In this document: one piece after another, positions 1 to 56,905 of the stretch | How the letters are laid out: each line of letters starts with the position of its first letter | Position numbering within the stretch: the stretch's first letter is position 1 | Assembly (NCBI GenBank): GCA_019058365.1 | Contig: JAHPZE010000028.1 | Location: 1 to 56,905, forward strand | From: Promethearchaeota archaeon | GTDB taxonomy: Archaea; Asgardarchaeota; Lokiarchaeia; Sigyniarchaeales; SOKP01 | Length of the DNA stretch: 56,905 nucleotides | Reading direction: 5' to 3' | Translations under genes and position numbers: made by a program | Notes under the pieces: model-generated | Seen by the model: the letters and a program-made list of their open reading frames with translations, nothing else | Told to the model about the DNA's origin: nothing | Databases searched by the model: none

Positions 1-159
1 TGGATACAATTTAATACCAAGTGGTCTTCAAATCACTGAATTTTGTAGCTAATCATTTATTTTTGTTTAAATACCTTGGTTTAAAACAGTAATTTAAATA
101 AAAACTAACATAAAAGTTTCATTACATATAGTAGATTTGAATTTTAGTTAAGACTTGAT

Positions 160-657
160 TCAGGATTCAATTTTTTTAAGAAACATTGTAATTACTTCAC
201 TTGAAAGATAAAATTTGTTTTTAATCAAAATATCAAGGTTATCTAACAATTCTCCTTTAGATTTAAGACCTCTTTTTTTGGATAACAGTAAAATTCCCAA
301 AGTTCCTAAAGTTTGAATTTTGAAAGCTTTAGCGATTAAACTACCTTTTTTTTCATCTATTAATAAAAAAGGATTCTCAATTTCTAAGCATAAGTTAACC
401 GCTTCTTTTTCTCCTTTCCCGAGATTTAAATCAGTTATTTTAAATTTTTTTAGTTTTTGTACTATAATCCAACCATCCTTTATAGATTCTTTTAAAACAT
501 TTATTTGATCTTCCTGTTTATTAGATTCTACTAACTCATTGTATACAGCTTCTGGAATAATTATTTTTTTAAAGAGTATTTCAAGTAGACTTAACTCTTT
601 CTTTTTAATAAATGCGATCAATGGAGAGCTATTAGAAATAAAACTTGAGTCTTTCAT
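160..657 (-). CDS. DUF3368-family PIN-domain protein (putative toxin)
   Basis: N-terminal ISNSSPLI, IPEAVYNEL, LGKGEKEA, LLIDEKKG and GTLGIL motifs of DUF3368; overlaps the UPF0175 gene. Confidence 0.85.
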   Translation of the reverse strand: MKDSSFISNSSPLIAFIKKKELSLLEILFKKIIIPEAVYNELVESNKQEDQINVLKESIKDGWIIVQKLKKFKITDLNLGKGEKEAVNLCLEIENPFLLIDEKKGSLIAKAFKIQTLGTLGILLLSKKRGLKSKGELLDNLDILIKNKFYLSSEVITMFLKKIES

Positions 658-971
658 TATTCATCTAATAATTTATCAACCGTTTTTACATCATTAATGA
701 AATCATCAGTATCGTAATTTAGAGGTATTTTCTTTTCTGCTAATTTATCTAAAAATTCCCAAATGTTTAATGAACTTATTTCAGCGGCTCTTCCTATTGA
801 CACCTCTCCATCTTGATATAGCTTTAAAGCGAACTCTTCTTTCCATTGAATAATCCCTTTATCCAATAATCTTCTTATTACGCTAGATTTATCTAGTTTC
901 TCAATCTCTGCGATTTCTTCTATCTTTTTAGCCATATCATCCGGCAATCGAGAAGTTAAAGTCTTTCCCAT
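657..971 (-). CDS. UPF0175-family antitoxin with N-terminal RHH/CopG-like region
   Basis: TSRLPDD...DKSSVIRRLL (RHH) followed by ALKLYQDGEVSIGRAAEIS...EFLDKL (UPF0175); coupled to the PIN gene. Confidence 0.85.
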   Translation of the reverse strand: MGKTLTSRLPDDMAKKIEEIAEIEKLDKSSVIRRLLDKGIIQWKEEFALKLYQDGEVSIGRAAEISSLNIWEFLDKLAEKKIPLNYDTDDFINDVKTVDKLLDE

Positions 972-1139
972 TTAAATTCGCCGTGTTAAAATTATTATAT
1001 TAAATACAATAAAATAAATACAATTCAGATATTTAATTTTTATCTTTTCCTCTTGATAATTCCAAGAAATTCTTTATCCCAAAAAAGGTGTATTTCTTAT
1101 TAGAAAATTGCAAGAAATTTTAAGAGAGAGATATACTTA

Positions 1140-1661
1140 TTATTTTTTTTCAATAACAGGAGCATATATATCTACTAACATTTTATCTATCTCATTTTCA
1201 GGATAATTAAGGAGGTGTTCTAGTCCTATTATACCATGTTCAATTATTTCTTCATTATAATAGTTAATCAATCCTTTCCACTTTGGATGGAAATCATATT
1301 TATCATTAGTGCTTATCCAATCAAACAAGATTTTCCAGCCATAGCCAATATTCATAACACTTTTTATAGAAACCACTGCATATAATCCTGTCTCAACCTT
1401 CTTGATTCTTTGGTTTCCCTGGATTTTATATTCTTCCGGGATGGTTATCCATACTTCATAACCATAAGGTTTTTCTTTGGTTGCATATTGTTCTCCTCTC
1501 TTGTCAACTTGTGGAACGGGATTATCAAATCCAAATACCTGATGCGCAGTTGGATCAATAGAGATATTACTTTTTGTTAACCATTCTTCTACTTTTTGTA
1601 AGGTTTTAATTTCTGGATCCCCAATAAACTCTCCCCATGAATGGAAAGAAATTACTTTCAT
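1140..1661 (-). CDS. GyrI-like small-molecule binding protein (true start may lie upstream, about 1691)
   Basis: FGFDNP, YGYEVWITIP, GLYAVV, DIYAPV motifs; the frame continues upstream as VKIVKLPH. Confidence 0.75.
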   Translation of the reverse strand: MKVISFHSWGEFIGDPEIKTLQKVEEWLTKSNISIDPTAHQVFGFDNPVPQVDKRGEQYATKEKPYGYEVWITIPEEYKIQGNQRIKKVETGLYAVVSIKSVMNIGYGWKILFDWISTNDKYDFHPKWKGLINYYNEEIIEHGIIGLEHLLNYPENEIDKMLVDIYAPVIEKK

Positions 1662-1806
1662 ATGAGGTAATTTGACTATTTTAACAAAAATAATATTTCA
1701 CCTTAAGGATTCTAAGAATAATATAAATATAATGTTTGACTTAAAATTCTTTAGAATATATATTGTATCAATTTTTAAATTTCTACTTATCATATTAATA
1801 TTGTCA

Positions 1807-2361
1807 ATGTCTATAAACTTTAGGATAGCTAACATATTAGATTTAAAGGGAATTGTAAAAGTTAAGATTGATACATGGAAAACTACATATCGAGGCATCA
1901 TTTCTGAAGAATACCTTCAAAGTTTGTCTTATGAAAATAAAGAGGAAAATTGGAGGCAAAAATTAGAAAATCCAGCCCATGGAACAATCATTTACGTTGC
2001 CGAGACAGTTCAAAGAGAGATAGTAGGATTTGCTTTAGTAACTCTAGAAAAATGTAACCCTATAGTAGCATTACTCCAAGCGGAGAAATATAAAGGGGAA
2101 TTATGTGCAATTTATGTTCTGGAGGATTTCCAGCACAAGAAAATTGGAACTGAATTAGTAAGATTAGTTATCAATTACTTTAAAGTGAATAAGGTTAATA
2201 GCATGATTACATGGGTATTAAAAGAGAATCCTTCACGTAGATTCTATGAAAAATTAGGAGGAAAATTTCTTGGAGAGCAATCAATTGAAATTGGAGGAAT
2301 GAGACATATTGAAGTTGCATATGGATGGGAGAATATTGAATATATACTTTTACATTTTTGA
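1807..2361 (+). CDS. GNAT family N-acetyltransferase
   Basis: TWKTTYRGII, ELCAIYVLEDFQHKKIGTEL (motif A), WVLKENPSRRFYEKLGG; ATG at 1807 preferred over the ORF-track start at 1672. Confidence 0.85.
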   Translation: MSINFRIANILDLKGIVKVKIDTWKTTYRGIISEEYLQSLSYENKEENWRQKLENPAHGTIIYVAETVQREIVGFALVTLEKCNPIVALLQAEKYKGELCAIYVLEDFQHKKIGTELVRLVINYFKVNKVNSMITWVLKENPSRRFYEKLGGKFLGEQSIEIGGMRHIEVAYGWENIEYILLHF

Positions 2362-2480
2362 TAAATATAGAAAACATTAATCAACAACTATAAAGAGTGA
2401 AAATTTATATTAGATTTAAGGATATTATGGTTAATATCACACTTAATTTAAAAAATAAAATTAAAACGGGTTAAAGAGTT

Positions 2481-3452
2481 ATGGAAATTCAATATGGCAA
2501 AATGGTTTTGCATGGGATTCTTGCTGCTGTATTTTACTTGGTTGTTCCTTTTGTTTTGTTTTATTTTCTTGAACTTTATGGCATAATGACTTTCTCCGAA
2601 AGTTTTCGTATATCAATTATTATTTTTGGAATTATCGGTATCGTTATTTCTATTTTAAGACATGCTTTTCCAGAAGATACCTCAGCGAATCGGCTTGTTA
2701 GATTTGGAGCAACTGTTTATTCTGGAATCTTTCTTTTCTATATATTTGGAGGTTTTGATCCTGGAAGGAGTTTAGGAACATACTATATTAATACACCTTT
2801 AATTCAAGTTTTTTTAGGCTTAAAAATTATAGCTTGGCTATTTTTAGGGTCTCTTATAATTAAAGGTTTACAGTACCTTATAGAGGCAATTGAATTACGT
2901 AAAAAGAAGGAATATCGAGTTAAGGTTAAAAAGGAATTCAAATTGAGCAAATTTTTCAAAGTACTAGGGATACTCGCAAGTCTCACAATTGCAGGGTATT
3001 TTGGAAGCATTATATTTAGTGGATTAAATCTCAGAGTAAATCTTCATGATACATTCCCCCCTCCTGCTTATGATGACGGAGGAACTCCATTAAATTTTAC
3101 TGATGATTCCTTAAATATTACAATTGGTTTTGATGTAGGGAATATGGGATTATATGCAATTAATAATGTATTTTTGAATGCTGAAATTCATACTGTAACA
3201 ACTGATAACGCTGTTGATCTTCCTTGGTATACGAAAATAGGCAGTTCCCCGATTCCTTATCAAAACACCTTTCATTCATTCACACAAACTTTTGATCAAA
3301 ATATAACCATAAGTATTGATACTGCTTATATAGAAGGATTATTAACTACCAATGGTGATTTATTGTTTAAAATCAGCTTTTCTACATTGTATGCTCTAAT
3401 TTTTGTTAATTTAACAATCTCACTTCCAGTACCGTGGACACATCCTCCTTAA
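2481..3452 (+). CDS. Hypothetical membrane protein (4 TM, basic linker, TM, beta-rich soluble domain)
   Basis: Hydrophobic segments, Lys-rich linker and a C-terminal beta-rich region with N-x-T sequons. Confidence 0.65.
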   Translation: MEIQYGKMVLHGILAAVFYLVVPFVLFYFLELYGIMTFSESFRISIIIFGIIGIVISILRHAFPEDTSANRLVRFGATVYSGIFLFYIFGGFDPGRSLGTYYINTPLIQVFLGLKIIAWLFLGSLIIKGLQYLIEAIELRKKKEYRVKVKKEFKLSKFFKVLGILASLTIAGYFGSIIFSGLNLRVNLHDTFPPPAYDDGGTPLNFTDDSLNITIGFDVGNMGLYAINNVFLNAEIHTVTTDNAVDLPWYTKIGSSPIPYQNTFHSFTQTFDQNITISIDTAYIEGLLTTNGDLLFKISFSTLYALIFVNLTISLPVPWTHPP

Positions 3453-3487
3453 ACTTGTTATTTATATTCAAACTTTTCTTTCATCAA

Positions 3488-3497
3488 TTTTTTTTTT
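3488..3497 (+). terminator. Oligo-T tract, possible archaeal terminator
   Basis: Run of 10 T about 35 nt after the stop of 2481..3452. Confidence 0.3.
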
Positions 3498-3594
3498 CAT
3501 TTTTCCTTTTATTTATCCATAATTATTTATGATTGTAACAGAACTATTTTTTTATACTAAATTTCTAATAAGTAAACATATTCTTTAATCTCAT

Positions 3595-4410
3595 ATGAAA
3601 AATGATAGATCTATTAAAGAATATGCAAAATTACAATATAACTCTCACGAAAACTTGACTAACCGGATGAACTTATGGTCATATGGATCAAATCCCGAAT
3701 CCTTACCGAAGTGGATTTTCTCAAAAATTCAACTTCAAGAAAATGAAAGAATATTGGAATTAGGATGCGGAACAGGTCATTTATGGCTTGAAAATTATAG
3801 AAATGTTCCTTCGACTTGTTCAATTGTTTTATCAGATTTTTCTCAAAAAATGTTGACTAAAGCTGAGGAAAATTTAAGTTCACTCAATCTCCCAATAAGT
3901 TTTAAAATTATAGATGCAGAGAAAATTCCTTATGGAAATCAGAAATTTGATGTTGTTATAGGATGTCATATGTTATATCACATTCCAAACATCGAGAAGG
4001 CTCTTATAGAAATAAGTCGTGTGTTGAAACCAAGTGGCAGATTTATTTCCTCAACAATTAGTCAACATCATATCAGAGAATTAAAAGATTTTCTTTCTGA
4101 GTTTGGATTATATTCAGAAGAGAAGTTAAACTTATTTAGTGAATTCAGAAATGAAACGGGGAGAGACGTCCTAAAACCTTATTTCACAGAAATTAGCTTC
4201 GAAGAATACATAAATCACGTGAATATTACTACTCTTGCTCCATTGATAAAATACATTGAGAGCATGTATCCTAAAAAGAAATATCCTAACTTTCAAGAAG
4301 TAAAACCTCAACTCGAGAATGCAATCACAAATATACTTGAGAAAAATTATAAATTCGAAATTACAGGGATAGTTGGTTTGTTTAAAGCAAAAAAACTTAT
4401 AAATTCATAA
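3595..4410 (+). CDS. Class I SAM-dependent methyltransferase
   Basis: ILELGCGTG, SDFS, FDVVIGCHMLYH, RVLKPSG. Confidence 0.9.
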   Translation: MKNDRSIKEYAKLQYNSHENLTNRMNLWSYGSNPESLPKWIFSKIQLQENERILELGCGTGHLWLENYRNVPSTCSIVLSDFSQKMLTKAEENLSSLNLPISFKIIDAEKIPYGNQKFDVVIGCHMLYHIPNIEKALIEISRVLKPSGRFISSTISQHHIRELKDFLSEFGLYSEEKLNLFSEFRNETGRDVLKPYFTEISFEEYINHVNITTLAPLIKYIESMYPKKKYPNFQEVKPQLENAITNILEKNYKFEITGIVGLFKAKKLINS

Positions 4411-4418
4411 AGGAAATT

Positions 4419-5231
4419 TTAAATTTTCTTTTGAGCTCTTATTGAAAACATCATTGGAACAGTGAATTTGAAATTTGTGAACTCCCAATATCCATCCTTT
4501 CTTTCTTTCATATCTGGGTGTATACTGAAAAATGTATATGGAAACTCGTGAAGAAATTCAATCTCTAAATCTGCGTTTATTAAAGAATTTATTATGTCAC
4601 TCATTGGATGGTCCCATTGATAGGAAGCTTGATTTTTTAGATCTGCCATGGGATCAGCATAAGCACCACCTTCGTCGAAATACACTGGTTCTCCCTCAAA
4701 AAAATAATTAAAACCTACTTTAAAAGGCTCTTGTTTTTCATCAATTATAAAACCAAAAGGATGACCATCGATAATGTAGAAAATTCCACCAGGTTTTAAA
4801 TGATAACTAATAAGTTTAGCCCATTCAACTATATCAGGCAACCAACAAATAGTACCATATGAAGTAAATACAATATCAAATTTTTCATCTAAAACATTCT
4901 GAATATCGTAAATATTCGATTCGATGAAATTTCCGGGAATTTTTAGCTTATAACTTAATTCTCTTGCAAAAGAAATTGCTTTATCTGAAAAGTCTACACC
5001 AGTAACTCTAGCTCCTAATCTTGCCCATGAAAGGGTATCCATTCCGAAATGACATTGTAGATGCAATAAAGATTTACCCTTTACATCTCCTAATTCCTCA
5101 AGTTCTATTGGTAATAGGGATGTTTGACCAGAAATAAAGCCTTCTAAATCATACATTTGTGATTTAGCATTTATATCTACAAGCTCATTCCATCTTTTTA
5201 AATTTATATCAAAAAATTTATCATTATTCAA
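4419..5231 (-). CDS. Class I SAM-dependent methyltransferase
   Basis: LLHLQCHFGMDT, GVDFS, FDIVFTSYGTICWLPD, LKPGG. Confidence 0.9.
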   Translation of the reverse strand: MNNDKFFDINLKRWNELVDINAKSQMYDLEGFISGQTSLLPIELEELGDVKGKSLLHLQCHFGMDTLSWARLGARVTGVDFSDKAISFARELSYKLKIPGNFIESNIYDIQNVLDEKFDIVFTSYGTICWLPDIVEWAKLISYHLKPGGIFYIIDGHPFGFIIDEKQEPFKVGFNYFFEGEPVYFDEGGAYADPMADLKNQASYQWDHPMSDIINSLINADLEIEFLHEFPYTFFSIHPDMKERKDGYWEFTNFKFTVPMMFSIRAQKKI

Positions 5232-5289
5232 AATAATAACCTAAAAATTTAATTCTTAATGTAATAAGTTCATTTAAAAGAAACTGAGA

Positions 5290-5724
5290 TTACTTGAATT
5301 TAAACATGATTTTATAAAGTTCTTCCTTATTCTTCACATCTCCGATTACAACACAATTGTCTATAGTAATATTTGTACAATTTAACGTGGTATTTTTTCC
5401 AATAATACAGTTATCTAACTTAATATTTTCTCCAATTTTAGCATTATCAAAAATAATAGTATTTGAAATTTCTACGTAGTCTTTTATCTCACAATTTTTA
5501 CCAATATAGACTTTTGGTCCTAAAAGTGCATCATCGCCAATTTTAACATTCTCTTCAAGATAAACGGGTTCTATAAATGTAGGATAATCCCCTAAAAAGT
5601 TATCAATTTTACTCCGTTTTAAATAATTTTTGAAGAAACCATTCAACAATTCTTTAATTTGAGATTGAGAGTGTAATTCCAAATTATTAATGAGTTTCTC
5701 AATTTCTTTCAATTTTCCTTTCAT
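5290..5724 (-). CDS. Left-handed beta-helix (hexapeptide repeat) protein, like the C-terminal domain of NDP-sugar pyrophosphorylases
   Basis: PVYLEENVKIGDDALLGPKVYIGKNCEI...IIFDNAKIGENIKLDNCIIG hexapeptide repeats. Confidence 0.75.
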   Translation of the reverse strand: MKGKLKEIEKLINNLELHSQSQIKELLNGFFKNYLKRSKIDNFLGDYPTFIEPVYLEENVKIGDDALLGPKVYIGKNCEIKDYVEISNTIIFDNAKIGENIKLDNCIIGKNTTLNCTNITIDNCVVIGDVKNKEELYKIMFKFK

Positions 5725-5743
5725 TTTTTTCCACCTAAAAAAG

Positions 5744-6460
5744 CTATAGCTCTAAAGCTTCTATTAACTTATCAATATTTTTTCCTTCTTTAGCACTTGT
5801 CAAAATCACGTTTATATTAGGGTTAAAATTTTTTGCATCTTTTATCATTTTTTCAATATCTGTCCCTAATCGTTCTAAAAGATCAATTTTATTAATAACG
5901 GCAACTTCAGACATTTTAAAGAGCATTGGATGTTTTTCTATTACCCATTCACCTTCTGTAATCGATACGACAGTAATTCTTTTATCAGTCCCTAGTCTAA
6001 AATCGGAAGGACATATTAGATTGCCAACATTTTCAACAAAAATTAAGTCATAATCATTTAAATCTTTATTTTTAATAACCTGGTAAATGTGATAAGCGTT
6101 TAGAGCACATTCTCGCCCTGTATTTATTTGAATTGTCTCTACATTATGCTTCTCAATTCTGTCCGCATCAACTCTAGTAGTAATATCACCACATATCACT
6201 AAGATCCGATATTTTTTTGATAATTTTTCAGCAATTTTTTCTAAAAGTGCAGTCTTTCCTGATCCTATTGCTCCAACAATATCTATAGATTTAATGCCTT
6301 TTTTATTAAGCTCAACATTTATCTGTTCTGCTAAAAGATCATTATCCTTTTCAACTTCTTTCTTTGTTTCTATTACAAAATCTCTTATATCTTCCCTTGC
6401 TAAATTGATACTTTCTAGTTCTTTAATCCGCTGAATCTCTTGCTTTCTTTTTTCTGACAT
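5744..6460 (-). CDS. hypB: Hydrogenase nickel incorporation GTPase HypB (atypical metal site)
   Basis: GAIGSGKT P-loop, ENVGNLICP, SITEG, KHP, NKID. Confidence 0.88.
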   Translation of the reverse strand: MSEKRKQEIQRIKELESINLAREDIRDFVIETKKEVEKDNDLLAEQINVELNKKGIKSIDIVGAIGSGKTALLEKIAEKLSKKYRILVICGDITTRVDADRIEKHNVETIQINTGRECALNAYHIYQVIKNKDLNDYDLIFVENVGNLICPSDFRLGTDKRITVVSITEGEWVIEKHPMLFKMSEVAVINKIDLLERLGTDIEKMIKDAKNFNPNINVILTSAKEGKNIDKLIEALEL

Positions 6461-6530
6461 CTATAATATTAAATAAAAATTAGGATTATATTACTTCTTT
6501 AAATTAAAAATCAAAAAAAAAATATTTGGT

Positions 6531-7364
6531 TTAATAATTGTAAAATCCATTTCCAGTTTTAACCCCTAAATCCCCTTTATCGACCATTTCTTTAAGAGCG
6601 TCTGGAGGTTTATCATCGACTAGACCACTATTCTTGAAATAAGACATTTCTATATCGTAAATTACATCCAATCCAATTCGGTCCATAAACTGGAAAGGGC
6701 CATATTGATTTTTGATAAAATATTGACAAAAGATATTCCAAGCCTTATCCACTGTTTCAATATCAGCATACCCTCCCGCCCAAATCTTTAGACAATCCTT
6801 TTTAATTGCTCTCCATATTCTATTAAATACAAAACCATAACACTCTTTTTTAACTTCAAGAGCAGTAATATCAATGCTCTCCGCCCAATTCTTTACTTTT
6901 TGAAATGTTTCTTCGCTAGTTTGAGTCCCTCGCATAATATCTGCCATTGGCATTGTGAATAGATTGTAAAAGTGAAGATTCATTACTTTATCTTTCCGTT
7001 CAACAACATCTTCAAGTTTCGAAATTGGAATGGAAGAACTATTAGTAGTAATAATAGCATTTGGAGGAGCTGATTTATCTATTTCTGAAAATATTTTTCT
7101 TTTTAATTCAAGTTTCTCTGGTATTGCTTCAATAATTAGATCTGTATTTTTTACTGCTTCAGAAATACTAAAAAAAGATTTAATATCAATTTCGATTTTT
7201 TTATCATCAGTTTTCTTTTTTACTTTATTAATAAAATCATCTAAATCTTCAGGTTTTATTTCAAAAATATTTATATTATATCCATATAAAGCAGATTTTT
7301 CAATGATCTGTCGACCCATAAAACCTGCTCCAATTACGGAAATAGTAGTAATTTTATCACCCAT
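6531..7364 (-). CDS. 3-hydroxyacyl-CoA dehydrogenase family
   Basis: VIGAGFMG, EAIPEKLELK, TNSSS, HF, GPFQFMDRIGLD, GVKTGNGFYNY. Confidence 0.9.
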   Translation of the reverse strand: MGDKITTISVIGAGFMGRQIIEKSALYGYNINIFEIKPEDLDDFINKVKKKTDDKKIEIDIKSFFSISEAVKNTDLIIEAIPEKLELKRKIFSEIDKSAPPNAIITTNSSSIPISKLEDVVERKDKVMNLHFYNLFTMPMADIMRGTQTSEETFQKVKNWAESIDITALEVKKECYGFVFNRIWRAIKKDCLKIWAGGYADIETVDKAWNIFCQYFIKNQYGPFQFMDRIGLDVIYDIEMSYFKNSGLVDDKPPDALKEMVDKGDLGVKTGNGFYNY

Positions 7365-7453
7365 ACACTCACCTTAAATTCAACTTTTAATTATTCATAA
7401 TTTTAAAATTATGTTAGTAATAATTTTGTTCTTAAATTTAATAATTTTTTTAA

Positions 7454-8437
7454 TCAAACTCTGCTATTAATGATAATATTTTTGAGTGAATCTAAAAGCA
7501 AATCATTTTCTTTTTTACTGCCTATAGTAGTTCTGAAATATTTTGATCCTAATTGATTTGATGCATCATGTACTAATACTCCTCGTTCTGCTAACCTTTC
7601 TGATATGTTATGTAATTCTGTTTTCATTAATAAAAAATTAGTATGACTAGGATAAACAATTATTCCCAAATCTAATGCAAATTTCGTTATTCTTCTTTTT
7701 TCAGTCTCAACTTCATTAATATAATCATCCATATAATCCTTATGCTCTAAAGCTTTTATTCCAGCGATCACACTTGGATATGGCAACATAATCTCTAATC
7801 CTTGGAATTTTTTACGGATTAAATCTCCAGCAATAAGATATCCAATCCCAGATCCAGCTAATCCAAAAGATTTACTTAACGTTCTTAAAACAGCTAGATT
7901 CGGATAATTATTTATTAATCCAACATAACTAACATTAGAGAATTCATAATAAGCCTCATCAAGTAATAAGATTATATTTTCATGTTCTAAAATGGTTTCA
8001 ATGTCTTTTTGAGTTAAAATTAAACTTCCCGTTGGGTTATTTGGATTATCAAATACAATTAAAGAAGGAGTTTGCAATTCATCAACTAAAGATTCTATAA
8101 GGATCTGGTAATTTGGCTCATTTAATTTAATTTTCAATACCGCAGAGTCAGTATTTTGAGCTGCATTATTTATCACAATAAAAGTTGGATCTGCAATTAT
8201 TATTTGTCTATTATTTGAAAAAAGAAAGATAAATTCCTTAATTAAGAGATCTGAACCTGAACTTAAAATTATTGATTCATGAGGAACTTTTGCATAATGT
8301 GATAAATGTTCCACTAATAGATCTACCTCTTTTTGAGGAGTATACCGATTAATCTGATCAATACTCTCTTTTACTGAATTAATTAAATCTTTTGGAGGTG
8401 CTTTATACATTTCATTCATATTCAATCTTATATTCAT
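7454..8437 (-). CDS. hisC: Histidinol-phosphate aminotransferase-like PLP enzyme (class I/II)
   Basis: NPNNPTG, DEAYYEF, RTLSKSFGLAG (PLP Lys), PSHTNF. Confidence 0.7.
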   Translation of the reverse strand: MNIRLNMNEMYKAPPKDLINSVKESIDQINRYTPQKEVDLLVEHLSHYAKVPHESIILSSGSDLLIKEFIFLFSNNRQIIIADPTFIVINNAAQNTDSAVLKIKLNEPNYQILIESLVDELQTPSLIVFDNPNNPTGSLILTQKDIETILEHENIILLLDEAYYEFSNVSYVGLINNYPNLAVLRTLSKSFGLAGSGIGYLIAGDLIRKKFQGLEIMLPYPSVIAGIKALEHKDYMDDYINEVETEKRRITKFALDLGIIVYPSHTNFLLMKTELHNISERLAERGVLVHDASNQLGSKYFRTTIGSKKENDLLLDSLKNIIINSRV

Positions 8438-8614
8438 AATTTTAAAACCTAAGGATTGTAGATTAAGTTATAAAGATATGGTTTTCTATTAATCATTTTC
8501 TAACTTAAGATAATATCGAAAAATGATATTAAAAAGGTTTTTTTATTGAATCAGCCTTTAATATTTATTAATATAACAAGTAATTAAATAAGATTATAAA
8601 GGGGAAATATTAAA

Positions 8615-9901
8615 ATGCCTACATGGTATGAGTCACAAGTAATTAAAGATCTGATGCCAATTTTGGGTGCGAGGGCTGTAAGAGGTCTAGAAACTAATTT
8701 TTTTTTATCAAGAATATATACTGGTAAATCATCGCTGCTCAAAGTTGCAAGATATTTAGAAGCAACGATTAATAAGGAGGATAGAAGGTCTTTAATTATA
8801 ACTGACGCATTTACTAAGAAATTTGTTAAAAATTTAGATGATATGCTTAAATTAATAGATATGGAATATAAAGTTTGGTCAGGAGTTTTACCAGAAGTTC
8901 CAGTTTCAACTATAGATGAAGGAGCAAAAGCTTGTAAAGAATATAACCCAAAAGTAATAATTGCTATTGGAGGAGGAAGCGTAATGGATACGGCTAAGAT
9001 GGTTTTAGTAAAGTATGAAAAGCCAGAACAAAATCTATTTATGATTTTACCGAGTATTGGTGCGGCTTTAGGATTACGCAAAAAGATTAAATATCTGATT
9101 GCAATACCCACTACCGCAGGAACTGGCTCTGAAATTGCTACTGCAGCTTTAATAACTGATACTTCGAGAGATCCTCCAAAAAAAATAGAAGTTGTACACG
9201 AGGAATTATTAGCAGATATCACTATATTGGACTCAGAATTTGTAAAAGATCTACCACCATTTTTAACAATGGCAACTGGTTTAGATGCTTTAGCACACGC
9301 AATGGGCTCTTTTACTACGAATTGGGGTAATCCTTATTTTGATGCGACCAATAAAACCACTATTGAAGAAATAATAAAATATTTACCTCGATCTTATAAA
9401 TATGGTGGAAAAGATATTGAAGCTCGAAGTCATATGCAAGTGGCTTCTACATTAGCGGCATTTGGTTCATACGGTAATATGGCTCCTGGAATAAATCATG
9501 CGTTAGGCCATAGTTTCGGAAAAATTTTCAGTGTCCATCATGGGATTGCTGTTAGTTTATTCTTGCCCTATGGGATTGCTTTTAAAGCGAAAGTTACTGA
9601 TAGATGGACACAATTATGTCCTATTTTGGGTGTAACTACAGAAAATAAAAGTAAAAATAATTTATTAAAAGAATTTGTTCAATCACTCAAAGATTTCATC
9701 CGTTCAGTTGATGGTCCTACTTGTATTAAGGAAATAAAAGAACCAAAAATAAGTAAACAAGACTATTTCGAAAAGTTAGATAAATTAGCAGATTATGCTA
9801 TGAATGATGCTGTGACGTTAACTGCATATCGTCCAATTAATGAAGAATTATATAGAAAAATATTTGAATATGCTTGGGATGGTGGCTTTATAGATTTTTA
9901 A
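8615..9901 (+). CDS. Iron-containing alcohol dehydrogenase
   Basis: GGGSVMDTAK, PTTAGTGSE, DALAHA, HALGH, HHG. Confidence 0.9.
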   Translation: MPTWYESQVIKDLMPILGARAVRGLETNFFLSRIYTGKSSLLKVARYLEATINKEDRRSLIITDAFTKKFVKNLDDMLKLIDMEYKVWSGVLPEVPVSTIDEGAKACKEYNPKVIIAIGGGSVMDTAKMVLVKYEKPEQNLFMILPSIGAALGLRKKIKYLIAIPTTAGTGSEIATAALITDTSRDPPKKIEVVHEELLADITILDSEFVKDLPPFLTMATGLDALAHAMGSFTTNWGNPYFDATNKTTIEEIIKYLPRSYKYGGKDIEARSHMQVASTLAAFGSYGNMAPGINHALGHSFGKIFSVHHGIAVSLFLPYGIAFKAKVTDRWTQLCPILGVTTENKSKNNLLKEFVQSLKDFIRSVDGPTCIKEIKEPKISKQDYFEKLDKLADYAMNDAVTLTAYRPINEELYRKIFEYAWDGGFIDF

Positions 9902-9923
9902 TCAAAAATTTGAGGATAAAAAT

Positions 9924-11804
9924 ATGGAAAAAATAAATTACGGTTTTAATGGAAAAATTGCATATGTTAATTTAAATAATCAAACCATTGAAGTGAAAAA
10001 TTTAGATGCTCGGATCGCAAAAGAGTATCTTGGTGGTACTGGGCTAAGCGCTAAATTAACATATGATTTGCTATCAGATAAGGATTATGAAGAGATAAAA
10101 GATGATCCCTTATCAGAAAAAAATCCGTTAATTTTTGCTACTGGACCTATAACAGGTACAATTAGGCCATCTTCAGGTAGATATTCTGTAACTGGTATAT
10201 CACCACTTACTGGAATTTGGGGAGAAGGAACATCAGGGGGATTTTTTTGCATTTCTCTTAGGAATTGTGGGTTTGATGCAATAGTTATTGTCGGGAAATC
10301 TAAAGATCCTATATATCTATATATTCATAACCAAGTAATTGAATTTAAAGATGCTAGTAAACTATGGGGTAAAGATACTTATGAAACACAGTCACTTATT
10401 AAGAATGAGTTAAATAATGATAGAATTAAGGTTGCCACAATTGGAATCGGTGGTGAGAATCTAGTAAAATATGCTGGGATTATAAATGATGAGGGGAGAG
10501 CTATTGGTCGATGTGGGTTAGGAACAATAATGGGTTCAAAGAAATTGAAAGCTATTGCTATTCATGGAACAGAAAAAATTTCAATTGCAGATCCTACGAT
10601 AGGTAAGAAATTAATAAAGGAAGACGAAGAAGCAAAAAAAGGAAATCTCCTTAAAACAACAACGCCACTTTTATATACATTATACGGAACAAATTGTTAC
10701 TTAGATATTGGCATGGCTCTTGGTGATACTCCTGCTTATTATTTTACTGAGACAGAATTTCCAGCAGAAAAGTTAACAGGTAAAACATTAAGAGAAGAAT
10801 ATCCTGTTTTAGATTATGGTTGTGCGGGGTGCACTATACAGTGTGGTAAACAAACAATTATTCAAGACAATGGCGAAGAAATAAAAGTTGATGGCCCTGA
10901 GTATGAAACTGTTGCTGCATTCGGGCCCTTACTAGGCATTTTTGAATCTAAAGATGTAATTTTAGCAAATCATTTATGCAATAGATACGGAATAGATACA
11001 ATTTCTTGTGGTGTGAGTATTGCTTTTTTGATATATCTTGTTGAAAATAATATACAGATTGATAGTATAAAGCAATTATTAGTGGATGTGAATCTTGAAG
11101 AATTAAAATGGAGTAAAGGAGCTATATTATTAAAATTAATCGAGAAAATTTCAAAGAGGGATGGAATAGGAGACTTACTTGCTGAAGGAGTAAGAGCAAT
11201 GGCGAAAAGACTTAATGTTGATCCAGAATTGGCTGCTCATGTAAAGGGTTTAGAAATGCCAATGCACGATCCTAGAGCCTTTGCTGGACAAGCTTTAAGC
11301 TATATTACATCTTGTGTAGGAGGAAGCCATCAAAAATGTGATTGGTACAGTGTTGAAATAACAACTGCCTCTTATCCAGATTTACGTGTGAAAATTGGCA
11401 AAAGTAGATCATTAATAAAAGGAAGAGAAAAAGGAGTTATGGCTTTACAAGATATTAGAGCCATAGATGATTCAGCTGTTAATTGTAGTTTTGCTAATCT
11501 TAGCTTGGAACATACTACAGGTCATATTAATGCTTCAACTGGGTTTGATTATAATAAAAAATCAATATTAAGGGTTGGAGAACGAATTAACAATCTTAAA
11601 AGATTGATCAACTGTAATTTAGGAATTACAAGACAAGATGATAGGTTACCAGGAATCTTGACTGAGGAGTTAAAAACAGGAAAAACGGTTCACGTGAAAT
11701 TAGATTTAGAAGAGAATCTAAAAGTTTATTATAATAAGAGAGGGTGGGATTGGGATACAGGCAGACCCTCTGAAGAAAAATTAAAAGAACTTAACATAAT
11801 TTAA
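9924..11804 (+). CDS. Tungsten-containing aldehyde:ferredoxin oxidoreductase family
   Basis: SPLTG, GRCGLGTIMGSKKLKAI, CAGCTIQC, GPEYET, GIDTIS, HVKGLEMPMHDPR. Confidence 0.92.
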   Translation: MEKINYGFNGKIAYVNLNNQTIEVKNLDARIAKEYLGGTGLSAKLTYDLLSDKDYEEIKDDPLSEKNPLIFATGPITGTIRPSSGRYSVTGISPLTGIWGEGTSGGFFCISLRNCGFDAIVIVGKSKDPIYLYIHNQVIEFKDASKLWGKDTYETQSLIKNELNNDRIKVATIGIGGENLVKYAGIINDEGRAIGRCGLGTIMGSKKLKAIAIHGTEKISIADPTIGKKLIKEDEEAKKGNLLKTTTPLLYTLYGTNCYLDIGMALGDTPAYYFTETEFPAEKLTGKTLREEYPVLDYGCAGCTIQCGKQTIIQDNGEEIKVDGPEYETVAAFGPLLGIFESKDVILANHLCNRYGIDTISCGVSIAFLIYLVENNIQIDSIKQLLVDVNLEELKWSKGAILLKLIEKISKRDGIGDLLAEGVRAMAKRLNVDPELAAHVKGLEMPMHDPRAFAGQALSYITSCVGGSHQKCDWYSVEITTASYPDLRVKIGKSRSLIKGREKGVMALQDIRAIDDSAVNCSFANLSLEHTTGHINASTGFDYNKKSILRVGERINNLKRLINCNLGITRQDDRLPGILTEELKTGKTVHVKLDLEENLKVYYNKRGWDWDTGRPSEEKLKELNII

Positions 11805-11852
11805 AATAAATTTTAATTTACTACTATTATTATTTGAATTTTATTGATTAAT

Positions 11853-12797
11853 ATGAATGTAAATAGTATTAAACGTATTTTGATTGTGGGAGCAGGAACG
11901 ATGGGACACTCAATTGCTCAGATATATGCTCAAGCAGGATATGATGTTGATTTAGTAGATAATAATGATGAAAAATTAATTCATGCTATAAGATTAATAG
12001 AATCAAACCTAAATATCCTTGCTGAATTTAAAAGAGTATATAATGAAGAAATTCCTAAGATTCTTAATAGAATTAATCCTACCACAAATTTAAAGAAAGC
12101 TGCTGAAAATGCAGACTTAATAACAGAAGTTGTTAGTGAAGTCCCTGAAGTGAAAAAAAGTGTGTTTTTCCAATTAGATAAATATTGTTCTGAAGAGGCT
12201 ATTTTAGCAAGTAACACTTCAACCTTAGATATCTTTAAGATAATTAAAAATATTAATAAAATCGAACGTGTGATTACCCATCATTATTATGCACCACCCC
12301 ATATTATACCACTCGTTGAAATAGCCCCTAGTCGAAAAACATCAAAGGAAGTTATAGATGTTTCGATAAGGATAATGGAAAAAGTTGGCAAAAAACCAAT
12401 TTTAATGAAAAAGTTTGCCCCTTTATACATCGTAAATAAAATCCAAAATGCTATCACTGGAGCCATGTACGAACTTATAACGAGGGGTTTAGCAACACCA
12501 AAACAAATTGATTTGGCACTAAAAACGTCGCTAGGAATTAAACTTCCAGTTGTAGGTCAAATTCAGTCTCAAGACTTTATGGGATTAGATTTAATAAATG
12601 ATATTTTAAAGACAAGAGGCATTAATGTAAATTTTATTAATGATAAAATAGAACAAGGACATCTAGGTGTAAAATCAGGGAAGGGATTTTATGATTATAA
12701 AGGACGGAGCGAACAAGAAATTCTCGAAAAAAGAGATAGATTATGTCTCCAAATATTAGAACTTCTTGAAAAGATAAATGCGTTTGACCCGATTTAA
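11853..12797 (+). CDS. 3-hydroxyacyl-CoA dehydrogenase family
   Basis: VGAGTMG, ASNTSTL, PPHIIPLVEI, GVKSGKGFYDY. Confidence 0.9.
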   Translation: MNVNSIKRILIVGAGTMGHSIAQIYAQAGYDVDLVDNNDEKLIHAIRLIESNLNILAEFKRVYNEEIPKILNRINPTTNLKKAAENADLITEVVSEVPEVKKSVFFQLDKYCSEEAILASNTSTLDIFKIIKNINKIERVITHHYYAPPHIIPLVEIAPSRKTSKEVIDVSIRIMEKVGKKPILMKKFAPLYIVNKIQNAITGAMYELITRGLATPKQIDLALKTSLGIKLPVVGQIQSQDFMGLDLINDILKTRGINVNFINDKIEQGHLGVKSGKGFYDYKGRSEQEILEKRDRLCLQILELLEKINAFDPI

Positions 12798-13900
12798 CAT
12801 TCAATTTGAATAATTAATTCTTCCTTATATCCAATTATAACTTTAGTAAATCCTTTAAACTGTTCATCAACCTTAAAATCACCACTATCCACTCTTAAAC
12901 ACTTTAATTCTCTCATCTTATTACTGGTAGCAATAATTCTTATATTTTTTTTCCCAACTACTTTTAGAATATTAGGAGTAAATTGTTTATTTCCTCTTCC
13001 AAAAATAAAACCTTGTCCACCTATAGGAGATACAATAATCTCAGCATTTGGATATAAGCTAATTAATTCCAAAATTCCCATTTCATTTAAATCTTTTCCA
13101 AGAATTTGTTTATTATAAACTGCATCTATCCCTAAAAGAGTTTTAGGCAAACTTAAATTATCTGTAATGGCTTTTATTGTAGTACCAGGCCCCAATAAAT
13201 ATAAAATATCATTTTTCATATTTTCAATAATAAATTGAGCAATTTCTTGTTTATTTTCTTCTATAGTTCTCCCAGATCCAGAACCTGTTTTGCCTGATTG
13301 TATTAAACTTAATATTTTTGGTACTTTCAAATATCCGTATAATTTTGCTTGTAATATATCCTTGCGAAAAAGTTCCTCATCAATATCAAGAACTTCTTTT
13401 TCCTGAGTTTCAATCGTTTCTTCGATAAATTTATCAATAATTTGTGCTGCGGCTCTAGGATTAATAGCAAAAACAGAGCTAAACATTTTTACACCAGCTG
13501 GTAATGCAAGCACTGGTTTTTCTAACCCAATTGAATCAAAAATATCTCGTGCAGTTCCATCTCCCCCACAAAAGATTAATAGATCAATACTTTCCCTAAC
13601 CAATTGTTTTGCAATTCTTTTTGTGTCTTCTTTTGTCGTGTCTTTACCAGTTTCTCCTATGATTCTATAGTCCATACCAATATCTTTTACAACATTGGCT
13701 CCCATCTTACCTGGTGCAACCAAAAGGGTAATATTGTCTTTATTTTTTACATTCGACAACAATTCATTTGCTCGTATTGGAGTTACTGGTGTAGCACCCA
13801 TCTTTATTGCTTCTTTGTATATCTCTCCATCAGTTCCTTTAAGACCTACGCTTCCGCCCATTCCAGCAATTGGATTTATAATTAAACCAATTTTTTTCAT
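12794..13900 (-). CDS. ATP-NAD kinase-like family protein (COG3199 type)
   Basis: INPIAGMGGSVGLKGTDG, GGDGTARD, GVKMFSSVFA, GGQGFIFGRGN. Confidence 0.88.
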   Translation of the reverse strand: MKKIGLIINPIAGMGGSVGLKGTDGEIYKEAIKMGATPVTPIRANELLSNVKNKDNITLLVAPGKMGANVVKDIGMDYRIIGETGKDTTKEDTKRIAKQLVRESIDLLIFCGGDGTARDIFDSIGLEKPVLALPAGVKMFSSVFAINPRAAAQIIDKFIEETIETQEKEVLDIDEELFRKDILQAKLYGYLKVPKILSLIQSGKTGSGSGRTIEENKQEIAQFIIENMKNDILYLLGPGTTIKAITDNLSLPKTLLGIDAVYNKQILGKDLNEMGILELISLYPNAEIIVSPIGGQGFIFGRGNKQFTPNILKVVGKKNIRIIATSNKMRELKCLRVDSGDFKVDEQFKGFTKVIIGYKEELIIQIEC

Positions 13901-14040
13901 TTTGTTAAATTATTTTTCGATTTTTGGTTTTATTCATTAGATTCTAACTTTAAACCCAATTAAATAGAAATTTTAATATTTATTAAAATATTTTAAATTT
14001 GAATAATTAAATCTTTTAATTTAACTATTAATATGCATCT

Positions 14041-14667
14041 ATGGAATATTGGAATAATAGATTCTCGGAAAAAGGAAAAATTTGGGGCACTGAACCTAGC
14101 AAAACCGCATTATACGCTTTTAAATTATTTATAGAATATGATATAAAAAAAATTTTAATTCCTGGTGCTGGTTATGGTCGACATACAAAATTCTTTTCAA
14201 TACATAATTATGATGTAACTGGAATTGAAATTTCTGAAAAAGGTATATCCCTGGCTAAAAAACTTGATTCAAAGTCGAATCTAATATTAGGATCTGTGCT
14301 AGATATGCCATTTGATGATGAGATCTATGATGCTATATTTTGTTATAACTTATTTCACTTATTACTTGAAAAACAACGAATCTCATTTATAGAAAAATGC
14401 TATAATCAACTTAGAAATGCTGGATTTATCTTTTTTTCAGTATTTTCTGAACAAGAAGAGAGTTTTGGCAGAGGAACTAAAATTGAGGAGAATACTTTCG
14501 AAAGTAAGCCCTATAGACCTACACATTACTTTACAGAAGAAGATTTATTACAGCACTTCTATGCTTTCTCTGTGATTGAAACAGGTATTATTGAAGAAAA
14601 AGAAAATCATGGTGAGCTTGGACCACATACTCACAGATTAAGATATATTTTTGTAAAAAAAGAATAG
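14041..14667 (+). CDS. Class I SAM-dependent methyltransferase
   Basis: ILIPGAGYGRH, GIEIS, GSVLDMPF, YDAIFCY. Confidence 0.88.
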   Translation: MEYWNNRFSEKGKIWGTEPSKTALYAFKLFIEYDIKKILIPGAGYGRHTKFFSIHNYDVTGIEISEKGISLAKKLDSKSNLILGSVLDMPFDDEIYDAIFCYNLFHLLLEKQRISFIEKCYNQLRNAGFIFFSVFSEQEESFGRGTKIEENTFESKPYRPTHYFTEEDLLQHFYAFSVIETGIIEEKENHGELGPHTHRLRYIFVKKE

Positions 14668-14684
14668 GAAATTATAAAGTTTTA

Positions 14685-15830
14685 CTATATCTTATTTATA
14701 GGATATTTCCCGAATTTATTCACTGTTTTTAAAATTGTTGGCACGGTAGTTAACATATGTAGAAATGACGGAAATCCTTCTGAAGTACCCATAAGAAAAT
14801 TATTTCCGGGAGCAGCACTATTAAGCATTTCTCGAACTTTCAATCTAACAGCTTTTTGGCCTTGAAGGCTTACTGGTTCAGGAAAATTCGCCCAAATTAC
14901 TTTGTCTTTCCATAGTTTCCTAGCATCCTCAATTAAGAAATCTCCTACAGGAGGCGGTGTGAAACTTTCAATCACATCAATACGTGTTTTAGCAATAAGA
15001 TTAGCGATGTTTTTTAAAGTACCATCCATATGTACTATATATATTTTATCTTGTTTATGAATTATATCTGCGACTTCATTATAAAAAGGGAGACTATATT
15101 TTTCGAATAGTTTAGGACTGGTTATAAGGCTAGTAACATTATCTGGACCCCAAATAGCATCAGCTGGAGATTCTGCTGCAATTTTATAAATTTCTAATTC
15201 CTTTTTGTATATTACTCCATAAAGTTCATCGAATTCTTTTTGATGCATGTAATAATCTAAAGCAAGCGTTTTAGGTCCCATCAACATGATAAGAGATTGA
15301 ATAGGCGACTTGGGTACAAATGTGTCAACAACCCCATAGTTTCCTAATATCATTTGGAACTCTTTTAGATCATCATAATATGGAATATATTCAGCATCGT
15401 CTATAAGATATTTAATAACTTCATAATCCTCAAGGGTTTTAATTATAAATCCATCTTCAGGAAACCATGGAAGCTGAATTGACATATCCAATCCTTTCAC
15501 ACTCGCTTTTAGAGTAGCATCTCCTTTGGGAGTACTAATTCTTCCCGTTATATCATGAGGACTATCTAATGCCATGAGAATATCTACAGGAGACCATGAA
15601 GTATGGCTTCCATAGTGATGAACGATATCCATCCTAGCATTCGGGCAAGAAACTTTATGTGATTGAGTAACCATTGATGCATGAATACATAATCCTTTAT
15701 CTAATAGTTTTCGCCATGGTTCATAAACTGCAAGCCCTGCTAATTGTAGAGTCTCTAAATAAACTGAATATGGTATTATGTCTGGTTCTTCACGATGAAG
15801 AACTGCTAAAATTCTTTCTTTAGCATTCAT
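14685..15830 (-). CDS. Uroporphyrinogen decarboxylase/MtaA-CmuA superfamily protein (putative corrinoid methyltransferase)
   Basis: MNAKERILAVLHREEPDIIP start, SPKLFEKYSLPFY, HMDG, ESFTPPP; ATGA overlap with the corrinoid gene. Confidence 0.8.
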   Translation of the reverse strand: MNAKERILAVLHREEPDIIPYSVYLETLQLAGLAVYEPWRKLLDKGLCIHASMVTQSHKVSCPNARMDIVHHYGSHTSWSPVDILMALDSPHDITGRISTPKGDATLKASVKGLDMSIQLPWFPEDGFIIKTLEDYEVIKYLIDDAEYIPYYDDLKEFQMILGNYGVVDTFVPKSPIQSLIMLMGPKTLALDYYMHQKEFDELYGVIYKKELEIYKIAAESPADAIWGPDNVTSLITSPKLFEKYSLPFYNEVADIIHKQDKIYIVHMDGTLKNIANLIAKTRIDVIESFTPPPVGDFLIEDARKLWKDKVIWANFPEPVSLQGQKAVRLKVREMLNSAAPGNNFLMGTSEGFPSFLHMLTTVPTILKTVNKFGKYPINKI

Positions 15831-16474
15831 AACCCAACCCACCCCTTACATTTCTTAACCCCATCAATAACATTCTTAGCTAAGGCGTCAGCACCGATAT
15901 CATCAACAAATTCTTGAGTTATGGGAGCACCACCAATAATTATCTTAATTCCATTTCGGAGGTTAGCATTTTCAAGCGCCTTCAATGTGTTACTCACTTC
16001 TGGCATCGTTAGAGTAATCAATGTTGAAATCGCGAGAATATCGGGCTTTTCATTTCTCACGCTCTCTACAAATTTATCTGGTGATACATCAACCCCTAAA
16101 TCAATGACTTCAAATCCCTCAGCTTGAAGGAAAAAACTAACAATATTTTTACCGATATCATGCATATCGCTTTTTGCTGTACCAATAACAATTTTACCAA
16201 GATTTTTTCTCTTCTCAGTACCTTTAATGTGAGGTTCTAAAATTTTCATTGCTTTTTTTACTATTTCAGCTGCCATGAAAAGTTCAGGTAAAAAAAATTC
16301 TTCATTTTCGAATTTATCCCCAATTATTGTCAAAGCTTTTGTGATTGCCATCTCAATAAATTTATAAGGGTCTATCCCTTGAGATATTGCGTTTTTACAT
16401 GCGTCTTTAGCACTTTTCATGTCCATATTCACTGTGGCATTAATAAAATCTTCAGCAATTTTTTCTTCTATCAT
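15827..16474 (-). CDS. Corrinoid (B12-binding) methyltransferase protein, MtaC/MtbC-like
   Basis: FFLPELFMAAE cap domain, DMHDIGKNIV (DxHxxG), DLGVDV, IIGGAP. Confidence 0.92.
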   Translation of the reverse strand: MIEEKIAEDFINATVNMDMKSAKDACKNAISQGIDPYKFIEMAITKALTIIGDKFENEEFFLPELFMAAEIVKKAMKILEPHIKGTEKRKNLGKIVIGTAKSDMHDIGKNIVSFFLQAEGFEVIDLGVDVSPDKFVESVRNEKPDILAISTLITLTMPEVSNTLKALENANLRNGIKIIIGGAPITQEFVDDIGADALAKNVIDGVKKCKGWVGL

Positions 16475-16555
16475 TTTCTTTAATAGTTTAATAATTTTTA
16501 ACAATGATAATAGATTCGTTTAAGGATTATTTATTAATATTCTATTGAGATTAAG

Positions 16556-17407
16556 TTATTTTTTACCTAATTTTTTACGTGCTTTCTTATAATCACGATC
16601 TAAGAACCAACGAACAAGTTTAGGAAAAAGTCTGTTTATATAACGAATCGATTTTGCCATACCTGGACTTATATGGAACTTATTTTTCATAACTTTTTCA
16701 ATCACGTATTCTGCAACCTCTTTGGGTTCTAAAAGCCCTCCAGATTCAGACATCATCATACATTCCTGTGGTTTACCCTCATTTTCAGTTGTGAGACCAG
16801 GAGTATTTGTATCAGGGGGATAAACTATAGAACATTTAATATTATAAGGTTTTAACTCGTTGCGTAAGACTTCAGCCAATCCTACAATAGCAAATTTAGT
16901 AGGGGCATATGCTCCATATCCCATTATACCCATATATCCCATCATTGATGAGAAATAGATGAGGTGTCCTCTTTTTTCTTTCATAAAATATGGAAGCACA
17001 ATAATAGTGGGTATTAACTGACCGTAATAATTAGTTTTCATATTTTTTTTAAAATCATCTAGGATGTAATCCTCAAAATATTTCGGGATGGCAAATCCTA
17101 CTATATTGAAGAGATAGTCTGGAAATTTGTACTTTTTGATGAAATTTTCAAGTAAAGGTTTTAGTTTTTCCATATCTGTAGCATCACAAGAAATTATCTC
17201 TATAAATTGAGACTCTTCTGAAATAAGTTTCTTAACCTCCTCTGCAGCTTCCTCTAAAACAGATTGTCGTCTAGCAACTATCAGTGCACTTCCGCCTAAT
17301 TGTACAAACTGTTTTGCTAGTTCCCTTCCCATTCCTGTTGAACCTCCAATTAAAAATGCGAGTTTCCCTTTAAAAGGTTTTTTTTTGATTAGCTTTTCTT
17401 TAACCAT
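16556..17407 (-). CDS. SDR oxidoreductase, 3-ketodihydrosphingosine reductase (KDSR/Tsc10)-like subfamily
   Basis: GGSTGMG, YAPTKFAIVGLAEVLRNE, VYPPDTNTPG..EN..KP motif typical of KDSR-like SDRs. Confidence 0.75.
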   Translation of the reverse strand: MVKEKLIKKKPFKGKLAFLIGGSTGMGRELAKQFVQLGGSALIVARRQSVLEEAAEEVKKLISEESQFIEIISCDATDMEKLKPLLENFIKKYKFPDYLFNIVGFAIPKYFEDYILDDFKKNMKTNYYGQLIPTIIVLPYFMKEKRGHLIYFSSMMGYMGIMGYGAYAPTKFAIVGLAEVLRNELKPYNIKCSIVYPPDTNTPGLTTENEGKPQECMMMSESGGLLEPKEVAEYVIEKVMKNKFHISPGMAKSIRYINRLFPKLVRWFLDRDYKKARKKLGKK

Positions 17408-17427
17408 TCTTTATAACCTCTCTTAGT

Positions 17428-17838
17428 TTAAAAAATCCTAAGTCCAAATGCACCAAAAATGATAAAAATGGGGCCAAATAATAACGTAAGAACAACAACA
17501 CCAATATTTACTATCGCATCAAATCCATACTTCTTTCTATCAAATTTCTTATTTTGGATATTAAAAGCTAAATCAATGATTCCTAAAAACATCATTCCGC
17601 TTCCAGCTAATGCGGAAAAGAAATATCCATATGTTTGCTCTAAAAGTAGACCAATTGCAGCTATGAGAAGATTAGGTACAATCCATCCTAAATCTGGAAA
17701 TGGAAATGATAATTCATGCTTACGTTCCACTTCTGACATTTTAGGATTTCGATATTCTGTAATATAAAAGGCTAACCAAAATCCAACAAATAAAAATATC
17801 CAAATAATCTGAAATATGGCAATTATTATATTTATCAA
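17428..17838 (-). CDS. Hypothetical 4-TM membrane protein
   Basis: Four hydrophobic helices; HELSFPFPD loop; GAGG upstream of a TTG start. Confidence 0.65.
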   Translation of the reverse strand: MINIIIAIFQIIWIFLFVGFWLAFYITEYRNPKMSEVERKHELSFPFPDLGWIVPNLLIAAIGLLLEQTYGYFFSALAGSGMMFLGIIDLAFNIQNKKFDRKKYGFDAIVNIGVVVLTLLFGPIFIIFGAFGLRIF

Positions 17839-17879
17839 TTTTCTTACCTCACTTTTTCTATTAATTATGTTATATTAAA

Positions 17880-18692
17880 TTATATATCTGATTTAAAATA
17901 ATGTGCTGGAACTCCAACTTCTGCAATTCCTCCATCTACGATAAAATTATGACCTGTAATGAAATTTGATGCTGGTGAAGCTAAGAAAATGGAAACCTCA
18001 ACAACATCCTCTACTGTACCATATCTATTCAAGGGCGTTTTTACATGGCCTTCATCCATTGTCATTTTCATTGCCTCCAAATTATTCCTATATGCGCCTG
18101 TTAAATGATATCCAGGTGAAATTGCATTCACAGTTATTCTTGGAGCAAGACTCTGAGCTAGGATTTGCATCATAGCGATAACCCCCGCTTTACTTATTGA
18201 ATAATCAGGGATTCCTGGATCTACTCTCACCCCAGAAATAGATGCTGTATGAATAATCTTTCCCGCTAATGGTTCAAAGGTTTGCTTTTTCATCTTTTTA
18301 GCAATTTCCTTTGCAACTAACCATTGTCCTTTTAAATTAAGTGCGATTGTTTTATCAAAAAGCTCCTCTTTTACTCTAAATGGATCTTTATAAAATCCAA
18401 ATCCTCCACCAGCATTATTATTCAAAATAAAAATATTATCTAATTCTTCAAAAGCTTGTTTAGCCATATTTTGAACTTGATCTGATTTTGCTACATCACA
18501 TATAATTGGAATCACTTTTTGACCGGTTTCTTTTTCTACTTTTTTAGAAGTTTCTTCTAATAATTCCTTATTAATATCAACTAATATTAAATCCGCCCCT
18601 CTCTGTGCATAAGCAAATGCAAAACCTCTTCCAAACCCTGAAGCACCACCAGTTATAAGAGCTCCTTTTCCTTCTAAAAATTTATCAACCAT
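17880..18692 (-). CDS. Classical SDR oxidoreductase (FabG-like)
   Basis: TGGASGFG, NNAG, YSISK, NAISPG, VDGG. Confidence 0.9.
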   Translation of the reverse strand: MVDKFLEGKGALITGGASGFGRGFAFAYAQRGADLILVDINKELLEETSKKVEKETGQKVIPIICDVAKSDQVQNMAKQAFEELDNIFILNNNAGGGFGFYKDPFRVKEELFDKTIALNLKGQWLVAKEIAKKMKKQTFEPLAGKIIHTASISGVRVDPGIPDYSISKAGVIAMMQILAQSLAPRITVNAISPGYHLTGAYRNNLEAMKMTMDEGHVKTPLNRYGTVEDVVEVSIFLASPASNFITGHNFIVDGGIAEVGVPAHYFKSDI

Positions 18693-18925
18693 CTTTTTTT
18701 TTCACTTTTCTACTTTATATCTTTAGATGCTGCTAATAATTATTATTTTTTTCAAGTATATAAAACTATAAACTTGGAATGAAGTATTACATTGAGTGAA
18801 GAAATCTTATGATGAAATTATTTTAACTAATTTTTATCTCAAATATATAAGAAAACTTGAATACCAAAACTTTAATTATTATATGGGTATTAAAAGTAAA
18901 TATAGAAATATCAAGTGAATCAAAT

Positions 18926-20506
18926 ATGGTTGATAAAGTAACACCTTTTTTAATTAACATGGGTGAAGTAATTCCAGCACGAAGTCAAGCAAGTTTACTT
19001 AACGAATTAGCAATGGGCTTAATTGAATGTGTAGGAATTTACGGTAAGAGTTTGAAAAAATTAGGAAAACTATCAAAAATTTCAACAGCTTTTTGGCCAG
19101 TTCGTTTAATTCCTTTAAGTGATACAAGAGCTTGTGTTTGCAGTTATCTTTTAAATAAACAAGAAAAATTAAGCGTAGGGAAATTTGCTCAGACGCCCCC
19201 AAGACCTGAAAATATTATTAAGGGAGCAGATCCAGCATCATTTTTAAGTTCATTACAAAATTATAATAACACTTATCTAAAAAGAGCAAAAAACTTCAAA
19301 CGGGGTGTTGTTATTCAGGAAGCTTTATTTAGTACAAGTGAAGTCGGATATTTTCAAAATTTTTTCCTTAATCAATATAGTTTAAGTTCTCAGTCAACTC
19401 CTTATTTTCTATTAGAAGGCGCATCTATTACTAAAAGTGTTGATCAAATAAAAATAGTGCCAGATATTACTGAATTTGTATCTCAAAATGATGTTAAAAT
19501 GCTAGATACCTTTGGAGATGCGATTACAAAATTATGTGAGCAATGGATTACAAAAGGTGGTAAAGAAGTTGAGAAAATTAGAGATACAAAAGTTGATACA
19601 GGGGAAGAAGAGAAGCAACTCGCGATACTTAATAAAGAAATACAAGCTGAAAAAGAACGGGAAATAGAAAAAACTCCAGAAGAATTAGTAAAACTCGGAA
19701 AATACAAAATCAATGATAAAACTGGAGAACTAAATAATCATCTTAGCACGCTCAAAAATAGTGTTGATAGTTTGAAAAACGCAATTAATCAACGTGACCT
19801 CTTTTTGGTTGAAGAAAGTTTAAAAGATATCGATGTAAAATATCGAGAGTTAGGAGATTCAATAACCAGAAATAAGAATGAAATTGCTCAATTACGAAAA
19901 AATGTGCAGCGTGAAATCTCCGATCTTGAAAAAACAAAGCAACAAAAACTCCGAGAATTAGAGCGTAAAAAATCTGAAGTTGAAAAACAAATAGAAGCAA
20001 AACATAGTGGTCTTAGTAAAGATTTAACTTCTGCCGAGGATGTAGTAGCACAAATCAAGACAGAAAAACAATCTTGTTTAGATAATATCGAATCAATGAA
20101 AGATAAAGAAATGAGCAATGTCCAAAACTTCTTCAATAATTACACTCTTGAAATAAAAACTCAAAATGTCATAGTAGGCATCCCTATTTATATATTCTTC
20201 TTTATAGATCCTAATACAAATAGAACCACTGAAAGGGCTCCTGTACTCCCAATATTAATTGATGGAGGGAAAATTGTAAGTACTAAAGTTAAAGCAAGCT
20301 TTAGACAAAAGCTCAGGGATTTAATGAATAAAGAAAATTCAATGATCGAGTTAGTTGAAACTCAAGGAGATAAAAACAATCTAATGGAAATGAAAAACTT
20401 AGATACACGCTTAGAAGATGCAATCAATGATTTACGGATAAGGAAAATCTTAAATAAGAAGCAAGCAGACACTGCTAAAAGTATTATTGCAAATCTCGTT
20501 TGGTAG
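18926..20506 (+). CDS. Hypothetical long coiled-coil protein with globular termini
   Basis: Central heptad-rich K/E/Q/L region of about 200 aa; ATG at 18926 preferred. Confidence 0.7.
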   Translation: MVDKVTPFLINMGEVIPARSQASLLNELAMGLIECVGIYGKSLKKLGKLSKISTAFWPVRLIPLSDTRACVCSYLLNKQEKLSVGKFAQTPPRPENIIKGADPASFLSSLQNYNNTYLKRAKNFKRGVVIQEALFSTSEVGYFQNFFLNQYSLSSQSTPYFLLEGASITKSVDQIKIVPDITEFVSQNDVKMLDTFGDAITKLCEQWITKGGKEVEKIRDTKVDTGEEEKQLAILNKEIQAEKEREIEKTPEELVKLGKYKINDKTGELNNHLSTLKNSVDSLKNAINQRDLFLVEESLKDIDVKYRELGDSITRNKNEIAQLRKNVQREISDLEKTKQQKLRELERKKSEVEKQIEAKHSGLSKDLTSAEDVVAQIKTEKQSCLDNIESMKDKEMSNVQNFFNNYTLEIKTQNVIVGIPIYIFFFIDPNTNRTTERAPVLPILIDGGKIVSTKVKASFRQKLRDLMNKENSMIELVETQGDKNNLMEMKNLDTRLEDAINDLRIRKILNKKQADTAKSIIANLVW

Positions 20507-20683
20507 TACTAAATTATTTAATTATCTTCTTTTTCAAATCTTTTTATATTTAAGATTTTGAAAACTCTCGTTTTTATTTGAAATACCAAACTGCCCCCAA
20601 CAAAACTTTTAAATATAAATTCATCATATTTGTAATTCACAGATATCTCAATTAAAAATTTAGATTAATTAGGGTGAAACTAT

Positions 20684-23600
20684 TTGAAAAAAACTAAAAA
20701 AATGCTAATTGTGTTAATGATTTTACTAGTAATTAATTTGGTTGGTTTTATACCGAAAAACTTACCTGATAATTCTGAAACCAATTCTAATTTTCAAGAT
20801 GGACCAACTCCTATTCTTAATAGCGGAGATCAAATACTTCTGCATACATATGATTTTGAAGATCAGACTTTAGGCCAAGATCCTACCTATGAAACTTTTA
20901 CTATTGATGAATCTTCTGGTGATGTGTATATTGACGATTTAGGCGATGCACAGCATAAATCTATGGCATTACATAAAATAGGTACAACAGGCAGAGTATG
21001 GGTTAAAGATAATTTTTCACTCGAGGGTGAAACTTATGTCTCTGGTGAATACCATTTAAAAGTATATCATGATAATTCTGGATTTGGTATAAATTTGAAT
21101 TCAGCAAATGGTGAATATATCTTAGCTATGGTATGGTGGAATGGAGAAATAAGAGATAATGTAGGTGGTACTTTTCTTGCTAATTATGCATTGAACCAAT
21201 GGATAGATGTTATTATTTATTTTGACCTTAACGTAGGTTGGATGTTTGATCTTAATGGGGTCAGATACGGCGCTGGGTATAGTTTTCCTTTTTTTGGAGC
21301 TTTTACTGCAAATGCAGAACATATTTGGATGACCTCTTTCGTATCTGGTGGTGGTGATGGCTATTTCCGCGTAGATGATATTTCTGCCTATTATAATATT
21401 ATAAACATTCTTAGCCCTTTAAATCAAACCTATACAAATGCTATGAGTGGGTATTATCCTGCTACGTATGGATTTGAAAATGACTTAGATGGATTTCTTC
21501 CTTCAGAATGGACTGATATTTCTGCAGGAACAGCAACCTCAACAGTTGAGGGTGAAATATTTAACCATAAAAAAGTGCTAAAAGCCTATGATCCTGGCTC
21601 TGGATCATGGACTGATACAAATATTACCTTTTCTCCACAAATAAGTGGAATAATAGAATTCTGGGTCTTAAAAGAGTCGGGGGGCGATGGTTCACCGTGT
21701 GATTTTAATCTTAGAGGCGACAATAAAAGTGCCGGTTACTCTGACGCAGTCCGCTTATTAATTGATGATAGTAATTGGGGTAATACTTTTTATTCAGCGG
21801 GTTACGGATATTTTGCTGTGGATAAATACTCTGATGATCAATGGTTTCATATACGGATAGATTTTAATTGTAGATCTAATAAGTATGATCTCTATTTAGA
21901 TGGATTAAAGGTGATAGATCAAGCTAATTTTTACTATACCGAGAATTATATCGACCATATACGGTTTGCTAGCTCAAACGGTCGAAGTGGTACTTATTAT
22001 ATAGATGCACTTAGTTTTTCATGGGATCCTTATTATAATATAGGAGATAATTTACATGAAGGCTTATTAATCAGTGTTGATACAGAAATACCTCTTGAAT
22101 CGATGAGTTATTCACTAGATAATCAACCAAAAAGAGCTATTTTAGGAAATATTACCATCCAGATGCCCGAAGATGGGCTTCATTCAATCCAAATATTTGG
22201 CGTAGATATATTTGGTACACATTATCAATCGGATATCAGATATTTTACTGTAGATTTTCCAATAGATATAATCACTCCTGAAGCAAAAATCTATACTGGA
22301 CCGATGAATGGGTATTATCCTGCGACATATGGATTCGAAGAAACAATTACAGATACTTTACCATCTTACTGTGATTTTGCTACTGGTGGAACTAGCCCAG
22401 ATGGTCCTGGTTCCTATGCGAGAGTTATTGATAATTGGACCGATGGTGCAGGAAATTTACATAAAAAGGTATTTAAAACATATGATCGGACTAGTAGTAG
22501 TACGGCACATTCTTCACTTTATTTTACAAATGAAGGTTCTGAAATATGTCGAAATTGCACAATTGAATTTTGGGCCTGCAATACGAATACAGGTAACTTC
22601 TACCACACGTATTTTGAAATAATCGGAAATTTAGGAAGTATGGTGCAATTTGAATGGGATTCAGGTGGTACATCAAATGATCCCGAAATAAGAATTACTC
22701 CTGGGACTGGAGAGTTCGGTACGGGTGTATATCATGAATGGAATAGATGGTATCGATATTCTATTGATATTTCTTGTGATGGTGGTTATTTGGGATTAGG
22801 AGCAAATCAATTTCGATTTCGAATTTATGATGAGATTGGTAATCCGATTTACACTTCTGCTGATTTGGATTTACTTACTACACATCCAACAGGTGGTCCA
22901 TACAGATATCATGTGTTATCGACTGAATCTCAATCTGATGTTTCTCACTATCTTGACGGTTTTGGAATCACTAGTTTGCAAGATAATTATGAAATCGGAG
23001 TTAATCTTAATGAAGGTTTATTACTCAGTTTTGAAAATAATACGAATTTTGATTGGACAGGATATACTATAGACGGGTGTATTAATAAGACAATTTTAGG
23101 GAATACTACAATTCCCTTGCCTAAGGATGGTCCACATTCAATAAAGATATATAGTAATGACTCAATAGGAACAACATATCAATCCAATATATGTCATTTT
23201 TCGGTTCATCACATCAATATTCGAACTCCTGAAGATATTATCTATACTACTCCAATGAGTGGATATTATCCTGCCACCTACGGGTTTGAAGATGAGATTA
23301 CAGGTACTTTAGGGTCTAATATAAAATTTGTGGATTGGGATAATCATGAAACATCTACAATCTTAGATGAATTAGACGGTCATAAGAAAGTTTATCAAAT
23401 ATATACTGCTGGAGGTTGGGACACTATAAGAAATTATTGGGATACAGCTCTTTTCAATGTCACTTATGAAATGTGGATGAGAGTGGATGATGCTAATGAA
23501 AAACATCGATTTTCTCTCAGTGAACTTGATACCGGAAATGATGATGGTAATGCAATAGTTCATCTAATGGTGGAAAATAATAGTTTCTATTTGGTTGATG

Positions 23601-26600
23601 ACGCTACAGCTAATGTAAGGGTTATTACTTCTTTTGCTTCAGATACATGGTACCATTTAAGAGTTGATGTTTTTTCTGATAATACTTTAGATTTATATCT
23701 TAATGACGTAAAGTTGCTTTCTAAGAATCAAACTTCAAATGACTTAACCACAGGAATAAATGGAACATTTTTTAAAGAATATGATGGGGCATCTAAATGG
23801 TTAATAGATGCTGTGGGGTATTCTGGGGATCCAAATTATAATATTGGAGATAATTTGAATGAGGGTTTACTCTTAAGTTATGTAAATTTTACATCTCTTG
23901 ATTGGCAAGGATATTCTTTAGATGGACAATCCACTAAAACAATTTTAGGAAATACTACAATTCCTATGCTTAGTGATGGAAGTCATTATATTCAAGTTTT
24001 CGGGAATGATACCTTAGGTGAACCATATTGGTCTAACACAAGACATTTTACGATAGATACAGGTTCTTTTTTTAATATAAGGACTCCAGAAAACAGAACT
24101 TATTATGCACCAATGAAGGGATATTACCCTGCAACTTTTAGTTTTGATAATGATAAAGAGGGAAATGATCCCACTGGATTGATTGTAGATGAAACTGGCG
24201 GAACTGCCAATATTTTAAATGAGTTAGACGGTCATAAGGGAGTATTGGAACTACATGATGTGAATGCAGATCTGGTTAACATTACACATGATTTTAACTT
24301 AATAGAATATGGAACTGTAGAGTGTTGGATACGATCTGATGATGTAACACAACGTACGTTTATAGAATTAAGATATGGGTCTTCATTAGGCATTTATTTG
24401 ATCATAAGAGATGATGATTGGATGTATTGGGGATCTTCGGGTATAGTATCGCTACAAAAAGCTAGTGGTGGTAATATGGATACACCGTTAGACAATATCT
24501 GGTATCATATTAGAATTGATTTTGAATGTGGTGATGGTAATTATACAGAATTAAGGGAAGATCATTGGAGAGTATATATTGATGGAATAAAGAGTGCTGA
24601 ACTAGATTTCTTTAATGGTAATCATCTTAATGGAATTAATAGCATAGTTCTTCGAACTCATCTCGGTCTTAGTAATTATTATTCCTACTTTGATGCGCTT
24701 GGATACTCATGGGATCCTTATTATAACATTGGAGATAACATATATGAAGGTTTATATCTTAGTTTTACACAAAACTCTGAATTAAACTGGATTGACTATT
24801 CATTAAATGGACTAAGTAACAGAACGATTTTTGGAAATATAACTATTCCCTTTTCGAATTTAAATGAAGGAATTAATAATATTCAATTATTTGGTGAGGA
24901 TTTTAGAGGAATTTTATATGAATCTGAAATTAGATACTTCTCAGTTGGTTATGGGATAAATATTATAACCCCCGAAGATAAGATTTACACAGAACCTATG
25001 AGTGGATATTATCCTGCGACATATGGCTTTGAAAGCGATCTTCCGGGAGCAGACGCAAAAGATTGGACACACGCAATAGTAGGAAGTACTCACTCATATG
25101 TTGTCGATTCATACAAAGGACATAAGAGAGTATATGAGTTATATGATAATGCCGGAGGAAATCCTGATACTTATACAAATTATAATGATCAACTTTCTGG
25201 AACAGTAGAGGCATGGGTTCTTGTAACTCTTTCGGATTATGTTATTTATATTGATATTAACCAAGGTGGAAGTCCTGTAATAAGGCTAATCCTTAAAGCT
25301 GGAGCATATCTTATAGCCTTGAATAATTCAGTACAAGCTAATATGACAGAATATGGGATTATAAAGGAGGATCAATGGTATCATATTAGGGTCGATTTTC
25401 GTTCAGCTTTGGCAGGAGCTTATATGGGATTAGCAGGTGATTCTTACAGGATTTATTTAAATGATACACAGTCTAATTCAGATTTACTAGTAAATATTCC
25501 ATCAGCTCAAGTAAATAGATTGGGATTTACAACAGGATGGTCATTAGCTGATCCAAATTATTATGCATATTTCGATGCTGTAGGGTATTCTTGGGACCCA
25601 GACTATAACATTGGAGATAATTTAAATGAAGGATTATTACTCAGTTTTGAGAATTCTACAGCTCTTTATTGGCAAGGGTATACTTTAGATTTTCAACCTA
25701 TTAAGACAATTTTAGGAAATACTACTATACCAATGCCTCTGGATGGTGAACATATAATTCATGTATTAGGTAACGATTCATTAGGAGAGTTCTATCAATC
25801 CAAATTGCGTCATTTTGAAGTTTGTAGTATAAATATAATCACTCCTGAAAACAAGACATATATTGAACCGATGAGTGGTTATTATCCTGCTACTTATGGT
25901 TTTGAGAGTGATAAAGATGGGGCGCTTCCAAGAGATTTTATTAATCTAAGTATGTCTGGATGTAATCTAAAAGTTATTTCTGAGTTGGATGGACATAAAA
26001 AAATCTTAGATTTAGATGATCCCGTTGCTGATGGTCACGTGTCTATGAGGAATAACCTAACAATACCCCAAGCATATGGTGCAATGGAATTTTGGGTTAG
26101 AAGTACTAATATTAACAAACCTTTTCAACTTGAATTTCAAGATAGCTCCTTAAATGTTTTAGCAGGTCTTCAACTTATGGATTCGACTTGGAAAGGGTTA
26201 AATCCGTCATGGACAATAATACCGGGATTAGGGACTCCATTGGTCAATAATTGGCATCATATAAGAATAGATTTTGAATGTACAGTTGGAAATTATACAG
26301 GTTTATCTCAATATACATTAAGATATACGGTAGACAATACATTATCAGCAATTTTACCATTTTTAACTAATTGTTCACAACTAGATACAATTCTATATTG
26401 GACAAGCACATCTAATGATAATTATCATATCTATTTAGATGCGTTGAGCTATTCATGGGATCCTTATTATAAAATTGGAGCTAATTTATATGAGGGATTA
26501 TTGCTTAGCTATGAAAATCAAACAGTTTTAGATTGGCAAGGATATTCTCTGGATGGTCAATCTATCAAAAATATTTTAGGAAATACAACACTAATTATGC

Positions 26601-28498
26601 CCGAGAACGGATTACATAATATTCAAGTTTTAGGCAATGATTCATTAGGTTTTATGCGATATTCTCAGTTTAGATATTTTACAGTACAATATTTCCCAAT
26701 CGAGATAATCACTCCTCAAAATAAGACCTATACTGAACCGATGAGTGGTTATTATCCTGCTACTTATGGTTTTGAAAATGATGAGAACAACAATTTTCCA
26801 AAAGGATGGACCAACAACTCTGGGCAATATGGTTATGCTAAAGTTATTGATGGAATTGGTGGACATAATAAGGTTTTGGAATGTTACAGTGGTACAGAAG
26901 ATGGTTCTCGGATTGCTTCGAGTAACTTCTTTGATCCGCAAGAGTATGGCTCATTTGAATTTTGGTGGTATAAATCTTCAAATTATACATCAGCAGCAAT
27001 TATAGATATTTGGGGAGAAACTCCGGATGTTTGCATATCGATTAGAGCAGATCACTGGCCAAGTGCTAATAATGATAAAATTGAATATCAAAGTGCTTCT
27101 GGTTATCAAGATACGGGATATCCTTATTATGCTGATAATAAGTGGATGCATTTTCGTATAGATTTTAATTGCTCATCGGATACCTATAGTCTTTGGATAG
27201 ATCAAGTACAGTATCTTGATAATATTGATTTCGTTAATTCAAAGAACGAAACTGGTGTTAATCAAATACGATTTGATAGTTACAATGCTGGAAACGCAGT
27301 TTTATATTATGTTGATGCTTTAGGATTTTCATGGGACCCAAACTATAACGTTGGAGATAATCTTTATGAAGGTTTATTAATTAGTTTTGAAAGTAGTATT
27401 GATCTCAATTGGCAAGGATATTCTTTAGACTTTCAACCTATTAAAACAATTCTAGGAAATACCACCATTCCAATGCCATCTGAAGGATTACATACTATTC
27501 AAGTGATTGGGAATGATTCATCAAGTACTATGCGATATTCACAACTTCGATATTTTACATATGTATCTGATATCTTTCCTCCTACTATAACAATCAATTC
27601 GCCACTTTTGAATGCACTTTTCGGCAATGCTGCACCGTTTTTTAATTTGACTATCTTAGATCCAGATGTAAATACAATATGGTATACCTTTGATGGGGGT
27701 TTAATAAATCTCACAATTACTTGGAATTTTGGATATCTCGATCAAACTGAATGGGATAAAATTGGAAATGGTACTGCAACCATCAGGTTTTATGCAAATG
27801 ATACAATTGGGAATACAGGGTTCGAAGAGATAACAATTAGAAAGGACATAATATCCCCAGATATTACAATTGTTTCCCCGAGTTTTAATGATCTCTTTGG
27901 AAGTACTGCACCATCATTTAGTTTTAACATTATTGAACCAAATTTAGATAGTAGATGGTATACATTAGACGGTGGAGTAACAATTATTCCAATTTCAGGA
28001 CCTACAGGATCTATAGAACAAGCAGAATGGTATAAGTTTGGCAATGGGACTGTTACTATTAGATTCTATGCAAATGATTCGGTTGGAAATTCTGGATGGG
28101 AAGAGGTAACAGTTAGAAAGGATATACTCCCTCCCTTTATAACGATTACTAACCCGATAGAGGATCGAGTATTTACAGAGAGAGCGCCAAATTTTGATTT
28201 AACTATAAACGAAGGAAATTTGGATCAGATATGGTATACTTTAGATAATGGATTAATAAATAGAACTTGTGCACTTTCTGGACAAATTATTCAAGAGTAT
28301 TGGAATGCATTGCCACCTGGAGAATACACTCTAAGATTTTATGCTACTGATACATTGGGCCATGAAAGCTTTGCGGAAGTAATGATTAGGAAAATAGAAT
28401 CCCCTGCTATATATAGTTATAATATAATTATACTTTCTCTAGTAATGATATTCAGTTTAATATCAATTTCATGGGAAATTAAGAAAAGAATAAAGTAA
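20684..28498 (+). CDS. Giant secreted, C-terminally anchored surface glycoprotein with 7 Ig-like/LamG-like tandem units and 3 Ig-like domains
   Basis: N-terminal KK plus hydrophobic signal; seven M(S/N/K)GYYPAT(Y/F) units; C-terminal TM plus KKRIK; many NxT/S sequons; GGGTGA SD before TTG. Confidence 0.85.
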   Translation: MKKTKKMLIVLMILLVINLVGFIPKNLPDNSETNSNFQDGPTPILNSGDQILLHTYDFEDQTLGQDPTYETFTIDESSGDVYIDDLGDAQHKSMALHKIGTTGRVWVKDNFSLEGETYVSGEYHLKVYHDNSGFGINLNSANGEYILAMVWWNGEIRDNVGGTFLANYALNQWIDVIIYFDLNVGWMFDLNGVRYGAGYSFPFFGAFTANAEHIWMTSFVSGGGDGYFRVDDISAYYNIINILSPLNQTYTNAMSGYYPATYGFENDLDGFLPSEWTDISAGTATSTVEGEIFNHKKVLKAYDPGSGSWTDTNITFSPQISGIIEFWVLKESGGDGSPCDFNLRGDNKSAGYSDAVRLLIDDSNWGNTFYSAGYGYFAVDKYSDDQWFHIRIDFNCRSNKYDLYLDGLKVIDQANFYYTENYIDHIRFASSNGRSGTYYIDALSFSWDPYYNIGDNLHEGLLISVDTEIPLESMSYSLDNQPKRAILGNITIQMPEDGLHSIQIFGVDIFGTHYQSDIRYFTVDFPIDIITPEAKIYTGPMNGYYPATYGFEETITDTLPSYCDFATGGTSPDGPGSYARVIDNWTDGAGNLHKKVFKTYDRTSSSTAHSSLYFTNEGSEICRNCTIEFWACNTNTGNFYHTYFEIIGNLGSMVQFEWDSGGTSNDPEIRITPGTGEFGTGVYHEWNRWYRYSIDISCDGGYLGLGANQFRFRIYDEIGNPIYTSADLDLLTTHPTGGPYRYHVLSTESQSDVSHYLDGFGITSLQDNYEIGVNLNEGLLLSFENNTNFDWTGYTIDGCINKTILGNTTIPLPKDGPHSIKIYSNDSIGTTYQSNICHFSVHHINIRTPEDIIYTTPMSGYYPATYGFEDEITGTLGSNIKFVDWDNHETSTILDELDGHKKVYQIYTAGGWDTIRNYWDTALFNVTYEMWMRVDDANEKHRFSLSELDTGNDDGNAIVHLMVENNSFYLVDDATANVRVITSFASDTWYHLRVDVFSDNTLDLYLNDVKLLSKNQTSNDLTTGINGTFFKEYDGASKWLIDAVGYSGDPNYNIGDNLNEGLLLSYVNFTSLDWQGYSLDGQSTKTILGNTTIPMLSDGSHYIQVFGNDTLGEPYWSNTRHFTIDTGSFFNIRTPENRTYYAPMKGYYPATFSFDNDKEGNDPTGLIVDETGGTANILNELDGHKGVLELHDVNADLVNITHDFNLIEYGTVECWIRSDDVTQRTFIELRYGSSLGIYLIIRDDDWMYWGSSGIVSLQKASGGNMDTPLDNIWYHIRIDFECGDGNYTELREDHWRVYIDGIKSAELDFFNGNHLNGINSIVLRTHLGLSNYYSYFDALGYSWDPYYNIGDNIYEGLYLSFTQNSELNWIDYSLNGLSNRTIFGNITIPFSNLNEGINNIQLFGEDFRGILYESEIRYFSVGYGINIITPEDKIYTEPMSGYYPATYGFESDLPGADAKDWTHAIVGSTHSYVVDSYKGHKRVYELYDNAGGNPDTYTNYNDQLSGTVEAWVLVTLSDYVIYIDINQGGSPVIRLILKAGAYLIALNNSVQANMTEYGIIKEDQWYHIRVDFRSALAGAYMGLAGDSYRIYLNDTQSNSDLLVNIPSAQVNRLGFTTGWSLADPNYYAYFDAVGYSWDPDYNIGDNLNEGLLLSFENSTALYWQGYTLDFQPIKTILGNTTIPMPLDGEHIIHVLGNDSLGEFYQSKLRHFEVCSINIITPENKTYIEPMSGYYPATYGFESDKDGALPRDFINLSMSGCNLKVISELDGHKKILDLDDPVADGHVSMRNNLTIPQAYGAMEFWVRSTNINKPFQLEFQDSSLNVLAGLQLMDSTWKGLNPSWTIIPGLGTPLVNNWHHIRIDFECTVGNYTGLSQYTLRYTVDNTLSAILPFLTNCSQLDTILYWTSTSNDNYHIYLDALSYSWDPYYKIGANLYEGLLLSYENQTVLDWQGYSLDGQSIKNILGNTTLIMPENGLHNIQVLGNDSLGFMRYSQFRYFTVQYFPIEIITPQNKTYTEPMSGYYPATYGFENDENNNFPKGWTNNSGQYGYAKVIDGIGGHNKVLECYSGTEDGSRIASSNFFDPQEYGSFEFWWYKSSNYTSAAIIDIWGETPDVCISIRADHWPSANNDKIEYQSASGYQDTGYPYYADNKWMHFRIDFNCSSDTYSLWIDQVQYLDNIDFVNSKNETGVNQIRFDSYNAGNAVLYYVDALGFSWDPNYNVGDNLYEGLLISFESSIDLNWQGYSLDFQPIKTILGNTTIPMPSEGLHTIQVIGNDSSSTMRYSQLRYFTYVSDIFPPTITINSPLLNALFGNAAPFFNLTILDPDVNTIWYTFDGGLINLTITWNFGYLDQTEWDKIGNGTATIRFYANDTIGNTGFEEITIRKDIISPDITIVSPSFNDLFGSTAPSFSFNIIEPNLDSRWYTLDGGVTIIPISGPTGSIEQAEWYKFGNGTVTIRFYANDSVGNSGWEEVTVRKDILPPFITITNPIEDRVFTERAPNFDLTINEGNLDQIWYTLDNGLINRTCALSGQIIQEYWNALPPGEYTLRFYATDTLGHESFAEVMIRKIESPAIYSYNIIILSLVMIFSLISISWEIKKRIK
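21401..27565 (+). repeat. Seven tandem ~860-950 bp intragenic repeat units
   Basis: The MxGYYPAT motif starts at 21443, 22304, 23255, 24113, 24998, 25871 and 26741; a 42-nt exact duplicate lies at 25864-25905 and 26734-26775. Confidence 0.9.
27569..28395 (+). repeat. Three tandem ~92-aa Ig-like repeats
   Basis: DI.PP.ITI..P...F...AP.F...I...WYT.D.G...W...RFYA.D..G repeated three times. Confidence 0.85.
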
Positions 28499-28577
28499 AT
28501 TCTATTATTAAAAAAATTTAAGGATAAATATTAAAAGATCAATTAAATAAAAATAAATAATTGAATGGTGGATTTTA

Positions 28578-31079
28578 ATGACAGAAATTAGAATACAAAA
28601 ATTAACTTTTATAAGATTAATTTATGGAATTATAATTATAATTATTTTAATCTCAGCATTTCTTCCATATTATTCTGAATTTCACCCTCCATATCCACCA
28701 CCTCCCCAAACAGCTATATATGACGGCTATTTTACATATTATATGGGGTATTTGGCGTTAATTTTTGGAGGGTGGGTAGGATTTGCACTTGGTATTATCT
28801 CAATTATTCTAATGAGTCCAGAGAGAAAAAGAAAAGCACTCTTATTCGGTGGGACAGGTTTTCTTTTAATACTAATTAGCTTAATGATCTACCCCTCTAT
28901 AATATCATCAAATCAGGTTTCGCCAAATCCGATATCATTTGCATCTGGTTTCTATTTATGTTTGATATTTGGGATTAGTTCAGTTGGAACGAATATATTT
29001 GCTTTTGTAAGTAAGGAAGGAGAATTAAGATTCCAACGAGTTAAATCTGGAAAAATAAAAGAAGCAAAGGTGAAACCAGTGAAAGAAAAACAAACAAAAG
29101 TTAAACCAACGAAACGTAAAACATTAGAGATTGAACCCATTGAGATCATGCAAGAAGCAGTAATTGGAACTGATTGGGAAAAAAAAGAATTCATTGCAGA
29201 CAAAACAATGGAATATATCAAAACGATGCAATTTAAAACAAAAGAATTGCCTTTTTTCGAAATTATTTCAAAAATGGGCATAAAAAGAGAAGCTCTTGAA
29301 ACAATTGTAGATGATATGATTTCCAACAATGAAATTGAAGCTCGCGTTAGAGATTTTGTAATCATTTTCAAAGAAATTTCAAAAGAGAAGAGGGAAGAGG
29401 GATTAAAAAAAATCAAAAACAGTCTTCAGCAAAAAATGACAGAAATCGATGAGTTAATCAACGGAAATAGATTTGATGAAGCGATAGCAAATCTAAAGCA
29501 TGTAATAGACTCCGCAGAGAGTTTTCAATTAAAAGATTTTGTAAATAAAGCTAATGAAAAGATAAAACAGTGTAATACACTTAAAATAGAAAAAAGAGAG
29601 GAATTAGAAGAAGAGAGAGTTAAGGATGAGCTTCGAACCCAGCTATCAGAAATTGAAGATTTAATTGAAGATAACAGGTTTAAAATAGCACATAGAAATT
29701 TAGATAAAGTTAAAGAAATTGCCCAAGAATACAATTTATCAGAGTTTTTGAATGAAGTTGAAGAACTAAAAAATCAGTGTAATGCACTAGAGTCAGAAAT
29801 TAGAAGAGATGCGGAAGAATCAAAAGCTAAGAGTGAGATTCAACAAAAAATGCAAACAGTTACCAAGCTAATTGATCAGAAAAAGTTTGAGATAGCAATT
29901 AGTAATTTAGAACAAGTCATTGAGGATGCTAAAACATTTGAATTAAAAGAATTTGTGAAAGAGGCAGAAGAAAAGATAAAAATATGCAAAGAGCTTGAAA
30001 TTGAATGGAGGAGAGACCAAAAACAGAGGGCAAAGGATGATCTTAAAACAAAAATGTCTGAAATCAGTATTTTAATCAAAGAGAGTAAAATCAAAAATGC
30101 ACTTAAACAATTAGATTCAGTTAAAGAAATCGCCCAAGAATACGAATTCTCAGCGTTTTTAAAAGAAGCGGATGAAAAAGTAAAGGAATGTCAAGTACTT
30201 GAACAGGAAATTAGAAAAGACAAGGATCAAGTTAAAATTGAAAAGAAATTAAATAAAAAATTGTATAAAATTGAAAATTTAGTTGAATCCAATCAATTTT
30301 ATGATGCAATTTTAAATTTGGTGGACATTAAGGAAGTAGCAAGACAATATGAACTTTCTGATTTATTAGAGAAAATTGAAGAAAAAATAGAATATTGCAA
30401 AAATTTTCAGTTTAATACCAAGAATAAAATTAAGAATACAATTTTGAATTATAGATCAAAATTAGCAAGACTGGATATATCCGATATATCCGAAAAAAGC
30501 GAGATTCAAGATGAAAATCTAATTGAAAAAGTAATTCTTGAAATGATTAATAATCGAGAAATTAATGCCGAATATTTTTCAAGTTCAAAATCAATTGCCT
30601 TTTATCAAAAGGGAAAAGAAGCAGTCCCTGTCGCGAAAGTTGAAGAACTAAATAAACAGAGAGTCTTTCTAAGTTATTCTACTTTGGATGCTGAGCTTTT
30701 TCAAATTTCAGATATTGTTAAAGAATTAGAAGTGTATCCTGAAATTAGGAAAGTATCGTATTGGCAAGCAGATAGTAAACAAAATATTGTAGAATTCATG
30801 GAAGATACCCTTAAAAATACTGATATTTTCGTACTTTTCTGCTCTAAAAACTCGGTAAAATCCAACGCAGTTAAAGACGAGTGGCAAGCCGCCTTCCAAA
30901 TGAGAAAAAAAGGAATGGTAAAGATTATTCCTGTATATGAAGATGAAGACGATATTCCTGTCTTATTATGGCAGATGTTAAACGTTAAATATACAAAAGA
31001 GGATTTTAGCAGCTTTATACAAAAATTATATGAAGAAATCCTAAGAGGTTTGGAAAAGCAAGTTTCTCCTAAAGCATAA
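28578..31079 (+). CDS. Membrane-anchored TIR-domain protein (4 TM, winged-helix/PCI-like, 5 helical repeats, winged-helix/PCI-like, TIR)
   Basis: TIR motifs RVFLSYS, DIFVLFCSKNSVKSNAVKDEWQAA, KIIPVY; N-terminal TM helices; five ~69-aa repeats. Confidence 0.82.
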   Translation: MTEIRIQKLTFIRLIYGIIIIIILISAFLPYYSEFHPPYPPPPQTAIYDGYFTYYMGYLALIFGGWVGFALGIISIILMSPERKRKALLFGGTGFLLILISLMIYPSIISSNQVSPNPISFASGFYLCLIFGISSVGTNIFAFVSKEGELRFQRVKSGKIKEAKVKPVKEKQTKVKPTKRKTLEIEPIEIMQEAVIGTDWEKKEFIADKTMEYIKTMQFKTKELPFFEIISKMGIKREALETIVDDMISNNEIEARVRDFVIIFKEISKEKREEGLKKIKNSLQQKMTEIDELINGNRFDEAIANLKHVIDSAESFQLKDFVNKANEKIKQCNTLKIEKREELEEERVKDELRTQLSEIEDLIEDNRFKIAHRNLDKVKEIAQEYNLSEFLNEVEELKNQCNALESEIRRDAEESKAKSEIQQKMQTVTKLIDQKKFEIAISNLEQVIEDAKTFELKEFVKEAEEKIKICKELEIEWRRDQKQRAKDDLKTKMSEISILIKESKIKNALKQLDSVKEIAQEYEFSAFLKEADEKVKECQVLEQEIRKDKDQVKIEKKLNKKLYKIENLVESNQFYDAILNLVDIKEVARQYELSDLLEKIEEKIEYCKNFQFNTKNKIKNTILNYRSKLARLDISDISEKSEIQDENLIEKVILEMINNREINAEYFSSSKSIAFYQKGKEAVPVAKVEELNKQRVFLSYSTLDAELFQISDIVKELEVYPEIRKVSYWQADSKQNIVEFMEDTLKNTDIFVLFCSKNSVKSNAVKDEWQAAFQMRKKGMVKIIPVYEDEDDIPVLLWQMLNVKYTKEDFSSFIQKLYEEILRGLEKQVSPKA
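29424..30410 (+). repeat. Five ~69-aa helical repeats in the TIR protein
   Basis: Consensus L..K...I..LI....F..A...L..V...A..Y.L..F......K...C; units 1/3 and 2/4 pair more closely. Confidence 0.75.
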
Positions 31080-31129
31080 TATTAAATTTCTTTCTTGTTT
31101 TATTTTTCTGTCCTTAAACTGAATAATTC

Positions 31130-31306
31130 TTATTCATAATATTCCATTGATTGCCCACAGCATTCTGGAATAGGTTGATAAGCACACTCATCGGAGCAAC
31201 AGCATAATAAGTAATCATCCTTAACCATCATTGATTTATTACAACATATTGGGACTTCTTTCCTCGCTCCACATACATTACAAACTAATTCTGGTATTTT
31301 AATCAT
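31130..31306 (-). CDS. Small Cys-rich protein (58 aa) with two desulforedoxin-like motifs; not in the ORF track
   Basis: Manual translation MIKIPELVCNVCGARKEVPICCNKSMMVKDDYLLCCCSDECAYQPIPECCGQSMEYYE*; 10 Cys; GGAG upstream. Confidence 0.75.
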   Translation of the reverse strand: MIKIPELVCNVCGARKEVPICCNKSMMVKDDYLLCCCSDECAYQPIPECCGQSMEYYE

Positions 31307-31611
31307 CTCCTATAGTTTAAAATTTCATTTTTAATAAGAAAAACAAGAAACAAAAACGCTTCTCTAATATATTATAACAATAACTAAATTATCAGTTTCT
31401 CAAATTAAGAAAATATTTAAATTTATTTTCAAATTAGTAATTTCAAATTTGGTTCAGAATATATTCAGCCAACAAATTATTTTTTCTCTTAAATTACATC
31501 TTTGGGAAAGTTTTAAATAATAATTTCTTCTCTTAATTTATAACAATAATGTTAAGTGAAGAAATTCAAGTAAAATAAAATCAAATAAAAATTTGGAGTG
31601 ATAATGATATT

Positions 31612-34182
31612 ATGGAATTAGAAAAACGCGAAATTTTTGAGGAACAAATTAACGAATATAAAAAATTACGACCTCTTTATAAAGAATTTCATAAATACAT
31701 GAAAAAAGTCCTTAAAAATGTCGTGAGAGGCTATTCATCTGAATTTATCATACAAGGAAGAGTAAAGAAAATCTCTAGCTTTGCAAATAAATTATTTAAA
31801 TCAGAAACAAATATTACTATTCCTTTTTTAGAAATTAATGATATATGTGGATTTCGGATAATTTTACCCAATATTAATGAACTAAATACAGTTAGTGAAG
31901 CAATTCGAGATAATTTTTTATTTGATACAGTAAACGGTCATGAAATGTCCGAATTAAATGAAATTAGTGCTTCTTTAGGACATTTCCAAACCTATGTTGT
32001 TCAATTGATGCCTGAATTAAAGCTATATGAAAGACTTGAATTAAAAATACCAGACGAAATTTTTAATTTAAAAGCAGAAATTCAAATATGTACATACTTG
32101 AGTTATGGATGGGCTGCAAATCATTATAAAGTCTTTAATCAATATGAATTTAAAGTACCTAAGCCGTATGACCAAGAACTCAATCGAGTAAAATCTTTAT
32201 TGACTATTGAAGATGAATCATTGAATAAAATTATGAAGAAAATGCGAGATTATAAATCTACAATAATTACGTATATGTCAAATGATAAAATCAAATCTGA
32301 AATTGAAAGATTAGAAATGGTATATAAAGCAGACAAAGAAAACTTTAAGAATGGTTATAGAATAGCAAAATTAGCAATGGCAATTAACGATATGGATAAG
32401 AGTATTGAAATATTGAACGAATTAATGAAAACTGAATCCTTTAAACAAGCATCAGAATTAGAAGTAGCAGAGATTTTAACAGATCTTGGGATATCTCATC
32501 ATAAAAAATATAAAAAAAACCCTATGAGTAATGAATTCTTACGAGGGCAGAATTATTTAAAAGAAGCAGCTCAAAGAAATCCTTTTGATTCTAATGGATG
32601 GTCATCATTAGGAGGCACTTATAAAAGTCAAAAAAATTATCCCAAAGCTTTAGAATGTTATAAGCAAGCATTGAAAGTGAAACCCGGAGATCCCTATCCA
32701 TTAGGTAATTATTTAATCTTAATAATTCAACAAACGGGAGATTTAATCCATATTGAAAGAAATTATGATATGATCCAAAAAGCCATAAAAAAACGAATAA
32801 GACAAATAGAAGTAATGGTTGATGCTCCATGGGCTTTTTTTGATGTAGGTTTATTTAATTTATTTCTTGGAAATATTAATGAAGCTTTAGATTATTATTT
32901 AAAAGGAATAAGATATAGTTCCGATATTTGGATGATTGAAACTACTCTAGATACATTAAATAATCTTAAAATAATAGAAGATAAAATAAAAAGTATTAGT
33001 TTGGTGAGACAAGTTCTACGATTGGGGATGATTTTTCATCCAAATGTAATCGAAAAAACAGATAAAATGATTAATGAATCTACGTTGGTATTAGATTCTG
33101 AAATGAAACAAATGGAAACAAAATTTGATGAATCTATTGTAATTATTGCTGGTGGGACAGATAAGCGTATAGAAAGAAATTTGGAAGTATTTAATAATAA
33201 TTTAATTGATGCTTTCAATAATTTTAAAGGTATCATAATTTCAGGTGGTACTACATCAGGAATTAGCAATACTGCAGGAGATATTCAAGAAAAATATCCT
33301 AATAATATAAGAACTATTGGTTACTTACCAAGTCATATGCCAGCTCATGTTGAACTAGATAAAAGGTATTCTTCAATTCATTTTACAGAAGGAAAAGATT
33401 TCAGTATTAGAGAACCTATTCAATATTGGTATGATATTATGAAATCTGGTATAGTCCCAAATAAGGTAAAACTTATTGGAATTAATGGTGGAAACATAGC
33501 TTCATTTGAGTTTCATTTAGCTATCGTTTTTGGGGCACAAGTAGGTATAATGAGAAATAGTGGAAGAGCTGCAACTGAATTGATTAATGATCCAAGTTGG
33601 GAAGATCCCTCTGGACCGGAATATGGCTATAGACCTAAAAAATTGTTTAAAGTGCTTAAGAATTCTCCTGAAGATATCTATAATTTTTTAACAAAACCAT
33701 TCATTGTGGATCCAGATATTGAAAATATCCAGAAATTATTGGTTCAGCATCGAGAAAGTGGTGCTAATCAATATGAGTTAAATTTTACCACTGAAGATGT
33801 TGATAACACCATTTTTTCTGGTTTTCTCACTGCATTGGATCATATTGCAAGTCATGCATTAAAAGTAGGAGAAATATTATCAATAAAATTTAGCCTTGGG
33901 CATCTATCGGGTGGATTTTTTACAAATAGAGAATTTAAAGTGGTGTTTTTACTGAATGAGATTCCATCACCGACTTTAGAAGATAAAATTATTAAATTCA
34001 TTAAGGATGTTGAAGATAAATTTAGTGATACGTTCCATAAACTTCATTTGAGCTGTCAAAGCTATTTGGGTGGAAAAGAGATGAATGATATCTTATCAAA
34101 TGTTTTCGGTTCTGAGATATTAAAACTTATCGGAGACACAACTGGAACTAAACCCTTAGAAATGCCAGAAGAATGTGACTAA
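31612..34182 (+). CDS. RelA/SpoT-like nucleotidyltransferase, TPR, SLOG and longin-like multidomain protein
   Basis: GRVKKISS, DICGFRII, AEIQICT (RelA_SpoT-like); WSSLGGTY..ALECYKQAL (TPR); IIAGG, SGGTTSG, GGNIASFE, SGRAA (SLOG); FSGFLTAL (longin-like). Confidence 0.75.
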   Translation: MELEKREIFEEQINEYKKLRPLYKEFHKYMKKVLKNVVRGYSSEFIIQGRVKKISSFANKLFKSETNITIPFLEINDICGFRIILPNINELNTVSEAIRDNFLFDTVNGHEMSELNEISASLGHFQTYVVQLMPELKLYERLELKIPDEIFNLKAEIQICTYLSYGWAANHYKVFNQYEFKVPKPYDQELNRVKSLLTIEDESLNKIMKKMRDYKSTIITYMSNDKIKSEIERLEMVYKADKENFKNGYRIAKLAMAINDMDKSIEILNELMKTESFKQASELEVAEILTDLGISHHKKYKKNPMSNEFLRGQNYLKEAAQRNPFDSNGWSSLGGTYKSQKNYPKALECYKQALKVKPGDPYPLGNYLILIIQQTGDLIHIERNYDMIQKAIKKRIRQIEVMVDAPWAFFDVGLFNLFLGNINEALDYYLKGIRYSSDIWMIETTLDTLNNLKIIEDKIKSISLVRQVLRLGMIFHPNVIEKTDKMINESTLVLDSEMKQMETKFDESIVIIAGGTDKRIERNLEVFNNNLIDAFNNFKGIIISGGTTSGISNTAGDIQEKYPNNIRTIGYLPSHMPAHVELDKRYSSIHFTEGKDFSIREPIQYWYDIMKSGIVPNKVKLIGINGGNIASFEFHLAIVFGAQVGIMRNSGRAATELINDPSWEDPSGPEYGYRPKKLFKVLKNSPEDIYNFLTKPFIVDPDIENIQKLLVQHRESGANQYELNFTTEDVDNTIFSGFLTALDHIASHALKVGEILSIKFSLGHLSGGFFTNREFKVVFLLNEIPSPTLEDKIIKFIKDVEDKFSDTFHKLHLSCQSYLGGKEMNDILSNVFGSEILKLIGDTTGTKPLEMPEECD

Positions 34183-34357
34183 AATATTACTTTTTTATTT
34201 TATCTAAAGAACTGCTTTTTTCTCTTAATATTTCATACTTAAAATTTTTGCTAAATAATAAAAAATCATCCTAATTGTTTTTTTACTAATACTTAAGTGA
34301 AGTACCTTTAGAAATCTTCAATAATTATGTTAAATAATAAAAGCTATAAAATTAGAA

Positions 34358-35626
34358 ATGGTGGAGAAAAAATTGGTTAATACACTAAATCTTAATAATT
34401 CATTCAAATTATATGATGAAGCATTAAATTTAATTCCCGGTGCAATTTTAGGGATACGACGTCCATATAACTTTATTGAAGGGGAGTACCCTATATTCTT
34501 TGAATCTGCAAAAGGTGGAAAAGTAATTGATGTGGATGGGAACGAGTATATTGATATGTTATGCGCTTATGGCCCAATAATCATAGGTCACAGGGAAGAA
34601 GAAATCGATAATGCTGTTATTGAACAAATACGCAATAAAGGATTCTGTATGTCTTTAACTCAACAAGTTCAAAATAAATTGGCAAAAAAATTACGAGAAT
34701 TGATACCATGTTGCGAGAAATTAGTATTAATGAAGATGGGAACTGATGCAACAACAGCAGCAATAAGGGTAGCAAGAGCCTATACGAAAAAAGTTAAGAT
34801 CCTTAGCTGCGGTTATCATGGTTGGTATGATGCCTTCAGTGAAGTCCATGGAATTGAAGCAGGCATACCTAAGAAATTATATGAAGACTTTTTTGAATTT
34901 AAGTTTAATAATCTAGAAGAAGTTGAAAATATATTTAAAAAACATACGAATGAAATTGCGGCTATTATTATAAATCCAATCCATACACCAGGTGGTCGAG
35001 AAGTTGAGATGCCTAAACCAGGATTCTTGAAAGGTATACGTGAATTAGCAACTGAAAATAATGCTTTATTAATATATGATGAGATTAGAACTGGTTTTCG
35101 AGTAGACATGGGAGGAGCACAAAAAATGTTTGGAGTTATTCCTGATCTTGCTGCATTTGGTAAAGCCATGGGAAATGGATACCCTATAAGCACTCTTGTA
35201 GGAAAAGCAGAATTCATGGATGTATTAGTAGAGAAAGTATTTTTAAGTTCAACCTTTTTCCCTAATAGTCTCGCTCAAATAGCATCTCTTAAGACAATTG
35301 AAATACTTGAACGTGAAAAAATATTAAGCAATATTCGTCAAAAGGGAATTCAATTTGCAAGTCAAGTTAAAGAGAGTATTGAAGACAGTGGTGTTCCTTG
35401 CATCTATTCGGGAGAGCCTTGGATGCCATATATTACTTTTATTCCGGATAAAGATTTACTCTATAGAAAACTAAGAGAAGAATTCTATAGACAACTCATT
35501 AGACGGAAAGTATTCCTTCAACCTTTCCATCATGGTTATATATGCTCACGACATTCAGAAGAAGATATGAATTATGCAGCAAATATGATTGATGATTCTT
35601 TGAAGGAAATTAAGAAATTGTTATGA
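34358..35626 (+). CDS. kat: Class III PLP aminotransferase, HemL-like; probable 3-aminobutyryl-CoA aminotransferase
   Basis: DVDGNEYID, YGPIIIGH, DEIRTGFR, FGKAMGNG; directly upstream of kce in a lysine cluster lacking kal. Confidence 0.72.
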   Translation: MVEKKLVNTLNLNNSFKLYDEALNLIPGAILGIRRPYNFIEGEYPIFFESAKGGKVIDVDGNEYIDMLCAYGPIIIGHREEEIDNAVIEQIRNKGFCMSLTQQVQNKLAKKLRELIPCCEKLVLMKMGTDATTAAIRVARAYTKKVKILSCGYHGWYDAFSEVHGIEAGIPKKLYEDFFEFKFNNLEEVENIFKKHTNEIAAIIINPIHTPGGREVEMPKPGFLKGIRELATENNALLIYDEIRTGFRVDMGGAQKMFGVIPDLAAFGKAMGNGYPISTLVGKAEFMDVLVEKVFLSSTFFPNSLAQIASLKTIEILEREKILSNIRQKGIQFASQVKESIEDSGVPCIYSGEPWMPYITFIPDKDLLYRKLREEFYRQLIRRKVFLQPFHHGYICSRHSEEDMNYAANMIDDSLKEIKKLL

Positions 35627-35652
35627 ATAATTAAAATTAGAGTGAAAAATTT

Positions 35653-36480
35653 ATGGAAAAATTGATTATAACTGCCGCTATAAGTGGAGCAGAGGTCACA
35701 AAGGAAAATAACCCCAATATTCCATATACTGCAGAAGAAATAGGAAAGGAAGCTGAATTTGCTTATAAGGTTGGAGCTAGTATCATCCATTTACATGTTA
35801 GGGAAGATGATGGAACTCCTACTCAAAAAAAGGAAAGATTTAGAGAATGTATTGAAGAAATTAGAAGAAGAGTTCCTGATGTAATCATTTTACCTTCCAC
35901 TGGTGGTGCTGTAGGGATGACAAACGAGGAAAGACTTCAACCTATTTATTTAGAGCCTTCTCCTGAAATGGCTACATTAGATTGCGGAACAATGAATTGG
36001 ATTGGCGGAGATGAAATCTTTCTCAACACTGAGAATACAATAATCTATTTTGTCCAAGAGATGAATAATCGGGGAATTAAATATGAATTAGAATGTTTTG
36101 ATAAAGGAATGATTGATACCGTTTTAAGATTGCATAATAAAGGATATATTAAAGGTCCTATGCACTTTAATTTCATGTTAGGTGTAAAAGGAGGAATTAA
36201 TGCTTCAGTAAGAGATTTTTTATTCTTAGTTAATAGTATTCCTAAAAATTCTACATTTAGTATTGGAGCTATTGGTAGGTATGAATTTCCGATGATTACG
36301 TTATCTATAATAATGGGAGGGCATGTTCGAGTTGGTTTTGAAGATAATCTTTATTTATCTAAAGGGATATTAGCAAATTCTAATGGGGAACTGGTAGAAA
36401 AAGTTGTTAGAATAGCACATGAACTAGGGAGAGAAATTGCAAAACCCGATGAAGCACGCAAAATCCTAAGTTTAATATAA
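35653..36480 (+). CDS. kce: 3-keto-5-aminohexanoate cleavage enzyme
   Basis: KLIITAAISGAE, HLHVRE, STGG, RVGFEDN; lysine cluster context. Confidence 0.92.
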   Translation: MEKLIITAAISGAEVTKENNPNIPYTAEEIGKEAEFAYKVGASIIHLHVREDDGTPTQKKERFRECIEEIRRRVPDVIILPSTGGAVGMTNEERLQPIYLEPSPEMATLDCGTMNWIGGDEIFLNTENTIIYFVQEMNNRGIKYELECFDKGMIDTVLRLHNKGYIKGPMHFNFMLGVKGGINASVRDFLFLVNSIPKNSTFSIGAIGRYEFPMITLSIIMGGHVRVGFEDNLYLSKGILANSNGELVEKVVRIAHELGREIAKPDEARKILSLI

Positions 36481-36512
36481 TATAATTTATTTGAGTTTTG
36501 TAGGATGAAAAT

Positions 36513-37220
36513 ATGTATAAGGAATTAGCAAAATACTATGATTTAATCTATTCGTGGAAAGATTATAAGGGAGAAGTCAGTAAAATTAAGGAATTGATTA
36601 AGAAATATAAAAAATCTGATGGTAATAAATTATTAGATGTTGGTTGTGGAACAGGAAAACATTTGGAATATCTTAAAGATGAATATTCTTGTATTGGTAC
36701 GGATATTAATGCAAAAATGTTGGATATTGCAAAAGAAAAGGTTAGCGATGTAATTTTCGCCCTATCAGACATGATAACTTTAAAGCTCAAAGATAAATTC
36801 GACATAATTTTATGTTTGTTTAGTTCAATTGGGTATGTAAAAACATATCCAAATTTAAAAAAGACAATAATTAACTTTGCCAATCATTTAGAAAAAGGAG
36901 GAATAATAATTATCGAACCATGGTTTACAAAAGATGCCTATTGGGTAGGACACCCCGGTATGACCACTTACGATGGTGAAGATATTAAGATTGCGAGATT
37001 AAATACAGCAAAATTAAAAGATGGTCTTTCAGTTATGGAAATGCATCATTTAATTGTTGAAAGAAATGAAGATGTTAAGTATTTTGTTGATCATCACGAA
37101 TTAGGACTCTTTGAAATTGAAAAGTTTTTAGAGATTATGATTGAAGCTGGATTAAAAGCAGAATTTTTGAAAGATGGCTTAATGAAAGATAGAGGTCTCT
37201 ATATAGGAACAAAATCATAA
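36513..37220 (+). CDS. Class I SAM-dependent methyltransferase (TylM1/DesVI-like)
   Basis: YDLIYSWKDY, LDVGCGTGKH, CLFSSIGY, IIEPWF, RGLYIG. Confidence 0.88.
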   Translation: MYKELAKYYDLIYSWKDYKGEVSKIKELIKKYKKSDGNKLLDVGCGTGKHLEYLKDEYSCIGTDINAKMLDIAKEKVSDVIFALSDMITLKLKDKFDIILCLFSSIGYVKTYPNLKKTIINFANHLEKGGIIIIEPWFTKDAYWVGHPGMTTYDGEDIKIARLNTAKLKDGLSVMEMHHLIVERNEDVKYFVDHHELGLFEIEKFLEIMIEAGLKAEFLKDGLMKDRGLYIGTKS

Positions 37221-37242
37221 AAATTTTTACACATTTATAAAT

Positions 37243-38295
37243 TTGAGTGATAATATGAAGAAAGGATCCAAATATGGGACACATAGAGTTCTTGAACCTA
37301 AGGGTTCTTTACCCCAATCCGCAATTAAAATTTCTAATGATATGGAAATATTTGATAATGAAATTTTAATAGATGTTGATTATTTGAACATTGATTCAGC
37401 TAGTTTTAAACAATTAGCAGAAGAAGCAAAAGGAAATATTGATAAAATCAAAAATAAAATCATAGAAATTGTTAGAGAAAAAGGTAAAATGCAAAATCCA
37501 GTGACTGGGTCTGGTGGAATGCTCATGGGGCGTGTAGTAAATATCGGTGATTCTTTAAAAGATAAAATTGATTTGAAAATTGGAGACAAAATTGCTACCT
37601 TGGTATCACTTTCATTAACACCGCTTAGAATAGATAAAATTTTAAATATTCACCCTGAAATTGATAGAATAGAAATCAATGGAAAAGCTATTCTTTTTGA
37701 GAGTGGAATATATGCGAAAATTCCTAAAGATATTGAATATACATTGGCACTAGCTGCTCTTGATGTTGCAGGAGCTCCAGCACAAGTAAAAAAACTTGTT
37801 AAAGAAGGTAATGTAGTATTAATTCTGGGGGCTACAGGAAAATCAGGTTTATTGTGTTCCTACATGGCAAAAAAAATGGTTGGTAAAAAAGGAATAGTCA
37901 TTGGACAAGCAAGAAATGAATCGCGCGCAGCATTTCTTAGAAACACAAATTTTTGTCATAAGATTATTATAGGTGATGTTCTAAATCCTATAAATATATT
38001 AGAAGAGACCTTAACTGTGAATGATGGAAAAGAAGTAGACATTTCAATCAATTGTTTAAGCATACCTAATACAGAAATGGCTAGTATTTTACCAGTAAGA
38101 GACGGGGGAATAGTTTATTTCTTTTCTATGGCAACAAGCTTTACTAAGGCAGCTTTAGGTGCTGAAGGAGTAGGAAAAGATGTTACAATGATTATCGGTA
38201 ATGGATATACAAAAAATCATGCGCAAATTACGTTGGATTTAATACAAGAATCAGAAATGCTAAGAAAAATCTTTAAAGAAAAATATATATCATAA
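37243..38295 (+). CDS. kdd: L-erythro-3,5-diaminohexanoate dehydrogenase
   Basis: YGTHRVLEPKG, NIDSASF, NPVTGSGGM, LVSLSLTPL, SMATSFTKAALGAEG. Confidence 0.93.
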   Translation: MSDNMKKGSKYGTHRVLEPKGSLPQSAIKISNDMEIFDNEILIDVDYLNIDSASFKQLAEEAKGNIDKIKNKIIEIVREKGKMQNPVTGSGGMLMGRVVNIGDSLKDKIDLKIGDKIATLVSLSLTPLRIDKILNIHPEIDRIEINGKAILFESGIYAKIPKDIEYTLALAALDVAGAPAQVKKLVKEGNVVLILGATGKSGLLCSYMAKKMVGKKGIVIGQARNESRAAFLRNTNFCHKIIIGDVLNPINILEETLTVNDGKEVDISINCLSIPNTEMASILPVRDGGIVYFFSMATSFTKAALGAEGVGKDVTMIIGNGYTKNHAQITLDLIQESEMLRKIFKEKYIS

Positions 38296-38563
38296 CTTCT
38301 TGTTGTTAGAAAATCTATATTCGAAGCTAATATTTTCCCCTAATTTTGCTATGTTTTATGGTTTTCTCGTAAAAAAAAATTTATTTGAAATTCTTTTCTT
38401 TACCTTATTTTCAAAACAACTTTAAATTTTAGTTAAATTTTAATGAAAAATTATTGAAATGGATTTTATTAAAAAATGAAAAATTAGATAAATTATTTGA
38501 GGATAAACGTTTTTAATTAAATGTCAGTTAAGTTAAATATCACAGATATTAGTGAATTAAATT

Positions 38564-39802
38564 ATGAAAGTTAATAGACGTAAAGAGTTATTTAGTAATG
38601 TTAACGATAAGGATTGGAATGATTGGCATTGGCAGGTTAGAAATAGGATAACAACTTTGGAAGAACTCAAAAAATATATTACCTTAACCAAGGAAGAAGA
38701 TGATTCTCGAATTTTAGAGGAATATAGAATGGCAATTACCCCCTATTATTTATCCTTAATTGATCCTGATGATCCATATGATCCTATTAGAAAACAAGCA
38801 ATTCCAACTACTCATGAATTAAATAGATGTCAAAGTGACTTGGAAGATCCACTAAGTGAAGATATTGATTCTCCAGTTCCTGGTTTAACTCATCGATACC
38901 CTGACAGAGTCTTATTTTTGGTAACAGAGAAATGTTCAATGTATTGTAGACATTGTACACGGAGAAGATTTGCGGGACATCTTGATATGGGACCGCAACC
39001 ATCACAGATAGATGCTTGTATTGAATATATAAAAAATACTCCTTCAATTAGAGATGTGCTCTTATCTGGAGGAGATGCGTTATTAATGTCTGATGAAAAA
39101 TTAGAAGAAATTCTCAAGAAATTGAAACCAATAACTCATGTAGAAATTATACGTATAGGTTCTAGAGCTCCAGTAACTAATCCTTTCCGTATTACTCCGG
39201 AATTATGTGAAATGCTGCAAAAATATCATCCAATTTGGTTTAATACACATTTTAACCACCCAAATGAAATAACAGAAGATTCTAAAAGAGCCTGCGAGAT
39301 GTTAGCTAATGCAGGGATGCCTCTTGGAAATCAATCCGTTTTATTAAAGGGTGTAAATGATTGTATTCATATAATGAAAAAATTAGTGCATGAATTAGTT
39401 AAAATTCGAGTGAGACCATATTATATTTACCAATGCGACCTTTCTTTAGGTCTTGGACATTTTAGAACAAGTGTAGCTCAAGGTATTGAAATAATTGAAG
39501 GATTAAGAGGTCATACTTCAGGATTATGTGTACCTACTTTTGTTGTTGATGCTCCAGGAGGCGGTGGAAAAATACCAGTTATGCCAGGGTATACAATATC
39601 TCAAGGAAATACTCGAGTTGTATTAAGGAATTTTGAAGGAGTCATAACGACTTATGAAGAACCAAATGATTATGTACCAGACTGTCATTGTGAAGATTGT
39701 GAAAAACAAATCGGAGTTAGTGCATTACTGAGTGGTGAAAAAGTTACTATTGAACCCGCAGATCTGAAAAGGAAACTAAGAAGAAAAAAACTTACTAAAT
39801 AA
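38564..39802 (+). CDS. kamA: Lysine 2,3-aminomutase (radical SAM, PLP)
   Basis: [29 protein letters not shown]-terminal CHCEDC. Confidence 0.96.
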
Positions 39803-39871
39803 TTCTAAAGTTTAAATAAGTTAGTTTTATTTCTGTAATTATCAAAAACACTAATTGTTTTTGTCAAGAAA

Positions 39872-40903
39872 ATGGATTTTATGACTAACTTTCTTAATAA
39901 CATCACTACATTTTCAGTTGTTTCAATAATTGGTCTCGCAAAAAATGTTAGTAAAACTACAACATTAAATTATATTATAAAAAACTTGAAAGGTTATAAG
40001 CTAGGTCTAACTTCTATTGGAAGAGATGGGGAAAAATATGATGTGATTACACTTTTACCAAAACCTCGAATATATATTAAAAGAAATACAATAATTGCGA
40101 CAGCAAGACAAAGTTATGAAGCAAGTGAAGTACAAATGGAGATATTAAAAACTACTGACTTTAATACTCCATTAGGGGAAGTATTAATATTAAAAGCATT
40201 AAGCGATGGGTTGGTTGAATTAGCTGGACCATCAACCAATAAAAATTTGAAAAAACTATGCGTAGAATTAAAAGATTTAGGATGTGATCTGATTCTCATT
40301 GATGGGGCATTTGATAGGAGATCTTATGCAACACCCATCATATCTGACGCTATAATCCTTTCTACGGGAGCTTCTGTATCAGAAGATATCCAAAATGTTA
40401 TTGATTTAACAGCTCATACAATTGATTTATTAAATTTAGAATGCGAGAAAGAAAAGGAAATTTCAGATATAGCTAAGGATATATTTAAAAAAGCAAAAGT
40501 AGGTATAGTGGATAATCAAACTAATATAAAATTATTAGATGTACCCACTCCTTTAGATGCTGCAAAAGATATTTCTGCAAATTTAGATGAAAAATCTAGA
40601 TATGTTATAATAAATGGCGCAATTACTGATAAATTATTAGAAGATTTAATGAAATTTACACATAAATATAAGGGAGTAACGTTCCTAGTAGAAGATGCAA
40701 CTAAACTTTTCTTAAGTAAAAATTTAAAGAATAAGTTCCAAAAAAAAGGTGGAATAATAAAAGTCTTACATTCCATTAAGGTTATAGCAGTTACTATAAA
40801 CCCAACTTCTCCATTGGGATATCAATTTGAAAAAGATAACTTTTTAAATTTAATGAAAAAAAAACTCGATGTTCCTGTTTATGATTTGGGAGCAGGTAAT
40901 TAG
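39872..40903 (+). CDS. kamB: KamB-like protein (putative lysine 5,6-aminomutase reactivase subunit)
   Basis: SIIGLAKNVSKTT, TSIGRDGE, ELAGP, IDGAFDR; sits between kamA and kamD. Confidence 0.75.
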   Translation: MDFMTNFLNNITTFSVVSIIGLAKNVSKTTTLNYIIKNLKGYKLGLTSIGRDGEKYDVITLLPKPRIYIKRNTIIATARQSYEASEVQMEILKTTDFNTPLGEVLILKALSDGLVELAGPSTNKNLKKLCVELKDLGCDLILIDGAFDRRSYATPIISDAIILSTGASVSEDIQNVIDLTAHTIDLLNLECEKEKEISDIAKDIFKKAKVGIVDNQTNIKLLDVPTPLDAAKDISANLDEKSRYVIINGAITDKLLEDLMKFTHKYKGVTFLVEDATKLFLSKNLKNKFQKKGGIIKVLHSIKVIAVTINPTSPLGYQFEKDNFLNLMKKKLDVPVYDLGAGN

Positions 40904-40935
40904 AATAATACAAATTAATATTAAAAGTTAAAATT

Positions 40936-42534
40936 GTGAATAGATTGAATGAAAAAGGAAAGCAAATTAAGAGTAAATTGAATTTAGATTTTATATTAGT
41001 AAATAAAGCGAGACAAACCGCTAAAAAAATTGCTTTTGAGACTCAAAAATTTATTGATGTTCATACTACCACAACAATAGAAAGAACAGTTTGTAGATTA
41101 CTTGGGATAGATGACATTGATGAATTTAATGTACCTCTTCCTAATATTGTTGTAGACCATATCAATAAGAAGAATCGTCTAGGAAGCGGTGTTGCAAATC
41201 TAATTGGAAATGCTATATTACATACAAATCTTACACCTCAAGAAATTGCAAAAAAAGTTGCAAGGAATGAGTTAGATTTAACAGAATTATCCTTAAAAGA
41301 TATTTCTGATATTAAAGCTACGATTAATGTCATTGCCCAAGAAACCTTAGTGAAGATATCTCAGAATAAGAAAAAAAGAGAAAAATTTCTTCATGGATAT
41401 GGTGATAAAGAGGGACCATTGATATACGTTATTGTAGCTACAGGAAATATTTATGAAGATATAATTCAAGCAAAAGCAGTCGCAAGACAGGGCGCTGATG
41501 TAATCGCTGTCATTCGATCTACAGTACAAAGTTTACTTGATTACGTACCTTATGGTGCAACCACTGAAGGATTTGGTGGAACTTATGCTACTCAAGAAAA
41601 TTTCCGACTCATGAGAAAGGCATTAGATGATGTCAGTGAGGAATTAGGTAGATACGTAAGGCTAACTAATTATTGTTCTGGTTTATGTATGCCAGAAATT
41701 GCAGCTATGGGGGCATTTGAGAGGCTTGATATGATGCTAAACGACGCCCTTTATGGAATTTTATTCCGTGATATTAATATGAAAAGAACTATTATTGACC
41801 AATACTTTTCAAGAATGATAAATGCATATGCAGGTGTAATTATAAATACTGGAGAAGACAATTACTTAACTACAGCGGATGCTTATGAAGCAGCTCACAC
41901 GGTTCTTGCTTCTGAATTTATAAATGAACAATTTGCCTTACTTGCTGGATTAAGGGAAGAACAAATGGGATTAGGTCATGCATTTGAAATGAATCCTGAT
42001 TTAGAGAATGGTTTTTTATATGAACTTGCTCAAGCTCAAATGACACGAGAAATATTTCCGAAGGCTCCTTTAAAGTATATGCCTCCAACAAAATTTATGA
42101 CAGGAAACATATTCAAAGGGCATATTCAAGATGCATTATTTAATATAATAACTATTATGACAAATCAAAGAATTCATCTTCTAGGTATGTTAACAGAAGC
42201 AATACATACACCTTTTATGTCAGATAGAGCTTTATCTATTGAAAATGCGTGCTATATATTCAATAATATGAAATCTATTAATGAGGAGATAGTATTCAAG
42301 AAAGGGGGATTAATGGAAAGAAGAGTTGACGAGGTCCTTCATAAAGCATTTGATTTGTTGAAGGAAATCGAAAAAGAAGGGTTGTTTAAAACAATTGAAA
42401 AGGGAATTTTCGCTAACATTAAAAGACCAATAGATGGAGGTAAAGGTTTGGATGGTGTAGTTAAGAAAGAGAAAGAGTATTTTAATCCCTTTATTGAACT
42501 TATGATTAGAGAATTAACAAAAGGAGGGAACTAG
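40936..42534 (+). CDS. kamD: Lysine 5,6-aminomutase alpha subunit
   Basis: VATGNIYED, SLLDYVPYGATTEGFGGTYATQENF, NYCSGLCMPE, KYMPPTK. Confidence 0.96.
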   Translation: MNRLNEKGKQIKSKLNLDFILVNKARQTAKKIAFETQKFIDVHTTTTIERTVCRLLGIDDIDEFNVPLPNIVVDHINKKNRLGSGVANLIGNAILHTNLTPQEIAKKVARNELDLTELSLKDISDIKATINVIAQETLVKISQNKKKREKFLHGYGDKEGPLIYVIVATGNIYEDIIQAKAVARQGADVIAVIRSTVQSLLDYVPYGATTEGFGGTYATQENFRLMRKALDDVSEELGRYVRLTNYCSGLCMPEIAAMGAFERLDMMLNDALYGILFRDINMKRTIIDQYFSRMINAYAGVIINTGEDNYLTTADAYEAAHTVLASEFINEQFALLAGLREEQMGLGHAFEMNPDLENGFLYELAQAQMTREIFPKAPLKYMPPTKFMTGNIFKGHIQDALFNIITIMTNQRIHLLGMLTEAIHTPFMSDRALSIENACYIFNNMKSINEEIVFKKGGLMERRVDEVLHKAFDLLKEIEKEGLFKTIEKGIFANIKRPIDGGKGLDGVVKKEKEYFNPFIELMIRELTKGGN

Positions 42535-42535
42535 A

Positions 42536-43324
42536 ATGGGAGGAGGACAATATTCGACTGAAAAAGAAGCTTTTGATAAAAACCTTGATTTAACAAAAAT
42601 CAAACCTTATGGAGATACAATGAACGATGGAAAGATGCAGGTAAGTTTTACACTTCCAGTTGAAGATGGTGATAAGGCAATTGAAGCAGCTAAAGAGCTC
42701 GCAGAAAAAATGGGATTAAAAGATCCAGAGGTTGTCTATCATTCATCATTAGACAAAGGATTCACTTTTTTCGTAATTTTTGGAAAAATAATTCATACTC
42801 TCGACTATACTAAAATTCAAGTAGAAACTGTAGAAGTAGAGGTTATGTTTAAAGATGATATAAATACATATATAAGAGATAAGATAGGGCGTAAGTTGGT
42901 TATTCTTGGAGCATCTACTGGAACTGATGCCCATACCGTTGGAATCGATGCAATTCTAAATATGAAAGGTTTCGCAGGTCATTATGGTCTTGAACACTAT
43001 GAAATGATTGAAGCTTTTAACTTAGGGAGTCAAGTAACAAATGAAGAATTTGTTAAAAAAGCAATAGAACTTAAAGCTGACGTTTTACTCGTGTCACAAA
43101 CAGTTACACAAAAAGATATACATGTTAAGAACTTAACTCTATTAGTGGATCTCTTAGAAGCTGAAGGAATTAGAGATCGTGTCATTTTAATTTGTGGTGG
43201 TGCAAGAATAAGTAATGAATTAGCTAAAGAATTAGGATATGATGCAGGATTTGGTCCCGGTACCCATGCAGAAATTGTAGCCTCCTTCTTTATACGAGAA
43301 ATTGTGAATAAAAAGCTTACATAA
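42536..43324 (+). CDS. kamE: Lysine 5,6-aminomutase beta subunit (B12, PLP)
   Basis: KPYGDTMNDG, DAHTVG (B12), NMKGFAGHYGLE, SQTVTQ. Confidence 0.96.
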   Translation: MGGGQYSTEKEAFDKNLDLTKIKPYGDTMNDGKMQVSFTLPVEDGDKAIEAAKELAEKMGLKDPEVVYHSSLDKGFTFFVIFGKIIHTLDYTKIQVETVEVEVMFKDDINTYIRDKIGRKLVILGASTGTDAHTVGIDAILNMKGFAGHYGLEHYEMIEAFNLGSQVTNEEFVKKAIELKADVLLVSQTVTQKDIHVKNLTLLVDLLEAEGIRDRVILICGGARISNELAKELGYDAGFGPGTHAEIVASFFIREIVNKKLT

Positions 43325-43570
43325 TTATTTAGTAAATTCTTTCATTACCATATGCGTATTAGAAACTGTAATTCCATCAATCATATCTATTTTATTTGCA
43401 AATATCTCGTATAACTCTTCAGGTGTTTCTACAACAACTTCAGCTAGTAAATCATAATCCCCTGTTAAGGACATCACTTTAGTGATTTGGGGAATTATTT
43501 TTAAATCTTCAATCACAGACTTTATTACACTAATCCCTAATTTACATAAAATAATTGCTTTTATTGTCAT
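43325..43570 (-). CDS. Stand-alone Lrp/AsnC ligand-binding (RAM) domain protein
   Basis: KAIILCK...VMSLTGDYDLL...IDGITVSNT; no HTH; GGAGG upstream of ATG 43570. Confidence 0.85.
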   Translation of the reverse strand: MTIKAIILCKLGISVIKSVIEDLKIIPQITKVMSLTGDYDLLAEVVVETPEELYEIFANKIDMIDGITVSNTHMVMKEFTK

Positions 43571-43592
43571 ACCAAAATACATCCCTCCTTTA

Positions 43593-44912
43593 TTAGTTTG
43601 GTGATTTAACAATTTTATTAATAAATAAAATCTCAATATTTTTAATATCAGTTAAAGGTTTTAATCTTGTATTAATTAGATTATAAAAATCTCTAATAGA
43701 ACTTGTTTTAATATTTAATAACAAATCATGAATTCCAACTAAAGCAATAATAGATGTTATCCCGTAATATTTAAAAACGTGTAAGGTAATTCGATTTATT
43801 GCGCCTTTTTTTATTTTTAATAGCAAAACTGCCTGAACCAAATTCTTTACTTCATGAGAATACCTAAGTACGAATGTGACCCCGAGTAAAAATATGAAAA
43901 TAATCAATATTTCATGAGGAAAATACTCGTTAACAAAAATTATTGAAAAGATAATAGAACCCATAGGATCAATTACGTTTAAAATACTACTCCATTGACT
44001 ATAGGTCAAATTCTCAGATTTCCAATTCACATTAGCTAAAAAAATTAATAAATACGGGATAATTGTTGAAAAGATTATTAAAAAGATTAGTTCCCACTTA
44101 CTTAAAATCACAAAAAAATTACTAAATTGATTAAAAAATGTTGATATTTCATAAGTTAAATCAGTTTCTATAGGTAAAATATATATGATTAGAGCTAATG
44201 GAATCATGCAAATTACTCCCATTAAAAAAGAAATTGACATTTTAATTAGAAATCGAGGTATTTTATAATTCTTGTTTTTATTAATTATTTTGGTTTCTTC
44301 CATAGAATACGCATCCCTATTAATAGCGATATAGAGAAAAGAAATTGAAATACTAAAAATTAATAAATAAATTATTCCATTTAGCGTCAAAGGTCTCCCT
44401 CTTAAAGCAGCTCCTGTACCTCCAACGAATATCAAAAGTATGATTGTAAAAAATAATATAATAATATAGAGTACTTTAAAAATGTCAAATTTCTCAAAAT
44501 TCACACCTTTTTCATAAAAGGCAATAAAAATTACGCTTAAAAGAAAACCAATCATTGTAAACGTAATTGACGTAGTCTTTAAGGTCAAAAAGAAGAAAAT
44601 TACATTTAGAATTATCCCAAAAAAACCTAAATAGAAGTAATATGAAATGTTTTTTATATCGAAAAATCTCCTATTCTTATGCAATAGATTTTTAAATAGC
44701 AATCGGAGTGATATGGTTTCATTTTTAGATCTTTTATTATTGATAAATACAAGAATCACTGCTAATATTAATAAGGCAAAACCAGAAATCAGAAATCTTA
44801 AAAAGATTACCATAATAATGGATACTTCTAAAAACAAATCTTCTACAACTACTGGAATAAAACTCCAGAGCAAGTTTGCTAGAATTATATTAATTATTAG
44901 TTTATTTTGCAT
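43593..44912 (-). CDS. EamA/DMT-family transporter fused to a C-terminal Lrp/AsnC (RAM) domain
   Basis: LLWSFIP, FLRF and about 10 TM; C-terminal QAVLLLKIK...LVGIHDLL...IEILFI. Confidence 0.72.
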   Translation of the reverse strand: MQNKLIINIILANLLWSFIPVVVEDLFLEVSIIMVIFLRFLISGFALLILAVILVFINNKRSKNETISLRLLFKNLLHKNRRFFDIKNISYYFYLGFFGIILNVIFFFLTLKTTSITFTMIGFLLSVIFIAFYEKGVNFEKFDIFKVLYIIILFFTIILLIFVGGTGAALRGRPLTLNGIIYLLIFSISISFLYIAINRDAYSMEETKIINKNKNYKIPRFLIKMSISFLMGVICMIPLALIIYILPIETDLTYEISTFFNQFSNFFVILSKWELIFLIIFSTIIPYLLIFLANVNWKSENLTYSQWSSILNVIDPMGSIIFSIIFVNEYFPHEILIIFIFLLGVTFVLRYSHEVKNLVQAVLLLKIKKGAINRITLHVFKYYGITSIIALVGIHDLLLNIKTSSIRDFYNLINTRLKPLTDIKNIEILFINKIVKSPN

Positions 44913-45005
44913 TAGTTCATTATATTTATAGAAATTAAGAATAAACATATATTCAATAAATAAAGATCAAAAAATTTTCTTAAATATGAATATTGTTGTT
45001 CAATA

Positions 45006-45183
45006 ATCCCATTTTCCTCCCAAACTTTTAAGGAGAACCTCTAAACTTTTAATGAATATGTTCATATAATTAAATAGTATTTTAAATAACGATAGAATGT
45101 GAAAATAGATGCCATCTTCAAAAGACTTTATAGATTTGAATAATAAATATTTTGATTCTAAAATATTTTTCCGTAAAGAGTAA
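45006..45183 (+). pseudogene. Degenerate duplicate of the rocD promoter and 5' end
   Basis: 45109-45183 reads MPSSKDFIDLNNKYF... versus rocD MPTSKEFIEMDSKYC; about 100 nt upstream also aligns with 45892-45996. Confidence 0.7.
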
Positions 45184-45439
45184 GTTTCATATAGTTCACG
45201 CTGATCATGAGCATGATTATATTCAATTAAAAAATTTATGAATCCCCCCTTAGTATCTGCTTGAGTTACCGCAAAAGTCTTTTACTTAGTTCTATCTTTT
45301 AAAAATAATTCAAATTTTATATTATTCAATATTTTTTTGGATACTGAAATATCAGTGAAAAGAAGATTTAAATAATCAGTTTATATATGAGAATTAAAAA
45401 TATCAATTTTTCATTAAAATACAAAAATTCTTAGTTATA

Positions 45440-45676
45440 ATGATGAAAAAATTAAGTAAAAGATGGAAAGATTTTAAAAAAAGAAGAAAAGAAGAATTAA
45501 TTCATAGGGCAATAGCCGCAGAGGGTGTAGCTAGACCAGGAATGTTTGCTATGGGGGGTGGAAATAGACCGGGAATAAGTGGCAGTAATATTGCAGGAGG
45601 TGGTCAGAATGCTGGATTAGCTTCAACAGGAGAAAAACGTACTTATAAGATGAAAAAAGGGATAAAATCCAAATAA
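45440..45676 (+). CDS. Small basic, Gly-rich hypothetical protein (78 aa)
   Basis: Open frame richer in GC than its flanks; basic ends around a Gly/Ala/Ser core. Confidence 0.55.
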   Translation: MMKKLSKRWKDFKKRRKEELIHRAIAAEGVARPGMFAMGGGNRPGISGSNIAGGGQNAGLASTGEKRTYKMKKGIKSK

Positions 45677-45935
45677 TAAAGGATTTATCAATAAAATTGG
45701 ATATTTTTTGAATTATAAGTTTAATATAAATGTTCCAACAAAGTTTACGCTTCATGTTTCTTTTAATAACTTATGCTCCTTAAATCACTAAATATTTAGT
45801 CATTTTTATTTTTTTAAGGTTCTAGTTAGCGATATAAGATTATATTAATTATTCAACTTTTATTCAAGATAATCAATCTAATTTTATTAAAGATCCCATA
45901 CAATTCCCAAAATCTATTAAGGAAAAATCTAAAAC

Positions 45936-45957
45936 TTTTATGAATTCTTTCATAAAA
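45936..45957. promoter_or_regulatory. Palindromic operator candidate upstream of rocD
   Basis: TTTTATGAA-TTCT-TTCATAAAA perfect 9-bp inverted repeat; the core ATGAA-N4-TTCAT is conserved at 45052-45065. Confidence 0.55.
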
Positions 45958-45996
45958 TTAAATAATAATTAGTAAAAAAAAGGTATTTGATTTTTC

Positions 45997-47259
45997 ATGC
46001 CAACTTCAAAAGAATTTATTGAGATGGATAGCAAATATTGCGCTCATAATTATCACCCCATTCCAGTCGTTATAGCGCGTGCTGAAGGTGTTTGGGTGTA
46101 TGATCCAGAAGGTAAAAAATATTTAGATTGTTTATCTGCTTATTCAAGTCAGAATATAGGTCACTGTCATCCCGAAATTGTTGCAACTCTAAAAGAACAA
46201 GCAAGCATTGTTACATTAACTTCTCGCGCCTTTCATAATACTATGATGGGTCCTTTTTTAAAAATGTTAGCTGAAGTTGTTGGACCACATATAAATGATC
46301 CTAAGAATTCTGGAATAATGTCACTCCCAATGAATACTGGAACAGAAGCAGTATCAACTGGATTAAAAGTTGCTCGAGCTTGGGGATATATAAAGAAAAA
46401 GATCCCAAAAAATGAAGCCAAAATAATTGTATGCAGAAATAATTTTCATGGAAGAACTATCACTATTGTCGGATTTAGCTCTGATATTTCAGCAGCGCGG
46501 TATTATGGACACTTTGGTCCATACACACCAGGATTTATAATTGTTCCTTATGGAGATGCTGATCAATTAGAAAATACGATATTAGAAATTGGTCCTGAAA
46601 AAGTAGCAGCGTTCTTAGTTGAACCTATTCAGGGAGAAGCAGGAGTTAAGGTTCCCCCTGAAGGGTACTTAAAAAAAATAAGAAAAATTTGTACAAAATA
46701 TAATGTTTTACTGGTCTTAGATGAAATTCAAACAGGATTCGGAAGAACTGGAGAATTTTTTGCTTGCGATCATGAAGATGTGAAACCTGATATGTTATTG
46801 CTTGGTAAAGCTCTTGGAGGTGGAGTATATCCGGTTTCTGCGTGTGTAAGTACACAAGAGATTATTGGTCCTGATGTGATAAAACCTGGTACACATGGAA
46901 GTACTTTCGGCGGTAATCCTTTAGCAGCGGCAATTGGTATGAAATCAATAGATATTCACTTACGAGAGAATTTAGCAGAACGTGCTAAGAAAATGGGTGC
47001 TCATTTTTTAAAAAGATTAAAGGAAGTTGCTGAGAAGAAAACCAGAATTCCAATTAAAGAAGTTAGAGGTAAAGGATTATTAATCGCTGTTGAATTTGAG
47101 GAAGATGCCAGACAGATTGTAGAGGAATTAAAGGACAATGGAATTTTAGTAAAAGATACTCACTCTACTATCATTCGATTTGCTCCTCCGTTGGTAATAA
47201 CAAGAGAAGAAATTGATTGGGCTATTGATATTATAGAAAAAGTGTTTGTAAAACAATAA
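45997..47259 (+). CDS. rocD: Ornithine--oxo-acid aminotransferase
   Basis: AHNYHPIPVV, DCLSAYS, LTSRAF, EPIQGEAG, DEIQTG, LGKALGGG, HGSTFGGNP. Confidence 0.93.
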   Translation: MPTSKEFIEMDSKYCAHNYHPIPVVIARAEGVWVYDPEGKKYLDCLSAYSSQNIGHCHPEIVATLKEQASIVTLTSRAFHNTMMGPFLKMLAEVVGPHINDPKNSGIMSLPMNTGTEAVSTGLKVARAWGYIKKKIPKNEAKIIVCRNNFHGRTITIVGFSSDISAARYYGHFGPYTPGFIIVPYGDADQLENTILEIGPEKVAAFLVEPIQGEAGVKVPPEGYLKKIRKICTKYNVLLVLDEIQTGFGRTGEFFACDHEDVKPDMLLLGKALGGGVYPVSACVSTQEIIGPDVIKPGTHGSTFGGNPLAAAIGMKSIDIHLRENLAERAKKMGAHFLKRLKEVAEKKTRIPIKEVRGKGLLIAVEFEEDARQIVEELKDNGILVKDTHSTIIRFAPPLVITREEIDWAIDIIEKVFVKQ

Positions 47260-47261
47260 AA

Positions 47262-48179
47262 TTATTTATCTAAAATTATTTGAGTCCCAGCTTTTCCTTC
47301 TAATGCTTCCTTTATCTTTTCTATAGAAGTAATTATTGCTTTTTTTCCTCCTGTTTCCAAAAAATTTATAACTGCTTGAATTTTAGGCCCCATACTTCCC
47401 GCAGGAAATTGTCCTTCTTCTAAATATTTCTTTGCTTCAGAAATAGAGAGTCTTTCTAGATCGTTTTGAGCAGGTTTCCCGTAATTGAGTGCAACTTTTT
47501 CAACATCAGTAGCTATAAGAAGAATATCTGCTCCAATTTGCTCAGCTAACTTTGAGCTAGCGAGATCTTTATCTATTACAGCTTCAACACCATATAATCT
47601 TTTTTCTTCTTTTATGACTGGAATACCTCCTCCACCACAGGCAATAACAATCCAGCTTCCTAATTCCATTAACTTCTTGATCTCACGCCATTGATAAATT
47701 TTTTTTGGTTTTGGAGATGGAACAACTCGGCGCCATCCCTTAGTAGTTTTAACTTGTCCTAATTGAGTACGGACTGGATAAGCAGGTCCAATTGGTTTTG
47801 TAGGATTCTTAAACGCAGGATCTTCTGGGTCTACTTTAACATAAGTAAGAATTGTTAAGAAAAGTTTTTCCTCATCTAAACCTATTTTCATTAGTTCTTC
47901 ATCTAAAGTACTTTCGATCATGAACCCAATCTGACCTTGTGTTTCTGCTACTAAAATCTGTAATGGCATCTTTACAACATGGAGAGCTGCTTCTTGTTGT
48001 AGGAGAAGTGATCCTACCATGGGACCATTGCCATGTGTGATGACAACTTGATAATCTTTAGATAATTCAGCAATCTGTCTGATTGGGGCTCTTAGATTAT
48101 CTAACATTTGTCCAACAGTTCCTTCTTCACCCAATCTGATAAGTGCATTTCCGCCTAAAGCAATAATTAATGTTTTCAT
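47262..48179 (-). CDS. arcC: Carbamate kinase
   Basis: ALGGNAL, THGNGP, PTKPIGP, RRVVPSP, EAVIDKD, GSMGPK. Confidence 0.95.
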   Translation of the reverse strand: MKTLIIALGGNALIRLGEEGTVGQMLDNLRAPIRQIAELSKDYQVVITHGNGPMVGSLLLQQEAALHVVKMPLQILVAETQGQIGFMIESTLDEELMKIGLDEEKLFLTILTYVKVDPEDPAFKNPTKPIGPAYPVRTQLGQVKTTKGWRRVVPSPKPKKIYQWREIKKLMELGSWIVIACGGGGIPVIKEEKRLYGVEAVIDKDLASSKLAEQIGADILLIATDVEKVALNYGKPAQNDLERLSISEAKKYLEEGQFPAGSMGPKIQAVINFLETGGKKAIITSIEKIKEALEGKAGTQIILDK

Positions 48180-48258
48180 AGAAAAACTTCAGAAATTACG
48201 ATAATTAACACTAATAGAAAAATAATATTATTTAACTTATTATTTAAATTTCTCGGTA

Positions 48259-48666
48259 TCAGTATGGGATAAGTTCAATACCCTCGATTTTTCCGAAATG
48301 TCTAACATTTTTAGTTATAATTTTATTTATGCCATTTGAAATCATAATACCTGTAATTAAGATATCATTGTCGTCGACGATTTGACCTTTAGACTCGAGA
48401 ATATCGTATATTTGTGCAGCTTTTTCAGCTTCTTTATATCCCAAAGGGAAGATTTCCATACTACTAATAAATTCCGACCATATTTTATAAAGTTCCCTAT
48501 ATCTTTTTTCGGAAATTTTTCTTTTTGTATGTTCTAAACCAATATTAATTTCATAAACTGTAATTGCTGTAATATGGACTAGATCTTCTTGTTTAGAAAT
48601 AATATTTTTAATTTCTTTATTACCATTTAAATATTCAATACATGCAGAAGTATCAAGAATTATCAT
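48259..48666 (-). CDS. vapC: VapC-family PIN toxin
   Basis: ILDTSACI, ITVYE, DNDILI, TKNVRHF. Confidence 0.9.
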   Translation of the reverse strand: MIILDTSACIEYLNGNKEIKNIISKQEDLVHITAITVYEINIGLEHTKRKISEKRYRELYKIWSEFISSMEIFPLGYKEAEKAAQIYDILESKGQIVDDNDILITGIMISNGINKIITKNVRHFGKIEGIELIPY

Positions 48667-48901
48667 TTACATCCTCTAATTCAGTCTTTTTCCAACTACG
48701 ACCAAGACGATTTGTGATACCATCCCAAATCTCACTTTTCTCTTTTTCTGAAAGATTCCATGCTCCAAAGCTTTTTTCCATGTTATTCTTTTGAATTCTT
48801 AACAATCTTAAGAAAAGTTCAGAAAAACTCTCATTTTCTCTCTTAATTTTCATTAGTTTCTTATACACTTCTTCAGTTATACTAATATTTTTAGAAGTCA
48901 T
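48653..48901 (-). CDS. vapB: VapB-family antitoxin (DUF217-like)
   Basis: KNISITEEVYKKL...ESFSELFLRLL...SFGAW; overlaps vapC; ATG at 48901. Confidence 0.85.
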   Translation of the reverse strand: MTSKNISITEEVYKKLMKIKRENESFSELFLRLLRIQKNNMEKSFGAWNLSEKEKSEIWDGITNRLGRSWKKTELEDVNDNS

Positions 48902-48933
48902 ATGTATACATATATACATACACATATTTAAAA
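48900..48933 (-). promoter_or_regulatory. TATA box and 14-bp palindrome at the vapB start (leaderless, autoregulatory operator candidate)
   Basis: ATATGTATACATAT perfect palindrome at 48900-48913; TTTTAAATA on the minus strand about 25 nt upstream of the ATG. Confidence 0.55.
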
Positions 48934-48963
48934 ATAATATGAAATAATAAATGTTATCTTATC

Positions 48964-49896
48964 CTAAAATTTTTCACGTAAAAATAACATAATTGCTTTT
49001 TGAATATGTAATCTATTTTCAGCTTGGTCAAAAACGATTGATTGAGGACCATCAATTACTTCTGTTGTTTGTTCATATTCTCTCATCGCAGGTAAGCAAT
49101 TCATAAAAATAGCGTCTGGTTTTGCAGCTTTCATAGTTGATGAATTAACTTGATAAGGCATGAAAGCTTTTTTCCGTTCTTCTTCCTGTTCCTGGGGTAT
49201 TCCATAACTCATCCAACTATCAGTATACACAATGTCTGAATCTCGAGCAGCTTCTTTAGCATCATGAACAACTTTTACTTCAGCACCAGTACCTCTAGAC
49301 AAATCTGAAATCTCCTCTAATACTATTTGTTCAGGTGAATATTCGGGAGCATTAGGGCAGGTAACATCCATTCTCCACCCTAATATTGCGCACATTCGCA
49401 TTAAATCATAAGTTACATTATTATGAGCATCCCCAAAGTAGGAGAGTTTCATGTTCTCTAAATTATTCTTTTTCTCTTTAATGGTCTGAAAATCTCCTAG
49501 AATTTGGCAGGGGTGTGCAAAATCATCCAGCATATTTATCACTGGAACATCGGCATATTTAGCGAGATCCCAGATATCTTGGCGTTTAAAAACACGAGCT
49601 GCAATAATATTTACAAATCTAGACGCAACCTTTGCTGTATCAGAAATGTTTTCCTTTTTACCTAAGGGAGAGTCTTTTATCGAATAAAAAATAGCATGTC
49701 CACCTAATTGTTGCATTCCAGTTTCGAAGGAAATGCGAGTTCTTAAAGAAGGTTTCTCAAATAACATTAATAATGTCTCTCCTTCTAATGTGGAAGTAAA
49801 TTTTTTAGGATTTTTCTTTAGCTCAATTGATTTATTAATGACCTTCTCACATTCTGCTTTTGAAAAATCAGAGACTTTTAGTAAATGTCGTATCAT
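48964..49896 (-). CDS. arcB: Ornithine carbamoyltransferase (likely catabolic)
   Basis: KPSLRTR, HPCQ, YTDSWMS, NCLP, QAENR; co-oriented upstream of carbamate kinase. Confidence 0.9.
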   Translation of the reverse strand: MIRHLLKVSDFSKAECEKVINKSIELKKNPKKFTSTLEGETLLMLFEKPSLRTRISFETGMQQLGGHAIFYSIKDSPLGKKENISDTAKVASRFVNIIAARVFKRQDIWDLAKYADVPVINMLDDFAHPCQILGDFQTIKEKKNNLENMKLSYFGDAHNNVTYDLMRMCAILGWRMDVTCPNAPEYSPEQIVLEEISDLSRGTGAEVKVVHDAKEAARDSDIVYTDSWMSYGIPQEQEEERKKAFMPYQVNSSTMKAAKPDAIFMNCLPAMREYEQTTEVIDGPQSIVFDQAENRLHIQKAIMLFLREKF

Positions 49897-49983
49897 TTTA
49901 ATTACTTTAGCATTTTTGATGTTAATTAAATAGTAAAAAGAAATCTTAGATATAAATCAGATAAGGTTATTTTTTAAAAATTT

Positions 49984-51150
49984 TTATTTCAATTCTTCTT
50001 CTACACCAAAATTACGAGTATAAGAAAGAGTTTCTAAAATCTCTTTATCCTTAGTGGTTAGCTTTTCTATCAAAATACGACTGAGAAGTTCTCCTAATCC
50101 AGGTCCTAGCATAAATCCTTGACCACACATCCCAACAGCATTGATATATCCTTCAATTTCATTTATCTTACCTAAAATTGGATTCCCATCAGGAGTCATC
50201 GGATATAAACCACGCCATGTTCTTCTTATCTTTATATTTCTTAAACGAGGTAGAAGGTGTATCATTCTTTTTGAAATCTGAGGTAAAAATAAACTTGTTT
50301 CGCGACGATCCGTTCCGGGAATATTCGGTTCAGGAGTTAAACAAAAAATAATTTTACCTTCTTTATTTTGATAGAAATAATAGTTTTTAGAGTTTCCAAA
50401 TTTAGGATCAAAACAAGGTCTAATGTCTACAATCATTGGCTTAAAGAAGTTTTTTACTGGTTCAGTTATTCCCGCTTCATGTGATTCTGGTTCTACTGTT
50501 GTATTTATACCAACCATATTACTAATTTCTTTAGCATGAGCACCTGCTGCATTAATAATTGATTGGGTTTTGTATTGACCTTTAGTCGTTTGTATACCAA
50601 TAACTTTATTATTTTGAGTTAAAATATCTATAACTTTTTCATTAAATTGATAAGAAGCACCTAAAGCTTTTGATCGTCGGAAAAAAGCATGTAATGACAA
50701 TAATGGAGAAGCATTACCATCTCCAGGACTATAAGTTCCGCCTAATAAATTATCTTCATTAATCCCTGGTATTAATTCTTTAATTTTTTCAGCATCAACA
50801 TAATTGATATTTAAGCCGTAGCTTTTCTGAAGATTTACAGTATCCTTTAACAAATTTTCGTGTTCTTTTGTATATGCTAAGAAGATATAACCCCCCTGAG
50901 ACCACCAAATATCATCTTCATATTTTTCTTCCCAAGAAGAGAAAATTTCTATTGATCTTTGGCACAACCAAATTTTTCCTTTATGAGAATGAGTAGCCCT
51001 AATACCACCAATAGCATGTTTATTATCTGCTTGTGCTACTGATGGCAATGAATCAATAATTAATGTTTTTAAACCATCATTAGCAGTTGCTAAAGCTGTA
51101 GGAACTCCAACACTACCCGCTCCAATAATAACTACATCATATTCGACCAT
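49984..51150 (-). CDS. FAD-dependent oxidoreductase, dye-linked proline dehydrogenase/sarcosine oxidase beta-subunit family
   Basis: IIGAGSVG, GGIR, NAAGAHA, RTWRGLYPMTPDG, GQGFMLGP. Confidence 0.85.
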   Translation of the reverse strand: MVEYDVVIIGAGSVGVPTALATANDGLKTLIIDSLPSVAQADNKHAIGGIRATHSHKGKIWLCQRSIEIFSSWEEKYEDDIWWSQGGYIFLAYTKEHENLLKDTVNLQKSYGLNINYVDAEKIKELIPGINEDNLLGGTYSPGDGNASPLLSLHAFFRRSKALGASYQFNEKVIDILTQNNKVIGIQTTKGQYKTQSIINAAGAHAKEISNMVGINTTVEPESHEAGITEPVKNFFKPMIVDIRPCFDPKFGNSKNYYFYQNKEGKIIFCLTPEPNIPGTDRRETSLFLPQISKRMIHLLPRLRNIKIRRTWRGLYPMTPDGNPILGKINEIEGYINAVGMCGQGFMLGPGLGELLSRILIEKLTTKDKEILETLSYTRNFGVEEELK

Positions 51151-53235
51151 CTAAAGCTTCTCCTTTTCATTTTTGATATTAGCAAATACTCCCATCGGAA
51201 CTTCTATAAATAAGGGTCGTTTTGTACAAGGTATAATCTCATCAAATGATATACCCTCCTCTCGGAATATTCTTTCAATTAGAGGAGTACAGGTTTTACC
51301 TCCACAAGCTCCCATTCCTACTTTAGTTAATGCTTTTAATTCATTGAAATCTCTCACACCAGAATGTATCCATTTTCTAATTTCACCTACTGACACACGT
51401 TCACATCTACAGACTATAGCCTCATCATCTATTAATGCTTTTTGATATAAATCAATTGGTTCATTGAATTTTGATTTATAAAGTTTAATTCCTACAGCTT
51501 TTTGTGCAATATTTGAAGGTAATTTAACGCTTATGAGTTGAGTTTTAGGAAATTCTTTTAATATTCTAGATCTATTAATTTCAAAAATTCCCAATTCTTT
51601 CTCATTACTTACCACGATAATTTTTTGTCCTTTTACTAACTTCTCATTACTAAGTTCAAATGGGAAGGTAACTAATGGATTATTCTTATCTTTTCGATAA
51701 TCTATTAATACAACTGCTAATCCAGGACAGACAGCAACACATTTTCCACATCCGATACATTCTTTTTCACCCTTAAAATATGGCAATTGGGTAATCAAAT
51801 TATCAAAAGTTACAATCTGCTCTTGATCACATACAGTAGTACACGGATTACAAGGAATTTCTTGGTTACAATAAAAAACAGGATAAACTCCTTCTTCTTT
51901 AAATTTAATTTCTGTTTCAATAGGTTGTGATGGTTTTGCTTTCAAAATTTCAGCAAATTCTTCTAACTCGCTTATATTTTCTGAGATATCAACTCCAATT
52001 TCCTTAAGAATCTTTAAAGCTTCAATTCTTCCAGTAAATATAGCAGCTGAAGCTTCTGCGATTTCTTGAGCATCACCTGCAATCCAAACTCTAAATCCAA
52101 ATTCTTTTGCTTTTTGATAAAATTCATCAACAGGATTTAGACCTACCGCAATTAAAATGGTATCACAGTTATAAGTTCTTTCAGTTCCAGAAATAATATT
52201 AAAATATTTATCAGTTTGACCAATAGTTATAGATTCAACATCTTTTTCACCATTGGCTGAAATGGTAGTATGGCTTGTATAAATAGGAACACCCAATCTT
52301 CTAAGTTTATCTTCATGGACTTTGTATCCACCACACTGAGATAAAGCTTCAATTAAACCAATAACTTCTATACCTGCTTGGATAGCATGATATCCCGCAA
52401 TAAGTCCTACATTACCTCCCCCAACTATGAATATTTTATCTGCAGCTTTTATTAAATCACGATTCACTAGAGTTTGAAAAGCTCCTGCTCCATAAACCCC
52501 TGGTAATGTATTTCCCGGAAAAACAAGCATTTTTTCTCTAGCTCCAGTAGCTATTAATAAATTTTTCGGTTTTATGAGTATATATTCTTCATTATTTTTC
52601 AAAACACCAACTAATCCGTCGCTAAATACTGCTAAACAGACAGTATTTAGCCAAATTTGAACATTCGATATGACTTCGACAGAATTTCCTATAATTTTAG
52701 CAATATCTATACCACGTTTACCAGCATATACATCCTCTTGAGAACCAAAAAATTTATGCGTTTGAAGGATTAATTTACCTCCAAGTTCAGCTTTATCATC
52801 AATTAAAATAACTTTTATATTATTTTCTCCTAAGATTTTTGTGGCGGATAGTCCGGCTGGACCCGCACCAATCACAAGTACTTCACAATCAACAATATCA
52901 GAATCTCCTACAGTTACCGGGGCATCATCAGGAGGTAATTCTGGTAATCCATTACAACTTTCTATTATCATACCCTCTTTAAGAGGGGTCATACATGCTT
53001 TTATCGGAATACCATTTACGATAACATTACATTGAGCACATTGCCCATTTGCGCAAAATATACCTTGTGGGCTATTATCTTTGACATGATGGCTAAAAAT
53101 CTTTATCTTATTTAGAAAAAGTGCAGAAGATATAACCATATTTTCAAATCCAATTAACTTTTTGCCATCAAAACTAAAAGTAATCTTTTTTCTTTCCGGA
53201 ATCTCTAAAATAGGATGTTTTATTATATTTTCCAT
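51151..53235 (-). CDS. Fused 2Fe-2S/FAD/4Fe-4S/BFD-like oxidoreductase, proline dehydrogenase/sarcosine oxidase alpha-like
   Basis: CANGQCAQC..C, GAGPAG, ATGARE, CNPCTTVC, CIGCGKCVAVCP, CRCE..CGGKTC. Confidence 0.85.
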   Translation of the reverse strand: MENIIKHPILEIPERKKITFSFDGKKLIGFENMVISSALFLNKIKIFSHHVKDNSPQGIFCANGQCAQCNVIVNGIPIKACMTPLKEGMIIESCNGLPELPPDDAPVTVGDSDIVDCEVLVIGAGPAGLSATKILGENNIKVILIDDKAELGGKLILQTHKFFGSQEDVYAGKRGIDIAKIIGNSVEVISNVQIWLNTVCLAVFSDGLVGVLKNNEEYILIKPKNLLIATGAREKMLVFPGNTLPGVYGAGAFQTLVNRDLIKAADKIFIVGGGNVGLIAGYHAIQAGIEVIGLIEALSQCGGYKVHEDKLRRLGVPIYTSHTTISANGEKDVESITIGQTDKYFNIISGTERTYNCDTILIAVGLNPVDEFYQKAKEFGFRVWIAGDAQEIAEASAAIFTGRIEALKILKEIGVDISENISELEEFAEILKAKPSQPIETEIKFKEEGVYPVFYCNQEIPCNPCTTVCDQEQIVTFDNLITQLPYFKGEKECIGCGKCVAVCPGLAVVLIDYRKDKNNPLVTFPFELSNEKLVKGQKIIVVSNEKELGIFEINRSRILKEFPKTQLISVKLPSNIAQKAVGIKLYKSKFNEPIDLYQKALIDDEAIVCRCERVSVGEIRKWIHSGVRDFNELKALTKVGMGACGGKTCTPLIERIFREEGISFDEIIPCTKRPLFIEVPMGVFANIKNEKEKL

Positions 53236-53272
53236 TTGTATCCTAATCTAAAATAATTAAGAATAAGATAAT

Positions 53273-55453
53273 TCATTGATGAGGTTTTATGAATTTTATG
53301 ACATCCTCATAGTTAATGCCTAACTCTTTAACTTTATCGATTGTCGGGCAACCCTTTTGATTCCATCCACGCTCTTTATAAACCGTATCTTGGAGTTTTG
53401 AATACTGTTTTTCCCGATGTTTTCGAAGAATACTTATCTTTTCTTTTGTAGTTTTATTAGAGATGTCAAAACCTAATTCTATAAGCTGTTTATCGTATCT
53501 CTCTTGACGACTTTCATATTCTAATGGTGTCACTGGCCCCATAGCTCTATATGGCAAGTTTGAGTCTCCTTCACGCAAACCCTGTCCTAACCTTATATTG
53601 AAAATTCTTTGGAAATTATATACTCTTTCAGACATTTCTATGAGATCATCTGGAGTTGAATTTCTTCCAGTAACAGCTGAAAAGTATTTAGCATACCATT
53701 CAACATGATAAGGTATCCTTGCTTGTAGAAGTTCTCCTGTCTTAAGATCTTTCACGGGGAGCTCCTTATTTTGAGGACCAATCGCATCGTTCCAGGGTAA
53801 CTTGCATAATCCACAAAGACTAAAGAACGTTCGCCAATAAGGGAACCAGCGGAGAGCTTTAGCCTTATCTTCAAAAGTTGGAATCGTATTTCTTACCATA
53901 TCTTCAAAAATTAACCAAGCTTCGTCATGTTGTGGTCCTTTGAGTGCTAAACCATATCCTCCTTGTTGAGCGAGAGATTCCTTTGTTATATATTCTGAAA
54001 ATTCTAATCCTTTATGTTCCATTCCAATATCGTGTAGAAATTGAGGATCACCACCATAGTTTTCGGCAAAATATTTTTTCATTTCTCTTATTCCCTTACC
54101 AACAATAACTCCAAATACTTCTCCTAGAGCCATTTGGTGTAATAATTCCACTGCAGCCTTAGCATTTCCAAAATTAAGCTCAAGTCCTCCCATTATTTCT
54201 TTATTTAATATCCCTTTCTCATAACATTCCATTACAAAACCAATTCCTGTTCCTACTGAAATTGTGTCTAATCCATATGTATCACAGTAGAAATTTACTT
54301 CAAGTACCCAATTTACATCCCAAACACCCCAATTGGAACCACATCCTGCGATAGTTTCATATTCAGGGCCATCAACTATTACCTCTTGACCTTTAAATGG
54401 ACCAGTCATGACTTTATGTCCTAGAGTATAATGTGAACAACTCATTGTGCAGCCAATCCAACAGCCATCTGTTCCTTCCTTAACATGATAAACTTTACGC
54501 ATCTCCTCACGATTATAAGGTATGCTTTTATCTTTGATCTCTTTATGAGAACCATACCTGAAATTTTCCGTTGGAAGAAGATCAACGACATTCATAATAT
54601 CTGGTAAATAGCCTGTCCCAACCCGCCGCATTTCATTCTGTGAAGGATCAATATCTACAATTTCTTTACTATGAATTCTTCCTAATTCTCGAGCAACCTC
54701 TAAATTTGCGGGATTATTTGATTTTATTGTTACTCTAGGAGAACGGCAAACTAAGGCTCTTATATGTTTATCAGAAAATACAGTTCCTATTCCTCCTCTC
54801 CCAGCTTGCTTAACAGATGCATACTTACGCGTTGTTGTATACCAAGAAAAATTAAGCATCCCCCATTTTGTATGTTTTGCAGCGGGACCACTGCTAACAA
54901 CTGAAATTTGTCTTTTTTCAGCATCATCTCGAGCAAATTTTTTTGTTAATTGTTGAGTGAGTTCATGCGAATATTCTGAAAGTCCATCTGAATCGCTAAC
55001 TGGGGAAATTTGGATTAAACCTTCTATCCCATCAATAAAGATTATCACTTCACTTTCAGCTTTTCCTTGAATCTCAATAGCATCAAATCCAGAAAATTTA
55101 AGATAAGGTCCAAAATAACCACCTACATTGCTATCCACGATTATACCTGTCAATGGAGAAATAGAAGTTACTATTGATTTACCCGAACCGGGATAAAATA
55201 TACTCCCTCCTAAAGGACCAGAAGATATACATATTTCATTTTCAGGATCATTCCATCTAATTATTCGATCTTTTGGGATAGAATTCCACATAAGCCATAA
55301 ATCAAAACCTTTACCACCAATGAATTTATTTTTCATTTCATCAGAAACTGGTTTTATAATAATCTCGTTTTTAGTAAGATCAATATATAAGGTTCTATTA
55401 GCATAACCCTTTTGAACTTCGTGAATTTCATATTTTTCTTGTGCTAAAATCAT
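53273..55453 (-). CDS. Tungsten aldehyde:ferredoxin oxidoreductase family
   Basis: SPLTG, QAGRGG, CWIGCTMSC, GPEYET, GLDTIS, CGLCK. Confidence 0.9.
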   Translation of the reverse strand: MILAQEKYEIHEVQKGYANRTLYIDLTKNEIIIKPVSDEMKNKFIGGKGFDLWLMWNSIPKDRIIRWNDPENEICISSGPLGGSIFYPGSGKSIVTSISPLTGIIVDSNVGGYFGPYLKFSGFDAIEIQGKAESEVIIFIDGIEGLIQISPVSDSDGLSEYSHELTQQLTKKFARDDAEKRQISVVSSGPAAKHTKWGMLNFSWYTTTRKYASVKQAGRGGIGTVFSDKHIRALVCRSPRVTIKSNNPANLEVARELGRIHSKEIVDIDPSQNEMRRVGTGYLPDIMNVVDLLPTENFRYGSHKEIKDKSIPYNREEMRKVYHVKEGTDGCWIGCTMSCSHYTLGHKVMTGPFKGQEVIVDGPEYETIAGCGSNWGVWDVNWVLEVNFYCDTYGLDTISVGTGIGFVMECYEKGILNKEIMGGLELNFGNAKAAVELLHQMALGEVFGVIVGKGIREMKKYFAENYGGDPQFLHDIGMEHKGLEFSEYITKESLAQQGGYGLALKGPQHDEAWLIFEDMVRNTIPTFEDKAKALRWFPYWRTFFSLCGLCKLPWNDAIGPQNKELPVKDLKTGELLQARIPYHVEWYAKYFSAVTGRNSTPDDLIEMSERVYNFQRIFNIRLGQGLREGDSNLPYRAMGPVTPLEYESRQERYDKQLIELGFDISNKTTKEKISILRKHREKQYSKLQDTVYKERGWNQKGCPTIDKVKELGINYEDVIKFIKPHQ

Positions 55454-55607
55454 AGGTTTTCATTCATTTAAGTTCTAATTATTAAATTTAAAACATGATT
55501 TTAAACTATGGATGATTTAATGAGACTTTAGAATTAAATATTATTTAAACGAATTTAAAAAGAAATTTAAATAAAAAAGAGTTAAAAAGCTCTTAAGTTG
55601 TTTTACT

Positions 55608-56186
55608 CTAAATAGGATTGTTATAAATCTTACTAACTAGCTCTTTTGCCCATTTACGAATCTCATCCCAATTTCTTGAATCGTAAACTCCTGGCTCTGT
55701 TTCTTTAAATCCTGCCGGAGCGAAATTTTCTTTTTCAGAATCTAAGATTTTTCTATAAATTTTACCCATCTGATTAAAATCCCAGATACCACCAAACATG
55801 GTCATCGAGATTGGATTCAAATCATATTTAGAAGCTTGATCTTCAAGATATTTTTTAGTAATTCTACTAATCTCATCATGTTCTCCTTTATATTCCATGA
55901 GTGCTCGGCCACCTGAAGATACAAAGATTGCCACTTTCTTATTCTTAAGCTCAGGGCTAAACTTGTTCAAAAATGCTTTAGCTTTACTCGTCCACATATT
56001 CATTTTTATTCCACTTCCAATAATAATAAGTTCATATTCTGTGATATCTTTGACCTTCTCTTTCTTGAGATTTACAACTTTTACCTCAAATCCTTCATCT
56101 CGAAGAACTTTAGCAAGTTCTTCTGCGGTACTTGTTGTTGCTCCATAACGAGTACCATATGCAATTAAAACTTTCTTTTTCTCCAT
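55608..56186 (-). CDS. Flavodoxin-domain protein (HemG/Flavodoxin_5-like)
   Basis: AYGTRYGAT, IIGSGI, FGG, DSRNWDEIRKWA. Confidence 0.85.
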   Translation of the reverse strand: MEKKKVLIAYGTRYGATTSTAEELAKVLRDEGFEVKVVNLKKEKVKDITEYELIIIGSGIKMNMWTSKAKAFLNKFSPELKNKKVAIFVSSGGRALMEYKGEHDEISRITKKYLEDQASKYDLNPISMTMFGGIWDFNQMGKIYRKILDSEKENFAPAGFKETEPGVYDSRNWDEIRKWAKELVSKIYNNPI

Positions 56187-56292
56187 TTTTATTCTTTCTT
56201 ATAATAATATTATATATTAAGAAAATCAAAGTTACTACTTATAAAAATTGGACTAAATAATTTTTATTAACAAATTTAATTATTCAAATATT

Positions 56293-56799
56293 ATGCCTGC
56301 TTTAGCTCATATTGGAATAGGTTTGGCAATAAAGCGATTTGCTCCTCAAATACCGCTCTGAGCTCTATTAATAAGTGCCATGTTCATTGATCTCTTGTCT
56401 TTTATTTTTCTATCTGCATTATGGATTTCACATGGGCTCTTTATGTCAGTAATTTGGACTATTATTGCTATGATAATAACAACTTTCATTACAATGCGCC
56501 TAAATTCTAAGAAAGAACAGGAAAAAACAATCAAATCATTAAGTTGGAGTATGATAGACATAAATACTACATTGATTATTGGACTTCTTGTTTTTAGCCA
56601 CTGGGTTTTAGACTTCATTGGATGGCCAATGAGTGCTATAAATCCCTATGCAACTGGAGTACCACTTCTTTTTGATGATGCCGTAAACATAGGACTTGGA
56701 GTATATCGTACTTGGATTGGAGCTTTATCAATGGATTTGGGAGTTTTCTTCGTAGGACTCGGGCTTTATATCTATTATATGAAAAGGATAAAAAAATAA
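56293..56799 (+). pseudogene. Membrane-bound metal-dependent hydrolase-like gene interrupted by an in-frame TGA at codon 23
   Basis: MPALAHIGIGLAIKRFAPQIPL*ALLISAMFIDLL...WISHG...SHWVLD; TGA at 56359-56361 is in frame with ORF 56380. Confidence 0.7.
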
Positions 56800-56905
56800 A
56801 CTAAATTCAAAAAATTGAGTCCTATAAAATATCAATACCTTCTTTTTTTCCATTCAGTATCTAATGAAGTATTTATTTATCTTTAATTTTTTATTTTTTT
56901 TATTC

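Follow-up and report, generated by a model that had tools for sequence, protein, structure and literature searches.

To our knowledge, the TIR sensors of Thoeris systems are cytosolic; animal Toll-like receptors carry surface ectodomains with non-enzymatic TIRs. Asgard archaea are the closest prokaryotic relatives of eukaryotes. In type I Thoeris, the SLOG domain reads the TIR product (10.64898/2025.12.03.692087), and MHR1/2 of the TRPM2 channel is an ADPR-binding region (PMC13143021). Here, we describe an archaeal locus that combines surface protein, TIR, and SLOG genes.

Architecture of the locus

The window (the whole stretch of DNA analysed, 56,905 nucleotides from a Promethearchaeota archaeon of the Lokiarchaeia) contains at this locus four genes, A, B, C, and D, all of which were confirmed as real (Table 1). 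Genes A, B, and D share one orientation, and C lies on the other strand within the 532-nt gap between B and D. Since C intervenes on the opposite strand, a single A-B-D transcript is unlikely, and an A-B-D operon was rejected on the same grounds. The original prediction had listed the Cys-rich gene as part of the locus. It is a real, conserved 58-aa gene, with only unnamed Promethearchaeota clusters as ESM Atlas matches, and is present at the site even where TIR and D are absent. We therefore conclude that C is a chromosomal backbone gene and reject it as a system component. The flanks of the locus consist of metabolic genes, with no defence island. No Rfam match was found, and a scan for σ70 promoters and terminators, a model ill-suited to archaea, gave a chance-level result.

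Table 1. Genes, domains, and flanking markers, with positions in the window.
Feature	Position	Strand	Remarks
Gene A, giant anchored surface protein	20684..28498	+	2604 aa; candidate detached ectodomain
Ig-like stalk of A	27566..28408	+	aa 2295-2575
C-terminal TM anchor of A	28424..28480	+	TM prediction
Gene B, 4-TM protein, helical repeats, PCI/winged-helix-like segment, C-terminal TIR	28578..31079	+	833 aa; candidate signal writer
TIR domain of B	30663..31052	+	conserved Glu E768 at 30879-30881
Gene C, Cys-rich protein	31130..31306	-	58 aa; backbone gene
Gene D, NTase-TPR-SLOG-longin protein	31612..34182	+	856 aa; candidate reader of the signal; one copy
RelA/SpoT (RelQ/RelP)-fold NTase domain of D	31648..32253	+	fold match; motifs kept in part
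TPR region of D	32260..33036	+	
LSDAT/TRPM-type SLOG domain of D	33130..33699	+	conserved glycine-rich loops
Longin-fold C-terminal domain of D	33721..34131	+	fold match; seen in archaeal branch
Left backbone marker U_cc, conserved 526-aa coiled-coil protein	18926..20506	+	outside system
Right backbone marker, class III aminotransferase at the head of a lysine-fermentation cluster	34358..35626	+	outside system

The domain calls first made for A, B, and D proved correct, and the NTase, SLOG, and longin folds of D were confirmed on predicted structures. The A protein begins with a hydrophobic, signal-peptide-like N-terminus, continues with seven repeat units of ca. 290 aa that carry divergent lectin/CBM-like cassettes and with three Ig-like domains, and ends with one C-terminal TM at aa 2581 and a tail of about five residues; it lacks a cytosolic domain. 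Pfam matches included a sialidase-like CBM (45.5 bits, cut-off 27) and a Big_13 Ig domain, while no NCBIfam sorting-signal model matched the anchor. The cassettes are 21-33% alike among themselves and mostly 25-37% alike when compared with those of the relative G008, though the TIR of that relative is 92% identical.

The B protein has four TMs, helical repeats with a weak PCI match, and a TIR_2 match of 56.6 bits (cut-off 28); for its 4-TM domain, the ESM Atlas revealed no reliable family (best 0.89). Among 161 genomes, 32 contain B-type TIRs, with up to eight per genome, and all 32 belong to one family. The conserved Glu, located within KDEW in B, is retained in 47 of 48 B-type TIRs of relatives, and dN/dS of the TIR is 0.03-0.08. 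Most family members unite ectodomain, one TM, and TIR in a single polypeptide, whereas at this locus the ectodomain is encoded by A and the TIR carrier by B: 23 complete members have a hydrophobic N-terminus, a single internal TM, and a C-terminal TIR, and single-chain ectodomain-TM-TIR proteins (which B itself is not) are encoded by paralogs on contigs C7, C33, and C54 and by 20 relatives. The Toll-like layout that had been proposed is thus realized in relatives as single fused proteins. Ectodomains of the fused receptors that were scanned are either beta-helix or Ig. Single-pass receptors of relatives join the A-type Ig stalk (41-49% identity) to the B TIR module, with the ectodomains swapped.

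Whether A belongs with B was judged from the neighborhoods of the 4-TM TIR form, which constitutes one clade. In all six genomes for which upstream DNA was available, a TIR-less surface gene with a last Ig domain and anchor of the A type precedes the 4-TM TIR gene, and the pairing persists with a different distal ectodomain (SBP in G025) or at another site (G013). The A-B pairing may be one inherited block, the 4-TM form being one clade. Alternatively, A is a mere co-duplicated surface protein of a receptor array, and B senses the membrane state or another membrane protein via its own helices. The Ig repeat of A recurs in 14 other proteins of the same genome, 13 of which have no TIR, and in G065 a similar anchored protein precedes a complete fused receptor, both of which agree with this alternative; we consider it a substantial possibility that falls somewhat short of even. 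A predicted complex of the last Ig domain and TM of A with the 4-TM domain of B scored 0.15 (mark, 0.32), a result that counts neither for nor against the pairing. The alternative concerns the A-B step only and is compatible with a messenger system.

The AF2 model of D had a pLDDT of 84.5. A whole-protein Foldseek search retrieved TPR proteins only, while searches with individual domains of the predicted structure revealed other folds. The NTase domain, with a RelA_SpoT match of 39.3 bits in Pfam, where TPRs were also detected, corresponds in fold to RelQ/RelP (Z 15.8/15.7). The SLOG domain matched SLOG proteins with Z of 16.0-18.3, the N-terminus of TRPM2 and, among the best matches, LOG-family proteins being included; its LSDAT_prok score was 24.5-27.6 bits against a cut-off of 25.4, just under in one search and over in another. 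The tail resembled sedlin (Z 12.1, rmsd 2.8 Å, 126 residues aligned), synbindin (Z 11.2), VAMP7 (Z 10.2), and a Lokiarchaeal longin (Z 8.6), with no useful sequence match in PDB and no Pfam match over the cut-off. A LONG profile also caught RyR-type tails, and longin status was therefore not assigned from it.

The full synthetase motif set comprises RxK, DxxGxR, GYxSxH, EIQxRT, and WAxxEH. The NTase of D keeps RxK, DxxGxR, and EIQ, while GYxSxH, RT, and EH are altered, the third, fourth, and fifth motifs reading GHFQTY, EIQICT, and WAANHY. Loss of GYxSxH and EH extends across the longin branch, and the Arg of EIQxRT is replaced by Cys in the D copy studied here. Because these elements are lost, ppGpp output from D, as judged from its motifs, appears doubtful, and D was rejected as an intact ppGpp synthetase. 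The predicted NTase was confirmed as a fold, with standard synthetase activity doubtful; the domain is still under purifying selection. No known toxic effector domain and no SIR2 or Macro domain were found in D. Residues 1-663 of D align at 28-44% with members from Chloroflexota, Planctomycetota, Bathyarchaeia, Thermoplasmatota, and others.

Linkage of TIR genes with gene D

To our initial proposal, linkage between TIR and SLOG genes was central, with the reservation that adjacency could be chance. Of 21 divergent D clusters, defined at 60% identity, 10 have a TIR gene no more than 5 kb away from D, against a background of 1.5% for genes in the locus's own genome; about half of the D clusters, including P0032 with full 10-kb flanks, have no TIR within this distance. 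TIR partners of D come from at least four distant, Pfam-confirmed TIR lineages. Gene order varies among relatives while a TIR remains beside D, and in G084 the sole B-type TIR of the genome lies 424 nt from D at a different site. Genomes with D plus TIR fall into four separate lineages of the marker tree. We conclude that TIR-D adjacency exceeds chance; genes unlinked in relatives, the outcome named beforehand as refuting, did not occur. Chance adjacency, or hitch-hiking at an insertion hotspot, could draw on the facts that most filled sites are at one chromosomal position and may share one ancestor, and that TIR genes are many per genome. However, the link is also seen in other phyla, at sites with no relation to one another, and with TIR lineages that are likewise unrelated, and TIR and D are lost together, the site being empty of both in 27 relatives. 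Pure chance is largely refuted by this recurrence and joint loss, and we regard this explanation as highly improbable.

B-type TIRs are present in all 15 genomes with longin-type D. Of the 32 genomes that have B-type TIRs, 17 lack longin-type D; these counts are not independent, since kin share loci. A SLOG profile whose positive controls matched detected no D-type SLOG in 12 of these 17 genomes, which are 89-100% complete; we therefore conclude that D is not an obligatory reader for B-type TIRs. The notion of D as reader thus survives as linkage to TIR and falls as an obligatory relationship. In G013 (92% complete), where the A-B pair occupies another locus, no D was found, and G061 and G064, with no B-type TIR, contain D remnants only. 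The same co-occurrence pattern, with TIR receptors often lacking D and longin-type D never lacking them, would suit TIR receptors that are self-sufficient NAD-cleaving effectors or use another reader, with D clearing, buffering, or resetting the TIR product as a LOG-like hydrolase. This possibility is consistent with the LOG-family fold matches and with the lack of an evident toxic output in D, and some SLOGs are N-glycosidases (PMC9503650). We nevertheless consider it distinctly unlikely: by sequence, the SLOG of D is of the LSDAT/TRPM sensor type, and relatives outside the longin branch fuse an intact synthetase to SLOG, which fits a reader-effector layout.

The identity of the TIR partners bears on how the signal might pass. 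D homologs pair with TIRs just 15-35% alike, which suits a shared small molecule over a shared protein interface, and the closest solved structures to the B-type TIR are prokaryotic (Cat1, 9m0n) rather than TLR TIRs. Both observations argue against a model in which the TIRs serve, like those of animal TLRs, as scaffolds without enzymatic activity and draw in D via its TPRs, with nucleotide binding by SLOG secondary. TLR-like topology and the TPRs and altered NTase of D point the other way. So does the wide occurrence of the conserved Glu: over 70% of all TIRs have it, among them those of TLR1/2/6/10, which are non-enzymatic (PMC7075850), so that the Glu of B is no proof of NADase activity. On balance, a scaffold role appears quite improbable.

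A candidate outside-in signaling pathway

We lean, if only slightly, towards a Thoeris-like, outside-in system in which surface receptors drive messenger signaling from TIR to SLOG. Receptors with interchangeable ectodomains would recognize an external ligand, the likeliest candidates being a glycan or a surface protein on a virus or a neighboring cell. Once bound, the receptors would cluster in the membrane, bringing their cytosolic TIRs together into an assembly that cleaves NAD+ and yields a messenger derived from ADP-ribose. The messenger would then bind the TRPM-type SLOG of D, to which the TIRs are genetically linked; single-copy D could serve several TIR receptors whose genes are scattered across the genome and would be one reader, with others besides. 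The last step is the weakest: D may act mainly by protein contacts, through the TPRs and through a longin tail that engages small GTPases or roadblock proteins, or else through an NTase of changed specificity rather than a standard ppGpp synthetase. A more specific version, in which Lokiarchaeia receptors, fused or split as A+B, respond to contact with a virus or neighboring cell by producing an ADPR-type messenger, and the TRPM-type SLOG protein relays it via longin to the small-GTPase/membrane machinery, is possible, though we hold it tentatively and as rather unlikely. As to biological role, defence or cell-cell antagonism has roughly an even chance, partner or substrate sensing is a little less probable, and there is a small chance of some other role.

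Should the proposed chemistry hold, the locus would encode a receptor-to-messenger route by which a prokaryote senses its surroundings. It would then also inform how viruses or partner cells are recognised by Asgard archaea, and offer a soluble model for the ligands of ancestral TRPM-type SLOG domains. If the small-GTPase relay is true as well, the system would be a prokaryotic case of enzymatic, Toll-like outside-in signaling coupled to a module of eukaryotic type.

Comparison with described systems

PADLOC contains no system with this arrangement, in agreement with the original prediction; A and B had no match, and D only an N-terminal 95-aa PDC-S33 match. No description of the arrangement was found in the literature searched; outside that literature, the NTase-TPR-SLOG architecture may be depicted in Burroughs 2015 or Burroughs and Aravind 2020. 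PADLOC gave no match to Thoeris models, and the Pfam ThsB_TIR score was 20.4 bits, below the 21.2 cut-off.

The RelQ/RelP synthetases share with D the fold and the RxK, DxxGxR, and EIQ motifs, but D is fused to TPR-SLOG-longin, and it has the motif losses of the longin branch and the Cys replacement described above. An uncharacterised prokaryotic RelA/SpoT-TPR-SLOG(-RyR) family aligns to the first 663 residues of D, and many of its members lie beside TIR genes. Unlike D, they have intact synthetase motifs and end in RyR or nothing; they pair with TIR-TPR or TIR-LRR proteins, whereas partners in the longin branch are mostly surface receptors. A 669-aa protein of G014 is one relative of D with intact motifs. 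A TIR-TPR pairing is likewise seen in BcTir/Tpr, where an anti-phage TIR gene accompanies a TPR-bearing partner, but there the partner's glycosidase domain is an NADase, and the paper features no RyR, archaea, or surface receptor (10.1101/2023.05.26.542521).

Toll-like and IL-1 receptors combine an ectodomain, one TM, and a cytosolic TIR (PMC7075850), as do the fused relatives, and in Hydra the ectodomain and TM-TIR are two proteins, HyLRR-2 and HyTRR-1 (PMC13207855), the arrangement suggested for A and B. In contrast to Toll-like receptors, no LRR was found in the membrane receptors scanned (Pfam: CBM, Ig, beta-helix, SBP), and no death-domain adaptor was seen. The B TIR profile met only prokaryotic TIR/SEFIR chains in PDB and no TLR TIR, and TLR homology beyond layout found no support and was set aside. 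Because B-type TIRs are limited to one family, they do not demonstrate that TLRs arose from them. The Toll-like layout is best read as reached independently rather than as TLR ancestry.

The SLOG of D is of the type found in TRPM channels: TRPM2 MHR1/2 superimposes with Z 16.0 and rmsd 2.8 Å over 189 aligned residues, with glycine-rich loops common to both, while identity is 14-17% and D has no channel domain. Like type I Thoeris (ThsB TIR and ThsA SIR2-SLOG) and type III (several TIRs and a SLOG effector), the locus places a Glu-bearing TIR beside a SLOG partner, and, as there, several TIRs correspond to one partner (10.64898/2025.12.03.692087). Here, the TIRs belong to membrane proteins whose ectodomains are large and variable, in contrast to the small cytosolic Thoeris sensors, and the partner joins an LSDAT-type SLOG to NTase, TPR, and longin in place of SIR2; no RelA/SpoT effector appears in the accessible parts of the text and supplements of that Thoeris paper. 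The locus family joins Thoeris and Toll-like layouts within an Asgard lineage, with swappable-ectodomain receptors, a strongly conserved TIR, and a SLOG-longin partner.

The four genes of the locus

The four genes of the locus, designated A to D in the table below, were found where the original prediction of a split Toll-like TIR-to-SLOG circuit (20684-34182) had placed them. Gene A encodes seven repeat units of ~290 aa each, visible even in DNA comparison, with Pfam matches to a Sialidase-like CBM and Ig domains; hydropathy indicates one C-terminal TM, followed by ~5 residues. The TIR_2 domain of B (56.6 bits) bears Glu768, and a PCI match was weak. C also resembles a segment of a 1069-aa protein (40% identity); among named Atlas clusters, those closest to it (weak) are of desulfoferrodoxin N-terminal or rubredoxin-like type.

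Features of the window and of the same genome
Feature	Position	Strand	Description
Coiled-coil gene	18926-20506	+	conserved, 526 aa, no family match
A	20684-28498	+	2604 aa; hydrophobic N-terminus, repeat units, CBM and Ig matches, C-terminal TM
B	28578-31079	+	833 aa; four TMs, helical repeats, TIR_2
TIR domain of B	30654-31052	+
C	31130-31306	-	58 aa, Cys-rich
D	31612-34182	+	856 aa; RelA_SpoT, TPR, LSDAT_prok matches
Lysine-fermentation cluster	34358-43324	+	aminotransferase, beta-keto acid cleavage enzyme, lysine 2,3-aminomutase, D-lysine 5,6-aminomutase alpha and beta
Within the cluster	37243-38295; 39872-40903		no Pfam match at E 1e-5
AT-rich stretch	44949-45996		~1 kb without ORF >=80 aa; GC 0.24-0.26; no Rfam match
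C-like segment	contig C7, 79346-82555		in 1069-aa protein
TIR_2 match	contig C39, 139264-139545	-	in-frame TAG

The AF2 model of D (pLDDT 84.5) matched the RelQ/RelP fold (Z 15.8/15.7) and SLOG proteins, the TRPM2 N-terminus included (Z 16-18); the tail, modelled alone, matched longins, with sedlin as the best match (Z 12.1). D is 97% identical to a homolog in a Promethearchaeia relative. The loops of the SLOG domain are conserved throughout the family and can be aligned with the TRPM N-terminus, which binds ADP-ribose in TRPM2 (PMC13143021). NTase motifs (GYxSxH, EIQxRT, EH...HD) are intact in the wider D family; in the longin branch the third (GYxSxH) and fifth (EH) motifs of the synthetase set are lost, and in the window's copy the Arg of EIQxRT is changed to Cys. 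Since purifying selection nevertheless persists (dN/dS ~0.1 to close relatives), the NTase of D is, judging by its sequence, a pseudoenzyme or an enzyme of changed substrate. Among close relatives, the lowest dN/dS of any domain of D is that of the longin (0.05), which is replaced by RyR in some relatives.

Other arrangements of D-like genes were observed. In four genomes (G014, G062, G123, and G112; L035:6758-16259, L232, L273, L274), one to three TPR-TIR genes are immediately followed by a short form of D (669 aa) that lacks the longin and whose motifs are near-intact in G014; it represents a cytosolic counterpart, the second version of the pairing within this family. In G063 (contig C38; L223, L224), two D-like genes in tandem precede a DUF4062-ATPase-TPR gene and a set of six TIR genes, of which the one scanned is TIR-LRR; this dense cluster is a candidate for an immune function. 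A stand-alone SLOG-longin gene without NTase or TPR and a TIR fragment of 76 aa lie ~2.2 kb apart in two genomes (L271:9668-10711, G081; L272:4153-5034, G080).

Linkage, gain, and loss of TIR and D genes

The genome (4.74 Mb) contains six TIR_2 loci, one of them with an in-frame stop, and a single LSDAT gene; of its long ORFs, 1.5% have a TIR gene within 5 kb. D homologs, both genomic and metagenomic, were clustered at 60% identity, with a 4-kb flank required on both sides. A TIR gene was present within 5 kb of D in 10 of 21 clusters, bacterial, Bathyarchaeial, and Thermoplasmatal loci among them, a ratio to be taken as a guide and not a test, because the background was taken from a single genome and six of the loci were picked by hand. 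Spot-checked TIR calls were confirmed by Pfam. The linkage is thus found in divergent relatives, and since the partner TIRs span at least four distant lineages, it is not one inherited accident; chance adjacency, against which the original prediction had cautioned, is very improbable.

Within the genus, the site is bounded by the coiled-coil gene (44 of 54 genomes, 66-92% identity) and the lysine-fermentation cluster, and TIR receptor genes are inserted on either side of the former. The site lacks both TIR and D in 27 genomes, in 24 of which C was called. C is therefore a backbone gene, while the TIR block and D, which flank it in the window, are gained and lost together. The original prediction is accordingly upheld in its TIR-SLOG linkage and not in its inclusion of C. 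Fragments of D alone are left at the site in two genomes (G061, G064), both devoid of B-type TIRs, i.e., TIRs of the family of B. In a tree of the coiled-coil protein, genomes with D and TIR are spread over four separate lineages among empty-site genomes. Gene orders among relatives include TIR-C-D, TIR-D-C, and, with the coiled-coil gene (U_cc), TIR-U_cc-D and TIR-D-U_cc-TIR; G084 has a single B-type TIR, which is positioned tail to tail with D at a different site.

In the class (161 genomes), longin-type D occurs in 15 genomes, all of which contain B-type TIRs, and 17 of the 32 genomes with B-type TIRs lack longin-type D. A SLOG profile search that detected three positive controls gave no match in 12 of these 17 genomes (89-100% complete). 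In G013, A and B are found at another locus, the chromosomal site is empty, and D was not found in the genome. In G074, D directly follows the coiled-coil gene without a TIR upstream (the downstream side is cut), nor is a TIR found near several of the divergent D homologs. D seems to depend on the TIRs, which do not depend on D. A role of D in clearing or buffering the TIR product is a reading we regard as unlikely, though of some weight. At two TIR-less D loci, a metallo-beta-lactamase-fold gene (weak Apyc1 match) is located two genes upstream (L063:8284-8946, L065:8108-8770).

Fused and putatively split TIR receptors

Twenty-three complete members of the B-type TIR family, three of them in the genome of the window, start with a hydrophobic N-terminus and combine a large ectodomain with one TM (hydropathy) and the TIR; the ectodomains scanned were beta-helix and Ig. 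In G025, five TIR genes form an array immediately upstream of D. Because the last repeat, PCI-like segment, and TIR of B are 49% identical to one fused single-pass receptor, and the Ig stalk of A 49% identical to another, the parts split between A and B form a single chain in relatives.

The 4-TM TIR form occurs in few genomes (7 of 161) and belongs to a single clade. In all six genomes with upstream DNA available, it is preceded by a TIR-less surface gene whose last Ig and anchor are of the same type, even where a peptide-binding SBP makes up the distal ectodomain or the pair lies elsewhere. This recurrence favors a split receptor; the pairing may alternatively reflect one inherited block, and 14 other proteins of the genome carry the Ig repeat of A. 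We consider it probable that A and B are coupled. The cassettes of A are 21-33% alike among themselves and mostly 25-37% alike to those of G008, whose TIR is 92% identical; variability outside and constancy inside are as expected for recognition proteins.

Two further loci were noted. In G118, a genome in which no D-type SLOG was found, a 3619-aa Ig-rich single-pass TIR receptor and a 639-aa beta-helix receptor are encoded in tandem (L261:6572-19564). Two genes of G139, one for a 1325-aa Ig-TM protein and one for a 207-aa TIR protein, overlap by 4 nt (L275:7685-12282), which points to either another type of split receptor or a frameshift.

Strong purifying selection acts on the B-type TIR domain (dN/dS 0.03-0.08), and the Glu is kept in 47 of 48 non-redundant members. 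Because non-enzymatic TLR TIRs retain this residue as well (PMC7075850), Glu alone is weak evidence for enzyme activity. That the TIRs are scaffolds binding D directly is rather improbable. The dS of the TIR of B to close relatives is 0.62-0.88, versus 0.18-0.30 for N-terminal parts of B and 0.04-0.12 for D (G027), which suggests recombination among TIR paralogs.

Proposed mechanism and comparison with known systems

The reading we find most likely, at somewhat better than an even chance, is that a surface receptor would bind a ligand outside, receptors would cluster, TIRs would make an ADPR-type messenger, and the messenger would bind the SLOG of D, whose output may proceed via longin or TPR contacts or via the changed NTase. 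We infer every biochemical step, the direct basis being domains, hydropathy topology, residue conservation, linkage, co-loss, and fused forms. Ectodomain variability and patchy presence suit a role in conflict; sensing of a partner or substrate would fit the metabolic flanks, the lack of a defence island, and the SBP ectodomain.

A literature search on Asgard or Lokiarchaeal TIR receptors returned nothing relevant; the D architecture may be drawn in two Aravind-group papers. A 2026 Asgard defensome paper mentions neither SLOG nor receptors, and the accessible parts of a survey of 29 Thoeris types, text and supplements, name no RelA/SpoT effector. As the original prediction had left to be checked, PADLOC recognized no known system at the locus. 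In its proposed mode of action, TIR-SLOG signaling, the system of the window resembles Thoeris types I and III, but it differs from Thoeris in effector and matches no catalogued model. In layout it resembles Toll-like and IL-1 receptors as well as the split Hydra pair HyLRR-2/HyTRR-1 (PMC13207855), but in PDB the TIR profile matches prokaryotic TIRs only. The locus would represent a variant of TIR-SLOG signaling that uses surface receptors.

Follow-up and report, generated by a model that had tools for sequence, protein, structure and literature searches.

A gene of a Lokiarchaeial genome, here called the reader, joins four modules in one protein: an alarmone-synthetase-like domain, a TPR solenoid, a TRPM-type SLOG domain and a longin domain. 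We propose, with a probability of roughly 0.55, that its product is the cytoplasmic receiver of a Thoeris-like signal passing from a TIR protein to the SLOG, with a pseudo-synthetase and a longin docking module on the output side. Since the synthetase site is worn and a TIR gene is adjacent, the reader would receive an NAD-derived, immune-type signal rather than make ppGpp or drive membrane traffic. The gene lies within a 56,905-nt stretch of contig JAHPZE010000028.1, the whole of which was analysed (the window), and whose relevant features are the following.

18857..20506, + strand: left flank, conserved family core gene, 549 aa, outside the module (57/68 genomes)
20684..28498, + strand: surface protein, 2604 aa, secreted and C-terminally anchored, with CBM/Ig-like repeats, inside the variable slot
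28578..31079, + strand: membrane TIR protein, 833 aa, predicted signal generator (Pfam, TM helices, Glu)
31130..31306, − strand: Cys-rich ORF, 58 aa, between the TIR gene and the reader
31612..34182, + strand: reader, 856 aa, RSH (SAS-like)-TPR-SLOG (LSDAT)-longin (ORF, Pfam, model, dN/dS)
31612..32256, + strand: RelA/SpoT synthetase-like domain, aa 1-215, ending at 32256 (profile, fold, motifs)
32275..33045, + strand: TPR solenoid, about aa 222-478, with an invariant PYPL motif (Pfam, model)
33127..33702, + strand: SLOG domain of LSDAT/TRPM type, about aa 506-697 (profile, fold, motifs)
33718..34131, + strand: longin-fold domain at about aa 703-840, of a C-terminal type common in Loki (model, fold)
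34358..43324, + strand: right flank, lysine-fermentation cluster, outside the module (Pfam, congener comparison)

The reader gene and its genomic slot

The reading frame of the reader is unbroken over its 856 codons, and a search of its own genome found no paralogue, so that the gene is single-copy. Its named homologues are Lokiarchaeota/Promethearchaeia proteins with 37-97% identity and almost full-length coverage. The AlphaFold2 model of the whole protein has a pLDDT of 82, and a dN/dS of 0.04-0.24 was obtained for each domain. Foldseek with the full-length model retrieved TPR proteins only; taken domain by domain, profiles and folds bore out the anatomy and coordinates (RelA/SpoT-like, TPR, SLOG, longin) proposed in a preliminary description of this DNA. 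A sigma-70 promoter scan remained at chance level, the sigma-70 model being unsuited to an archaeon.

The surface protein gene, the TIR gene and the reader fill a slot of 13,852 bp between the core gene and the lysine-fermentation cluster, which comprises class III aminotransferase, BKACE, kamA, kamD/E and other genes. Seven congeners have an empty slot, with 434-453 bp between these flanks, and in the slot of genome G195 just the last 100 longin codons persist as a 3' remnant. Block-wise loss is typical of conflict modules, though defence is not thereby proven. A role in defence or surveillance is likely, given that the cassette comes and goes as one block. Its GC content bears no mark of recent foreign origin. 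Neither flank was retained as a component: the 549-aa gene recurs beside the reader but belongs to the family core (57/68), and the lysine-fermentation genes abut this core gene in genomes without the cassette. Within the slot, 533 bp containing the small ORF on the opposite strand lie between the TIR gene and the reader, a spacing that counts against the receiver reading in that the two genes may not be co-transcribed.

TIR genes in the neighbourhood

The upstream TIR protein is composed of N-terminal TM helices, ArnB_C/PCI-like helical repeats and a C-terminal TIR_2 domain (nt 30648-31052), and its E768 is invariant in its TIR clade. A TIR_2 gene lies at most two genes away in 17 of the 22 scoreable Asgard-clade loci, a count of fewer independent cases than its size suggests, since one inherited slot is common to many of the loci from the genus. 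The five other loci divide into two with an adjacent DUF4062 TIR-like gene and three with neither. At the 17 loci is found the linkage that characterizes Thoeris, namely a TIR gene with a catalytic Glu associated with a signal-sensing effector gene. The chance rate of a TIR within two genes is estimated at about 1%, because just 6-7 TIR genes are present in the 4.74-Mb genome.

Each of the nine genomes that encode a longin-tailed RSH (in one the gene is split, in another it is cut off by the end of the contig) also carries the clade of the upstream TIR (E<1e-60). Among the genomes of the genus, seven have both TIR and SLOG, two only TIR, two only SLOG and ten neither; as these genomes are kin, the counts yield no valid p-value. 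Far more genomes of the family carry the TIR clade (35/68) than carry the reader (15/68), indicating that these TIRs do not require a reader.

The TIR partners are not one orthologue. They include multi-TM, beta-helix, beta-propeller and TPR-TIR proteins, belong to at least two TIR clades, differ in their ectodomains and are encoded upstream, divergently or convergently. Several consist of a signal-like helix, a large ectodomain, one TM helix and the TIR, and three single-pass TIR proteins of this layout are encoded elsewhere in the reader's own genome. At non-Asgard loci of the parent family, in which a RyR domain follows the SLOG, a TIR or DUF4062 gene was found in 27/61, another RyR protein (TrkA_N-RyR or AAA-RyR) in 18/61 and a NUDIX hydrolase, mostly adjacent, in 32/61, against a background of 0-5 TIR_2 matches per genome in five controls. 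No NUDIX neighbour was found at the loci of the branch whose synthetase is eroded. The adjacent TIR gene and the RyR-tailed parent family with its NUDIX genes, which are the most telling context of the reader, are absent from the preliminary description.

Acceptor side of the synthetase-like domain

The N-terminal domain matches RelA_SpoT (PF04607) at aa 49-169 with 39.3 bits against a cut-off of 27 and is the sole such match in the genome. Its fold resembles those of SAS1 (5dec; Z 13.3, 164 residues aligned, rmsd 3.0) and RelP (6ewz; Z 13.1). With a synthetase recognized by both profile and fold and no hydrolase domain, it falls into the SAS class. Motif positions were numbered with SAS1 as reference, mapped through the intact relative P0043. 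On the ATP/Mg side, R50, K52, S56, K60, D77, R82, E156 and Q158 are kept, and the motifs R50-x-K52, DxxxxR and E156-I-Q158 are all present. On the acceptor side, the Tyr and His of the G-loop are replaced by G123 and T127, a register confirmed by profile-profile alignment, the IRT Arg by C160, a further His by Y172 and the YK pair by N176-Q177. The reader lacks, in consequence, the G-loop GYxSxH, the IRT Arg and the H...YK residues of an active (p)ppGpp synthetase. The preliminary description had correctly read this pattern of kept motifs (R.K, S, K, D, R and EIQ) with deviations (ICT for IRT, no GYxSxH).

These changes distinguish the main longin clade from the RyR class: GYxSxH occurs in 0/36 versus 96/99 sequences, the G-loop His in 8/36 versus 99/99 and the Tyr of the YK motif in 0/36 versus 98/99. 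R50, K52, D77, R82, E156 and Q158 are kept by 32-35 of 35-36 main-clade sequences, and the crown clade carries two conserved replacements, H-x-Q-T in the G-loop and NQ[YH]. The basal longin proteins P0040 and P0051 retain every synthetase motif, and branch members P0031, P0032, P0041 and P0054 have lost the ATP side too; the tree suggests that erosion may have occurred more than once. The rank of domain conservation is reversed between the RyR class (RSH 50%, SLOG 43%, TPR 30%) and the eroded branch (SLOG 58%, TPR 54%, RSH 40%).

Because the G-loop motif is lost, canonical ppGpp synthesis by the reader appears unlikely. Substrate binding depends critically on the Tyr of this loop, and toxSAS are no longer toxic when it is mutated to Ala, although FaRel Y175A retains some activity (PMC7229694). 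The RSH domain of the reader is nonetheless under purifying selection (dN/dS 0.04-0.24) and, as judged from its sequence, is retained for some role, be it ATP binding, scaffolding or a new reaction. This selection and the H-x-Q-T replacement would suit an altered activity no less than a lost one. Of the alarmone-like (pseudo)enzyme envisaged earlier, the pseudo-enzyme part stands, and an alarmone-producing enzyme is improbable for this protein.

It is conceivable, albeit unlikely, that the same TIR-to-SLOG wiring controls an active enzyme with a new acceptor, which, once the SLOG has bound its ligand, would transfer pyrophosphate from ATP to a molecule that is not GDP/GTP, such as a different nucleotide, the end of an RNA or a hydroxyl group of a protein. 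The ATP/Mg residues kept in 32-35 of 35-36 main-clade sequences, the two conserved crown-clade replacements, the low dN/dS and the recorded switches of RSH enzymes to (p)ppApp or tRNA acceptors (PMC10118264) all suit such an enzyme. On the other hand, those toxSAS known to have switched acceptor still carry the G-loop Tyr and depend on it, the four branch members mentioned above have lost their ATP side too, and of the domains in this branch RSH is the least conserved.

TPR solenoid and SLOG domain

The region of about aa 222-478 gives a TPR_1 match of 44.3 bits in Pfam and forms a helical solenoid in the model. Downstream of it, LSDAT_prok matches aa 509-660 (nt about 33136-33591) with 29.9 bits against a cut-off of 25.4 when the segment is scanned alone, and the same profile is matched by 24/24 homologous SLOG segments. 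Fold matches include TM1055 (1rcu, Z 17.8), the TRPM2 chanzyme (8sr7, Z 15.6), 7aov (Z 14.4), LOG, YgdH and YvdD proteins (Z 13-14.5) and DprA-type SLOGs. The middle domain is, as had been proposed, a SLOG, and the profile together with the Rossmannoid fold and its glycine loops assigns it to the LSDAT clade, which was reportedly defined by Burroughs et al. 2015.

The motifs of this domain are GGT (514-516), SGGTxxG (544-550), GY (570-571), NGG (625-627), E633 and SGR (650-652), and the first two glycine motifs align with nvTRPM2, in a weak match (E 0.14). E633 is kept in 35/36 sequences of the main longin clade and 94/99 of the RyR class; it follows the GG loop, presumably as in the PGGxGTxxE motif of LOG, and R652 is taken here to be the equivalent of human R358 through the GSGR motif. 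The near-invariance of the SLOG glycine motifs, next to the eroded acceptor side of the synthetase, supports the earlier idea of a nucleotide sensor or (pseudo)enzyme. In TRPM2, the cleft of MHR1/2 binds ADPR (PMC6759353).

We consider it improbable that the SLOG is itself the enzyme, a LOG-type phosphoribohydrolase that would degrade the TIR signal or deplete nucleotides, with the other domains being regulatory. Such an activity would agree with the fold matches to LOG, YgdH and YvdD, with the conserved E633 after the GG loop, with the existence of RSH-less TPR-SLOG-longin and SLOG-longin genes (L019, L017) and with the SLOG effector of type III Thoeris, whose mode is uncharacterised (10.64898/2025.12.03.692087). 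Nevertheless, the matching profile is LSDAT and not LOG, the LOG motif is partial, and the SLOG of TRPM is a binding module.

Longin tail

Searches of Pfam, NCBIfam and PDB sequences with the C-terminal domain gave nothing useful, and its fold was resolved only via modelling. Folded alone (pLDDT 83), it shows a five-stranded sheet in the longin order b-b-a-b-b-b-a-a. All entries of its top-50 structure list are longin or roadblock proteins, with TRAPP subunits first: the best match is the TRAPP longin 7b6d_C (Z 11.1, 126 residues aligned, rmsd 3.2), and others are 3cue_C (Z 10.7), CPLANE (10.3), the VAMP7 longin (10.1) and MK-D1 roadblock3 (10.1), at sequence identities of 6-18%. The model topology and these matches, of Z 11.1 and below, uphold the longin assignment made previously. 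The nearest atlas proteins are similar Promethearchaeota tails, and an iterated profile detects the module on about 33 ORFs of the reader's own genome, where it occurs as standalone proteins, in multi-pass membrane proteins and in large single-pass proteins.

Since RyR is common to adjacent proteins in the parent operons, a docking or second sensing role is suggested for it, and since the longin occupies RyR's place, the longin may have a similar role. The preliminary description had further coupled the protein to small GTPases and membrane trafficking. The fold speaks for this claim, which otherwise found no backing, given that a motif scan found no small-GTPase ORF on the contig and that the longin tail is common; GTPase coupling through the longin is possible but unsupported. 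That the reader works through its longin to regulate Asgard small GTPases or membrane traffic under nucleotide control seems quite doubtful to us. Its best longin matches (TRAPP, CPLANE, Mon1-Ccz1, AP subunits) are many of them GEF components and a motif scan counts about 47 small-GTPase-like ORFs in the genome, but the same scan found none on the reader's contig, and the neighbourhood survey found no recurring GTPase family beside its homologues. Moreover, Z-scores of 8-11 are common to many longin/roadblock proteins and thus report fold rather than function, the module is present on about 33 unrelated ORFs, and the distribution of the gene is patchy, cassette-like and confined essentially to one family.

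Origin and distribution of the family

A profile search of 50%-identity representatives revealed a large family with a common RSH-TPR-SLOG core. In the survey of alternative C-terminal domains that had been suggested for the homologues, 99 of the 180 sequences with both RSH and SLOG have a RyR tail, 41 no recognised tail and 40 a longin tail. RyR-type and tail-less genes are found in Chloroflexota, Planctomycetota, Bacteroidota, Acidobacteriota, delta-proteobacteria, Bathyarchaeia, Thermoplasmatota and Methanobacterium, and the longin-tailed form in Promethearchaeia or unassigned archaea. In core trees, the longin proteins and one truncated member form a single branch (SH-aLRT 97), which groups with tail-less proteins, several of them from Asgard genomes, away from the RyR class. 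A tentative order from RyR through tail-less to longin may be derived from these midpoint-rooted trees of uneven composition. The phylogeny indicates that the reader is a Promethearchaeia (Loki) offshoot of the RSH-TPR-SLOG-RyR family, with a longin where RyR stood. No description of the RSH-TPR-SLOG-longin protein or its RyR parent was found in a literature search that left aside the LSDAT-defining paper and its supplement.

A SLOG of the reader type was found in 17/301 sampled genomes of the phylum, namely the reader's own, 15/68 other members of its family and one outside it, and in about half of the genus to which its genome belongs the reader gene went undetected. The reader is a lineage feature and not pan-Asgard, and its patchy, one-family distribution argues against an ancestral eukaryotic-signature system.

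RSHs are rare among archaea (PMC3153485). A working (p)ppGpp synthetase with a stringent-type response would be in line with the SAS fold, with the sole RelA_SpoT match of the genome and with basal relatives that keep all motifs (P0040 and P0051) and in one case carry a fused HD_4 hydrolase (L066), but it is highly improbable for a reader that has lost both G-loop residues (Tyr and His), the Arg of IRT and the H and YK residues, whose gene went undetected in about half of the genus, and in a domain of life in which (p)ppGpp was undetected in the members tested (PMC8646023). The intact relatives P0040, P0051 and L066 make good candidates for true alarmone synthesis in Asgard archaea.

Proposed signalling path

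In the receiver reading that we favour, which concerns one Lokiarchaeial family, the adjacent membrane TIR, when triggered, would cleave NAD+ to ADP-ribose or a cyclic isomer, and the paralogous single-pass TIR receptors encoded elsewhere in the genome would probably make the same signal. As fold and motifs suggest, this signal could be bound by the LSDAT/TRPM-type SLOG, and the TPR solenoid would transmit the resulting change. In the parent family, the output would be a synthetase, whose motifs are all intact, and the NUDIX or HD hydrolase would be the probable reset. In the Loki branch, where the acceptor pocket is remodelled in sequence, the domain is probably an ATP-binding pseudo-synthetase or a scaffold, and the longin in RyR's place may serve as a docking module for downstream partners.

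If correct, this path brings to TIR nucleotide signalling an effector class, RSH-TPR-LSDAT, that has not been described before, and the pairing of a membrane TIR with a soluble TRPM-type SLOG makes it amenable to testing. It would also provide a traceable route from an apparently active enzyme to a pseudo-enzyme, accompanied by a swap of RyR for longin in Asgard archaea. A bolder version, which we regard as rather improbable, begins with single-pass TIRs with interchangeable ectodomains, in a Toll-like layout, and runs, as an immune circuit of this one family, through an ADPR-type messenger to the SLOG reader, which would have given up alarmone synthesis in favour of an output via the longin into the Asgard longin/small-GTPase network; if true, TIR signalling and a trafficking module of eukaryote type would meet here in a prokaryote.

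Relation to Thoeris and other known systems

In type I Thoeris, which pairs the TIR protein ThsB with the SIR2-SLOG protein ThsA, the SLOG binds the TIR signal (10.64898/2025.12.03.692087), and type III combines several TIRs with the SLOG effector ThsD. The cassette resembles these two types in having TIR genes with a catalytic Glu beside a SLOG protein and several TIRs per reader, and it shares with Thoeris the gain and loss in blocks. It differs from Thoeris in that its TIRs are membrane proteins with variable ectodomains, its SLOG is of the LSDAT type and the domains fused to the SLOG are RSH, TPR and longin instead of SIR2. In the text and supplements examined of a 29-type survey, the effectors are SIR2-SLOG, SLOG alone, SLOG-patatin and SLOG-4TM, and neither RelA/SpoT nor LSDAT was found mentioned. 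PADLOC 2.0, whose library is older than types III-XI, gave no Ths match for the reader or the upstream TIR, and one TIR of a parent locus matches ThsB at 1e-6. The reader cassette is not assignable to a described Thoeris type and would represent a variant form of TIR-SLOG signalling.

Similar partial correspondences are observed for the single modules. With the SAS proteins (RelQ/SAS1 5dec, RelP/SAS2 6ewz and the toxSAS FaRel and CapRel), the reader shares the synthetase-only RSH fold and the ATP/Mg motifs, whereas it has lost the acceptor G-loop and H/YK residues and possesses 640 extra residues of TPR, SLOG and longin. In CapRel, which acts in defence, a fused sensor controls the RSH, and this layout is paralleled in the reader. 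The longin tail resembles longin/roadblock proteins (TRAPP Bet5/Trs23, CPLANE, Mon1-Ccz1, AP sigma/mu, VAMP7, MK-D1) in fold and topology but, unlike them, belongs to a Loki-expanded tail family with no Pfam match. The closest relationship is with the RSH-TPR-SLOG-RyR family, to which the reader is homologous over its first about 670 aa, while differing by the replacement of RyR with longin, the eroded synthetase and the absence of a NUDIX neighbour at eroded loci. Finally, the reader and MHR1/2 of TRPM2 carry the same SLOG subtype (LSDAT) by profile and fold; the reader has no channel, unlike TRPM2, and the NUDIX neighbours of the parent family recall the NUDT9-H domain of TRPM2. The NUDIX sequence after P0043, considered as part of a frameshifted SLOG-NUDIX fusion, turned out to be a separate gene.

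Reader relatives with other domain architectures

Among the relatives of the reader, the RSH-TPR-SLOG-longin protein of the window, an archaeal protein of 1106 aa carries an additional HD_4 domain.

L066:3-3320, RSH-TPR-SLOG-longin-HD_4 protein

Its RSH motifs are intact, and a synthetase (RSH) and a Mesh1-like hydrolase (HD_4) are combined within a single chain, though in the reverse order to that of long Rel proteins. If alarmones are truly turned over in the reader clade, this protein is well placed as a candidate for doing so.

A tandem organization is observed in another genome.

L099:3932-12097 (G171, contig C38), DUF4062-TPR giant gene, tail-less RSH-TPR-SLOG gene and TPR-SLOG-longin gene

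The tail-less protein comprises 669 aa and the TPR-SLOG-longin protein, devoid of RSH, 700 aa; further TIR genes are located near this set. How the longin tail was gained may be reflected in this tandem. Two short genes, at L017 and L018 (G180 and G129), code for SLOG-longin only, without RSH or TPR (347 aa, and 293 aa, incomplete), and no TIR neighbour is present beside them. At three bacterial loci of the parent family (L072, L083 and L085), the RSH-TPR-SLOG-RyR gene lies immediately downstream of a Tubulin_2 gene and of a partner of 800 aa that is conserved.

Since the reader locus L031, labelled Odinarchaeota at NCBI, is identical in position and match to G219, a genome of the window's own genus, it is probably mislabelled.

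TIR genes and their neighbourhoods

L113:2340-10538, divergent pair of reader and TIR gene, with ThiF (E1-like), JAB and UFC1-like (E2) genes after the TIR gene

This gene set is similar to Thoeris operons with CBASS-type ancillary genes. Three large single-pass TIR proteins are encoded elsewhere in the window's own genome (G000).

C7:139840-143646
C33:54937-61554
C54:45697-50241

Their layout, an ectodomain, a TM helix and a TIR domain, is Toll-like, and their TIR domains group with that of the window's TIR protein in one clade. The genomes of relatives contain up to 11 matches each.

Window ORFs around the reader

31130-31306 (-), ORF of 58 aa in the gap that separates the reader from the TIR gene, rich in Cys (CxxC, CC, CCC, CC)
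34358-43324, lysine-fermentation cluster (BKACE, kamA, kamD/E, dehydrogenase-like gene, aminotransferase)
18857-20506, coiled-coil-rich gene of 549 aa, without annotation

Synteny of the lysine-fermentation cluster is kept across the genus. The coiled-coil-rich gene, which as a query gave no match outside the family, is present as a single copy in 57 of the 68 family genomes.
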